Part shown: positions 1 through 38,756 of the stretch, piece after piece
Layout of the letters: each line of letters starts with the position of its first letter
Position numbering within the stretch: position 1 is the stretch's first letter
Source of the DNA: an uncultured Methanosarcinales archaeon
GTDB lineage: Archaea > Nanobdellota > Nanobdellia > Woesearchaeales > GW2011-AR9
DNA length: 38,756 bases
Reading direction: 5' to 3'
Assembly: GCA_964405725.1 (NCBI GenBank)
Contig: CAYOOY010000003.1
Location: 1-38,756, forward strand
Translations under genes and position numbers: made by a program
The notes under the pieces: generated by a model
What the model saw: only the letters and a program-made list of their open reading frames with translations
Databases searched by the model: none
Told to the model about the DNA's origin: nothing

Positions 1-488
1 TGGTCTTCTTTTTTTCCACCAATGGCAACTTCGAGCATTCGAGCACGTTTTACACCAGTTGTGGTTTTACCTGGGTTAGATGCAACAAGTAATCTGGCAA
101 ATTCAAATTCAGGTAAATTATCTAAAGAATGTTTCTTTTTTGGAATTGTGATGTTTCGAGAAAGATGTTTTGGTAAATTTGGGGCTAATACTGATGCGAT
201 TTTTCGCACACCATACATATGTTTACCATATAATGCAAAGCCAACAACATTCATTTCTGGACATTCAATAATTGTGACAGGTAATGAAATTTCTTTATCT
301 TTAGTAAGACTTTTTGCCCTGTTATCAACAGCCATTACATGAGTCATTCCTACTTTATAACAGATAAAACCTAATGCTTTTGCTTGCTTTTCATCCGCCC
401 AACTACGTACGCGAACAAATGAATGCTTAGACCTAGATCTAGGCCAGAACTGCATTGATCCTCTACGAGGGTGATGTCTCTTTACCAT
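1..488 (-). CDS. rpl3: Ribosomal protein uL3 (archaeal L3P), N-terminal part; the gene continues beyond the window start
   Basis: Absent from the ORF track because there is no stop in the window. Manual minus-strand translation from the ATG at 488-486 gives MVKRHHPRRGSMQFWPRSRSKHSFVRVRSWADEKQAKALGFICYKVGMTHVMAVDNRAKSLTKDKEISLPVTIIECPEMNVVGFALYG... This matches the archaeal/eukaryotic uL3 N-terminus (PRRGS..FxPR and YKxGMTH motifs). Confidence 0.85.
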   Translation of the reverse strand, partial: MVKRHHPRRGSMQFWPRSRSKHSFVRVRSWADEKQAKALGFICYKVGMTHVMAVDNRAKSLTKDKEISLPVTIIECPEMNVVGFALYGKHMYGVRKIASVLAPNLPKHLSRNITIPKKKHSLDNLPEFEFARLLVASNPGKTTTGVKRARMLEVAIGGKKED

Positions 489-626
489 TTTGTATTAATC
501 GCCTCTACCGGTTCACATCAAAGAAACACTCTGATGTTCGCCTTCTCAGGCATGTTCGCAAGATTCACTTAATTGGTCACGCCAATCAGTCTGAAAGTTG
601 CGTAAGTTGGCTTGGGACGTGGATTG

Positions 627-636
627 TTTATAAAGG
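627..636 (-). promoter_or_regulatory. Candidate archaeal TATA box (cctttataaa on the minus strand), about 140 nt upstream of the rpl3 ATG
   Basis: This is the only strong TATA-like element between the upstream gene's stop (709) and the rpl3 start (488). It implies a leader of roughly 110 nt. Confidence 0.35.
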
Positions 637-708
637 TTTCTGAAATAAAGAATGTATTGAAGATGAAATGTCAAATTACGTATGTAGAATAAAGAAAAGC
701 ACAAATGA

Positions 709-1290
709 CTAACATCCCTGATATTCTTCAATCTTATACTGATGCGTTTCTACTTTTCCTCGTGGTTTTGCATTAAATTGAGAAGATTTCAATATTCGTG
801 AGAGTGTAGAAGTATAGTTTCCTTCTAATATTACTCTGTTACGCGCAGTTGTTGTATTAATATCATGAACTCTGTGATGAACAGGTTTAGCATTTCGCAT
901 AATGATTTCCATTACAAGGTCCGATTCTGAATTTTTTTTAGTAACTTTTAATCCATTTGCACCAGAGTCTCTAAAATCATATCCTCTACCAAACATTGGA
1001 GATTCACGAACATACATATCACTCTCATTTCTTGAATTATGCATAAATCGCACTTCAAATTCTCGATTTTGATCTTTAAATGTACGCTCATACAAAACTT
1101 GAGTAAGTACTACTTTCCCTTTATCGGTATACTCATTAATAAATTTGGTATCATAATTTTTCTTTAGAACATCTATGACACTTTCAATATTATCTCTGCA
1201 CGTCTCTTTTCCCTGAGCAAGCGTAGGATATTTTAGTGTTAACGCAGTAAACATTCCAATTTGAAGAAAAGTCCTTCGATCCATTAACAT
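709..1290 (-). CDS. Hypothetical secreted protein with a twin-arginine-like signal peptide
   Basis: 193-aa ORF. The N-terminus MLMDRRTFLQIGMFTALTLKYPTLAQG has an RRxFL motif, a hydrophobic h-region and an AxA-like site (LAQ/G). The mature part matches no family I recognise. Confidence 0.6.
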   Translation of the reverse strand: MLMDRRTFLQIGMFTALTLKYPTLAQGKETCRDNIESVIDVLKKNYDTKFINEYTDKGKVVLTQVLYERTFKDQNREFEVRFMHNSRNESDMYVRESPMFGRGYDFRDSGANGLKVTKKNSESDLVMEIIMRNAKPVHHRVHDINTTTARNRVILEGNYTSTLSRILKSSQFNAKPRGKVETHQYKIEEYQGC

Positions 1291-1339
1291 AATTGAGATG
1301 ATGCAAATATTAAAAACCTTTTGGCTAAAATTATAAAAA

Positions 1340-1579
1340 TTATCTCTCTTGCACTTTTCTGATCATTGATTCCAATTCGCTATCTTCTTTTGTGACATCA
1401 TCATGGCCAGAACCTAAGAAATCCATTTTAACCCAATTTTTCTTTCCACACAAACAATCAAATGATTTGTAATGCTGATCAGCAGAATCACCAAATGTAG
1501 ACCCAAACAATGTTGGATCAAAGTCCATTAGACAATATTCACATCTACCCTCTTTTAGATGTTCCGGAAGATCACCCAT
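1340..1579 (-). CDS. Small Cys-containing (zinc-ribbon-like) hypothetical protein
   Basis: The ORF-track entry 1340..1720 is trimmed to the internal ATG at 1579-1577 (MGDLPEHLKEGRCEYCLMDF...FDCLCGKKNW...), because the longer form would overlap the divergent nop5 gene. It carries CxxC and CxC pairs. Confidence 0.5.
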   Translation of the reverse strand: MGDLPEHLKEGRCEYCLMDFDPTLFGSTFGDSADQHYKSFDCLCGKKNWVKMDFLGSGHDDVTKEDSELESMIRKVQER

Positions 1580-1603
1580 GGACGTGTAGTTTTTGCAATA
1601 AGG

Positions 1604-1612
1604 TTTATATAA
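1604..1612 (+). promoter_or_regulatory. Candidate TATA box (tttatataa) centred about 27 nt upstream of the nop5 ATG; implies a leaderless mRNA
   Basis: Position and sequence were read directly. The same -25 to -28 spacing to the ATG recurs at several other first-in-operon genes in the window. Confidence 0.45.
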
Positions 1613-1634
1613 CTTACGACTCAGTAGATGTGTT

Positions 1635-2474
1635 ATGTATATATTCAAACATATTATTAACACGTTTACTGTAGGGAAAAATTTCAATCTTAAGCCCGGC
1701 ACTGTAAAAAAACCTAGCAAGTTACCAGCAAAAGCAATCCCTCACATTCTTGAACAATTAAAGGATCCCAAATATTATGAACAATTTTATACAAAAAACA
1801 TTGAATTAACTCAAAAAAAAATAAAAGAAGATATAAATCAAGATAACTTAATTATACAAACCATTTCAGCAATTTCTGAAATTGATAAAGTTACAAATAT
1901 TCTAAGTAAACGATTACGTGAATGGTATTCATTATACTATCCTGAATTATCACAGGAATTTAGAGATCACGAGCAATATGCAGAATTAGTTATCTCAAAA
2001 AAGAAAAAAGTTTCAACGATGGGTGCTGATTTATTAAAAAAAGATGTAGAAGTAATAGAGCAGTTGGCATCACAACTAAGCGCATTATTTAATCAACGAA
2101 AATCATTAGAAGAATACCTTGGATCAATAATGAAATCATATTGTCCAAACTTAGTTTCGCTTGCAGGAGTTACAATTGCTGCTAAATTAATTAATCTAGC
2201 AAAAGGACTGAGACGAATGGCACTTCTTCCTGCATCAACAATTCAATTACTTGGAGCTGAGAAAGCATTATTTCGTCATATCAAATCAGGAGCACGTTCT
2301 CCAAAACATGGGATTATTATTCATCATCCGCTTGTGCAAAATGCAGGCAGAGATAAAGGCAAGGCGGCACGTATGCTTGCAGACAAATTAGTATTATGTG
2401 CTAGATTAGATTACTTTAAAGGAGAATTTATGGCAGAAATGTATAGAAAAGATTTAGAGGAAAAGTTAGGATGA
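1635..2474 (+). CDS. nop5: Nop5 (Nop56/58 family) C/D box sRNP core protein with a short N-terminal domain
   Basis: 279 aa. The NOSIC/Nop domain is recognisable: NLIIQTISAISEIDKVTNILSKRLREWYSLYYPEL, LLGAEKALFRHIKSGARSPKHGIIIHHPLVQNA, KGKAARMLADKLVLCARLDYF. It lies in an operon with fibrillarin. Confidence 0.85.
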   Translation: MYIFKHIINTFTVGKNFNLKPGTVKKPSKLPAKAIPHILEQLKDPKYYEQFYTKNIELTQKKIKEDINQDNLIIQTISAISEIDKVTNILSKRLREWYSLYYPELSQEFRDHEQYAELVISKKKKVSTMGADLLKKDVEVIEQLASQLSALFNQRKSLEEYLGSIMKSYCPNLVSLAGVTIAAKLINLAKGLRRMALLPASTIQLLGAEKALFRHIKSGARSPKHGIIIHHPLVQNAGRDKGKAARMLADKLVLCARLDYFKGEFMAEMYRKDLEEKLG

Positions 2475-2962
2475 GCGAAGAAATGGTACATATTGTTAAT
2501 GATAATGATGAAGTAATAGATACTGTTCCTAGATCTGTCATGAGGAAAGAAAATTTACAAAGGCGTGTTGTACGAATTTTGTTATTTAATTCGAAGGGAG
2601 AATTATTTATTCATCAAAGAACACAAAACAAAGATTATTTCCCTGGATTGTATGATACTTCAATTGCAGGAGTAGTTACTACCGTAGACTGCGATAAAGA
2701 AGCCCAAAGAGAAATGAATGAGGAAGTTGGACTACTAAATCCTAAACTTGAATTCCTATTTAAATTTCATAATACAGAGGAAAAATACTTTTGTAAAGTG
2801 TATAAATGTGTTTCAGATGAACCATTAACGTTGCAAGAAGAAGAAATTGTTTTTGGAAAATTTATACCCATTGAAGAAATTAAAGAACTTATGAAGAAAG
2901 AAAAATTTCATCCCAGAGGATTGGATGTATGGGAGAGGTATTTTAACAATGAAACCACATAA
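2471..2962 (+). CDS. Nudix-family hydrolase
   Basis: 163 aa with a Nudix-box-like segment GVVTTVDCDKEAQREMNEEVGL, where REMNEEVGL fits REUxEExGU. Its start overlaps the nop5 stop (ATGA) and its 3' end overlaps the flpA start. Confidence 0.7.
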   Translation: MSEEMVHIVNDNDEVIDTVPRSVMRKENLQRRVVRILLFNSKGELFIHQRTQNKDYFPGLYDTSIAGVVTTVDCDKEAQREMNEEVGLLNPKLEFLFKFHNTEEKYFCKVYKCVSDEPLTLQEEEIVFGKFIPIEEIKELMKKEKFHPRGLDVWERYFNNETT

Positions 2963-3593
2963 ACTCTTTCATATATTTACGGACAAAAAGCGAATCTACA
3001 CCAAATCATTACTTCCAGGCACAACTCATTTCGAAGAACATACAAAAGGAGAATATAGGGAATTTGATCCACGAAGATCAAAACTTGCTGCAGCAATTGC
3101 CAAAGGAGCAACCAACATTGGCTTTCGTGAAAATGATGTAGTATTATATCTAGGATCCTCACATGGATATACATGTTCATTTGTCTCAGACATAATTGAT
3201 AAAGGACTTATCTTTGCAATTGATCCAGCACCACGTGTTATGCGTGATTTAGTATTCTTAGCAAAACTGCGAAAAAATATTGTACCTATTCTTGCAGATG
3301 CAAATCATCCAAAAGAATACGTTGACAAGATTTGCCAGGTAGATGTGGTATTTCAAGATGTAGCACAACGAAATCAATCTGCGATATTTATGAAAAACTG
3401 TGATATGTTTCTTAAATCTGGTGGCTACGGTCTTTTGGCAGTAAAATCAAAAAGTATTGATATAAAACGAAAACCAAAAGACATTTTTAATGAAATTCGT
3501 AAAGAACTTGAACAAAAATATACAGTAATTGATTTTAAAATCTTAGATCCCTTTGAAAAAGATCATTGCATGATCATCATAAAAAAGCAATGA
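2949..3593 (+). CDS. flpA: Fibrillarin-like rRNA/tRNA 2'-O-methyltransferase
   Basis: Alignable by eye with archaeal fibrillarin: DPRRSKLAAAIAKG, VLYLGSSHGYTCSFVSDI, APRVMRDLV, NIVPILADANHPKEY, VDVVFQDVAQRNQ, DPFEKDHCMI. The start is set at ATG 2949 (MKPHKLF); the ORF-track alternative is 2925. Confidence 0.9.
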   Translation: MKPHKLFHIFTDKKRIYTKSLLPGTTHFEEHTKGEYREFDPRRSKLAAAIAKGATNIGFRENDVVLYLGSSHGYTCSFVSDIIDKGLIFAIDPAPRVMRDLVFLAKLRKNIVPILADANHPKEYVDKICQVDVVFQDVAQRNQSAIFMKNCDMFLKSGGYGLLAVKSKSIDIKRKPKDIFNEIRKELEQKYTVIDFKILDPFEKDHCMIIIKKQ

Positions 3594-3622
3594 TATTTAA
3601 ATTCTGAAATATTTCATCTTAC

Positions 3623-3895
3623 ATGTCCCTTGCACATGAAGCATCATACTTGTACAGATATTCTAAAGAATTACGTTCTTTAAACAAGGATATTAAGAAA
3701 GTTGCAAAGAAAGTAGAGAAGCATAGATCAAAACATGCAAAAGCAAAAGAAGAACATAAATCAAAACATTACGTAAGACATCAAAAGCAAGCAAAAAAGT
3801 TACATCACCTTGTAGCAGAGCACAAAACAATAGTAAGAAAATTAAATGTACACCTAAGAAATTTTCATTTAACCCTCAAAAAGAACAAAATTTAA
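3623..3895 (+). CDS. Hypothetical, highly basic Lys/His-rich helical protein
   Basis: 90-aa ORF with a TATA-like gatatttaaatt about 25 nt upstream of the ATG. The composition (KKVAKKVEKHRSKHAKAKEEHKSKHYVRHQKQAKKLHH) suggests a coiled-coil or nucleic-acid-binding protein. No family recognised. Confidence 0.45.
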   Translation: MSLAHEASYLYRYSKELRSLNKDIKKVAKKVEKHRSKHAKAKEEHKSKHYVRHQKQAKKLHHLVAEHKTIVRKLNVHLRNFHLTLKKNKI

Positions 3896-4113
3896 TCTTC
3901 TACATGAATAATATTTACCGGACACACATCAGCTGCTTCTTGATGTTGCGCTTTATCTTCATCCGCAATTTCTTTTTCAAAATGATCATCAACTTCTGTT
4001 GCATCTTTTAATTGCGCGATTCCTTCATCATCCATATACCATTTATCTGGATCAACTGCTGCGCAACCACCGCACCGTATACAATCTTGTTTGTAATGCA
4101 CCACTTTTGCCAT
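3892..4113 (-). CDS. fdx: Single-cluster [4Fe-4S]/[3Fe-4S] ferredoxin
   Basis: The ORF-track entry 3892..4260 is trimmed to the ATG at 4113-4111. The product MAKVVHYKQDCIRCGGCAAVDPDKWYMDDEGIAQ...AADVCPVNIIHVED shows the CxxCxxC...CP pattern of Pyrococcus-type ferredoxins. Confidence 0.75.
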   Translation of the reverse strand: MAKVVHYKQDCIRCGGCAAVDPDKWYMDDEGIAQLKDATEVDDHFEKEIADEDKAQHQEAADVCPVNIIHVED

Positions 4114-4222
4114 AAAACAAGGACATTTTGAGTATTTATAAGAGTTATGATATCTAATCTCTGTGTTTAAGCATCCATGATTTTGCAAAACACTTAAATA
4201 ACTATAATTCTTTCCTAACGAT

Positions 4223-5170
4223 ATGAAAAGAGGAGTAGTGATTGCTTTAGTATGCGCCATGCTACTTCTGACTTCTTGCGGACAACAAGATAATAGACAA
4301 AATACACCACAAGATGATGCTGCACGTTTGCAAATATTGAAAACAGGAGTACAAGGAGTACAAACACGTATTTTGCCAAATTATCTCCCACCAATTATTT
4401 ATGATTCTAACCCAATAACAATGGCAGTTGAAGTATATAACAAGGGTAATTATCCTTTGCAGCCACAAGATTGTTATGTAAAAGTAATGGGATTCGATCC
4501 AAACATAATACGAGGTAGTTTTAATCGAATAGCTCCATGTTCAGAAGGACAGGGAACATTAGATGGACGTGAATTATATAATGTAGAAGGTACATTTAAC
4601 CATATTGAGTTTGATTCAACTGATATAACTCTGCCACAAGGCCTTCGTGAACACAGTCCCACACTTAATATTTTAACCTGCTATAATTATGAGACTGTGG
4701 CGCAAAATGATGTGTGCTTAGATCCACTTTTCTATGATATAACACCTGAACAAAAAGCATGTATCCCACAAGATATTGGTATGGCTGGCGGCCAAGGGGG
4801 CCCAGTAGGCGTTGATTTCATTGGCGTTGATATGATTGGTGGAAAAGCAATTTTTGAAATAAATGTACGAAATTATGGAAGTGGTAGAGTATTAAGCCCA
4901 AATACCGATATTCGAACATGTGGAACAGGCGGACTTACAGTACAAGATTTTAACAGAGTACAATATTCAGTTTCACTTCCTGGCGGAAATGTGCCAGATT
5001 GTAAACCTCGCGATGGATTTGTCCGCATGAATAATGGTTTGGGAAAAATTCTGTGCACTGCGCAAATACCATCTGGCTCTGCGTACAAAACGCCAATTAC
5101 AATTGATTTAGATTACGGATATATAGAATCATTACAACAACCAATTAGAATAGTACAAACACCGAGGTAA
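4223..5170 (+). CDS. Hypothetical lipobox-containing surface protein (paralog 1)
   Basis: 315 aa. Signal peptide plus lipobox MKRGVVIALVCAMLLLTSCGQQ. Alignable with the next gene through IYDS...V.V.NKG.Y.L.P.D..VK..G and NYET.....VCL. Confidence 0.65.
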   Translation: MKRGVVIALVCAMLLLTSCGQQDNRQNTPQDDAARLQILKTGVQGVQTRILPNYLPPIIYDSNPITMAVEVYNKGNYPLQPQDCYVKVMGFDPNIIRGSFNRIAPCSEGQGTLDGRELYNVEGTFNHIEFDSTDITLPQGLREHSPTLNILTCYNYETVAQNDVCLDPLFYDITPEQKACIPQDIGMAGGQGGPVGVDFIGVDMIGGKAIFEINVRNYGSGRVLSPNTDIRTCGTGGLTVQDFNRVQYSVSLPGGNVPDCKPRDGFVRMNNGLGKILCTAQIPSGSAYKTPITIDLDYGYIESLQQPIRIVQTPR

Positions 5171-5175
5171 ATAAA

Positions 5176-6075
5176 ATGAAGAAATTAATACTATTACTTG
5201 CACTAACGTGTCTTTTTATAGTTGGATGTGGTGATACAGAAACATCAACTGCATCTTCCGGTAAAGCATACATTGGTGGTGATGCTGGAGTTACAGCCGC
5301 ATTTGAGCAATTTGCAACAAAAGAAGGAGATTTATATACAATTTATGACTCTCAAACATTTCCTCTTGAAGTTACAATTCATAATAAAGGAGAGTATAAA
5401 TTAAAACCAAAGGATGTGAAAGTAAAAATCATTGGCGTTTCAGAGGATGAATTTTCTGGGATTGCAAAGTGGGAAAAAACAAACACGCAAGATGTTGATA
5501 AGATTTCTGAACTTAACAAGGAAGGAGGACAAGAAACAATAAGCTTTTCCTCGGATGTGAAATATGCAAGTAAAGTAACAGGCTTGCTTGATCGTACATT
5601 TTTTGCAACAGTTGATTACAATTACGAAACGTATGTGCTTGTACCTGAAGTATGCCTAAAAGAAAATTTAGCAGATAAGAAAGTATGTGAAGTTAAAGAA
5701 GCAAAGGACGTAGAATCTTCTTCAGGACCAGTAACCGTCACAGCAGTTCAAGAAGACACAGCAGGTAAAGGAGTTATCGCTCTTAAGTTATCTGTTAAAA
5801 AAACTGGTGAAGGGATAGTAACACTTCAAGGTACAGAATTTAAGCCAACACAAGATAAAATTGCGTTCACCCTAAATGACCCAGCTTGGAAATGTACCTC
5901 TTCAGGAAAAGAAAATGAAGCACGTTTACTTAACAATGAAGCGGAAATCGTATGTAAACTTAAAGATCCATTAAAGAAAGATACATTAGCGATAAAGCAA
6001 GTTAAGATGACTCTTAAGTATACGTATCGAGATACAATTGAAGAAAAGATTCGAATTAAGCAAACAGACGAATAG
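5176..6075 (+). CDS. Hypothetical lipobox-containing surface protein (paralog 2)
   Basis: 299 aa. MKKLILLLALTCLFIVGCGD lipobox. A GAGGT Shine-Dalgarno-like motif lies about 9 nt upstream. Shares motifs with 4223..5170. Confidence 0.65.
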   Translation: MKKLILLLALTCLFIVGCGDTETSTASSGKAYIGGDAGVTAAFEQFATKEGDLYTIYDSQTFPLEVTIHNKGEYKLKPKDVKVKIIGVSEDEFSGIAKWEKTNTQDVDKISELNKEGGQETISFSSDVKYASKVTGLLDRTFFATVDYNYETYVLVPEVCLKENLADKKVCEVKEAKDVESSSGPVTVTAVQEDTAGKGVIALKLSVKKTGEGIVTLQGTEFKPTQDKIAFTLNDPAWKCTSSGKENEARLLNNEAEIVCKLKDPLKKDTLAIKQVKMTLKYTYRDTIEEKIRIKQTDE

Positions 6076-6696
6076 CTATATTAATTTATTTTTTTCTATT
6101 AATTCTTTTATTTTTGTATACATATATTCATATCCTTTAGAATTCGGATGAAGACCATCAGCTAACATTGATTGAAAGTGTTCTTGAGACATTACAGTAT
6201 TAATATCTAAAAATAGTACATTTGCAAGTTCACACTCTTCACGCATGATAGTATTGTATTGCATGATTGTAACATTTGTAAAAACAGTATCTTCATATGA
6301 ATATGTTATTGTTTCATCAACAGGAGGCAAACCAATAAACGCTAGAGCAGTTTTGTACGATTTTGCTTTTGAGATTAATTTTTTTATATTAGAGCGATAC
6401 AGATTTCCATCAACTTTGTGAACTTTTGAAGGATTCTCTATTTTGCTATCATTAGTACCAATTGAAATAAGAGTTAGGTATGAACTAGGCCGAGAAAAAA
6501 TAATTCTTGATTTTGCTTCACTTTCAAATCTCTCAAGAAGATCAGTAGATGTGTTACCACAAATTCCTAAATTATACACAACATTAAATTTATCTCTTCG
6601 CTCAAAGCTCTCTTTAAGCCGTCCAACCCAACCAACATTAGGTAATTCACCACGACCCCACGTTATGCTATCTCCAAAGCAAAGTATTCCTCTCAT
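6076..6696 (-). CDS. SGNH/GDSL-family hydrolase (lipase/esterase-like)
   Basis: 206 aa. Block I CFGDSITWGRG, block III GTND, and block V DGLHPN (the DxxH catalytic pair). Confidence 0.8.
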   Translation of the reverse strand: MRGILCFGDSITWGRGELPNVGWVGRLKESFERRDKFNVVYNLGICGNTSTDLLERFESEAKSRIIFSRPSSYLTLISIGTNDSKIENPSKVHKVDGNLYRSNIKKLISKAKSYKTALAFIGLPPVDETITYSYEDTVFTNVTIMQYNTIMREECELANVLFLDINTVMSQEHFQSMLADGLHPNSKGYEYMYTKIKELIEKNKLI

Positions 6697-7685
6697 GAGT
6701 TTACCACCACAATAAATGCCAAGAAACTCTCAAGCTGAATATATTCATCACTTCCTTCAACCATTCTAAATTCAATTTCTCCACATTTATCAATTAGCTC
6801 CACCTTTTTTCGATCAGCAAGATCAAGATTCCAAATTTCTTTTTGAATTTGTCTAATAATATCAAATCCAGATAAGCCATATTCAAGCATAACGTTCAAT
6901 AATTTCTTTCGTGACTCAGAAAATTTTGTAGAGACGGCTAAAGATAATATTTCTCTTATTTCATCTGGTTTTGCTACTGAAGCCATAGAAAAAATTAATT
7001 CAGGCGTAATCTCTTTACTAATAACTGCGCAACTTTGCATGACATTCTCAAGTCGTCTACAATCTCCATTTGTAACTTCAAAAAGAGCATCTTTTACTTC
7101 CTCAGATATATTCAATCCTTCTTCTAAAGCTACTTTATCAATTACTTTGAATATTTCTTCTTTTGGTAATGGCTTAAATCGAAACACTGCACATCTACTT
7201 TGAATTGGATCAATTATTTTAGAAGAATAATTGCATGATAAAATAAATCTACATGTTCGCGTATAATTCTCCATAGTACGCCTAAGAGCCTGCTGTGCTT
7301 CTTTTGTAAGAGCATCACTCTCATCTAAATAAATTAGTTTGAATGGAACATCGCCTAAAGCGCGTGTACGTGCAAAGTCTTTTACTTTTACTCTAACAAC
7401 ATCTATTCCACGCTCATCTGATGCATTCAATTCAAGTGTGTTCTGTCTCCAACTCTCACCAAATAGCTGTTTTGCAATAACTAATGCTAACGTTGTTTTT
7501 CCAACACCTGCTGGACCTGAGAAGAGTAAATGAGGCATTTCAGATGATTTAACGAAAGCCTGTACCTTTTGTACAATATCGATTTGTCCACGCACATCTT
7601 CAAATGTTTGCGGTCGATATTTCTCAGTCCATATAGAAGATGTCATACCAATTTGATGAGATACCATATTTATAAGGTTTTCCAC
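6693..7685 (-). CDS. rfcS: Replication factor C small subunit
   Basis: 330 aa. WTEKYRPQTFEDVRGQ, Walker A GPAGVGKTT, Walker B/DEAD-like YLDESDALT, SRC motif IDPIQSRCAVFRF. A later start (MTSSIW, 7646) is possible. Confidence 0.9.
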   Translation of the reverse strand: MENLINMVSHQIGMTSSIWTEKYRPQTFEDVRGQIDIVQKVQAFVKSSEMPHLLFSGPAGVGKTTLALVIAKQLFGESWRQNTLELNASDERGIDVVRVKVKDFARTRALGDVPFKLIYLDESDALTKEAQQALRRTMENYTRTCRFILSCNYSSKIIDPIQSRCAVFRFKPLPKEEIFKVIDKVALEEGLNISEEVKDALFEVTNGDCRRLENVMQSCAVISKEITPELIFSMASVAKPDEIREILSLAVSTKFSESRKKLLNVMLEYGLSGFDIIRQIQKEIWNLDLADRKKVELIDKCGEIEFRMVEGSDEYIQLESFLAFIVVVNS

Positions 7686-7687
7686 TC

Positions 7688-7891
7688 CTAAACAACATAA
7701 AAAACAACTGCCCTTGCTGCGTCAAGTAACTCATTTACAGAAATGCCAAATATGAATACCATTACAAGCACAACAATAAGCAACACCGTTAGTACTTTAG
7801 AGAGATATGTGACAATTCGGCCAAAGAACGCTAAAATAATGATCAGAATCATTACATAAATAACTGTGCTTACATCCATGTACAAAATCAA
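7688..7891 (-). CDS. Small hypothetical membrane protein (2 TM)
   Basis: 67-aa ORF made almost entirely of two hydrophobic helices. It is packed tightly between the upstream lipoprotein gene and rfcS. Confidence 0.4.
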   Translation of the reverse strand: MILYMDVSTVIYVMILIIILAFFGRIVTYLSKVLTVLLIVVLVMVFIFGISVNELLDAARAVVFYVV

Positions 7892-7904
7892 GAGAATCTA
7901 CTTT

Positions 7905-8471
7905 TTAATGATTTCTATACCAGGAACCAAACTTTACTTTTGTTCTATTACGAGAAAGAGTACAAGTATAATCAAGTAACCCAGGTAATACCTTTTCTTC
8001 TAATAATCTACATTGTTTAGAGTCATCAAAAAATGATTTGCACGGAATTTGTTTAACTGTGTCGCCATTTTTTTGAACCAAAATGTAAATACTTGGTTTA
8101 GAATCTCGATCCGCATTTGGAAATACAAATGATATGGGTCTTATTGTAGGTGCACGTTTATATGAAATTGCCAAAGAATGCGAATACGTACGCCCGTTGT
8201 GTTGATATACGCATTTTGGATGGCGAACATCTCTTGCTTCAAGAGTTATGTGGCCAGTTGCGTGAATAGATGAACTAATTTGATATACCGGGCATGGACC
8301 AGCTAATCTTTGTTTTCCACTAACATATGTAAAATTATATGTCCACCATGATTTGCCAAATTGATCTAAAGGTTCACACGAAACAATATCAGGTTTTTCA
8401 ATCACTGGTTTTGGTTGTGGTACACTACACGAAATCAATAAAGCAGCAAGGCCCGTAAGAATGTTTCTCAT
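7905..8471 (-). CDS. Hypothetical lipobox-containing, Cys-rich secreted protein
   Basis: 188 aa. MRNILTGLAALLISCSVPQ signal plus lipobox. No family recognised. Confidence 0.55.
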   Translation of the reverse strand: MRNILTGLAALLISCSVPQPKPVIEKPDIVSCEPLDQFGKSWWTYNFTYVSGKQRLAGPCPVYQISSSIHATGHITLEARDVRHPKCVYQHNGRTYSHSLAISYKRAPTIRPISFVFPNADRDSKPSIYILVQKNGDTVKQIPCKSFFDDSKQCRLLEEKVLPGLLDYTCTLSRNRTKVKFGSWYRNH

Positions 8472-8509
8472 ACTATTTCACAAAATGTTTTAGTTAAAAA
8501 GGTTGTGAC

Positions 8510-9568
8510 TTATTGCTTCGTATACACCGTTCTTGTAGGAAATGGAATGTTAATATTTGCTTTGCCTAGTGCATTATAAATTTGTTCAGTGGCCTCTATC
8601 TTATGAGAAAATGCTTCATTCCAATTCTCAACCCAAAATGATGCCTTAAATTGCAAAGCTGAGTCTCCCATTTCAAAAAATATTACTGAAGGTTCAGGAT
8701 CTTTCATAACACCTTTCATTTTACGTATTGCCTCAAGAACAACTTTACGCACTTGTGCTACATCAGAGCCATATTCAACCCCAAACAAAACAGATGTACG
8801 TACTTTTGGTGAAGGGCGGGTATAATTCTGTACACGAGAATTTGCTAAGTACCCATTAGGGATATAGATTATTTCGTTATCAAATGTAATTAATTTTGTT
8901 GAGCGAAGACCAATATCATGAATAGTACCTACTTCACCAGATTCTAATTTTATTTTATCGCCCTTTTGAAAGGTCTTATCTAAAATTAATGTAACTCCAC
9001 CAAAGATATTTTTTAATGAATCTTGAAGGGCCATACCAAGTACCAATCCACTAACGCCAACTCCAGCTAAATATGGAGTAATATCAACACCCCAAATATC
9101 AAGTATCCACATTCCTGCAACTATAACAGCTATGACTTTGCTTGATTTATAGACCATAGGAAGCAATACTTCATCAATATTTGTTTTTGTTTTTTTAGCA
9201 AATTCATGTCCCCAACTTTCTAAAAAGGCATCTAATGTCCTAGAAATAATTAATATGAACACAATAGCAAGAGCCGTATGCACAATGTTACTTACAGTAC
9301 TTCCACTCCAAATTTGTTGCAATGCTAACTTTACTCCATACAATAAAACCAAATAAAAAATAGGTCCTTTGGTATATTCCATAAGTAAATCATCAAATTT
9401 TGTTTTTGTTTTTTTAGCAATACTATCAAGATACTTCTTAAAAATAAATAAAACTAATTTAGCTAAAATTGCAAATACAACAATTATGGCTAACGCCAAT
9501 AAATATTTATTTGTCAACTTAGCAAAAGCAAGTCCTTGTTGAACATACGCCAAAATTTGTGCTTCCAT
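8510..9568 (-). CDS. Small-conductance mechanosensitive channel (MscS family)
   Basis: 352 aa. N-terminal TM helices followed by an MscS beta-domain signature: GDKIKLESGEVGTIHDIGLRSTKLITFDNEIIYIPNGYLANSRVQNYT. Confidence 0.85.
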   Translation of the reverse strand: MEAQILAYVQQGLAFAKLTNKYLLALAIIVVFAILAKLVLFIFKKYLDSIAKKTKTKFDDLLMEYTKGPIFYLVLLYGVKLALQQIWSGSTVSNIVHTALAIVFILIISRTLDAFLESWGHEFAKKTKTNIDEVLLPMVYKSSKVIAVIVAGMWILDIWGVDITPYLAGVGVSGLVLGMALQDSLKNIFGGVTLILDKTFQKGDKIKLESGEVGTIHDIGLRSTKLITFDNEIIYIPNGYLANSRVQNYTRPSPKVRTSVLFGVEYGSDVAQVRKVVLEAIRKMKGVMKDPEPSVIFFEMGDSALQFKASFWVENWNEAFSHKIEATEQIYNALGKANINIPFPTRTVYTKQ

Positions 9569-10800
9569 TATGATGCCTGCGGAAAGAGTTTCTTAATCAT
9601 AAATACACGAATCGAACTAAGTAAGATCGTTCCCGTAATTACCATGAAGACGACTTTTACGATAAACTCAGCTTGAGGAACTCCTGCCTCAAGTGCAAGT
9701 TGCGCAATTGCCGCCGCCGCTAATCCTCGTGCAAATATTGCATTTATTAACTTTTTCTGGTCTGCAGGATACTTTCCAACAACCACAAAGGAACTCATTC
9801 GTGAGAAGAGTATTATAACTGAGAGAATTGCCCCAACAATAATTGCCTTGATATCTGAAAAATCAAGTAACAACCCTATGTATACAAAAAATAATACTTT
9901 AAGAAAAAATGAAATCTGATGATAAAAATACTGCTCACTATGGGTTGTTACATTAACACCGCCCTTTGCTTTTGCCTTACGTCCCTTTTTCTTTTTAGAC
10001 GTACGACTAACAATTCCTTCCAATATTGCTGTAAGTTGTTTAGAATTCTTAAGCATCAAACCGAAGAATAATGTTGCAATTGCACCATTTCCACCCAAAA
10101 ATTCAGTTAAGACGTATAAAAAAATAAGGTATGCAATTACCATAATATAATTATGTTCTTTGAATACTTTTATTGATAGAACAATCCACAATACCCCTGC
10201 TAAAACTCCAATTAAACCAGCAATTGCAAATAATGAAACTAATTGTGTTGCAACCGCTTTTGCAGCAATGTTACCAAACTCCATTATTTCCATAATTGTT
10301 AATGAAAATACAATACAAAAGACATCAGTTAATGCAGATTCAAGTGCAAGCAATGAATATAATTTTTTAGGGATATTCATTTGACCAAGAACTGGAATTA
10401 CAAACGCTGATGAAACTCCTCCTAGGATAAAACCAACAAGAAGAGCAAGCATCCATGGAAACCCAACAAATAACATTACAACCATTATAAGAATAGATGA
10501 GACAAAAAAACTAAACGAAGTTAAAAAAAAACTATGGGAAAATTCTTTGACTAACGATGTTAAATCAATGTTAAATGCACCATCAAAGAGCAAAAACAGA
10601 AGCGTAAACGTTGTAAACACTGGCGCTAAAGTTTGAAGAGTTGCTGGATCTACATACTTAATACCAAATGGACCAAGAGCAAATCCAAAAACAATCAAAA
10701 AGACAACATCAGGAATACCAAACTTGCGAAATAAAAATTCTGCAAAGAACCCAAAAAATAAAATGATACTAATAACCAGCAAAATAAGTATAACATCCAT
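9568..10800 (-). CDS. Cation:proton antiporter (NhaP/CPA1-like Na+/H+ exchanger)
   Basis: 410 aa and polytopic. ALESALTDVF resembles the ESxxND segment of CPA1. An interrupting basic loop KKKKGRKAKAKGG is present. Its stop overlaps the MscS start by 1 nt. Confidence 0.75.
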   Translation of the reverse strand: MDVILILLVISIILFFGFFAEFLFRKFGIPDVVFLIVFGFALGPFGIKYVDPATLQTLAPVFTTFTLLFLLFDGAFNIDLTSLVKEFSHSFFLTSFSFFVSSILIMVVMLFVGFPWMLALLVGFILGGVSSAFVIPVLGQMNIPKKLYSLLALESALTDVFCIVFSLTIMEIMEFGNIAAKAVATQLVSLFAIAGLIGVLAGVLWIVLSIKVFKEHNYIMVIAYLIFLYVLTEFLGGNGAIATLFFGLMLKNSKQLTAILEGIVSRTSKKKKGRKAKAKGGVNVTTHSEQYFYHQISFFLKVLFFVYIGLLLDFSDIKAIIVGAILSVIILFSRMSSFVVVGKYPADQKKLINAIFARGLAAAAIAQLALEAGVPQAEFIVKVVFMVITGTILLSSIRVFMIKKLFPQAS

Positions 10801-10932
10801 CGTAATTAGAACAGTAATACTTGTTTAAATATCTTGCGTTTCTATCCAGCTACATGTAATAGACCAGGCAAGTCATCATGAGATCCTTGAACATACCTAA
10901 ATTGAATAAGATCTTGATAATACTTCTCAAAA

Positions 10933-11211
10933 TTACGCATCTTCACTCTCTTCTCCAACACCACTACTTGGTACAGCATTTCGCGAAATGATAATGATAT
11001 CTCCACACGCTTTGACAAGCTGATGAGGAACAATTACACCCTTAGCACTCCCAAGAACTCTACTTAGAAAAGAATTTTTTGTCGATTTAATTTTCCAGCC
11101 AGAAATTTTATTTCCCTGAACTATACTATCCTCAACATCACCAAAATAATCACCAGAATCTGTAAACACCTTTAAATCGTACGTATCCGAAACTCGTTTC
11201 ATCTTAAGCAT
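10933..11211 (-). CDS. PRC-barrel domain protein
   Basis: 92 aa. The pattern DLKVFTDSGDYFGDVEDSIVQGNKISGWKI...VIVPHQLVKACGDIIIIS is typical of short archaeal PRC-barrel proteins. Confidence 0.6.
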   Translation of the reverse strand: MLKMKRVSDTYDLKVFTDSGDYFGDVEDSIVQGNKISGWKIKSTKNSFLSRVLGSAKGVIVPHQLVKACGDIIIISRNAVPSSGVGEESEDA

Positions 11212-11316
11212 AAGACCACCTCACACAATAAACAAAACAAATTCTATTTAAATACTTTTCTGTCTTGGAAAGCTTCTTACGAAATACTTAAAACCAGCCA
11301 ATACTCCTATAATGAA

Positions 11317-12003
11317 ATGAACCTCACAATCATTGGAACCTCGCATATTGCAAAGCAGAGTATCAAAGAGATTCAAACACACATTAAAGCCAATATGCCT
11401 GATATCATAGCTGTAGAGTTAGATGTTGGAAGAGCAAAATCCCTATTTGAACAAAAAAAATCATCACTTTCTCTTTCATTAATCCCCATAATTGGGCTAA
11501 AAGGATTCTTATTTGCAGCAATTGGTAAAATTGTGCAGCAAAAATTGGGCAATGCCGTTGGCGTCTCGCCCGGTGAAGACATGAAAACAGCAATAATAGA
11601 AGCTAAAAAACATAAATTGAAAATAGCATTAATTGATCAGCCGATTCAAATAACATTACGTAATTTCTCAAAAGCTCTTACTTGGAAAGAGAGATTTCGC
11701 TTTCTAGGAGATATAATTACAGGCATATTCACAAAAAATAAAGGATTAAAGAAATATGGTCTAGATAACTTTGATTTACGTAAAGTTCCTGCAGATAAAG
11801 CAATCAAAACTATGATGAAATACTTAGAAGACCGATACCCATCTATTTACAAGGTTCTTGTTGCAGATCGAAATCGCTATATGGTACGTCAATTAGTTGG
11901 ACTCATGTGTAAACATCCAGATAAAAAGATTCTTGCCGTTGTTGGCGCAGGCCATAAGAGTGGCATGGAGAAATTGTTACTGAAGATTGATGTTGTTAGA
12001 TAA
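11317..12003 (+). CDS. TraB/PrgY family protein
   Basis: 228 aa. IIGTSHIAKQS, AVELDVGR and VVGAGHKSGM are the TraB-family hallmarks (GTSH, ELD..R, GAGH). Confidence 0.75.
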   Translation: MNLTIIGTSHIAKQSIKEIQTHIKANMPDIIAVELDVGRAKSLFEQKKSSLSLSLIPIIGLKGFLFAAIGKIVQQKLGNAVGVSPGEDMKTAIIEAKKHKLKIALIDQPIQITLRNFSKALTWKERFRFLGDIITGIFTKNKGLKKYGLDNFDLRKVPADKAIKTMMKYLEDRYPSIYKVLVADRNRYMVRQLVGLMCKHPDKKILAVVGAGHKSGMEKLLLKIDVVR

Positions 12004-12023
12004 CTCCAATTCTCACCCAAAAT

Positions 12024-12035
12024 CCTTATAAAAAA
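12024..12035 (+). promoter_or_regulatory. Candidate TATA box (ccttataaaaaa) for the RNase P RNA gene
   Basis: Centred about 26 nt upstream of the predicted mature 5' end at 12055. Confidence 0.5.
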
Positions 12036-12054
12036 CACAGTAAATTACCTAATT

Positions 12055-12417
12055 GGTAGCAGTGGCAGGAAGCTGACGGTAACATATGTTGCTGTGGAAA
12101 GTCCGCCCACCGTGAAAGACCACTTGCAAAAGAGGGGGAAATCCCCTGGCTCTGGCTCAGAGACGACACGTCCTATGGATTATGGAATGACACATCATGA
12201 CATATGAAGCTTAAATGCCTCGTTTGTAACATGTCGACGTCTCCATAGGGATCGATGAAACGGCGAAACCTGGTTGGTGCAAGTCGTAGACGCTTAGTAG
12301 AATGCTTCCGTGGGTTGCTCGACACTCAAAAGGAATCCTCCTTTTGGTGCCACAAATAAACTTTTGTTTATTTGTTGGTTACGAAACCCAACAGAAGGCG
12401 GCTTACGTCACTCTACC
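12055..12417 (+). ncRNA. rnpB: RNase P RNA (archaeal, type-A-like)
   Basis: A non-coding island with GC content far above its surroundings. It contains the universally conserved CR-I-like GGAAAGTCCGCCCAC and CR-V-like ACAGAAGGCGGCTTAC. The ends can pair as P1 (GGTAGCAGTG... / ...GTCACTCTACC). It is followed by a T6 tract. The ends are approximate, within about 5 nt. Confidence 0.85.
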
Positions 12418-12421
12418 AAAC

Positions 12422-12427
12422 TTTTTT
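12422..12427 (+). terminator. Oligo-T tract (T6) immediately 3' of the RNase P RNA
   Basis: cTTTTTTaaa lies directly after the P1 3' strand. Archaeal RNA polymerase terminates at T-tracts. The tract overlaps the TATA-like ttttttaaatac about 25 nt upstream of the secG ATG. Confidence 0.5.
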
Positions 12428-12452
12428 AAATACAGCACACTAACAAACAAAA

Positions 12453-12614
12453 ATGGCAAAAGATAACAAAGTTCGCATGCCAATGGGTCAAGGTGGACTC
12501 ATTCGGTCATTTGATGAAAAAACATCTAACTTCGAAATTTCTCCAGGAGGAATTATCGTAATGTGTATGGCGGTAATGGCAATTGTAATAGTTCTCCATT
12601 TCGTAGGTGCATAA
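12453..12614 (+). CDS. secG: Preprotein translocase subunit Sec61beta (archaeal SecG)
   Basis: Absent from the ORF track because it is under 60 aa. Manual translation gives MAKDNKVRMPMGQGGLIRSFDEKTSNFEISPGGIIVMCMAVMAIVIVLHFVGA (53 aa). The GLIRxFDE motif plus a single C-terminal TM is typical of archaeal Sec61beta. Confidence 0.75.
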   Translation: MAKDNKVRMPMGQGGLIRSFDEKTSNFEISPGGIIVMCMAVMAIVIVLHFVGA

Positions 12615-12615
12615 G

Positions 12616-12954
12616 ATGTTTCCAGGTATGAATCCTCGTCAATTGCAAAAAGCAATGAAACAAATGGGTATCAAGCAAGAAGATATCGACGCTACGCAAG
12701 TTATAATCACAACTGCCACTTCTAAAATTATTATCGATAACCCAAGTGTTGCTAAAGTAAATGCTATGGGCCAGGAATCATTTCAAATATCTGGATCGAT
12801 TCGTGAAGAAGCGTTATCAACAACTCCGGATATATCAAAAGAAGATGTTGAAACCGTCATGAATCAAGCAAACGTTGATGAAGAAACGGCAACAAAAGCA
12901 ATCGAAGAAGCTAAGGGTGATTTAGCTCAAGCAATTCTTTCCCTTCATGAATAG
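12616..12954 (+). CDS. nac: Nascent polypeptide-associated complex protein (NAC domain plus C-terminal UBA)
   Basis: MFPGMNPRQLQKAMKQMGIKQEDIDATQVII...FQISG, then a UBA-like EDVETVMNQANVDEETATKAIEEAKGDLAQAIL. ATG 12616 is preferred over the GTG at 12607 because an AGGTG Shine-Dalgarno-like motif precedes it. Confidence 0.85.
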   Translation: MFPGMNPRQLQKAMKQMGIKQEDIDATQVIITTATSKIIIDNPSVAKVNAMGQESFQISGSIREEALSTTPDISKEDVETVMNQANVDEETATKAIEEAKGDLAQAILSLHE

Positions 12955-13354
12955 TGCAATACGCCAATATCAAGCAGCACGGCATATTCTTACCGTTACC
13001 TACCCTGCTGTAAAGGAACCTAAATTATTAGTAGCTGTTCTTTCAAGCATTTATGGAAGTCTCATTGATGCAACAGAAGCAAAAATACAAGAAGTGCCTA
13101 AATCATTGAAAGAATTACTCCCTCATATCTCACCTGAGCACCACAGCGTAGTATGTCAGATTGAGCAACTCGTAAAAGCACATAAAGAAAGTCCAGTGAC
13201 ATTTCCAAGATCCGATAAATTTGTCATATGCAGCAACAAATTCGACATGCAATATATAACAATTCCAGACTTACACAAATTCTTAGAAATAAATGCACAA
13301 ATACTCTCAAAACTAAATACTGTAAATTCATCCCATTTAAATAGAAAAGAATAA
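12947..13354 (+). CDS. Hypothetical helical protein
   Basis: 135-aa ORF that overlaps the nac stop by 8 nt, so it is probably co-transcribed. No family recognised. Confidence 0.5.
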   Translation: MNSAIRQYQAARHILTVTYPAVKEPKLLVAVLSSIYGSLIDATEAKIQEVPKSLKELLPHISPEHHSVVCQIEQLVKAHKESPVTFPRSDKFVICSNKFDMQYITIPDLHKFLEINAQILSKLNTVNSSHLNRKE

Positions 13355-13383
13355 AAAGACTAGCCCACTCCTAAGTACCCCGC

Positions 13384-13860
13384 ATGAATGATTACTTAAT
13401 TGAGGCACGTGAAGAACTAAAACGTCTAGAACATATTATCTATGTTAGTTTGAAGTATACACGAACAGTTGACGTTATTCTAAATGCACTGAATCGTTGC
13501 GTGAGCACATTTGACCTAACTATTGAAGGCTATTTACAAAAAGCAGTAGAAGAAGGTAAAATGAGTTCAATCCCAAAAAGCCCTGCTTTGTGTGCTCGCA
13601 GATTGCAGGAGCTCTATCCGGATGACGAAAAACTTCATCATTATCTAAAATATTATCATTTTCTTAAAACAATTCTCAAAAAGCCCCATGTTCGCAGGCA
13701 AGAATTTAGGCGTCATGTAACATTAATTGTGGAACTTGACAAACATACAGCTGAGATTTGCATTGATAACTTGGGAAATGCAGAACGATTTCTACATCAA
13801 TTTTTCAGATATGCGTGGGAAACACTTGTCGGCAAAATCGAAGAAGACGAATATGCATAA
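13384..13860 (+). CDS. Hypothetical helical protein
   Basis: 158-aa ORF with a TATA-like aataaaaag about 28 nt upstream. No family recognised. Confidence 0.5.
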   Translation: MNDYLIEAREELKRLEHIIYVSLKYTRTVDVILNALNRCVSTFDLTIEGYLQKAVEEGKMSSIPKSPALCARRLQELYPDDEKLHHYLKYYHFLKTILKKPHVRRQEFRRHVTLIVELDKHTAEICIDNLGNAERFLHQFFRYAWETLVGKIEEDEYA

Positions 13861-13880
13861 GCATCAATAACAACAAAAAG

Positions 13881-13888
13881 ATTATATA
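13881..13888 (+). promoter_or_regulatory. Candidate TATA box (attatata) about 25 nt upstream of the minD ATG
   Basis: Sequence and spacing were read directly. Consistent with a leaderless transcript. Confidence 0.4.
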
Positions 13889-13909
13889 CCCGCACATTCT
13901 ACCAAATCT

Positions 13910-14632
13910 ATGACAAAATTTGTCGCCTGTGTATCAGGAAAAGGAGGTGTAGGAAAAACAACAACGGCGCTTAACGTTGGTCAAGCTCTTGCTTCGCTTG
14001 ATAAACAAGTAGTGGTGCTTGATGCTAACTTAGTAACCCCAAATATCGCTCTTAATTTAGGATATGTTAATCCTGAAGGCACTTTGAATAAATTTCTTCG
14101 TAAAGAAAAATCATTAAAAGAAATTATGTATCTTCACCCAAGTGGCATTTCTGTAATTCCTGCTTCACCTTCATATGCAGAATTTCAAAATACAAACCCA
14201 CAAAAGATAAGTAAAATATTTGAACATTTAGACAATGTAGCAGATTACGTTATAGTTGATTCACCTTCTGGTTTAGGATATGAAGTAAGTGAAATTTTAA
14301 GACACTGTGATGAGATACTTGTGGTTATTAATCCACAATTAAGTTCAGTAATGGATGCACTTAAAACAATAAGGCTGGCACAAACACATGGAGCAACAGT
14401 TTCAGGTATAGTTCTAAACAAAACATCGTATCTCAAAAAATATGAAATGAAAGCCGAAGAAATTGAAGAAATATTAGGTCACCAAATAATAGCCCAAATT
14501 AGAGATAATAGAAAAATGAAGAAAGCTGCACATCATAAGATGCCAGTACATCATCTTTATCCACAATCACATTCAGCCAAGCAATTTAAAAACATTGCTC
14601 GTTATGTAAGTCATGAAGATGGACACAACTAA
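13910..14632 (+). CDS. minD: MinD/ParA-family P-loop ATPase (archaeal MinD-like)
   Basis: 240 aa. Deviant Walker A SGKGGVGKTTTALN, plus VVLDANL and IVDSPSG motifs. Confidence 0.85.
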   Translation: MTKFVACVSGKGGVGKTTTALNVGQALASLDKQVVVLDANLVTPNIALNLGYVNPEGTLNKFLRKEKSLKEIMYLHPSGISVIPASPSYAEFQNTNPQKISKIFEHLDNVADYVIVDSPSGLGYEVSEILRHCDEILVVINPQLSSVMDALKTIRLAQTHGATVSGIVLNKTSYLKKYEMKAEEIEEILGHQIIAQIRDNRKMKKAAHHKMPVHHLYPQSHSAKQFKNIARYVSHEDGHN

Positions 14633-15113
14633 ATTACAACAAAAGGGATGGGACGATAAGGAAATAAAGCAAGCAGAAGCTATTCTCAAACAAAGTACAC
14701 ATCACGATAAATTTTTTGCAAAAATAATTTTGTGGAGTGCTCTTCTTGTAATTGTTGTAGGAAACATATTGGTATCTGTCGTATTTATTCCTTTTATTCA
14801 ATTCTTTCCAAGTTGGGTCCTATACACTCTTTTAGTATTATTAGGATTAACAATCGGATTTCTATATAATTTTCTTATTACAGATATTGGACATCTTGAA
14901 AGTAAACACCACATTGCAGCAAGTGTTGTTGTACCAATTGCTGCGTTTATTAATTTTGGATTAGTATTTTTTGCAATTACACAACTATATGAAAAAACAG
15001 CACATAACCCAATACTTATCGCGATATCATATACTGTGGCTTTTATTCTACCAATGATTGGACGAGCAATCTATATTAAGAGCCATACCCAATCAGTATC
15101 ACGCCAAAAATAA
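14613..15113 (+). CDS. Hypothetical membrane protein (about 4 TM)
   Basis: 166-aa ORF that overlaps the minD 3' end by 20 nt. It has hydrophobic helices after a short soluble N-terminus. No family recognised. Confidence 0.5.
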   Translation: MKMDTTKLQQKGWDDKEIKQAEAILKQSTHHDKFFAKIILWSALLVIVVGNILVSVVFIPFIQFFPSWVLYTLLVLLGLTIGFLYNFLITDIGHLESKHHIAASVVVPIAAFINFGLVFFAITQLYEKTAHNPILIAISYTVAFILPMIGRAIYIKSHTQSVSRQK

Positions 15114-15420
15114 TTCCAATTACACCATACCATTTCCAAATATTCATTTTTTCTCCCAAATATTTTACTGAAAGAAGTGATGTCCATAAATACACGGTCG
15201 AAACAAAAGGATAAATTACACTTAAACTCTCATTACGTAATGCAACAATATAAAACACTGTACTTAGAGCATATAATCCAAAACCAAACCACATAAACGA
15301 AGGTTTAAGTAAACCTAAAATCCCATATTTCTTATTAGATTCTTTTTTTACAATAAGTGCAGCAACTGAACCAATAAATGCACCAAATACAACTAACCCA
15401 ATGGAAATTAATGAAACCAT
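15076..15420 (-). CDS. Small DMT/EamA-type (SMR-like, 4-TM) transporter subunit
   Basis: 114 aa with four hydrophobic helices. Ends in EKMNIWKWYGVIGIIFGVILIG, paralleling its upstream partner. Confidence 0.6.
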   Translation of the reverse strand: MVSLISIGLVVFGAFIGSVAALIVKKESNKKYGILGLLKPSFMWFGFGLYALSTVFYIVALRNESLSVIYPFVSTVYLWTSLLSVKYLGEKMNIWKWYGVIGIIFGVILIGYGS

Positions 15421-15794
15421 TATGCAGCAACCCCACTTTTAGAAGTACCAAACCCAATCACACTTACTGATAATATGATAATAGTAACACCTGACCATTT
15501 CCAGATATTCATCACATCCCCAAACAAAAACATTGAGAGTAAACTGACCCACACGTAACTGGTTGCAATTATTGGATATAATACAGATAATTCTCCAAAA
15601 CGAAATGCCTTAATCATTAAAAGTGCGCCTAACCTATACGAAACAAATCCTAAAATAAAAGGAATATTCAAAAATGTGAGTGGTATTGAAAAATCAATAG
15701 ATTGCAATCCATATTTCCACAACACTTGCCCAAGAGAAGTAAAAACTGTGCATATAACCATAAGTAATATTGCGTAATGCTGTTTTTTTATCAT
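15420..15794 (-). CDS. Small DMT/EamA-type (SMR-like, 4-TM) transporter subunit
   Basis: 124 aa. Contains SLGQVLWKYGL and GDVMNIWKWSGVTIIILSVSVIG, so it is a paralog of 15076..15420. The two genes overlap by 1 nt. Confidence 0.6.
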   Translation of the reverse strand: MIKKQHYAILLMVICTVFTSLGQVLWKYGLQSIDFSIPLTFLNIPFILGFVSYRLGALLMIKAFRFGELSVLYPIIATSYVWVSLLSMFLFGDVMNIWKWSGVTIIILSVSVIGFGTSKSGVAA

Positions 15795-15812
15795 TTCTTT
15801 TTAACTTCTTTT

Positions 15813-17387
15813 TTACTTATTAAGTAATTTCTCAATTACTGCAGCATATGCTGGACGCGCAATAAGAACACCAATCGAAATACCAGCAATAGTTGTAAGG
15901 GCAAAGCCTTTCAATAGTCCTGCTCCTGCCCAAAATAACACAATCATACCAACAAGAGTTGTTAAATAAGCTCCAATAACAATAAACATTGCATTTTTGA
16001 TTCTAATTTTCCAATCGCTAATATGTTCACCACGTAAAATTTCATCCGTAATAATAATTAAATGATCAACTCCTGTTCCCACAACAATTAAAATTCCTGC
16101 AATACCTGCTAAATCAAGTTGCCATTTAAATTGCGACGCAAATCCTAATATTAATACTAGTTCAGCCAGCAACGTAAGAACCATTGGAACAACAATTTTT
16201 AATTTACGGTATCTTGCACCAACTACACAAATCACTGCAAGAATTACTAATGCTCCTACAAGTAATATGTTATCCAAAAATTGTGCACCTAATGTTGGAG
16301 AGATGGTATCTAATTTTGCAATATCAAGTTTTACCGGTAAACTTCCAGTTTTAATAATTGTTTGCAATTTATTCATATTAGCAAGAGCATTTATACGAGC
16401 ATCTTCCATAGTAATGCCAACACCTGATCCCGTAATTTGAAATTGCGTTTCTTCACGACCCTTCAGTCCTTGCGCAATACGTAAACGATCAACTTCGCCA
16501 TCATCTAAAAATAACACCAACTCCTCAGATAAATATCCATCAGGCTCAACACTTAGACTTCTGGTTGCTACTGCATGTTTTTTAGCCGCATCGGGACTAA
16601 GTGTTATGCTAAAGAAAAATGCACACGCTGATCCATCTGCTGAATCACTGCATCCACGTTGAGGATCAATCCCTGCACAATTAGCACTTCTACATACATA
16701 CGTAATATCTTTTTTACCACCGGAAAATACCACTTCATTTGCAATTTTTGCTTCAAATTTTCCTTGCTTTGCTAATAACTCTTTTACTTCTTCTTCTGTG
16801 ACGCCTGCAATTTCAATTAAAATAAAATCTTTTCCAGACAAATCCGCAGCAGGACGAATGATTACATCACTAAGTCCATATACATTTAATCTCTCACGCA
16901 AATTATCAATTGTTAATTGTAAATCATCTTCAGACACTGCCTTTTGTGGTTCAAGCAACACACGCGTTCCACCTTCCAAATCTAATCCCTTCCGAATATT
17001 GGATGAAGGTGCTTTGTAAATTCGTAATCCTAAATCAATATTGGATTCATCAGCAGGCGTAAAAAGGGTATATGTCTGAAAGGTCGTTTTAATAGTCGCA
17101 GTCGAATTTGGAAGGAGTGCATTTTGCTCAGAAAAATAATCTTCAACTGAATTTATAGTCTTGCCATTGATTGATAATAACCTTTCTTTTTGAAGAGGAG
17201 TACTTTGTGGATTTGGGTTTTCAAACCCCGCTTTTGATGCAGAAGAATTTGGAACTACACTTCTAAGAGCAACACCTTCTGCAGACCAATTTGCTGGATC
17301 TAATGAAAATATTGAGACTACAGAAAAAATCATGAATATAAGTAGCATAACTACTTTCCAATTTTTTAATATATCTGGATATTTCAT
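15813..17387 (-). CDS. secD: Protein-export membrane protein SecD
   Basis: 524 aa. N-terminal TM, a large extracytoplasmic domain with GLDLEGGTRVLL, and a C-terminal 5-TM bundle. It overlaps the secF stop. Confidence 0.85.
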   Translation of the reverse strand: MKYPDILKNWKVVMLLIFMIFSVVSIFSLDPANWSAEGVALRSVVPNSSASKAGFENPNPQSTPLQKERLLSINGKTINSVEDYFSEQNALLPNSTATIKTTFQTYTLFTPADESNIDLGLRIYKAPSSNIRKGLDLEGGTRVLLEPQKAVSEDDLQLTIDNLRERLNVYGLSDVIIRPAADLSGKDFILIEIAGVTEEEVKELLAKQGKFEAKIANEVVFSGGKKDITYVCRSANCAGIDPQRGCSDSADGSACAFFFSITLSPDAAKKHAVATRSLSVEPDGYLSEELVLFLDDGEVDRLRIAQGLKGREETQFQITGSGVGITMEDARINALANMNKLQTIIKTGSLPVKLDIAKLDTISPTLGAQFLDNILLVGALVILAVICVVGARYRKLKIVVPMVLTLLAELVLILGFASQFKWQLDLAGIAGILIVVGTGVDHLIIITDEILRGEHISDWKIRIKNAMFIVIGAYLTTLVGMIVLFWAGAGLLKGFALTTIAGISIGVLIARPAYAAVIEKLLNK

Positions 17388-18265
17388 GTGTGTTTACCTT
17401 TTTTTTCTAAATACCAACGTAGAATTCCTACGTTTTGAATCCATGTCATAACTAAGTCGACAAGCAATCCGATGAATAAAATAAGCATTATTTGTTTTAC
17501 AACTTCACTTTGCACCATAAATAACGCAACAAGAAGAGCAATGAGAGTTGTGAACGTCATCGTAAGTCCGGTAGTCATAGCACCGAAAATTCTCTCCATA
17601 ACAGTCCCTTCACGGCGTTTAAGAACTCGAGTGCTAAGTAAAATGTCCGTATCAACACTATATCCAATTAGCATTAAAAATGCAGCAATTCCTGCTGAAC
17701 TAAGTTTCATACCAGTTAGATTAAATATTGAAAGTGTCACAATAATATCTGATAATGCAGCAAGCATCACTGCCAAACTTGGTGCAATACTTCTAAAATA
17801 AAAAAACACAACGCATCCCATTAATGCGAATGCAACTAACAGAGCAATGAATGTTTGTTTAAAAAAACTCTCTCCAAGAGAGGCCCCCATAATTTCAACA
17901 CTCATTTGACCAGGTTTAGTGTTAGTAAGAATTGTTAATTCCTTAACAATAGAGCCAATTTTAGATTCCTCTTGAACATTCGAATCTACAGAAATACTTG
18001 AAATCGTTCCACCACCCGTAAGAGTTCTTAGGGAAATTTCGTACGAAGGAAATTTTTTCATCAATGATTGTTCAACAAGATCTATATCAAAATTGTTATA
18101 TGGAAGTGTAACGGTTGATCCACCTTTAAGTGTGACCCCCTTGTTTATGAAATCGCCAGTCGTAACTTGCTGCACCCCAAGTTGCAATAACGCAAGGATT
18201 AAAAGAGCAAAAGGAATGATTAGCAACGTTTTATACTTTTTCTCATATATTTTCTTCCAACTCAT
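17384..18265 (-). CDS. secF: Protein-export membrane protein SecF
   Basis: 293 aa. GVTLKGGSTVTL after the first TM, then a C-terminal RND-like TM bundle (GYSVDTDILL). Confidence 0.85.
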   Translation of the reverse strand: MSWKKIYEKKYKTLLIIPFALLILALLQLGVQQVTTGDFINKGVTLKGGSTVTLPYNNFDIDLVEQSLMKKFPSYEISLRTLTGGGTISSISVDSNVQEESKIGSIVKELTILTNTKPGQMSVEIMGASLGESFFKQTFIALLVAFALMGCVVFFYFRSIAPSLAVMLAALSDIIVTLSIFNLTGMKLSSAGIAAFLMLIGYSVDTDILLSTRVLKRREGTVMERIFGAMTTGLTMTFTTLIALLVALFMVQSEVVKQIMLILFIGLLVDLVMTWIQNVGILRWYLEKKGKHT

Positions 18266-18352
18266 TATTCTGCAATTCGGACATGTCTACTTATAAATAT
18301 TGTGTTGATATCGGCCATGAACTTCTTTTTACAAGCCCATTTTTACATAATT

Positions 18353-18361
18353 TTTATATAA
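18353..18361 (+). promoter_or_regulatory. Candidate TATA box (tttatataa) about 27 nt upstream of the GT2 ATG
   Basis: Read directly. It lies in the divergent secF/GT2 intergenic region. A second TATA-like element (cttataaatatt, about 18289-18300) could serve secF. Confidence 0.4.
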
Positions 18362-18383
18362 AGTTCTTAGTGAATTCACTTCA

Positions 18384-19037
18384 ATGAAGACAGCTATAGT
18401 AATTCCAGCACATAACGAAGCAAAACACATTCAAAAGGTTATCAGAGAAGTACAAGAATATATTCCAAACATAATTGTTGTTGATGATGGAAGTGTGGAT
18501 GACACGTATATGTTAGCTAAGCAAGAGGGAGTTACCGTTTTACAAAACATAATTAATGTGGGCAAAGGCGCCACTCTTCGTACGGGGTGTGACTACGCGT
18601 ACACACAAGGGTACGATGCTATAATAGCAATTGATGGAGATGGACAACATGATCCACGTCACATTCCTCAATTTTTACACCAAATTGATAAGCATGATAT
18701 TGTGTTTGGATATAGAACAATATGTTCAACTATGCCTGCAATTCTTCGATTTGGTAATTGGTTTATCAATAAAAGTGCAGGATTTTTGTTTGGTATTCGA
18801 TTAAAAGACACACAATGTGGATATCGAGCATATAAAACCAGTGCCTACAATAAAATAAGATGGGACGCTTCTGATTATAGTATGGAATCAGAAATGATAT
18901 GTAATGCAGGAAAACATAATGTTACGTATAGTGAGGTGCCAATCCAAACAATATATTCAGATAAATATAAAGGAACAACTGTATTGGATGGTATAAAAAT
19001 AGTTTTAAAGATGGTGTGGTGGAAACTAGCATGTTAG
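18384..19037 (+). CDS. Family 2 glycosyltransferase (dolichyl/polyprenyl-phosphate sugar synthase-like)
   Basis: 217 aa. AIVIPAHNEAKHI, VVDDGSVDDT, AIDGDGQHDP (DxD region). Confidence 0.85.
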   Translation: MKTAIVIPAHNEAKHIQKVIREVQEYIPNIIVVDDGSVDDTYMLAKQEGVTVLQNIINVGKGATLRTGCDYAYTQGYDAIIAIDGDGQHDPRHIPQFLHQIDKHDIVFGYRTICSTMPAILRFGNWFINKSAGFLFGIRLKDTQCGYRAYKTSAYNKIRWDASDYSMESEMICNAGKHNVTYSEVPIQTIYSDKYKGTTVLDGIKIVLKMVWWKLAC

Positions 19038-19375
19038 GTATTCAGGTTGTAGGGTTAGGATTTGGGATTTTTATGATTTACATCTCTTTTCTTCAATTAA
19101 AACGAAATGAATTTACATTATTTGAAACAACGGCATGGATAACATTATGGGCAGGTATGTTATTCGTCACCATATTTCCAAAATCTCTTAATTTTTTGGT
19201 AAAAGACGTTCTTAATTTAGGGAGACATTTGGATTTCTATTTAATATTAGGATTTCTCTTTTTTATCTTTGCAACATTCTTTAATTATATGAAAGTGAGA
19301 AGTAATGATAAAAAAATAGAGAAACTGGTACGCAAAATTGCACTAAAAAATGTTGAACCAGCCAAAGACAAATGA
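19016..19375 (+). CDS. DUF2304-like small membrane protein (commonly partnered with GT2)
   Basis: 119 aa with 3-4 TM helices, immediately after and overlapping the GT2 gene. An alternative start at ATG 19031 (MLGIQVV) gives a shorter overlap. The family call rests on size, topology and context. Confidence 0.5.
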   Translation: MVETSMLGIQVVGLGFGIFMIYISFLQLKRNEFTLFETTAWITLWAGMLFVTIFPKSLNFLVKDVLNLGRHLDFYLILGFLFFIFATFFNYMKVRSNDKKIEKLVRKIALKNVEPAKDK

Positions 19376-20499
19376 ATATTCTTTTTGTATGTGAAAATTA
19401 TATTCCCCATATTGGTGGGGCAGAAGTTGTATTTAAGCATCTAGCAGAGGGTTTTGTTGCAAGAGGACATAAAGTCTCATTTGTAACGCACCGTATTAAA
19501 GGAACAAAAAAATATGAAGTACTCAATGGAGTACATGTATATAGGGTTGAGAGTTTTCACAATAGATATGCATTCACATTTCTTAGTCTACCTACAGTGA
19601 TTAAGCATGCACTTAAAGCAGATGTTATTCAAACTACAAGTTTTAATGGAGCACCACCAGCGTGGTTAGCAGGATTTTGTACTGGAAAAAAAGTTGCTAT
19701 AACAATTCACGAAATGTGGATAAATAAATGGCAAAAAGTGACTGACCTTAGTAAGGTCTCTTGTTTGATTCATAATTATCTAGAAAAAATGGTATATGCG
19801 CTTCCTTTTAGTAAATACCTTTGTGTATCAGATGCCACACGAAAAGATGTTTTGGCTTCAGGGAAAAAAAAAGAAAAGGTACACACAATATACAATGGAC
19901 TAGATTATGAATTTTGGAATAAAGAGAAATTTGATGGATTCTCTATTCGAAAAAAACTAGGTGTAGAAGATAATTTTGTGTATTTTTCATGGGGACGACC
20001 AGGTATGTCAAAAGGATTTGAATATTTAATCAAAGCAATTCCAAGAATTGTAAAAGAAATTCCTAATGCAAAATTAATTCTTATGCTCGGCGGCATTACT
20101 ACTCATAAAAAAAGATATGTTTCACTGCGAAAACTGATATCAAAACTAAAAATGCAAGAACATATCAAATTAGTACCTTCAGCTCCATACGAAGAATTAG
20201 GTAATTATCTCTTGGCTGCTGATTGCGCTGTAGTTCCATCAATTGCAGAAGGATTTGGATTTAATGCAGTTGAAGCATGTGCTCTTGGTGTACCACTTGT
20301 CGCCTCAGAAATAGGGTCACTTCCTGAAGTTGTCAGTGGAAAGCATGTATTAGTTGAAGCAAAGAATCCACGTTCAATTGCAGAGGGCGTAATTAATGTG
20401 TATAATAAAAAGTGGGATTCAATTCCTCTTAAGAAATTCATGTGGGATGATGCAATTGAAAGTTATTTGGATGTGTATGAGAAATTAAGAAAAAACTAA
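19372..20499 (+). CDS. Family 4 (GT-B, GT1-clan) glycosyltransferase
   Basis: 375 aa. N-terminal IPHIGGAEVV and a C-terminal EGFGFNAVEACALGVPLVASEIGSLPEVV (E-x7-E motif). Confidence 0.85.
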   Translation: MNILFVCENYIPHIGGAEVVFKHLAEGFVARGHKVSFVTHRIKGTKKYEVLNGVHVYRVESFHNRYAFTFLSLPTVIKHALKADVIQTTSFNGAPPAWLAGFCTGKKVAITIHEMWINKWQKVTDLSKVSCLIHNYLEKMVYALPFSKYLCVSDATRKDVLASGKKKEKVHTIYNGLDYEFWNKEKFDGFSIRKKLGVEDNFVYFSWGRPGMSKGFEYLIKAIPRIVKEIPNAKLILMLGGITTHKKRYVSLRKLISKLKMQEHIKLVPSAPYEELGNYLLAADCAVVPSIAEGFGFNAVEACALGVPLVASEIGSLPEVVSGKHVLVEAKNPRSIAEGVINVYNKKWDSIPLKKFMWDDAIESYLDVYEKLRKN

Positions 20500-20510
20500 A
20501 CTAGATCTGA

Positions 20511-21764
20511 TTAGTCTTTATTTTGATCTTTTACATCTAAAATTATCTTATTACGTATAATCTTACTTTCAATGGATTCGTTTACATACCTATTATTAAA
20601 AATAGTTACAAACAAATCTGAATTTGTGTCTTGTATATCTGCAAAAGTTATTACCTTTAGAACCATTCGCAAATAATTCCTCCCCACATCGGAATGTAAA
20701 GCAACGTATTCCAAGCTTTTATCCAATAAAGAATCATCAGAATTTGAAACTAGAAAAAATGAAGATAGACCACCAACTTGATCTTGTTGATACAAGTGAT
20801 TGGAATTGAGTATAAAATTATAGTTAAAATCACTATCCAGGTTTATAATAAAATTTTCACCATAAGAACCATATTCATCAACATTTATGTTTAATGCGTC
20901 TACCTTTTGTTGGAGATCTAATGAATAATTCTCCAAAGAATAATACTTTTCTGCGTACTTTTTTTTCTCCAATAATGTAACCTCTTTCTGAGCTACATTT
21001 AGAGTATTAGCAAATAGATGTGATTGTACTACAATTTCAAATAAATCGTAGGTTTGATCAAAAATTATTCGGACGCAACTATTATTCAAGCAAAATGCAG
21101 GTTTAAGCTTATTATGATTGCTTTTAATTTTACTAAATACTTTAATTTTACTTTCCCAAAAGTTATGTATGTCATCAAAGATGGGATATTCTTCTGTGTT
21201 CAAATCATTACCCACAAGTTCCAGTTGATTCAAAGTATTTTGGTACTCAATATGAAAAGCAACACTATTTAGGTTGAACGAATATGTTTTAACACCAACA
21301 ATACCAACAGAAATCACTAGAGATAGGACAAAAGTGATCAAGAGTGTTTTTTTTACAAAGGATACGATCGTCATCGGTTTCATTTTTACCCAATGACTGA
21401 AAACATAAGCCGTAAAGAAAAAGATAAACAACAAAGGAAACAAGTAAATATATTGAATTATGAATAAGTTAAGGATGGCATCATGAAACAAAATATATGG
21501 AAGAACAACCACAAAAATGGTAGTAATAAATAATGAACACGACAAAATAGCAATACGTTCATTGATATTAATTATCAAATTACGGTTGAATGACTTTTCT
21601 AACATCAATTCATAAAAAAACGAAATCCCTAGTAGGATAAGTAGAGTTGTTAGCATCGTGGAGATTATGTCACCAACTATACCAGAAAAAAGTACTAAAG
21701 AAAGAACTCCTAATGAAAAAACAACTTTCTCTCTATCGGTAAGCAACCCTCTTTTTTCAAACAT
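20511..21764 (-). CDS. Hypothetical membrane protein (N-terminal multi-TM region plus an Asn-rich C-terminal domain)
   Basis: 417-aa ORF with several hydrophobic helices in the first ~160 aa. No family recognised. Confidence 0.5.
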   Translation of the reverse strand: MFEKRGLLTDREKVVFSLGVLSLVLFSGIVGDIISTMLTTLLILLGISFFYELMLEKSFNRNLIININERIAILSCSLFITTIFVVVLPYILFHDAILNLFIIQYIYLFPLLFIFFFTAYVFSHWVKMKPMTIVSFVKKTLLITFVLSLVISVGIVGVKTYSFNLNSVAFHIEYQNTLNQLELVGNDLNTEEYPIFDDIHNFWESKIKVFSKIKSNHNKLKPAFCLNNSCVRIIFDQTYDLFEIVVQSHLFANTLNVAQKEVTLLEKKKYAEKYYSLENYSLDLQQKVDALNINVDEYGSYGENFIINLDSDFNYNFILNSNHLYQQDQVGGLSSFFLVSNSDDSLLDKSLEYVALHSDVGRNYLRMVLKVITFADIQDTNSDLFVTIFNNRYVNESIESKIIRNKIILDVKDQNKD

Positions 21765-21828
21765 GAATTGAAGAAAGAAATTTATCTATTTAAATATATA
21801 TGATAATTAAGAAAAAACTAAAGACCAA

Positions 21829-24174
21829 CTACTTCCCTTTCTTTTTTCCATAAATGAATATTTCTGTCTTAAATAATCGCCTTCTTCTGGAATAAGTTAC
21901 ATTTAATTTTTCTTTCTTGAATATTGCAAGTATCTTCTTTTTATCATCTACTTCTATTGCGTTCGGAGTCATGTTCAAAACATTATTCTTAATGTAAAAA
22001 CAAAATTTTCCTTTAGTATTCAATACTTTCTTAACATCATGAACAAATGAAGAGATATCTTTAACATATCCCAAATCATTAAATGAAATAAATGAATCTA
22101 CTTTTCCAGATTTTGTTGGAATACTAAGCGATCTAAGGAAATGAATAGTAATATGTTTCCTATCTTTAAGAGAAATGTTTTCTTTAAAAAACTTAATTTC
22201 TTCTTTTGATTGATTCGCTACAATTATCTTACGAAAAGGCATTTTAGCTTTAACGATTTTTTGAGTGAACGCACCCATTTGGGAATTGTACACCATAATT
22301 GTTGATTTTTTAGTAAAAGGACCAACTAAATTGATAATCTTGTTGAACGATGGTTTAGGTAAAGGAATTCTATGAAAATAATGTGACAACTTAGCTGACA
22401 TATTTCGCCTCAGGCCAACATACTTTTTATCGTAAAACAATTCTATTGCAAAATACGCTGGTACACCAAACACAATCAACCCACCAGAGATTCTAAGGAT
22501 ATCTAAGGCTCCATGGGTTTCCTTAATGAACATGATTAACAAAAAGATCATGAACAGAATTGTTGCAAAAGGTCCTACTTTTCCAAAAATGACACGATAA
22601 GGTCGATGCAAATCTGGCTTCTTAAATCGTAAGATCACTACGCTAAGTAACACTGCGGAATACACTATCAATATCAATGGAATGAGCATATGTAACAAAG
22701 TCTCGTATGAACCTGCTCCGACAATTACAAGAGCAGACACCACTATTACTTGAAATAAAATTGAAATATACGGGCTTTTGTGTTTCGGGTGAATTCGAGC
22801 AAACTGAGTGAAAAAGAGTTTATCTTCAGCGATTGACATTAAAAGACGAGGTGCGGTTACAATCCAGCCAGCCGTGGCCCCGATTACTGAAACAAATATA
22901 AGTACTGCAAAAATGATTCCACCTACTGCTCCAAAATGCGCGGACCCTAAATCCTTGAGAGGAGCAACCGATTCTGAAAATTGCGCCCAGGGAATTGTTC
23001 CCATGGCTGTAAAAGCAAGAAAAAATGATAATACAGCAATTATTAGTGTTCCATATATTAATGCTTTAGGCATGATTTTAGAAGGATTCTTTGTTTCCGC
23101 AGATAAGAAAATTGCACTTTCCCACCCAAAAAATGTTTCTGCTATAAAGAAGATTGCTAAAAGAACATTCATTGTGGGAAAAACGAAGAACGGATCAAAG
23201 TTGCCAAAATTGATATTAACAAATCCTGGAATAATTATTGCAATTACAGCTGTTAACGTGATAATTGCAAAGGTGACTAATACAACAGTAGATGTTTGCA
23301 TCCCTCTAAACGCAACATAACTAAATGCAATAATTAAAAAAATAGCAATTGGAATGTATGTGTACGAATATTGAAGGGGTATAAGATATTGCAGAGCACC
23401 TAGCAAAAGCATTGCGATAGTAACACTTCCCGCAATAGATGTTGTCCACCCAATAACAAACGACCAAAATCGCCCATAAGTTTGCTTTGCAAATTCATAT
23501 ACTCCTCCTGCCTTTGGGAACATGGAAACTAATTCGCCAAAACACATGGCAATATAAACAGAGATTAATGATAGTATTCCCCATGACAACAAGGAAGCAG
23601 GACCCGCATGCTTTGCTCCTGCCGAAGTGAGAAACCAAATTCCCGTTCCCATAATTGAGTTAATTGTAATAAGAAGAATTACTTTAAAGCTAAGAGTCTT
23701 TTTCATCTCCTTCTCGTGCGGTTGTACTTTTCTAATTTTAGCTTTTTTAACATATTTTCGTGTTCGCAAAAATCGCGGTGCTCGTGCGCCAAACCGCAAT
23801 AATCGCAGTAACCGTCCGTAGCGTGCAAATCGAGCCATTCTTGCCACCCTCGAAATTATTCGAACTCCTCTTAATGCCCTAATTAATGTAAGAGATTCAA
23901 TTCCAATAAATATTAAGTTGAACGGAATTGTAGCAACAATATCCAATATGTGTTTTTTAACATATGGAAAAAAGCGTGGTGTTTCAAACCATCGATAATA
24001 CAAATCTATTGCAAATATTACTATAACATACACATCAAATACGTCTATTACATAAGACATAACTTTTCCAACGCCAAAAAAAAGTTCAATTACGGTAACA
24101 ACAAGAAGAAGAACTAACGAAGGGGGAATTAATAATTGAATTACATCATCTAATTTATTCCTACTCATTATCAA
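21829..24174 (-). CDS. Fusion protein: S1-S4 voltage-sensor-like domain, APC-family amino-acid permease and an unassigned C-terminal domain
   Basis: 781 aa.
- aa ~15-130: Kv-like S3 (HILDIVATIPFNLIF) and S4 with Arg at roughly every third residue (LIRALRGVRIISRVARMARFARYGRLLRLLRF). No pore or selectivity-filter segment follows.
- aa ~160-600: APC permease (INSIMGTGIWFL, GPASLLSW, FGELVSMFPKAGGVYEF).
- aa ~600-781: soluble domain. Confidence 0.75.
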   Translation of the reverse strand: MIMSRNKLDDVIQLLIPPSLVLLLVVTVIELFFGVGKVMSYVIDVFDVYVIVIFAIDLYYRWFETPRFFPYVKKHILDIVATIPFNLIFIGIESLTLIRALRGVRIISRVARMARFARYGRLLRLLRFGARAPRFLRTRKYVKKAKIRKVQPHEKEMKKTLSFKVILLITINSIMGTGIWFLTSAGAKHAGPASLLSWGILSLISVYIAMCFGELVSMFPKAGGVYEFAKQTYGRFWSFVIGWTTSIAGSVTIAMLLLGALQYLIPLQYSYTYIPIAIFLIIAFSYVAFRGMQTSTVVLVTFAIITLTAVIAIIIPGFVNINFGNFDPFFVFPTMNVLLAIFFIAETFFGWESAIFLSAETKNPSKIMPKALIYGTLIIAVLSFFLAFTAMGTIPWAQFSESVAPLKDLGSAHFGAVGGIIFAVLIFVSVIGATAGWIVTAPRLLMSIAEDKLFFTQFARIHPKHKSPYISILFQVIVVSALVIVGAGSYETLLHMLIPLILIVYSAVLLSVVILRFKKPDLHRPYRVIFGKVGPFATILFMIFLLIMFIKETHGALDILRISGGLIVFGVPAYFAIELFYDKKYVGLRRNMSAKLSHYFHRIPLPKPSFNKIINLVGPFTKKSTIMVYNSQMGAFTQKIVKAKMPFRKIIVANQSKEEIKFFKENISLKDRKHITIHFLRSLSIPTKSGKVDSFISFNDLGYVKDISSFVHDVKKVLNTKGKFCFYIKNNVLNMTPNAIEVDDKKKILAIFKKEKLNVTYSRRRRLFKTEIFIYGKKKGK

Positions 24175-24230
24175 CCTCTTTTCACATAGGAAAGAATTAA
24201 GTTATATAAATTTAACTCAAAAAAATAAAA

Positions 24231-25151
24231 TTAAGAATTAAGATATCCATCTAAAGATATACTATCATCACTTCTAATATTCCAACGATGTGTCGGTGGA
24301 ACAAAAATTTCTGAAAGCCTAAATTTTGGGTCCAATTGATGTTCAACCAATTCACCATTAACTAATCTAAAAACATCTTTGGTCATATTTCCATCTTTCA
24401 TTTTAAAGAGCATCAACCCTTCATTATACACTGTCGTTTTCATTTTTTTATGTGCAGGGTCAAATCCTTCCTCAGCGTACATTAGTGTTAAACCACCAAC
24501 ATCTGGTAAATGCACTTTCAACGCAAAATCAAGTTGCACACAATTACAATGTGCATCTATATGAGCCACCGGATCACCGATAAGAGATTGTGTATTCACA
24601 GTAACACTTAAGTTATCTAAATGAGGAGGGTATTGTAGTAGATTTGGAATAACAGACACGCCTTGATTAGCATATGTAACGCGTGTATCATATGGAGTAA
24701 GAACTGATGTCCCCCAAATAACAGGACACAAACCATCTTCACCAACAACAATTAATTCCTCGCTCAACTCTTTTCCCATCAAACGAACTAATCCATCTGG
24801 CGAACCATATTCCGCTTCTGTATATCCAGAAATTAATTGTGAACGAGTTGTATTTGATTTGGAAACAATAATTGCGTACTCTTCACCTTGCCAATCAAGA
24901 GTAGCAGCAGCCGAAACCCCAACATTTGCTAAAGGAACAGAATCTCCAGCTTCTAATATGTTGCAAATTTGTGTAGCACGACGTTCTGAATTATGTTGAT
25001 AAAATTTTCTTTCCGCATCTTGCTCAGCAAAGCTTCTGACTTCATCAAGAATTGTAATATCTAATCCACCTTCAATTCTGCTAACTGTTACAGGATTATA
25101 CCCACTACCTGGAGAATGCAGAGATAAAATGTCTGGTAATTTGTAAGTCAT
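24231..25151 (-). CDS. Hypothetical protein (306 aa), translationally coupled to the upstream HD-domain gene
   Basis: The start is set at ATG 25151-25149 (MTYKLPDIL), which overlaps the upstream gene's TGA as ATGA. No family recognised. The composition is less Lys/Asn-rich than the neighbours. Confidence 0.55.
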   Translation of the reverse strand: MTYKLPDILSLHSPGSGYNPVTVSRIEGGLDITILDEVRSFAEQDAERKFYQHNSERRATQICNILEAGDSVPLANVGVSAAATLDWQGEEYAIIVSKSNTTRSQLISGYTEAEYGSPDGLVRLMGKELSEELIVVGEDGLCPVIWGTSVLTPYDTRVTYANQGVSVIPNLLQYPPHLDNLSVTVNTQSLIGDPVAHIDAHCNCVQLDFALKVHLPDVGGLTLMYAEEGFDPAHKKMKTTVYNEGLMLFKMKDGNMTKDVFRLVNGELVEHQLDPKFRLSEIFVPPTHRWNIRSDDSISLDGYLNS

Positions 25152-26083
25152 TTGTTGTTTCCTCGTGCAAAACAAAGTATACTTGCTAGTTCATCTTTGT
25201 AGAAATCTTCAAACATACGGGCAAATCTTTGCGGCGTTGCCACATCTTCAACAACTCCCAACTCTTCAGCACGACACATAAACATACCATCAATGATTGC
25301 TTTATCCGTTCTTGTATAAAATGTCTCACACATATTTCCTTCATTATATTTCTCTAACGATGTATCTAAAGGTAATCGATCCGTATTCCAATCTGTAGGA
25401 AGATCTTCTTCTCTCTCATAGAAAAAAGCTAACCTACACCGAAGGAATTCTTTGGGAGATAACGTAAATCCTAATTCTGCAGATTTAGCTTGGTATCCAG
25501 AATCACCATAATGTGCAACCATGTCTTTATACCAACTAAGAGCAGAAGGAACAAAACACCGATCTGCTCCTCTATGTGCCTTAGCTTCTCGATCAATTAA
25601 TTCTTCTCCCAAATAGGGAAAATCATGCGTATCAACAATTTCTTTTAATTTACCAATTCTCTCATTTGAAATATCAACACCACGAGATTGAAGTAAGCCA
25701 AGAGTGGAATAAAGCATTATACCACCAATTTCCATATGTTTCCAGCGTTTATCTGCATTTTCCCAATCAGCACCATCGGTAGTTGGGGCTATTTTCATTA
25801 ACGAATTTCCTGCATCATGTAACAATGCTGCATAAACTAAATCTCTATTAAATCCTTCTTCTCGACATATTGCAATCATAGAAGCTGGAACAATAACATT
25901 ATGAGAAGGTCGATACCATGCGCCCTCTTGGAATCCTAGATTTTGTACATAGTGATGAACATCCCGTTCTGCTGCATTTAGCATCCCACGAAGAGATAGA
26001 TCAATAGTTGGTTGATGGCCTTTTGCAACTTCTTTCATCAAATTTACGCATTCTGCGCGGTTTTCGGGACTATCAAATAACAT
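25148..26083 (-). CDS. HD-domain metal-dependent phosphohydrolase superfamily protein
   Basis: The ORF-track entry is trimmed to ATG 26083-26081 (MLFDSPENR). The HD pattern is SHNVIV-(about 29 aa)-ALLHDAGN ... KHMEIGG ... VDTHDFPY. Confidence 0.65.
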   Translation of the reverse strand: MLFDSPENRAECVNLMKEVAKGHQPTIDLSLRGMLNAAERDVHHYVQNLGFQEGAWYRPSHNVIVPASMIAICREEGFNRDLVYAALLHDAGNSLMKIAPTTDGADWENADKRWKHMEIGGIMLYSTLGLLQSRGVDISNERIGKLKEIVDTHDFPYLGEELIDREAKAHRGADRCFVPSALSWYKDMVAHYGDSGYQAKSAELGFTLSPKEFLRCRLAFFYEREEDLPTDWNTDRLPLDTSLEKYNEGNMCETFYTRTDKAIIDGMFMCRAEELGVVEDVATPQRFARMFEDFYKDELASILCFARGNNK

Positions 26084-26199
26084 AAGCGATTTTGTCCGTA
26101 GATACTTTAAAAATATTCTGAAAAAGAAGATTTCACACACAATCTTAAGTTTAACAACACTTAAAAACAAATTTTTACCCAAATGATTCAGATTTCCAC

Positions 26200-27696
26200 A
26201 TGGATTCAAACAAAATAAAAGAGATAGTACAAAAGTTTTCTCACAAAAAAATAGCAGTTATTGGAGATTATTACTTAGATGAATATTTTCATTGTAATGC
26301 AAAATCATTTTCGCCAGAAGCGCCAGTACCAAGAGCTATAGTAAATAAAATCGAACATGTTCCTGGCTGTGCTGGAAATGTTGCAATGGCATTCAAACAT
26401 CTAGGTGCACATGTGTTTGCAATTGGCGTTGTTGGTCCAGACGAAAAAGGGCATATATTACGTAATGCACTTATCAATTCTTCAATCAATACCACAAATT
26501 TAGTAGTAGATAGTGAAAGACTAACTGGTACATTTAGTAGAATCATTCTTGGCTCAGCTACCGACACATTAAACCAACATTTTATTCGTTTTGATCAAGA
26601 AAACAAAGCAGGAATTAGCCAGAACACACAACAAAAAATAATGGATCAATTACAATCATGTATTCAAAAAGTGGATCTCATTTTCATTGCAGATTACGAT
26701 GAAGCAAATAAACAAGGAATTGTTACAAATAATATGATTGAAAAAATAACCAATCTTGCAAAACAACACGCAGTCCCAACCATGGGATTATCACGTGAGA
26801 ATATCCATACATTTTCAAACGCTGATACCCTTCTTTGCAATAAAAAAGAACTCAAATCAGCAACAAATATGCCAACCAATTCAGAAGATGAATTAATACA
26901 AGCAGCAAAACAACTTTTACTGAAAACAAACAGCTCAGAAATTGTGACAACATTGGGAAAAGAAGGAATGATGGTTTTAGACAAATCACATAATTATGAG
27001 TTTCTTCCAAGTGTAGCGAAAACTGTAGTTGATGTGTGTGGAGCTGGTGATGCTCTTAGTGCTATGTATGGCCTTTGTTCAACATTACAGCTACAAACAG
27101 TCACAAAAGGAACATTAGCAAGTTATGCTGCTGCTATTGCAATTTCAAAAATGGGAACAGCATCAGTCACACATGATGAGATTATAGATCTTGCAGCAGA
27201 ACAGAATCCTGAATCTTCAAAAATAATACTTGACCTACAAGAATTAACCAATAAAGTGTTACGTTATAAACAAGAAGGGAAAAAAATAGTATTTACAAAT
27301 GGATTTTTTGATGTATTTCATTCAGGCCATGTTCATTTATTACAAGAAGCACGAAAACACGGGGATATTTTAATTGTCGCAATTAACAGCGATAGATCAA
27401 CTAAAGAAAACAAGGGAGAACATAGACCTTTTCTATCACAAGATGAGCGATTAAAGATACTTTCTTCACTTGATTGTTTGGACCATGCAATAGTATTTGA
27501 CGAGTTAACACCTGTGAAAATAATTTCTTCCCTGCAACCAGATATTGTAGCTAAAGGTGGAAATTTTTCAGTTGATCAAGTAATAGGAAAAGATATAATT
27601 GAAAAGTATGGTGGGATAATAAAAATAATTCCTCTAAATGAGACAACTAATACTAAATCACTTCTTGAAAGAATTAGTTCAGCAAAAGAATTATAG
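26200..27696 (+). CDS. hldE: Bifunctional D-glycero-beta-D-manno-heptose-7-phosphate kinase / heptose-1-phosphate adenylyltransferase (HldE/RfaE-like)
   Basis: 498 aa. The N-terminal PfkB kinase domain matches HldE motifs (IGDYYLDEY, SPEAPVP, PGCAGNVA, DVCGAGDA). The C-terminal cytidylyltransferase fold is FTNGFFDVFHSGHVHLLQEARKHGDILIVAINSD. Confidence 0.85.
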   Translation: MDSNKIKEIVQKFSHKKIAVIGDYYLDEYFHCNAKSFSPEAPVPRAIVNKIEHVPGCAGNVAMAFKHLGAHVFAIGVVGPDEKGHILRNALINSSINTTNLVVDSERLTGTFSRIILGSATDTLNQHFIRFDQENKAGISQNTQQKIMDQLQSCIQKVDLIFIADYDEANKQGIVTNNMIEKITNLAKQHAVPTMGLSRENIHTFSNADTLLCNKKELKSATNMPTNSEDELIQAAKQLLLKTNSSEIVTTLGKEGMMVLDKSHNYEFLPSVAKTVVDVCGAGDALSAMYGLCSTLQLQTVTKGTLASYAAAIAISKMGTASVTHDEIIDLAAEQNPESSKIILDLQELTNKVLRYKQEGKKIVFTNGFFDVFHSGHVHLLQEARKHGDILIVAINSDRSTKENKGEHRPFLSQDERLKILSSLDCLDHAIVFDELTPVKIISSLQPDIVAKGGNFSVDQVIGKDIIEKYGGIIKIIPLNETTNTKSLLERISSAKEL

Positions 27697-27710
27697 TAAA
27701 TAAGAGAAAT

Positions 27711-30335
27711 ATGAAAACAAAAGATAGAGATCCTCAATCACATTTCGCCATAGTAGATAGTTTTCTAAAACAAGCCGATCTTGATCAAGAAGAATATTTA
27801 GTCTTAACTAACGAACTAAAAAGATATCTTGATTTAAAATTAAATAGAGGGTTTATTCATCCAATGATCACTAAATTCTCAACAGATTGGTATCGTGAAT
27901 TCTATAGATTAATTGGATTTAAAGATCCGTATAAAAAATTAAAAGATCTCTCGAATGAAAAAGCAGGTGCCATTTTACCAACATTAACTGTAAATTCGTT
28001 TGAAGAAGCAGTGAAATTAAGTGTAGCTGGTAATATCTTAGATTATGGATCTGTTCTTGTTTTGAATCCAGAATTATACAATATTGCACATGAGATAACA
28101 CAATTCAAAAATTTATCTCTTTCAATAGATGACATAGAAAAACTTCAAGATGACATAAAAAATGCGAAAACTATTTTATTTCTGCCAGACAATGCAGGTG
28201 AATGTATTTTTGACATACCCCTATTAGAATACATAAACAAACATCTTCCCTCATATCGAGTATTTATTGGTGCTAAATCATCGCCAATGCTTAACGATGT
28301 TACATCTCAAGAATTACGTGATTTAGGATTTGACAAATATGGTACAATTATTCCAACCGGATCAAATGGGTTTGGCCTTCATGAAGAAGACACATCATTT
28401 GAGTTTAAAAGAATCTTACATGATGTAGATTTAATCATAGCAAAGGGTCAAGCATATATGGAATTTTTTACAGAATACAATTTTAAAAATGCATACAACC
28501 TTACTCGAGTAAAATATCCAATCATCAATGCAGCACTTGGAACATTAGATTATCATCAAAATGTAGTAGTATCATCAAACCGATATGCACATACTGGTAA
28601 AGCATACAAATTTGGTTCTCTTCATCCAAAAATTATTGAAAAAGAAAAATTGGCAGATGTAATAAAATCATTACGTTCGCAAGGAAAATCAATTGTAACT
28701 GCAAATGGCTCATTTGACATCCTTCATGTTGGACACATTCGTACATTTGAAAACGCAAAAAGGCAAGGAGATGTCCTTATAGTTGGGCTTAACAGTGATA
28801 GTTCAATACGACAATATAAATCACCTTATCGACCAATTAACCCTGAGCAACATCGAGCAGAATTTCTTGCATCGTTACATTCAATTGATTACGTGACCAT
28901 TTTTGATGAAACTGATCCTATTGCATTACTTTCATTAATTAAACCAGATGTCCATTGTAATGGTTCTGAATATGGAGAAAAATGTATTGAAGCAGAAACT
29001 GTAAAAGAATATGGTGGAAGAATCCATATCATGCCACCAATTGATGGTTTTTCAACAAGTGCAATGATTAACAAATGTGTAAAAGTACGCCAACTAGAAG
29101 AAAAATTGCACGAGCAAAGTGGTGAACATACCCCTCCCACAAAATTTGACATTAAAACAATGAGGGATAGCATTCTTTCAACGATCAAATCACAATCAGG
29201 AATTTTATTTGCAAAACCCGCATTAGTTCATCGTGAAGCATATTGTGGGAGAGGAATAATTGCAAAGAACACTAAGTTCGAACCATCCTACACTGATGAT
29301 AGAGGTTATTTACCAGTTGAATGGTGGGTTATGTCAACGATTCAAGCCGAAAATGAAATAAACAAACCTCTTGAAGGGATCACACACGTGTTAATTGAAG
29401 GGGTACCAACTCCATTAACTAAAGTACTTCAATATGTTCAAAAAGAAATTTTTGGGGAGTTTCAAGATTCATGGCCTCTAACAAAAATATTAGATATTGG
29501 TGGAGAGCCAGTTACACCTTCATTTTCAAAGACACGTGAAGTTCCCCCAATTCCAGTCCATGTCCATCCAGGGTATGTTCAAAATGGAAAAATAATTCCA
29601 CCAGGAAAAACAGAAGCATATTTCTTTCCACCGGTTGACATAGCTCCTTACAACCAAAACTTTGGACCAACAATTACTCGTCTTGGACTAAAACCAGATA
29701 TAACAAAAGAAGAATTTATTGATGCACTTGAGAAATATGGAAAAGATGATTCAATGTATTCAATATGTAACACGTACGATATCAAAGCAAATGATGGATG
29801 GACAATTCCATCAGGCATTGTTCATGCTCCTGGGCCATGGATAACATTTGAAATTCAACGACCACAAGATGATTTCCATTTACTTTCATGGCAATTAGGA
29901 TCCAGGTTGGATAACGAAACAAAACAAGAGCATACAAAAAGAATGCAGCTTCGCGGTCTTGCTAATTATCAAGATCTTGTAGATCAAGCAATAGATTGGA
30001 AAACGTCAACCGACCCACAATTTAAAAATAAATTTTATAGACCAAGTACAATAATTTCTACGGGTGATTGGGGAACAAGATCACAAATATTTTTTGATAT
30101 GTTCTATGGTGAAGCAATAGAGATGAACCCTAATTCGCAGATCACACTCCCCATATCCAATCAACCATACGCAGGAATTGTGTGGTCTGGAAAGGGATTA
30201 ATTAACAACAATCGTTTGGATGTAGATAACGAATTAGCTAAAGAATTTTTAATTACACCAAATACTGAGGTAACAATACAAAATGAAGAAAATAAAAAAT
30301 TACTTATTTACACAGTCTACCCACAAAGAAAATGA
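27711..30335 (+). CDS. Tri-domain protein: DUF89/ARMT1-type phosphatase, RfaE-II-like nucleotidyltransferase and type-I phosphomannose-isomerase-like cupin
   Basis: 874 aa.
- aa 1-~295: DUF89 motifs (LPDNAGECIFD, IAKGQAYMEFF).
- aa ~305-460: TANGSFDILHVGHIRTFENAKRQGDVLIVGLNSD and EYGGRIHIMP.
- aa ~480-874: PMI-like motifs (LTKILDIGG, PVHVHPGY, GKTEAYFF, IPSGIVHAPGPWITFEIQRPQDD). Confidence 0.7.
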   Translation: MKTKDRDPQSHFAIVDSFLKQADLDQEEYLVLTNELKRYLDLKLNRGFIHPMITKFSTDWYREFYRLIGFKDPYKKLKDLSNEKAGAILPTLTVNSFEEAVKLSVAGNILDYGSVLVLNPELYNIAHEITQFKNLSLSIDDIEKLQDDIKNAKTILFLPDNAGECIFDIPLLEYINKHLPSYRVFIGAKSSPMLNDVTSQELRDLGFDKYGTIIPTGSNGFGLHEEDTSFEFKRILHDVDLIIAKGQAYMEFFTEYNFKNAYNLTRVKYPIINAALGTLDYHQNVVVSSNRYAHTGKAYKFGSLHPKIIEKEKLADVIKSLRSQGKSIVTANGSFDILHVGHIRTFENAKRQGDVLIVGLNSDSSIRQYKSPYRPINPEQHRAEFLASLHSIDYVTIFDETDPIALLSLIKPDVHCNGSEYGEKCIEAETVKEYGGRIHIMPPIDGFSTSAMINKCVKVRQLEEKLHEQSGEHTPPTKFDIKTMRDSILSTIKSQSGILFAKPALVHREAYCGRGIIAKNTKFEPSYTDDRGYLPVEWWVMSTIQAENEINKPLEGITHVLIEGVPTPLTKVLQYVQKEIFGEFQDSWPLTKILDIGGEPVTPSFSKTREVPPIPVHVHPGYVQNGKIIPPGKTEAYFFPPVDIAPYNQNFGPTITRLGLKPDITKEEFIDALEKYGKDDSMYSICNTYDIKANDGWTIPSGIVHAPGPWITFEIQRPQDDFHLLSWQLGSRLDNETKQEHTKRMQLRGLANYQDLVDQAIDWKTSTDPQFKNKFYRPSTIISTGDWGTRSQIFFDMFYGEAIEMNPNSQITLPISNQPYAGIVWSGKGLINNNRLDVDNELAKEFLITPNTEVTIQNEENKKLLIYTVYPQRK

Positions 30336-30351
30336 ACAGATAAAACACAAT

Positions 30352-31269
30352 ATGTATTCAAAAATAGTTGTAACTGGTGGAGCAGGTTTCATAGGATCTA
30401 ATCTAGCAATAGCTCTGCAAGAGAAATATCCCGAAACAAAAATAGTTGTGTTAGATAACTTTCTAGTAGGTCATTTCAAAAATTTACGAAAATTCAAAGG
30501 ACAAGTTATAGCAGCCGACATTCTACATTTTGATTGGAATAGTCTTGGCAAAGTTGATGCAATATTTCATGAAGCAGCAATCACAGATACTACAGTCATG
30601 GATCAAAAACATATGATTAATGTGAATACAAACGCGTTTGAGAGATTACTTCATCATTGTCTAAAAAATAAAATAAAATTAATTTATGCAAGTTCAGCAG
30701 CAACATATGGTAATACTGCTCCTCCAATGATTGAGTGGAAAAACCAGGAACCCGCCAATATTTATGGATATTCTAAATTATTGATGGATCAACGCGTAAA
30801 AGAAATCCTTGATAACTCACCTGACGCTGAAATTGTAGGATTACGCTATTTCAATGTCTACGGACCACACGAACAATTTAAAGGTAAAATGGCTTCGATG
30901 ATTTGGCAATTATATGGACAAATGAAAGAAGGGAAAAAACCAAGGATTTTCAAACACGGAGAACAAAAAAGAGATTTCGTCTACATTAAAGATGTTGTAC
31001 ACGCAAATTTATGCGCGCTTGATGGCTCTTCGGGAATATTTAATGTAGGGGCCGGTAGAGCCGAAGATTTTAATACAATCATAGCTGAATTAAATAAAAA
31101 TATGGAATTAAAATTAAAAACAGAATACATTGATAACCCATATGATTTCTTTCAAGACCACACTTTGGCTGATTTATCTGAAGCTGCAATGTGGGGTTAT
31201 GCTCCAAGTTTTAATCTTGAAACAGGAATAAAAGATTACGTTGATTGGATAAAACGCGAAGGATTGTAA
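30352..31269 (+). CDS. hldD: ADP-L-glycero-D-manno-heptose 6-epimerase (HldD/RfaD-like SDR)
   Basis: The start is set at ATG 30352 (MYSKIVVTGGAGFIGSNLA), downstream of the preceding stop. Contains YGYSK (YxxxK), LRYFNVYGPHE and KRDFVYIKDV, with an HldD-like C-terminus. Confidence 0.8.
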   Translation: MYSKIVVTGGAGFIGSNLAIALQEKYPETKIVVLDNFLVGHFKNLRKFKGQVIAADILHFDWNSLGKVDAIFHEAAITDTTVMDQKHMINVNTNAFERLLHHCLKNKIKLIYASSAATYGNTAPPMIEWKNQEPANIYGYSKLLMDQRVKEILDNSPDAEIVGLRYFNVYGPHEQFKGKMASMIWQLYGQMKEGKKPRIFKHGEQKRDFVYIKDVVHANLCALDGSSGIFNVGAGRAEDFNTIIAELNKNMELKLKTEYIDNPYDFFQDHTLADLSEAAMWGYAPSFNLETGIKDYVDWIKREGL

Positions 31270-31270
31270 A

Positions 31271-31294
31271 CTGAATACAAGACTGAATACAAGA
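31271..31294. repeat. Perfect tandem duplication of a 12-nt unit (ctgaatacaaga x2) in the hldD-GT9 spacer
   Basis: Read directly: 31271-31282 and 31283-31294 are identical. Confidence 0.9.
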
Positions 31295-31304
31295 GATTGC
31301 AAGA

Positions 31305-32330
31305 ATGAAACCCACCAAAATTCTTTTCTTCAAAATAGGTGCAATTGGAGACACGTTAATGAGCACCCCACTTGTTCGTCAAGTAAAACGACAAATACCA
31401 GATGCAACTATGCATTATTTGGTTGGAAAACATTCAGCACCCATTCTTAAGAGAAACCCTCATCTTGACAAAATAATTCCATTTAATGAAGAAATATTTA
31501 CAAAAAGACAAATCACAAAAGTAATGCAAATGGTTTCGTATGTACGAAAACAGAAGTATGATATTGCATTTGTGCTAGATAAACATTGGATTTTTAATTT
31601 AACTGCAAAATTAAGTGGCATTCCAAAACGAATTGGGTTTGATCGATTAGGAAAAGAAGGACAATTTCTAACACATAAGGTGTATTATGGAAAAATTCGC
31701 CACGATGTTCGCTACTACCTTGATTTAGCTCGCGAGGCAAATATGCAAGTTCGTTATTTCGATCATCAAATGGAAGTTAATTTATCTCTTAATGATCTTG
31801 CATATGCGAGTGCTTTTTGGCAAGAAAATGGATTAGATGATAATGTAATTGGCATTTGTCCGGGTGGTGGGAAAAATCCAGGACAAGTACTTGAAGATAA
31901 AATTTGGCCAATTGAAAAATATACCCAATTAATTGATGAACTTCTCAAAAGAAATCATGACATCCTTTTGCTTGGCGGACCAACCGATAAAGCAAAAGAA
32001 ATTGCGATTAGACAAAAGCATAAAAACATTTCATCTGCAATTGGGAAATCAAATTTGCATCAAAGTGCTGCATTAATGCGGCGTTGTTCATTAGTTATCT
32101 GTAATGATTCCGGCCCAATGCATTTAGCAGCCTGCGTAAATAAACGCGTGATTGGCATTTTTGGACCAGTTCATCCAGAACGAAAAGCCCCCCTTTGGCC
32201 AGAATCGTCATATGTATGGAAAGCTAAGGATATATACGACCCCGATGCTGAAACATACGGAACATTTACAAAACAAGATTATTTAGGAAGGGTCTCTGTT
32301 GAAGATATTCTAAAACTAGTTGAACAATAG
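31305..32330 (+). CDS. Family 9 glycosyltransferase (ADP-heptose-dependent heptosyltransferase-like)
   Basis: 341 aa. KILFFKIGAIGDTLMSTPLVRQVKRQIPDA (GT9 N-terminal motif), ICPGGGKNP and CNDSGPMHLAAC. Confidence 0.8.
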   Translation: MKPTKILFFKIGAIGDTLMSTPLVRQVKRQIPDATMHYLVGKHSAPILKRNPHLDKIIPFNEEIFTKRQITKVMQMVSYVRKQKYDIAFVLDKHWIFNLTAKLSGIPKRIGFDRLGKEGQFLTHKVYYGKIRHDVRYYLDLAREANMQVRYFDHQMEVNLSLNDLAYASAFWQENGLDDNVIGICPGGGKNPGQVLEDKIWPIEKYTQLIDELLKRNHDILLLGGPTDKAKEIAIRQKHKNISSAIGKSNLHQSAALMRRCSLVICNDSGPMHLAACVNKRVIGIFGPVHPERKAPLWPESSYVWKAKDIYDPDAETYGTFTKQDYLGRVSVEDILKLVEQ

Positions 32331-32377
32331 ATTACCCACCCAAAAAACTTATAATCCCGCTACTTGGTTAGACACAT

Positions 32378-33010
32378 ATGATTATTATTGTTGATTATGG
32401 TATGGGGAACCTTCATTCCGTTCACAAAGCATTCGAATTAATGGGAGCTGATGTTACACTCTCTTCTAGAAAGGAAGATTTAGAGAATGCGTCTGGAATT
32501 GTGCTTCCTGGAGTTGGAGCATTTGGTCAAGGGATGCACAATCTTGCTAAACTAGATTTAATTGATACAATAAAAGAACAAATTTTGATCAAGAATAAAC
32601 CATTTTTAGGTATTTGCTTAGGTATGCAATTATTAGCAACAAAGAGTGAAGAATTTGGTAACCATCAAGGACTCAATATAATCCCCACAACAATCACTAA
32701 ATTCCCTTCATCGGATGACCTTAGAATCCCACACGTGGGATGGAACAACATTACAATAATCAAAGATAATCCTCTTCTACAAGGAATAAAGCAAGATACA
32801 GATGTATATTTTGTTCATAGTTTTTGCATGAAAGCAAACGATGAAAATTTCCCAATTGCGACATGCACGTATGGAGACACATTTACAGCAGCATTGCAAA
32901 AAGGAAATATTTTTGGCACACAGTTTCATCCTGAGAAAAGCCAAGATACTGGGTTACAAATCATTGAAAATTTTGCTTCATATGTCAATGAACAAAAAGA
33001 TAAAACCTAA
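32378..33010 (+). CDS. hisH: HisH-like glutamine amidotransferase (glycan-cluster paralog, WbuY/PseA-partner type)
   Basis: 210 aa. IIIVDYGMGNLHSV, FLGICLGMQLL (catalytic Cys), HVGWN, FGTQFHPEKS. Confidence 0.85.
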   Translation: MIIIVDYGMGNLHSVHKAFELMGADVTLSSRKEDLENASGIVLPGVGAFGQGMHNLAKLDLIDTIKEQILIKNKPFLGICLGMQLLATKSEEFGNHQGLNIIPTTITKFPSSDDLRIPHVGWNNITIIKDNPLLQGIKQDTDVYFVHSFCMKANDENFPIATCTYGDTFTAALQKGNIFGTQFHPEKSQDTGLQIIENFASYVNEQKDKT

Positions 33011-33031
33011 ACCAAATTATAAAAATTAAAA

Positions 33032-33796
33032 ATGTTAAAAACTCGGCTTATTCCAATTTTATTGCTTAAAAAAGGACGTATGGTAAAAACAAAGCAATTT
33101 TCTTCACTTCGGGACGTTGGGGACCCAATTACTTCAGCGAAAATATATAATTATCAAACTGTTGATGAATTAGTTTTTCTTGATATTGAAAAGGGAGAAC
33201 ACAATCAACAAATTCTATACGATATAATTAGTAAAGTTGCAGAAGAATGTTTTATGCCATTAACTGTTGGAGGAGGTATTCGAACTATTCAAGACATTAG
33301 ACAAATTCTGTCAGCCGGAGCAGATAAAGTTTCTATTAATACTGCTGCAATAGAAAACCCTGATTTCATTAAAGAGGCAGTCAATATATTTGGATCATCC
33401 ACAATTGTAATTTCAATTGATGTAAAAAAAGAAGAAGGAAGTGAAGAGTACAAAGTATATGTTGGAAATGGCAAAATGTCAACTTCTCTTAATCCAGTTG
33501 ATCTTGCAAAGAGAGTTGAAAAATTAGGTGTTGGTGAAATTCTTATTACTTCAATTGATCAAGAAGGAACAATGGAAGGATATGATATAAATCTTATTAA
33601 ATCAATCAGTGAAGCTGTATCAATCCCAGTTATTGCACACGGGGGAGCCGGAAAACTGGATGATTTTCGCAGTGCAATCATTGAAGGAGGAGCCACCGCC
33701 ATTGCTGCAGCAAGTATTTTTCACTTTACCGATCAAAGCCCAATAAAGGCACGAAGTTACCTACAGTACCACAACATTAATGTAAGAAAAGAATAA
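33032..33796 (+). CDS. hisF: HisF-like cyclase subunit (glycan-cluster paralog, WbuZ type)
   Basis: 254 aa. RLIPILLLKKGRMVKTKQF, DELVFLDI, GGGIRT, ADKVSINTAA, GEILITSIDQEGTMEGYD, GGAG. Confidence 0.85.
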   Translation: MLKTRLIPILLLKKGRMVKTKQFSSLRDVGDPITSAKIYNYQTVDELVFLDIEKGEHNQQILYDIISKVAEECFMPLTVGGGIRTIQDIRQILSAGADKVSINTAAIENPDFIKEAVNIFGSSTIVISIDVKKEEGSEEYKVYVGNGKMSTSLNPVDLAKRVEKLGVGEILITSIDQEGTMEGYDINLIKSISEAVSIPVIAHGGAGKLDDFRSAIIEGGATAIAAASIFHFTDQSPIKARSYLQYHNINVRKE

Positions 33797-33810
33797 AAGA
33801 GGCCACATAA

Positions 33811-35511
33811 ATGAAACAATGCACCACATGTACATTACCCGAAACCCACGAAACGATTACGTTTAATGAGCAAGGTTCTTGTAACGTTTGCCAAGGACAA
33901 AAGCATAAACACGAAATAATTGATTGGGATCTTAAAAAAGAAGAATTAAAAGAACTTATTGAAAAATATCGTGGATCTGGAGAATATGATTGTTTAATCC
34001 CATTTAGTGGAGGAAAAGACTCAACATTCACTGCATACTATCTTATCAAAGAATTCAATTTAAAACCATTAATTGTTTGTTTTGATCACGGATTTCTTCG
34101 TCCAAAAATAATCCAATATAGAATCAAAACACTCAAAAAATTAGGAGCAGATTTTCATCAATTTACACCAAATTATCATGTAATCAAAAAGCTAATGCTT
34201 GAATCCCTAAAGCGAAAGGGAGATTTTTGTTGGCATTGTCACACGGGAATTTTTGCATATCCAATGCAAGTTGCAGTTAAATATAATATTCCTCTTATTT
34301 TTTGGGGAGAGAGAAGTAGTGAATACACTGCATATTACAGTTATGATAATCCAGAAGAAGTGGATGAAAAACGATTTAACAGATATATCAATTTGGGAAT
34401 AAATGCTGAAGATATGGTAGGGTTTCTTGATGAGTCTGTTACTATGCGAGATTTGGCACCTTTCAAATATCCTGCGCTAAAAGATTTGAAAAGTATTAAT
34501 TACAGATCTGTATGTCTTGGAAGTTATATTAGGTGGGATACCAAAAAACAATCAGAACTAATAAAGAAAGAATTAGATTGGAACGGGGACCAAGTAGAAG
34601 GGGTTCCTCCAGAATATTTCTATGAAAAGATTGAATGTATGCTGCAAGGAGTTCGTGATTGGTGTAAATATATCAAAAGAGGATATTCTCGTATGACTCA
34701 TTTATCAAGTATTGCGATCCGCAATGGACGATTAAGCCGGGAACAGGCACTTGAAATGATTAAAGAATATGAAGGAAAAAGACCAAAAAGTCTAGATTAT
34801 TTTTTAGAATTTATGGATATGAGCGAAGAAGAATTTATGCAAATCATTTTGCAGCATCAAATTAGCCCATATGTATTTGATTCAAGTTCAGTTACAGATG
34901 GAAAAAAATTATGGGATCATGATAAATGGGATAGAACAAAGGTTGATAACAAGATTTCAAAAAGAGATGAAATCATTAAAGGAAATCGGGTATATCTTCG
35001 TGAATTGTGTACTAATGATGCATCAGAAAAATATGCTAATTGGTTAAATGACCCAATAGTAAATCAATATCTTGAAACACGAAGTTCTACAATAGAAGAA
35101 ATTGAAGAGTATATCAAATCAAAAACAAGTGACCCAAATTCTCTTTTTGTTGGAATTTTTGATATTAATACAAAAAATCACATTGGAAATATGAAATTCG
35201 AGCCAATTAATTGGTCTACAAAAGAAGCAACAATTGGTATATTAATTGGAGATAAAAATTACTGGGGGAAAGGGATAGCTACAGAAGCAACTCATTTGTT
35301 TATCAAACACGCATTTGAAATGTTAGGATTAAAAAAAATAAAGTTAGGCGTAGATGCACGAAACAAGGCAGCTATTCGAGTATATGAAAAATTGGGATTC
35401 AAACAAACTGGTTTTTTTCCAAACACAAAGAACAATAGTGGGATAGTATTTGATAACATCAAAATGAAACTTGAAAAAGAAAATATCAAAGGAGAAATTC
35501 ACCTAACATGA
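33811..35511 (+). CDS. N-acetyl sugar amidotransferase (WbuX/WbpG/PseA-like PP-loop enzyme) fused to a C-terminal GNAT acetyltransferase
   Basis: 566 aa.
- aa 1-~375: CTTCTLPET...CNVC zinc-ribbon, PP-loop IPFSGGKDSTF, CWHCHTG.
- aa ~385-566: RimJ/RimL-like GNAT (VYLRELCTNDASEKYANWLNDP, YWGKGIATEA, NKAAIRVYEKLGF). Confidence 0.75.
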   Translation: MKQCTTCTLPETHETITFNEQGSCNVCQGQKHKHEIIDWDLKKEELKELIEKYRGSGEYDCLIPFSGGKDSTFTAYYLIKEFNLKPLIVCFDHGFLRPKIIQYRIKTLKKLGADFHQFTPNYHVIKKLMLESLKRKGDFCWHCHTGIFAYPMQVAVKYNIPLIFWGERSSEYTAYYSYDNPEEVDEKRFNRYINLGINAEDMVGFLDESVTMRDLAPFKYPALKDLKSINYRSVCLGSYIRWDTKKQSELIKKELDWNGDQVEGVPPEYFYEKIECMLQGVRDWCKYIKRGYSRMTHLSSIAIRNGRLSREQALEMIKEYEGKRPKSLDYFLEFMDMSEEEFMQIILQHQISPYVFDSSSVTDGKKLWDHDKWDRTKVDNKISKRDEIIKGNRVYLRELCTNDASEKYANWLNDPIVNQYLETRSSTIEEIEEYIKSKTSDPNSLFVGIFDINTKNHIGNMKFEPINWSTKEATIGILIGDKNYWGKGIATEATHLFIKHAFEMLGLKKIKLGVDARNKAAIRVYEKLGFKQTGFFPNTKNNSGIVFDNIKMKLEKENIKGEIHLT

Positions 35512-36374
35512 AGCTAGCATTAGGCACAGTACAATTTGGGTTAGATTATGGGATTAATAATAGTAAAGGCAAACCTCCTAAAGAAGAAGTAGCCAAGATT
35601 CTTAGATTTGCTAAACAAAGGGGTATTACTATACTCGATACAGCTAGCGCCTACGGAAATAGCCAACAAGTAATAGGAGAAGTGGCAGACAAAGACGCAT
35701 TTAATATCGTAACAAAGCTTGGTAAAGAAAATGTCAATTCGATGAAAAATGATTTTCTTGAATCGTTAAAACATTTGCAAACTTCGAGCGTATACGCATG
35801 CTTATTTCATCATTTTGAATCATTTAAAGAAAATCCGAATGTATGGCAAGAGATGATCCATCTAAAACAACAAGGATTAACAAAAAAAATAGGATTCTCT
35901 CTTTATTCACCCGATGAGTTGGAATATTTATATTCACACAATATTAATTTTGATATTATTCAAATACCATTTAGTATATTTGATCAGCGTTTTTCATCTT
36001 ATTTGGAAGGACTGCAAAATAGAGGCGTGGAAGTGCATGTTCGATCCGTGTTTTTGCAAGGGTTGTTTTTCAAGACACAAAACAACCTGCATCCTCATTT
36101 TAACAGCATTCAAGATAAAATTGAGAAATTACACTCTCTTAGTACAAAAGAAAATATTCCCATTTCTTCTTTGTGTATTCACTTTGCATTACAACATCAT
36201 AATATTAATAAAGTTGTAATTGGTGTGGATTCTGTTGAAAATCTGCAAGAAAATGTTGAAGCAATAACTCATGCAGATGAACAAAAAATACAAAAGATAT
36301 GTGCACAATTGGCCAACCTTCGGTGTGAAGATGAAAAAATAATCTTACCAACACATTGGCCTCCTCGTTCATAA
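35508..36374 (+). CDS. Aldo/keto reductase family oxidoreductase
   Basis: 288 aa. LGTVQFGLDYG, ILDTASAYGNSQ, IGFSLY, VRSVFLQGL. The start overlaps the preceding stop (ATGA). Confidence 0.75.
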   Translation: MKLALGTVQFGLDYGINNSKGKPPKEEVAKILRFAKQRGITILDTASAYGNSQQVIGEVADKDAFNIVTKLGKENVNSMKNDFLESLKHLQTSSVYACLFHHFESFKENPNVWQEMIHLKQQGLTKKIGFSLYSPDELEYLYSHNINFDIIQIPFSIFDQRFSSYLEGLQNRGVEVHVRSVFLQGLFFKTQNNLHPHFNSIQDKIEKLHSLSTKENIPISSLCIHFALQHHNINKVVIGVDSVENLQENVEAITHADEQKIQKICAQLANLRCEDEKIILPTHWPPRS

Positions 36375-36425
36375 ATTATTTTTAATTTCGTGAACAGCAC
36401 ATACGAACAAATTGGAGATGAAAAT

Positions 36426-38564
36426 ATGACAACTGTAGTAATAATTCAAGCACGCATGGGATCTACAAGATTCCCAGGAAAAATGACCCAATTAGTAGCA
36501 GGGGTCCCTTTAATCGAATATCTTATTCAACGTATCAAAAAAGCAAAAAGGGTTGACAAAATTGTACTTGCAACTGGGTCTGGCGAAGAAAATCAAATTC
36601 TACTCCAATTTGCAGCAAAAAATCAAATTATTGGTTTTGCAGGATCGGAAAATGACGTACTCGACAGATATTATCAAGCTGCAAAATTGGCAGGAGCAAC
36701 TACGGTTGCTCGCGTAACTGGGGATTGTCCATTTTTTGATCCAGTTTTATTTGATACATTAGCAGATGAATTTCATAGTAAAGATGTTGATTATATATCG
36801 AATGTTCATCCACCCACATTCCCAGATGGATATGACATGGAACTATTTAGATTCTCAGCTCTAGAAAAAGCATGGCAAGAAGCAACTCTTCCTTCTGAAA
36901 GAGAACATGTAACTCCTTTCATTTGGAAAAATAAAGAAATGTTTACCCATGCTAACATGTCTTATTCTGAAGATCTTTCAAAATTAAGAGTAACTATTGA
37001 TGAACCAGAAGATTTAGAATTTGTAAATAAAGTGATTGAACTTTTGAATAGTGATGAACATTATTTAGCTGATGTAATTCGCGTTATTCGAGAAAATCCA
37101 GAGATTACTAAGATCAATAATCAATTTAAGAGAAATGAAGGATACGCGAAATCTCTTCTAGAAGACGAAAAAGAAGTAACAAAGGAAGCCATTACGCAAA
37201 ATCCAGTTCAAGAAAATGTAAATGAAGTGGGTCCAAAGCAAGCCGTCACTCATTCTTCTATTGAAGTAAATCCAAAGTGGAAACAAAGCACTAAGACTCT
37301 TGCTATTGCTAAACAACTTATACCAAGTGCAGCGCAAACGTATAGTAAAAGTTATTTTTATTTTACAGAAGGAGCGGCACCAGCATTTTTAGATAGAGGA
37401 AACGGTGCATATGTGTGGGACGTTGATGGTAACAAATTTACAGATTTTATTCTAGGCCTAGGGCCAGTAACACTTGGATATAATGATGCGCATGTGAATC
37501 AAGCAATCATTGAACAACTCTCTAAAGGAATGTCATTCACGCTTCCTATAGAATTGGAAGTAGAACTAGCACAAAAACTAGTTGACTTAATTCCTTGCGC
37601 TGAGATGGTAAAATTTGTTAAAAATGGATCAGACGCAACAGCTGCAGCCATCAGGTTAGCAAGAGGATATACCAATAGAGAAATAGTTCTTTGTTCGGGA
37701 TATCATGGGTACCAAGAATGGTATGTTGGAACTACCGATAATGATAAAGGAGTTCCTGTTGGTGTTAAGAATCTTACAAAGAAATTTGATTACAATGATA
37801 TCGAATCGGTTCAAAAACTATTTGAAACTTATCAAAATCAAGTCGCAGCTGTGATTTTAGAGCCAGTTCAATCAGAGGAACCAAAAGATAATTTTTTACA
37901 CAAACTACGAGCATTATGTGACCAACATGGCGCTGTATTAATTTTTGACGAAGTAGTCACCGGATTTCGCATGGCGATTGGTGGCGCACAAGAGGTGTAC
38001 AACGTCACACCAGATCTTGCTTCATTTGGAAAAGGAATGGCTAATGGTGCTGCACTTTCATTAGTATGCGGAAAAAGAGATATTATGAAACTCATCGATG
38101 AGGGGGTATTTATTTCAACTACATTTGGTGGTGAAGGTACTGCACTTGCTGCAAGCCTCAAAACAATTGAAATTCTTCAAATTCCGGGGAATATGGAATA
38201 CATTCTGAATCTTGGAAATACGTTTCTTAATGGAGTTACATCTCTAATTGAACAACATCAATTGAAAGAAGTTGCGAGTACCTATGGTGCATCTCCTCAC
38301 TGTGGAGCAACATTCAAAGATGTTGGATCAATTTCGAGTAAAGAATTGTTAACATTATTCCAGCAAGAACATCTTGAACGTGGGATTTTATCATTAGGTG
38401 TAAACAATTTTTGCCTTGCGCACACAATGGAAGATGTTAATGCCTGCCTTGCAGCAGTTGATGCCGCATTTGCTAAAATTAAAACGGCAATTGAAGTTGG
38501 ATCTGTTAAAGGTATGTTACATGGAGAATTGATACGGCCTATATTTGGCAGAAGAAAGGAGTAA
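36426..38564 (+). CDS. SpsF-like cytidylyltransferase-fold domain fused to a class-III (glutamate-1-semialdehyde aminomutase-like) PLP aminotransferase
   Basis: The start is set at ATG 36426 (MTTVVIIQARMGSTRFPGKM), which has GGAG 8 nt upstream; the ORF track begins at GTG 36390. The N-terminal ~240 aa are SpsF-like (RVTGDCPF, PDGYDMELF). The C-terminal ~420 aa are aminotransferase class III (GPVTLGY, NGSDA, FDEVVTGFR, SFGKGMANG with the PLP lysine). Confidence 0.75.
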   Translation: MTTVVIIQARMGSTRFPGKMTQLVAGVPLIEYLIQRIKKAKRVDKIVLATGSGEENQILLQFAAKNQIIGFAGSENDVLDRYYQAAKLAGATTVARVTGDCPFFDPVLFDTLADEFHSKDVDYISNVHPPTFPDGYDMELFRFSALEKAWQEATLPSEREHVTPFIWKNKEMFTHANMSYSEDLSKLRVTIDEPEDLEFVNKVIELLNSDEHYLADVIRVIRENPEITKINNQFKRNEGYAKSLLEDEKEVTKEAITQNPVQENVNEVGPKQAVTHSSIEVNPKWKQSTKTLAIAKQLIPSAAQTYSKSYFYFTEGAAPAFLDRGNGAYVWDVDGNKFTDFILGLGPVTLGYNDAHVNQAIIEQLSKGMSFTLPIELEVELAQKLVDLIPCAEMVKFVKNGSDATAAAIRLARGYTNREIVLCSGYHGYQEWYVGTTDNDKGVPVGVKNLTKKFDYNDIESVQKLFETYQNQVAAVILEPVQSEEPKDNFLHKLRALCDQHGAVLIFDEVVTGFRMAIGGAQEVYNVTPDLASFGKGMANGAALSLVCGKRDIMKLIDEGVFISTTFGGEGTALAASLKTIEILQIPGNMEYILNLGNTFLNGVTSLIEQHQLKEVASTYGASPHCGATFKDVGSISSKELLTLFQQEHLERGILSLGVNNFCLAHTMEDVNACLAAVDAAFAKIKTAIEVGSVKGMLHGELIRPIFGRRKE

Positions 38565-38570
38565 TAAGAG

Positions 38571-38756
38571 ATGCACGAATTTTCGCTTAAGACTCCATCT
38601 GGCACACGATATATTGGACCAAACCATCCAACATTTATCATTGCCGAAATGTCCGGTAATCACCAACATAGTTTTGATCGAGCTCTTAAATTAATTGATG
38701 TAGCTCACAATGCAGGCGTGGACGCAATAAAGATTCAAACGTATACGGCCGATACG
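38571..38756 (+). CDS. neuB: Nonulosonic acid synthase (NeuB/PseI/SpsE family), 5' part; continues beyond the window end
   Basis: Manual translation gives MHEFSLKTPSGTRYIGPNHPTFIIAEMSGNHQHSFDRALKLIDVAHNAGVDAIKIQTYTADT. The motifs IIAE.S.NH, A..aGadAvK.Q.y are the NeuB-family N-terminus. AGGAG lies upstream. Confidence 0.8.
   Translation, partial: MHEFSLKTPSGTRYIGPNHPTFIIAEMSGNHQHSFDRALKLIDVAHNAGVDAIKIQTYTADT

Follow-up and report, generated by a model that had tools for sequence, protein, structure and literature searches.

Does a single archaeal gene join a voltage-sensor domain (VSD) to an amino-acid permease, and if it does, could membrane voltage control the permease? The question is raised by a single intact ORF of 781 aa, counted from a TTG codon, in a 38,756-nucleotide stretch of DNA (hereafter, the window) from a tiny symbiotic archaeon (DPANN/Woesearchaeota). 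The features of this gene and its product are collected in Table 1.

Table 1. Features of the fusion gene in the window (residue numbers counted from the TTG codon).
Feature	Coordinates	Strand	Remarks
Whole ORF	21829..24174	(-)	VSD, linker, APC permease and methyltransferase-like tail; stop codon 21829-21831
Probable true ATG start (aa 3 of ORF)	24166..24168	(-)	GAGGT, TTTATATA box, N-termini of relatives
S1 helix, aa 7-33	24076..24156	(-)	Conserved E30, aligning to KvAP E45
S2 helix, aa 37-64	23983..24066	(-)	Bears D44, D47, F54, D57 and R61
End of S2-S3 basic loop (KKH) and S3 helix, aa 68-92	23899..23973	(-)	Motif LDI(I/V)ATIPFN
S4 and its extension, aa 95-141	23752..23892	(-)	13 Arg, nearly all at every third position; ends in the family-wide R.PRF motif (R131, P133, R134)
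Basic linker, aa 142-160	23695..23751	(-)	Nearly invariant IRKVQPHEK motif; runs directly into APC TM1
APC-superfamily (SLC7-like, LeuT-fold) permease core, aa 161-599	22378..23694	(-)	Pfam, phmmer, Foldseek
Class I methyltransferase-fold domain, aa 600-781	21832..22377	(-)	Rossmann-like alpha/beta in the AF2 model
Degenerate SAM motif I, VYNSQMGAFT, aa 628-637	22264..22293	(-)	DYDCGVGGFT in relatives
Degenerate motif II, IVANQS, aa 651-656	22207..22224	(-)	N654 replaces the ribose-binding Asp (AVDKS in relatives)

An architecture of this kind could arise as an artifact, with separate genes joined by a frameshift, read-through or chimeric assembly, and an earlier sequence-only reading of the locus had named a frameshift or assembly error as an outcome that would overturn it. 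Comparative data refuted this explanation. The fusion was present in more than 120 protein clusters with 60-86% identity and 97-100% coverage to the window protein; the clusters were drawn independently from metagenomes, MAGs and single-cell genomes, and the architecture was uninterrupted in them. Complete, full-length fused ORFs numbering 23 were found in GTDB genomes (approximately 23 species), all of them Woesearchaeota/Nanoarchaeota. Identity to the window protein was 71% for S1-S3, 74% for S4, 78% for the linker, 81% for the APC core and 52% for the tail, which places the interdomain linker among the best-conserved segments. The VSD and linker are nearly as strongly conserved as the transporter core, and a Woesearchaeota/Nanoarchaeota lineage has kept the fusion unbroken throughout. 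Nothing was found in favor of an artifact, and we consider its probability negligible.

The peptides quoted in the sequence-only reading were all present in the ORF, with VIDVFDVYVIVIFAIDLYY at aa 42-60 and HILDIVATIPFNLIF at aa 75-89. One minor correction concerns the start of translation, which is probably the ATG at 24168 and not the TTG. A GAGGT lies at 24174-24178, 5 nt upstream of this ATG (24168-24166); approximately 35-40 nt upstream of it, at 24203-24210, there is a TTTATATA box. The N-termini of relatives (MSRNKLD or MARNKLD) likewise match an ATG start at aa 3.

The N-terminal domain (aa ~7-141) is a true homolog of the S1-S4 VSDs of voltage-gated cation channels. When aa 1-159 were compared to the PDB by phmmer, 30 of 30 matches were Kv VSDs; a family profile gave 47 of 48 matches to Kv/HCN/hERG sensors, with KvAP at E=2.6e-5. 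An HMM search with Pfam Ion_trans (PF00520), which the sequence-only reading had proposed as a check, matched the N-terminal 159 aa at E=0.0025 (17.5 bits, short of the 25 bits that the gathering cut-off demands) and covered only profile positions 28-117 of 241, that is, the S1-S4 half with the pore half missing. The S1-S4 half alone was also matched by 72 of 123 family members (best E=2.6e-10). No other Pfam family was matched by more than one of the 123 VSD family members, and no NCBIfam model was found for the VSD module.

Structure prediction had been proposed as a second check. With the full-length model, all Foldseek matches were transporters of the APC superfamily or of related LeuT folds (for example KimA and the NKCC/NCC/KCC cotransporters), and the search was uninformative on the VSD; a separate AF2 model of the N-terminal domain was needed (pLDDT 79.6). 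Its top matches were the isolated KvAP VSD (probability 1.00, TM 0.51-0.54, with a modest E of 3.5e-3). The remainder of the list was almost only channel VSDs, with SLC9C1 (8otx) at rank 36. The description of the first ~130 aa as VSD-like was thus borne out by the S2 and S3 acids, the charge-transfer pattern, the R-x-x S4 and the matches to KvAP by both profile and fold.

Alignment to the KvAP VSD by hhalign (E=5e-6), which spans S1-S3 only and does not include S4, paired E30, D47, F54, D57, R61, D78 and P84 with KvAP E45, D62, L69, D72, R76, E93 and P99. Acidic residues in the putative S2 and a near-canonical S3 had been noted before; S2 carries D44, D47 and D57, and S3 carries the acid D78 and the invariant P84, aligned to KvAP E93 and P99. 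The 7/3 spacing of D47-F54-D57 is the pattern of a gating-charge-transfer center, and all parts of such a center were found, namely two S2 acids, a hydrophobic plug between them and an S3 acid. Conservation of D47, F54 and D57 was at least 90% in 123 sequences, even among relatives at 21-36% identity, and position 78 was D or E in 120 of 121 sequences. The N-terminal domain retains the acid of S1, the two acids and the hydrophobic plug of S2, and the acid and proline of S3.

The sequence-only reading had also described a long S4 with Arg at about every third position. The Arg-rich run was found at the coordinates claimed (aa 97-128, nt 23791-23886), and the basic residues of the S4 region occupy positions 99, 102, 105, 109, 112, 115, 118, 121, 124, 127, 131, 134 and 137. 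When the whole protein was shuffled, none of 2000 trials gave a chain of 7 or more basic residues spaced three apart; when shuffling was confined to aa 95-140, 47 of 20000 trials did. Every one of these positions remains R or K across 121 fused sequences. No DNA tandem repeat underlies the R-x-x run and its Arg codons are mixed, which indicates that it is the protein sequence in which the spacing is maintained.

The part of the ~45-residue Arg helix that would span the membrane, and hence the register of S4, differed between methods. HMM alignment places S4 from L95, whereas the AF2 model has a turn near G103 and S4 at approximately 108-141, and aa 92-122 had a pLDDT below 50 in the full-length AF2 model. 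Stand-alone relatives have a long, acidic S3-S4 segment and share with the fusion protein just the C-terminal R..R..RP..R.PRF block; this sequence pattern suggests that the first Arg block (R99-R105) may lie outside the membrane. One could go further and regard the N-terminus as a three-helix membrane anchor, with the Arg stretch as an amphipathic or polybasic helix in the cytoplasm, bound to nucleic acid or to lipid headgroups, and with a superficial resemblance to a VSD. Such an arrangement (ordinary TM helices and a cytoplasmic, amphipathic Arg run) was a further outcome that the sequence-only reading had set against its own proposal. The weak scores that the window protein by itself obtained with HMMER and Foldseek, the uncertainty of AF2 over aa 92-122 and the fact that hhalign stops short of S4 are consistent with it. 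However, it conflicts with membrane topology as well as with homology. Net loop charges were +1.3 before S1, +0.3 for S1-S2, +2.5 for S2-S3, -0.8 for S3-S4 (which has no K or R) and +7.1 after S4. A three-helix anchor must be N-out, and would therefore put the strongly basic S2-S3 loop outside and leave the S3-S4 turn, acidic and lacking K and R, on the inner side, in conflict with the positive-inside rule. The APC core, moreover, requires an even number of preceding helices, so that the Arg-rich segment would have to cross the membrane. Superficial resemblance is also difficult to square with S1-S3 that align residue by residue to the functional positions of KvAP, with Ion_trans matches in 72 of 123 relatives (up to E=2.6e-10) or with PDB sequence matches that are VSDs (30/30 by phmmer and 47/48 by family profile). 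We regard the anchor as highly improbable. A four-helix bundle with four crossings is favored by the loop charges and by helix parity, and its helices are predicted by AF2, but with an S4 register that disagrees between HMM and AF2 and a low pLDDT in that region.

Among relatives, the length of the S4/Arg helix ranged from 52 to 86 aa, a difference of up to ~30 residues, and changed in whole triplets. Variation of this extent is not readily expected of an S4 that acts as a rigid electromechanical lever. It could instead mean that the module descends from a VSD but is no longer voltage-sensing, and serves in oligomerization, in insertion into or targeting to the membrane, or in binding of lipids or partners, the transporter being independent of membrane potential. 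The low AF2 confidence in S4 and the abundance of stand-alone relatives with no assigned roles are compatible with such a loss, and in some genomes a second VSD-like paralog adjoins the fused gene, which suggests VSD-VSD association. Selection argues the other way, being strongest on the charge-transfer residues D47, F54 and D57 throughout the superfamily and on all S4 basic positions within the fused family; a scaffold needs neither an invariant charge-transfer center nor an R-x-x register that is kept by triplet-only indels. Loss of voltage sensing is in our judgment unlikely, but it deserves some weight beside a functional sensor.

As the sequence-only reading had it, no pore follows the sensor. 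An S5-P-loop-S6 pore is absent after S4; the Ion_trans match ends at 117/241, and a 20-aa basic linker and APC TM1 come next. A 6TM Kv/Nav-type voltage-gated cation channel was rejected, the pore domain being missing. The linker leads into what had been called a full APC permease (aa ~160-600), and this held true. AA_permease_2 (PF13520) matched aa 161-548 at E=5e-45 (154.6 bits versus a cut-off of 27), and the core matched BasC with a phmmer E of 2.5e-30 and a Foldseek TM-score of 0.76 (BasC/GkApcT/LAT fold). NSIMGTGIW in TM1 (aa 172-180) and FFGWES in TM6 (aa 348-353) were invariant in 71 sequences. The permease module is complete, with a LeuT-type 12-TM fold, the TM1 G-x-G and the TM6 substrate-site motifs. 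No characterized NCBIfam subfamily or equivalog, from which a substrate would follow, was reached, as every match fell far short of its cut-off (the best was TIGR00909, with 179.5 bits versus a cut-off of 556.8). A conserved TM5 lysine at the Na2-equivalent site is a feature of the BasC/ApcT type. This lysine is absent from the fusion family, in which T306 of TM5 aligns with the lysine of BasC (K154) and Thr is invariant in 121 sequences.

The threonine bears on whether the pore-less VSD might itself be an ion pathway, either a proton pathway like Hv1 or one of the omega type, that feeds or dissipates the coupling ion beside the transporter without allosteric gating. The TM5 lysine stands in for the coupling cation in BasC-type APC transporters, so that with T306 in its place ion coupling may be unusual, and the DPANN relatives are mostly VSD-only. 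The hallmarks of Hv1 are a tryptophan conserved in S4 and an Asp in S1 that forms the selectivity filter, but neither is seen here, S1 having the ordinary E30 that aligns to KvAP E45. The S4 is also dense with Arg at every third position, an arrangement that normally occludes the gating pore. VSD-only proteins such as Hv1 can conduct protons (PMC13095418, PMC10377628), yet Hv-type channels are reported to be absent in prokaryotes (PMC10377628). We find a conducting VSD very unlikely.

The C-terminal ~180 aa had tentatively been likened to a class I methyltransferase, and that suggestion gained support from family profile matches, from Pfam matches of relatives and from the alpha/beta fold of the AF2 model. 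The window tail matched Methyltransf_11 at E=7.5e-4 (20.5 bits, just under the cut-off of 21.2), the tail family profile matched ToxA (8rdl, E=1.9e-5) and PH0226 (1ve3, E=1e-4), and the tails of many relatives pass the Pfam models of the Methyltransf_11/23/25/31 group, those found in relatives being PF13847, PF13489, PF13649 and PF08241. SAM motifs were degenerate in approximately 62-75 of 121 sequences (~60%) and canonical in approximately 26-34 of 121. The window protein has neither the Gly-rich motif I nor the acidic motif II residue; compared to class I methyltransferases such as ToxA and PH0226, its DxDCGxG motif I has become VYNSQMG and its motif II Asp has become Asn. By these motifs its tail is probably a pseudo-enzyme. 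Fusion of a methyltransferase to a transporter is itself unusual. A complete VSD and APC variant with no tail exists (L084), which makes the VSD-APC pair the constant unit; a split-off methyltransferase beside this variant was rejected, as the downstream 276-aa gene is unrelated.

Gene context gave no functional lead in either the window or the neighborhoods of relatives with which it was compared. The neighbors in the window are SecDF, glycosyltransferases, sugar-nucleotide enzymes and hypotheticals, BLAST found no flanking genes shared between the window and the loci of relatives, the neighborhoods being completely different, and hmmsearch of six-frame ORFs found no second VSD gene within the window. 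The VSD module itself belongs to an unannotated DPANN family, most members of which are stand-alone, pore-less VSD-like proteins that number in the hundreds. It was also found fused to other membrane domains in DPANN, and its occurrence alone or in various fusions fits a portable sensor. There is an even chance, in our estimation, that the pore-less VSDs of DPANN are portable modules of which one branch is a voltage-gated LeuT-fold amino-acid transporter; this would be the first VSD-regulated transporter beyond metazoan SLC9C1 and the first prokaryotic non-channel VSD effector. The hundreds of lone VSD-like proteins also pose the question of what role a pore-less VSD has in archaea.

The presence of a VSD and an amino-acid transporter in one protein suggests membrane-voltage control of nutrient uptake. 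We lean, by a modest measure, toward a single membrane protein in which a pore-less four-helix VSD, a predicted functional SLC7-like APC transporter and a cytosolic methyltransferase fold are combined, and in which movement of S4 would make amino-acid transport respond to voltage. The N-terminus would lie inside, S4 would run through the membrane from its outer to its inner face, and a change in membrane potential would drive the S4 arginines through the D47/F54/D57/D78 center. Lacking an S4-S5 linker or pore, the long S4 would extend as a basic cytoplasmic helix and then as the conserved IRKVQPHEK linker, which passes without a break in the chain into TM1 of the LeuT fold. In LeuT-fold transporters, the intracellular gate moves chiefly through TM1a. 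A shift of S4 would thus bias the equilibrium between inward-open and occluded states, and it is this bias that would switch or tune transport. The methyltransferase-fold tail would probably be a cytosolic docking or regulatory platform, non-catalytic in the window protein, while tails with intact motifs in relatives may sense SAM or be catalytic.

Two statements in the literature bear on this protein. SLC9C1 is stated to be the sole VSD-regulated transporter (PMC10620092, PMC13095418), and prokaryotic VSDs are stated to be always attached to a K+/Na+/Ca2+ pore, with Hv-type proteins absent (PMC10377628). At the level of architecture, the VSD-APC protein and its DPANN relatives contradict both. 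No earlier description of a VSD paired with an amino-acid permease, or of VSDs of this kind in archaea or DPANN, was found in the open-access literature searched. If the VSD does gate transport, the protein would offer a compact, single-chain prokaryotic model (~780 aa) for S4 control of an alternating-access LeuT-fold cycle, and possibly a scaffold for engineered voltage-controlled uptake. It would also mean that genome-reduced, amino-acid-scavenging symbionts link nutrient import, or the prevention of leak, to their energization state, and that VSDs came to be coupled to effectors other than pores outside eukaryotes, in an origin separate from that of metazoan SLC9C1.

Among known systems, BasC, GkApcT, LAT1/2 and AdiC share the fold and signature motifs of aa 161-599 but carry neither an N-terminal VSD nor a C-terminal methyltransferase fold. 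The KvAP, Kv, HCN and hERG sensors are the best matches by sequence, profile and fold, sharing the S1-S3 acids and plug, the S3 proline and the R-x-x S4, and the S3-S4 sequence of the fusion protein most closely resembles that of hERG and HCN. In contrast to KvAP-type sensors, however, the fusion protein has no S5-P-S6, and its S4 is longer, much richer in Arg (13 basic residues) and ends in the proline-containing R.PRF. Ci-VSP, Hv1 and TMEM266 likewise have a pore-less VSD that is coupled to a non-channel effector or stands alone, and in VSP the signal is transmitted by a basic linker after S4 (PMC13095418). These proteins differ in being eukaryotic and in having a cytosolic enzyme or no effector, never a membrane transporter.

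The sequence-only reading had noted that few VSDs are coupled to something other than a pore, citing voltage-sensing phosphatases and Hv1, but it missed the closest precedent, SLC9C1, the sperm-specific voltage-gated Na+/H+ exchanger (sNHE), which is VSD-regulated (PMC10620092). In SLC9C1 as in the fusion protein, a secondary transporter is covalently joined to an S1-S4 VSD with no pore or S4-S5 linker, a very long S4 reaches into the cytoplasm, and a third, cytosolic domain is of a nucleotide- or ligand-binding type (PMC10620092). The two differ in transporter fold (a CPA/NHE elevator in SLC9C1, an APC/LeuT rocking bundle in the fusion protein), in domain order (the VSD follows the transporter in SLC9C1 and precedes it, continuous with TM1, in the fusion protein), in cytosolic domain (a CNBD versus a methyltransferase fold) and in host (metazoans versus DPANN archaea). 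Membership of an SLC9C1-type family was rejected on the APC/LeuT fold, the N-terminal VSD and the methyltransferase fold, although the two may work similarly. SLC9C1 and the archaeal VSD-APC fusion almost certainly arose independently. If voltage gating is true of the latter, evolution would have reached the solution of SLC9C1 a second time and independently, and the same concept of transporter, VSD and cytosolic ligand-binding domain would have been built on a different transporter fold.

The fused gene is one uninterrupted ORF of 781 aa, in which all peptides quoted by the sequence-only reading were present and the position of the Arg-rich run (nt 23791-23886) was confirmed. Its true start is likely the ATG at 24168, preceded by GAGGT at a distance of 5 nt and, farther upstream, by a TTTATATA box; relatives begin with MSRNKLD, matching this start. 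Residues are numbered throughout by the 781-aa version. A search with the whole protein returned more than 120 clusters (60-86% identity, approximately 775 aa, coverage 97-100%). The clusters represent Woesearchaeota/Nanoarchaeota in a wide range of independent metagenomes, MAGs, and single-cell genomes, and GTDB species genomes contained 23 complete fused ORFs. A frameshift or misassembly joining two genes, raised earlier as a way in which the fusion could be spurious, was ruled out by this recurrence in independent sources, and we give an artefact practically no probability. The fusion and its covalent linker from the voltage-sensor domain (VSD) to the APC permease are conserved. At 50% clustering the family had three representatives, and it is therefore a compact lineage. 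"APC family permease" is the sole annotation of the relatives, and a precomputed PF00520 match was absent from all of the more than 120 clusters. One complete relative, P0122, consists of VSD and APC without the tail, and the 276-aa gene downstream of it is unrelated; the VSD-APC pair is thus the constant unit, for which the tail is dispensable. Some "binchicken" co-assembly MAGs with DPANN-type fused or VSD-like genes had taxon labels that look wrong ("uncultured Methanosarcinales" at loci L011, L014, L016, L021, L025, L027, and L028; "Gammaproteobacteria" at L059); these are probably placeholder or mis-assigned taxonomy.

No conserved gene neighbourhood was found around the fused gene in relatives. 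The three ORFs flanking it in the window were not conserved beside it in relatives and had no Pfam match at E<=0.001. The window has a GC content of approximately 34%, and ARAGORN found no tRNA genes over its 38.7 kb. The RNase P RNA confirms an archaeal host; together with the GC content and the taxon labels of the relatives, it assigns the window to a DPANN archaeon of the Woesearchaeota/Nanoarchaeota. The PfkB kinase and ARMT1-like genes adjoin, the latter being an unusual fusion with a cytidylyltransferase.

Features of the window, of loci (L-numbers), and of relative proteins (P-numbers)
Feature	Location	Strand	Details
Archaeal RNase P RNA	12055-12417	+	Rfam RF00373, 129.8 bits, E=2.7e-36
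Flanking ORF	20511-21764	-	417 aa, multi-pass membrane protein
Fused gene	21829-24174	-	VSD, linker, APC permease, tail
APC TM5 residue T306	23257-23259	-
S4	23752-23892 (with its extension)	-
Flanking ORF	24231-25175	-	314 aa
Flanking ORF	25148-26209	-	353 aa
PfkB kinase + cytidylyltransferase (HldE-like)	26200-27696	+	multidomain gene
ARMT1-like damage-control phosphatase + cytidylyltransferase	27711-30335	+	874 aa, ~450 further residues unassigned
VSD+APC, P0122	L084:2501-4264; L085:460-2223		587 aa, two independent contigs
Upstream VSD-like paralogue	L001:5006-6004; L004:1967-2968; L006:1958-2977		330 aa
HPP+VSD, P0161	L059:2479-3432		TM_HPP PF04982, E=1.5e-10
4TM+VSD, P0143	L042:2545-3384		N-terminal 4-TM domain
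VSD+TM+Cys-rich	L050:2947-4440		491 aa

The N-terminal domain alone matched Pfam Ion_trans weakly (E=0.0025) in the profile check proposed earlier: the match covered only the S2-S4 part (profile positions 28-117 of 241) and scored 17.5 bits, below the cut-off of 25. The signal was nevertheless specific. All 30 phmmer matches in the PDB were voltage sensors of Kv channels, the isolated KvAP VSD first; a 39-sequence family profile found KvAP at E=2.6e-5, with Kv, HCN, and hERG sensors making up 47 of its 48 matches; and hhalign against the KvAP VSD gave E=5e-6 (E=4e-5 with a wider alignment). The hhalign alignment paired E30, D47, F54, D57, R61, D78, and P84 with KvAP E45, D62, L69, D72, R76, E93, and P99. 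The 7/3 spacing of D47, F54, and D57 is that of the Shaker charge-transfer centre (E283-F290-E293). S3-S4 taken alone aligned best with S3-S4 of hERG/HCN. In a Pfam scan of all 123 members, Ion_trans was matched by 72, the best at E=2.6e-10, and every other family at most once. An AF2 model of the domain built on the 123-sequence alignment had a pLDDT of 79.6 (85-92 in S1-S3, 63-79 in the S4 region), and the KvAP VSD was its top Foldseek match (prob 1.00, TM 0.51-0.54), followed almost only by VSDs (Kv2.1, KCNQ, Nav, Cav, Kv4), with SLC9C1 lower in the list. The homology extends to a charge-transfer centre that is intact and to the R-x-x spacing of S4, and we are highly confident that the domain is a VSD by ancestry.

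Basic residues in the S4 region fall at aa 99, 102, and 105; 109, 112, 115, 118, 121, 124, and 127; and 131, 134, and 137, in line with the Arg at about every third position described before. A period-3 basic chain of at least 7 occurred in 0 of 2000 shuffles of the whole protein and in 47 of 20000 shuffles restricted to the segment itself. In different relatives, S3 (ATIPF) and the linker (QPHE) lie 52-86 aa apart, and 105 of 120 unique sequences share one modulo-3 length class, which spans six lengths (56, 62, 65, 68, 74, and 86). S4 changes length almost always by whole R-x-x triplets between the conserved blocks RALRGVR and ARYGRLLRLLRFGARAPRFLR, keeping its register; the Arg codons are mixed, and TRF found no tandem repeat in the S4-encoding DNA. 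With its extension S4 has approximately 45 residues, exceeding bilayer thickness, a long helix like those of HCN and SLC9C1. The HMM register equates R99, R102, R105, and R112 with KvAP R120, R123, R126, and R133; the AF2 register differs, placing S4 at approximately 108-141 after a turn near G103, and over aa 92-122 the pLDDT of the full-length model falls below 50. Net charges over 121 sequences were +1.3 before S1, +0.3 in the S1-S2 loop, +2.5 in the S2-S3 loop, -0.8 in the S3-S4 turn (no K/R), and +7.1 in the post-S4 linker, as the positive-inside rule predicts for a canonical VSD with its N-terminus inside. Since APC TM1 must begin at the cytoplasm, an even number of helices has to precede it, which leaves the Arg-rich segment as the sole candidate for a fourth crossing. 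Helix parity and loop charges both speak against a cytoplasmic amphipathic Arg run, and a three-TM anchor with a cytoplasmic polybasic helix is most improbable.

The transporter core matched AA_permease_2 at aa 161-548 (E=5e-45), as the sequence-only reading had expected, and is an intact SLC7-like transporter. Its nearest solved structures by sequence were BasC, GkApcT, LAT1/2, b0,+AT, and AdiC (E down to 2.5e-30), which were also the nearest folds to the full-length AF2 model (TM-score approximately 0.76; pLDDT 72, pTM 0.69). No NCBIfam equivalog came near its cut-off for the core. The motifs NSIMGTGIW (TM1) and FFGWES (TM6) are family-invariant. BasC/ApcT-type transporters have a conserved TM5 lysine at the Na2-equivalent site; in contrast, the fused family has Thr (T306), invariant in 121 of 121 members, and its ion coupling may be atypical. 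The tail of the window protein was sub-threshold for Methyltransf_11; class I methyltransferase Pfam domains were clear in many relatives, and the tail family profile matched solved methyltransferases (ToxA 1.9e-5, PH0226 1e-4), which upholds the tentative methyltransferase assignment. Relatives in the canonical state have DYDCGVGGFT (motif I) and AVDKS (motif II); the window protein and approximately 60% of the sampled family have degenerate VYNSQMGAFT and VANQS. Given these motifs, the tail has very probably lost SAM binding in this lineage and is probably a pseudo-enzyme here. The tail was the least conserved part (identity to the window protein 52%, compared to 71% for S1-S3, 74% for S4, 78% for the linker, and 81% for the APC core), and the linker motif IRKVQPHEK was nearly invariant. 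Overall, the structure first proposed for the protein is supported.

An exhaustive HMMER search of 1.84 billion representatives (50% clustering) with the N-terminal profile gave 487 proteins at a threshold of E<=1e-3, of which 130 reached E<=1e-10. Nearly all were 140-230 aa and covered the whole profile. In GTDB, the family (relatives P0123-P0269; loci L029-L083) occurs across Woesearchaeota, Nanoarchaeia, Aenigmatarchaeota, and Nanohaloarchaea. In these stand-alone, pore-less proteins, S1-S3 carry the D/F/D centre, the S3-S4 segment is variable and often acidic, and the basic helix reads R..RF.R..RP..R.PRF.K; an FFEKPTGKHH motif is frequent at the C-terminus. They scored 19-26 bits against Ion_trans, at threshold and in the S1-S4 half only; those with names are "hypothetical protein" (e.g., in an Aenigmatarchaeota genome), and NCBIfam has no model for them. 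D47, F54, D57, P84, F85, and R134 were best conserved over the whole set. Other fusions of the VSD-like domain, among which P0150 is also listed, suggest a portable module; the large Cys-rich partner domain is probably extracellular. One subclade has a 330-aa paralogue with a His-rich N-terminus, VSD-like domain, and Lys-rich tail, whose gene directly precedes the fused gene and either overlaps or adjoins it. This paralogue may be a partner subunit; the window does not contain it.

Judging from sequence, we lean slightly toward voltage control of transport by the VSD. S4 would shift with membrane potential, and its cytoplasmic extension and the linker are predicted to run continuously into TM1. 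TM1a, the cytoplasmic half of TM1, is the inner gate of LeuT-fold transporters, so S4 displacement would bias the inward-open/occluded equilibrium and would thereby switch amino-acid flux or adjust it. The methyltransferase-fold tail probably serves for docking or regulation on the cytosolic side, and tails with intact motifs may respond to SAM. A purely structural role for the N-terminal domain is unlikely, and an Hv1-like ion pathway through the pore-less VSD is very unlikely.

A 2023 review stated that all known prokaryotic VSDs come with a pore domain and that Hv-type proteins are absent from prokaryotes (PMC10377628); the predicted DPANN VSD-like family contradicts the former. We found no description of a VSD-APC fusion or of pore-less archaeal VSDs in the open-access literature. 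As a voltage-sensing transporter, the protein would extend the nearly empty category of VSD-coupled non-channel effectors, specifically VSD-coupled transporters, with a prokaryotic and experimentally testable case. Its closest functional analogue would be SLC9C1, which likewise combines a transporter, a VSD, and a cytosolic ligand-type domain and has a long S4 (approximately 60 Å) without an S4-S5 linker (PMC10620092). However, SLC9C1 has a different transporter fold, order of domains, and cytosolic domain, and it belongs to another kingdom; the fused protein is therefore not an SLC9C1 member and almost certainly arose independently.

Follow-up and report, generated by a model that had tools for sequence, protein, structure and literature searches.

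The DNA analyzed here (the window, 38,756 nt in full) holds an operon that in our judgment quite likely encodes a complete ADP-heptose pathway, two steps of which would be performed by folds unrelated to those of the textbook enzymes. At its center lies a fusion protein that joins a DUF89/ARMT1-like phosphatase, a nucleotidyltransferase (NT) of the HldC/RfaE-domain-II type, and a bicupin resembling type I phosphomannose isomerase (PMI). The textbook route employs a SIS-fold isomerase (GmhA) and a HAD-fold 7-phosphatase (GmhB). The fusion domains share no homology with either GmhA (SIS) or GmhB (HAD-IIIA), and the proposal is thus one of analogy. Literature searches on DUF89 and heptose, on cupins acting as sedoheptulose-7-P isomerase, on links between PMI and heptose, and on heptose in Woesearchaeota/DPANN returned no description of the system, and the variant appears to be new.

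The fusion gene and its operon

The genes hldE, fusion, hldD, and GT9 follow each other contiguously on the plus strand of a DPANN-like archaeon, so that kinase, NT, 6-epimerase, and heptosyltransferase are united in one operon, as in a cluster for ADP-heptose biosynthesis and transfer. The features are:

24231..25175, minus strand: 314-aa protein, paired with the HD-like gene in the window, in L001/L008, and in L010; membership in the system uncertain
25148..26083, minus strand: HD-superfamily-like protein, divergent from hldE; membership in the system uncertain
26200..27696, plus strand: hldE homolog, PfkB-type heptose-7-P kinase (aa 1-335; PF00294, E 3e-31) with a C-terminal NT
27711..30335, plus strand: tri-domain fusion, 874 aa (Pfam, NCBIfam, homologs)
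27711..28595, plus strand: DUF89/ARMT1-like metal-dependent phosphatase domain (PF01937), proposed GmhB analog
28626..29090, plus strand: HldC/RfaE-domain-II-type NT domain (TIGR02199), proposed heptose-1-P adenylyltransferase
29160..30332, plus strand: PMI-type-I-like bicupin domain (AF2, Foldseek, and profile), proposed GmhA analog
30352..31269, plus strand: hldD, ADP-glyceromanno-heptose 6-epimerase (TIGR02197, 340.7 bits; cutoff 274.6)
31305..32330, plus strand: GT9 heptosyltransferase (PF01075, E 4.7e-37; TIGR02195, 135.3 bits; cutoff 134.6)

The equivalog cutoff is exceeded by hldD and, barely, by GT9, and HldE scores 332 bits with NF008454 (HldE) and 235 bits with TIGR02198, both under the curated cutoffs. 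The listed hldD reading frame opens at 30283; judging from the sequence, its start is probably the Met at 30352, past the stop codon of the fusion.

An earlier note, made from the letters of the window, had described a single 874-aa reading frame at 27711-30335 with three domains, placed between hldE and hldD plus GT9. The frame (plus strand, ATG start, in the order DUF89, NT, PMI-like) was recovered at exactly these coordinates, and Pfam and NCBIfam identify the neighbors as described. The motifs quoted in that note also proved real and conserved (DNAGE at residue 160, AKGQAY at 244, HVHP at 617, GKTEAY at 632, and IVHAPG at 703). A survey of the architecture, which the note had advised, found the same domain order in 14 full-length homologs with 52-61% identity to the fusion; since these are independent, an assembly or frameshift artifact that joins separate genes can be ruled out.

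Proposed pathway

The first step would be the conversion of sedoheptulose-7-P to D-glycero-D-manno-heptose-7-P by the PMI-like bicupin in place of the SIS-fold GmhA, with a metal bound at H617/H619/E635/H705 and an enediol mechanism involving K592 and K633. PMI itself works on fructose-6-P/mannose-6-P by such a mechanism. The PfkB domain of HldE would then phosphorylate O-1, and the DUF89 domain would remove the 7-phosphate by means of D160-N161, D196, and K245, replacing the HAD-fold GmhB. Next, the fusion NT (with HxGH and STS intact and without the Arg5 of promiscuous enzymes) would adenylylate heptose-1-P, after which HldD would epimerize C-6 and GT9 would transfer the heptose. Because AglB/STT3 and S-layer genes are present in related loci, an S-layer or N-glycan is the probable acceptor.

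The reaction logic is that of the textbook pathway, with which the operon shares the PfkB heptose kinase, the HldC-type NT, HldD, and GT9. It differs in using a PMI-type bicupin for GmhA and DUF89 for GmhB, in having the NT on a separate polypeptide, and in the degeneration of the HldE NT. The setting differs as well, the host being an archaeon (with CPR bacteria, i.e., members of the candidate phyla radiation, among the relatives) without LPS. A fusion of an NT to a cupin isomerase, covering the first and last steps of a pathway, is familiar from ManC/AlgA/XanB (type II PMI/GDP-mannose pyrophosphorylase). Those enzymes, however, combine an NTP_transferase NT with a single type II cupin, whereas the fusion contains a cytidylyltransferase-like NT and a type I bicupin; moreover, their pathway handles a hexose and has no phosphatase domain, whereas the fusion includes a phosphatase and would serve a heptose.

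Related loci and the absence of GmhA and GmhB

Among 25 loci with a PMI-like gene, a PfkB heptose-type kinase is found in 17, an HldC-type NT in 18, and DUF89 in 14; GmhA and GmhB occur in none (0/25, covering the window and about ±10 kb around the relatives). The kinase, NT, DUF89, and PMI-like parts are arranged in many fused and split orders. L004 has a DUF89-PMI fusion and a standalone NT after hldE, L005 and L011 have a standalone DUF89 followed by hldE and an NT-PMI fusion, and in L017, L018, and L020 the order is PMI, hldE, and DUF89(-NT). The earlier note had proposed a survey of co-occurrence with hldE, hldD, and GT9; even when split or permuted, the parts still adjoin HldD, GT9, and a PfkB-type heptose kinase. 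Four loci without DUF89, all from CPR bacteria, have a HAD phosphatase in its place. In L022, L023, and L025 (CPR), a single PMI-like protein, an NT, a transaldolase, a PfkB kinase, and a HAD phosphatase are all unfused, and DUF89 is absent. Transketolase/transaldolase genes, whose products supply sedoheptulose-7-P, are frequent neighbors and lie in L006, L021-L025, and L030. L019 and L028 were left out of the interpretation, having very few long reading frames and, in L028, a fragmented match; both look error-rich or pseudogenized.

The earlier note had seen neither the GmhA nor the GmhB fold in the window, and the searches agree: Pfam finds no SIS or HAD domain in the 36 of its ORFs that were scanned, and phmmer, run on its six-frame ORFs of at least 60 aa with GmhA and GmhB of E. 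coli and an archaeal GmhA as queries, retrieves nothing. As a positive control, the E. coli GmhA query detects an archaeal GmhA in L030 (E 1.7e-53), the only locus that the GmhA queries match. This locus from a Woesearchaeota genome lacks the fusion; its hldE is flanked by two SIS/GmhA genes, and it shares the synteny STT3-GT2-DUF2304-GT9...hldE with L001. At the level of loci, the distribution of the fusion is complementary to that of canonical GmhA/GmhB. A broader GmhA homolog search was saturated (at least 8000 matches, the best 120 all at about 1e-52) and had no power for the 780-kb contig of P0006. The idea of the earlier note that the fusion replaces GmhA and GmhB is supported: all of its sequence-level checks (an intact PMI-type site, an intact DUF89 site, and recurrence of the three-domain order) came out in its favor. 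The substrates are what we infer.

The DUF89 domain

Residues 21-276 match PF01937 (ARMT1-like/DUF89) at E 1.4e-39, with 136.5 bits against a gathering cutoff of 25, and a PDB search matches 2g8l (E 6.6e-29). The nucleophile and metal residues of the family comprise an Asp-Asn pair, an Asp about 36-38 residues on, and the Lys of K-G-x-x-x-Y (PMC9062747). D160-N161, D196, and K245 correspond to these and are conserved in at least 90% of 22 sequences; the DUF89/ARMT1 assignment of the earlier note is upheld, with a metal/nucleophile site that is intact and not degenerate. A counterpart of Arg371 of PMC9062747 was not identified in the domain. With the NCBIfam equivalog model NF040824 (damage-control phosphatase) it scores 149.8 bits where 440 are required, which makes it a member of the family and not an equivalog of the characterized archaeal enzyme. 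Fold and D-N...D...K site are shared with the DUF89/ARMT1 damage-control phosphatases (PH1575 2g8l, yeast YMR027W, S. pombe Duf89, and the PANK4 C-terminal domain). Whereas the known members are standalone or PanK-fused and have housekeeping/repair roles, the present domain is part of a biosynthetic fusion and operon.

Its substrate would be the 7-phosphate of heptose-1,7-bisphosphate rather than, for example, sedoheptulose-1,7-bisphosphate. A phosphatase N-terminal to the same NT subtype (motif NGSEYGxxCIE) is also seen in P0025 (HAD-NT-methyltransferase) and P0080 (HAD-PfkB-NT), where it is of the canonical HAD-IIIA GmhB type (NF006506, 166 bits in P0025) instead of DUF89.

A different division of labor, which we consider unlikely but worth weighing, would keep the PMI-like domain as the sedoheptulose-7-P isomerase and make DUF89 a supplier of substrate (a sedoheptulose-1,7-bisphosphate 1-phosphatase) or a damage-control enzyme that removes surplus or wrongly made heptose phosphates, the 7-phosphatase being encoded elsewhere (the HD-like neighbor or a HAD protein). 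Characterized DUF89 enzymes indeed favor ketose-1-phosphates, e.g., fructose-1-P, and have been termed damage-control enzymes (PMC9062747). In L030, the transaldolase has a GlpX-type bisphosphatase and a DeoC aldolase as neighbors, and supply of sedoheptulose-7-P through a bisphosphatase would fit the logic of the cluster; L003 and L020 have both DUF89 and HAD nearby, and an HD-superfamily hydrolase is conserved beside hldE in four loci. The latter, however, amounts to only 4/25 loci, and the HD-like gene lies in varying contexts elsewhere, including unrelated ones. Furthermore, the DUF89 domain is fused to an NT that requires heptose-1-P, in the very slot taken by the GmhB-type HAD of P0025, and it is present in 14 loci, with HAD in the cluster where DUF89 is absent.

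Two nucleotidyltransferase domains

The central domain (aa 318-456) matches PF01467 (E 6e-15), and its top NCBIfam model is TIGR02199 (rfaE_dom_II; 153.5 bits, E 3e-45, under the curated cutoff of 181.5), confirming the second RfaE domain II proposed in the earlier note; domain II of the window HldE, at 166 bits, is likewise under 181.5. A PDB search matches 5x9q (E 2.4e-24). Two other readings, as an archaeal-type FAD synthetase (RibL) and as a phosphopantetheine adenylyltransferase, were rejected, their families reaching E 1e-4 to 1e-8 as opposed to 3e-45 for rfaE_dom_II. Identity is 29% to the upstream HldE NT domain and 56-57% to canonical HldE NTs, e.g., that of P0045. Of the two motifs of HldC/RfaE domain II, HxGH appears as HVGH at 339, and (F/L)XXGXSTT, with GFSTS at 446, reads PIDGFSTS (443-450), in which G, S, T, and S are present and the first residue is P, not F/L; we scored both as present. 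The form STS is the commonest among canonical HldE proteins (56/97).

According to PMC11461863 and PMC11573728, Arg at position 5 (STTR5) is linked to CDP/UDP-heptose synthesis and CTP/UTP promiscuity, by a rule that is not strict. The fusion NT has Phe at position 5 and hence no STTR5 marker, so that a preference for ATP would be expected. It belongs to the same NT family as the HENases (Tang et al., Science 2024, via PMC11461863 and PMC11573728), with HxGH and G-x-S-T-[ST]. These two sources list only three HENase architectures (NT alone, kinase/NT, and isomerase(GmhA)/kinase/NT), and the DUF89-NT-cupin order, with its PIDGFSTS and no Arg5, is not among them.

In the HldE of the window, by contrast, the STT motif is degenerate (TTNTKS). 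None of 15 HldE-linked NTs at such loci keeps STT, compared with 90/97 in ordinary HldE, and four of the 15 have lost HxGH as well. The HldE NT domain has therefore probably lost its activity, and the fusion NT is probably the working one of the system. The earlier note had left the purpose of the duplicate open, an inactive copy being one option; the decayed copy is probably that of HldE and not that of the fusion.

The two NT domains also bear on the distinctly improbable reading that canonical gmhA/gmhB reside elsewhere in the genome and that the fusion forms a parallel route to another nucleotide, anomer, or hexose (such as NDP-mannose via mannose-6-P and mannose-1,6-bisphosphate). Every locus with DUF89 also has two NT domains, the fold of the isomerase is that of mannose-6-P isomerases, and the absence of GmhA/GmhB is based on the window and about ±10 kb of the relatives. 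In addition, L015 (48% identity) lies in a sugar-catabolic operon without heptose genes, and the PMI-like family is thus not exclusively heptose-linked. Nonetheless, with STT lost in 15/15 and HxGH in 4/15 HldE-linked NTs, the two NTs do not both appear to be functional. The CPR loci hold exactly one isomerase, kinase, phosphatase, and NT each, plus a transaldolase, and HldD (acting on heptose C-6) and GT9 lie within the operon. GmhA, finally, is missing from all 25 loci, yet flanks hldE in the syntenic control.

The PMI-like domain

The C-terminal domain (aa ~484-874, ~390 aa) and 10 further members of its family have no Pfam match, for the fusion even at E<=10, and no curated Pfam model recognizes it as a PMI. 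An hhalign comparison of the family profile with the single E. coli ManA sequence was insignificant, covering 21 columns only. As both Pfam models and hhalign to ManA fail, we regard the domain as a separate family within the PMI-like fold, comprising 614 representative clusters.

Structure, on the other hand, points to PMI. The AF2 model (pLDDT 89.4, pTM 0.87) retrieves type I PMIs as all of its top 17 Foldseek matches against the PDB (E 1e-14 to 1e-10, TM 0.55-0.76), among them 1zx5 (E 1.4e-14), 1qwr, S. typhimurium ManA, and C. albicans 1pmi, and a broad family profile (A5) finds 1zx5 (E 2.5e-8) and 1qwr (E 5.6e-6) among PDB sequences. H617, H619, K633, E635, and H705 are invariant among 17-19 family members, and K592, D595, H619, K633, E635, H705, E714, Q716, and D720 are invariant in a set of 26 sequences whose identity goes as low as 23%. 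The catalytic set of PMIs (K, HxH, KxE, H, and E) is likewise invariant. Its ligand and Lys positions (H617, H619, E635, H705, K592, and K633, each invariant or nearly so) align to 1qwr and 1zx5. The model thus has the bicupin fold, the metal ligands (Q/H)-x-H, E, and H, and the catalytic Lys of type I PMIs, and we conclude that the domain, as modeled, is a bicupin of the PMI type whose metal/catalytic site is intact. The ~400-aa PMI-type cupin and metal ligands of the earlier note are borne out, and the Foldseek check it called for does not place the domain in a non-isomerase cupin family.

Compared with the type I PMIs (B. subtilis 1qwr, A. fulgidus AF0035 1zx5, ManA of Salmonella/E. coli, and C. 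albicans 1pmi), the domain shares the fold and the motifs LTK(I/L)LD, (H/Q)xH-P, GK-x-E, and H-A...E-x-Q..D. Unlike them, it is Pfam-silent, its heptose-linked subfamily has ~14 additional residues inserted after the Lys motif and before HxH, and the genomic context suggests a C7 rather than a C6 substrate. In classical PMI, the phosphate-binding Arg, which we take to be R274 of the S. typhimurium enzyme, follows the EIQ..D motif. At this site after E-x-(M/Q)..SD the window reads FEIQRPQDDFHLL, so that, compared by eye only, Leu/Asn apparently stand in its place, and the Arg past E-x-Q..D seems not to be conserved. Although this apparent loss of the Arg (by eye) and the lack of a Pfam PMI match would suit a non-catalytic or regulatory cupin, e.g., a sugar-phosphate sensor, with some unrecognized enzyme as the isomerase, such a role is very hard to reconcile with a full catalytic constellation that is invariant in 26 sequences down to 23% identity and aligns residue for residue with 1qwr and 1zx5, or with the occurrence of the domain as a standalone ~400-aa operon protein and in a PMI-like-PfkB kinase fusion (P0129).

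Implications

ADP-heptose and related NDP-heptoses serve as building blocks of microbial envelopes and, being sensed by the kinase ALPK1, are potent agonists of innate immunity. Surveys of heptose producers depend on homology to GmhA, HldE, and GmhB. If the proposal is true, two of the four core steps are performed by unrelated folds, and homology surveys would miss, and so undercount, producers among DPANN archaea and CPR bacteria. It would also give a function to a sizeable unannotated family (the 614 representative clusters), provide the first dedicated, pathway-committed biosynthetic role for the DUF89 damage-control family, and indicate heptosylated S-layers or N-glycans in ultra-small archaea. 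That a complete alternative NDP-heptose pathway (with a PMI-like isomerase, a DUF89 heptose-1,7-bisphosphate phosphatase, and the HldE NT as a pseudo-enzyme) is common to DPANN archaea and CPR bacteria, presumably through horizontal transfer, is a proposition for which we see an even chance.

Additional domains and neighbors

In P0019-P0021, a deoxyhypusine-synthase-like (DS-like) domain, with weak matches only to ArgZ C-terminal and deoxyhypusine-synthase folds, takes the place of the cupin. L006, in which no PMI-like gene is in view, combines hldE with a DUF89-NT fused to such a domain. The DS-like domain does not simply substitute for the PMI-like one, because L003 carries both.

Of the two genes on the minus strand upstream of hldE, the one for the 314-aa protein has no match in Pfam or NCBIfam. 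The HD-like product is 57% identical to that of L001:7487-8419, with further copies in L012 and L013, and its AF2 model (pLDDT 94) has weak Foldseek matches to HD hydrolases.

The fusion gene and its operon

The 874-aa ORF on which the earlier note built its hypothesis exists as described, with an ATG start, and it lies in a run of genes (26200 to 38564) that all occupy the + strand.

Features of the fusion operon
26200-27696, +, hldE homolog (PfkB kinase plus nucleotidyltransferase, NT); stop 14 nt before the fusion ORF
27711-30335, +, fusion of a DUF89 phosphatase, an NT and a cupin resembling phosphomannose isomerase (PMI)
30352 (probable start Met), +, hldD homolog; 16 nt past the fusion end
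31305-32330, +, GT9 gene; next after hldD

The window (GC ~33%) is archaeal; it encodes Nop5, fibrillarin and an RFC small subunit. The three domain identities and putative metal ligands, called by eye in the earlier note, are correct in light of Pfam/NCBIfam profiles, an AlphaFold2 model searched with Foldseek, and conserved residues. The note also proposed a survey of the three-domain architecture, and 14 full-length homologs were found (850-1003 aa, 52-61% identity). Its central idea, that the fusion supplies the GmhA and GmhB steps of ADP-heptose synthesis with unrelated folds, is supported by fold, conserved residues and gene context, and from these we regard the full mechanism as reasonably probable.

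The PMI-like domain as a candidate isomerase

The C-terminal domain (aa ~484-874) matches no Pfam family at E<=10, and a PDB search with its single sequence found no match. An AlphaFold2 model built from 19 homologs is nevertheless confident (pLDDT 89.4, pTM 0.87), and in a Foldseek search of the PDB type-I PMIs take all of the first 17 places (including 1zx5, 1qwr, Salmonella ManA and Candida 1pmi; E 1e-14 to 1e-10), with generic bicupins ranking after them (E 1e-8 and worse). A profile broadened by distant family members likewise retrieves 1zx5 (E 2.5e-8) and 1qwr (E 5.6e-6), and the similarity extends to individual residues.

Residue-level alignment of the window's PMI-like domain with 1qwr
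PLTKILD (window); PLLTKLLD (1qwr)
HVHP (window); (K)VHP (1qwr)
GKTEAYF (window); GKTECWY (1qwr)
VHAPGP...FEIQ..QDD (window); LHA...LETQQNSD (1qwr)

Ten residues (K592, D595, H619, K633, E635, Y637, H705, E714, Q716 and D720) are invariant in 26 family members, the most distant of them at 23% identity; across this set H617 is at least 90% conserved. The invariant residues match mutagenesis sites of Salmonella PMI known from PDB entry names (K86, H99, K132, E134, H255 and E264); by eye, R274 of that enzyme is not conserved in the family. Fold, conserved residues and gene context together make it likely that this domain is a sedoheptulose-7-P isomerase.

The genomic pattern agrees with a replacement of GmhA. 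Phmmer searches with E. coli GmhA, archaeal GmhA, E. coli GmhB and a GmhB-type HAD gave 0 matches in 25 loci with a PMI-like domain, a result covering the 38.7-kb window and up to +-10 kb around its relatives. The SIS genes of a syntenic Woesearchaeota control locus (L030) were found with E. coli GmhA at E 1.7e-53 and 1.5e-24, so the zero count for GmhA is not a failure of sensitivity. This control locus, which encodes the HldE protein P0045, reads STT3-GT2-DUF2304-GT9-...-SIS_2-hldE-SIS_2-transketolase-RpiB-Rpe-transaldolase-GlpX-DeoC. The locus of a relative of the window's gene on a 780-kb contig (L001) shares the STT3-GT2-DUF2304-GT9 block and hldE, but here DUF89-NT-PMI follows hldE and there is no SIS gene, as one would expect if GmhA had undergone non-orthologous displacement.

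The DUF89 domain and the phosphatase step

Residues 21-276 match the Pfam ARMT1-like/DUF89 family (E 1.4e-39), with 2g8l as the closest solved structure (E 6.6e-29). In DUF89 enzymes, an Asp-Asn pair together with a further Asp and a Lys supplies the nucleophile and metal ligands (PMC9062747). Their equivalents in the fusion are D160-N161, D196 and K245, at least 90% conserved in the family.

The assignment to the GmhB step draws on a parallel fusion. The protein P0025 carries a GmhB-type HAD (NF006506, 166.5 bits; TIGR00213, 136 bits) N-terminal to an NT, followed by a methyltransferase, and its NT is of the same subtype as that of the window's fusion ('NGSEYGxxCIE' motif). Both proteins thus place a phosphatase N-terminal to the same NT subtype, HAD in P0025 and DUF89 in the fusion, so that DUF89 holds the place of GmhB. 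Another protein, P0080, is a GmhB-PfkB-NT fusion. Among PMI-like loci, DUF89 and HAD phosphatases alternate, with both present in L003 and L020. This position and alternation support, without proving, a heptose-1,7-bisphosphate 7-phosphatase, a reading that we favor slightly. It is also possible that DUF89 supplies sedoheptulose-7-P from the 1,7-bisphosphate or acts in proofreading; characterized DUF89 enzymes prefer ketose-1-phosphates (PMC9062747).

Two nucleotidyltransferases

The NT of the fusion (aa 318-456) is closest to rfaE_dom_II (TIGR02199; 153.5 bits, below the 181.5 cutoff), has 5x9q as its top PDB match, and keeps its motifs intact (HVGH at 339, G-F-S-T-S at 446). It shares 56-57% identity with canonical HldE NTs such as that of P0045 but only 29% with the neighboring HldE NT (27220-27693). 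PMC11461863 and PMC11573728 describe (F/L)XXGXSTT as a hallmark of heptose nucleotidyltransferases.

Retention of NT motifs
Ordinary HldE NTs (n=97): S-T-[ST] 90/97; HxGH 97/97
'Second' NTs of PMI-like loci (n=22): S-T-[ST] 19/22; HxGH 20/22
HldE-linked NTs of those PMI-like loci (n=15): S-T-[ST] 0/15; HxGH 11/15

Of the three 'second' NTs without S-T-[ST], one is a truncated fragment, one an 'SST' variant and one a distant NT that is unrelated. In the HldE-linked NTs, the motif has degenerated to 'NTK' (window), 'TAD', 'SGE' or 'SSD', and three of these NTs are truncated; beyond the window, the loci with S-T-T loss include L001, L003, L004, L006, L010 and others. We infer from these sequences that the HldE NT is probably decaying or repurposed (pseudo-enzyme-like), and that the fusion would contain the working NT.

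As to the product, an Arg5 in the motif (STTR5) is linked to CDP/UDP-heptose formation (PMC11461863, PMC11573728). The window's fusion reads PIDGFSTS, without Arg5, which together with the presence of HldD points to ADP-heptose as the putative product. The standalone second NT at L004:7936-8427 carries 'GRSTT', the STTR5 form, versus 'GFSTS' in the window, so lineages may differ in their nucleotide specificity.

Gene neighborhoods

Domains were mapped with phmmer in all fetched loci. Across the 25 PMI-like loci, a heptose-type PfkB kinase occurs in 17, an HldC-type NT in 18, DUF89 in 14, GT9 in 12 and HldD in 7. Loci without any of these parts are very short contigs (L024, L026, L027), error-rich sequences (L019, L028) or a catabolic operon (L015). 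The partner domains occur in nearly every arrangement.

Arrangements in PMI-like loci
hldE, then DUF89-NT-PMI fusion: window, L001/L008, L003, L009, L010
hldE, then DUF89-PMI fusion, then standalone NT: L004
DUF89, then hldE, then NT-PMI fusion: L005, L011
DUF89, hldE, PMI, NT: L012
PMI, hldE, DUF89(-NT): L017, L018, L020

In candidate phyla radiation (CPR) bacteria (L022, L023, L025), separate genes encode the PMI-like protein, the NT, a transaldolase, a PfkB kinase standing alone and a phosphatase of the HAD class (Cof-type or HAD-IA), and DUF89 is absent. This set holds exactly one isomerase, kinase, phosphatase and NT each, beside an enzyme that makes sedoheptulose-7-P. In L006, hldE and DUF89-NT precede genes for a transketolase, a fused transketolase-transaldolase and GT9, along with two for STT3.

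Some heptose clusters also encode a domain of ~330 aa that weakly resembles deoxyhypusine synthase and the C-terminal Rossmann fold of ArgZ. It is fused after DUF89-NT or NT alone (P0019-P0021, L006:1901-4381; L003:6903-8390) and replaces or accompanies the PMI-like domain.

Spread of the PMI-like family

When 1.84 billion representative proteins were searched with a profile, 614 clusters were retrieved at E<=1e-3, including 86 at E<=1e-30, and many are standalone proteins of ~400 aa; none of ten members scanned has a Pfam match in the PMI-like domain. In one protein from this search (P0129, 845 aa) the PMI-like domain (aa 159-470) is fused directly to a kinase of the PfkB type (aa 480-748), an arrangement that would place two successive steps of the proposed pathway, 1 and 2, on one chain. 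The domain is encoded at 21 loci in a set of 185,579 species-representative genomes. Archaeal carriers are Woesearchaeota, Aenigmatarchaeota and small-genome MAGs, some labelled Methanosarcinales (including the single 780-kb contig); bacterial carriers are CPR/Patescibacteria (Paceibacterota, Kaiserbacteria, Saccharibacteria), with isolated records from Limnochordales, Dehalococcoidia and Verrucomicrobiaceae. Besides the CPR MAGs, those with the system include CAZCGN01 (source of the 780-kb contig), CAYFMM01, CAYIXG01, JADHVI01 and DATKNL01.

The Limnochordales MAG member (L015:5990-7225; 48% identity to the window's domain) is flanked by genes for an FGGY sugar kinase and a DeoC/LacD-type aldolase, with an ABC transporter and DUF4432 upstream, in an apparent sugar-catabolic operon with no heptose genes nearby. 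This context is compatible with a family that acts more generally as sugar-phosphate aldose-ketose isomerases, and it is a warning that substrate specificity may vary within it.

Comparison with the known pathway

The pathway logic is that of the textbook ADP-heptose route; what would be new inside this known pathway is a pair of analogous enzymes and the fusion architecture. Conceptually, the closest earlier example of an NT joined to a cupin isomerase is type-II PMI/GDP-mannose pyrophosphorylase. The HENase architectures reported to date are NT, kinase/NT and GmhA/kinase/NT (PMC11461863, PMC11573728). In a full-text literature search, no paper tied heptose synthesis to DUF89 or to a cupin/PMI-like protein.

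Glycan context and other window genes

In L001, L006 and L030, hldE and GT9 adjoin AglB/STT3 oligosaccharyltransferase genes, in L001 together with an S-layer protein gene, which suggests that DPANN archaea carry heptose in N-glycans or S-layer glycans.

Directly 3' of GT9, the window (32378-38564, +) encodes HisH-like and HisF-like proteins, a 566-aa protein whose C-terminal part is a GNAT domain and whose N-terminal half is PP-loop amidotransferase-like by eye, an aldo-keto reductase, and a 724-aa protein in which a CMP-sugar-synthetase-like domain (CTP_transf_3) is fused to a class-III aminotransferase. Taken together, these genes look as if the glycan operon held a second sugar pathway, of the acetamidino or nonulosonate type.

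Genes divergent from hldE, without Pfam or NCBIfam match
25148-26083, -, HD-like gene
24231-25175, -, 314-aa partner gene

Both are kept beside hldE in several related loci (the HD-like one in four); elsewhere their contexts vary, one (L035) adjoining an NT-PfkB fusion. The HD-like product, with only 16 homologs in 5.8 billion proteins, is all-helical (AF2 pLDDT 94), with an H..HD..H..D pattern and weak Foldseek matches to HD-superfamily hydrolases. Finally, a 781-aa protein (21829-24174, -), in which Pfam finds only an amino-acid permease (aa 161-548), has an Arg-rich S4-like repeat (RALRGVRIISRVARMARFARYGRLLRLLRF) in its N-terminal ~160 aa and a C-terminal ~230 aa outside the Pfam match, and may be an unusual channel-like/permease fusion.
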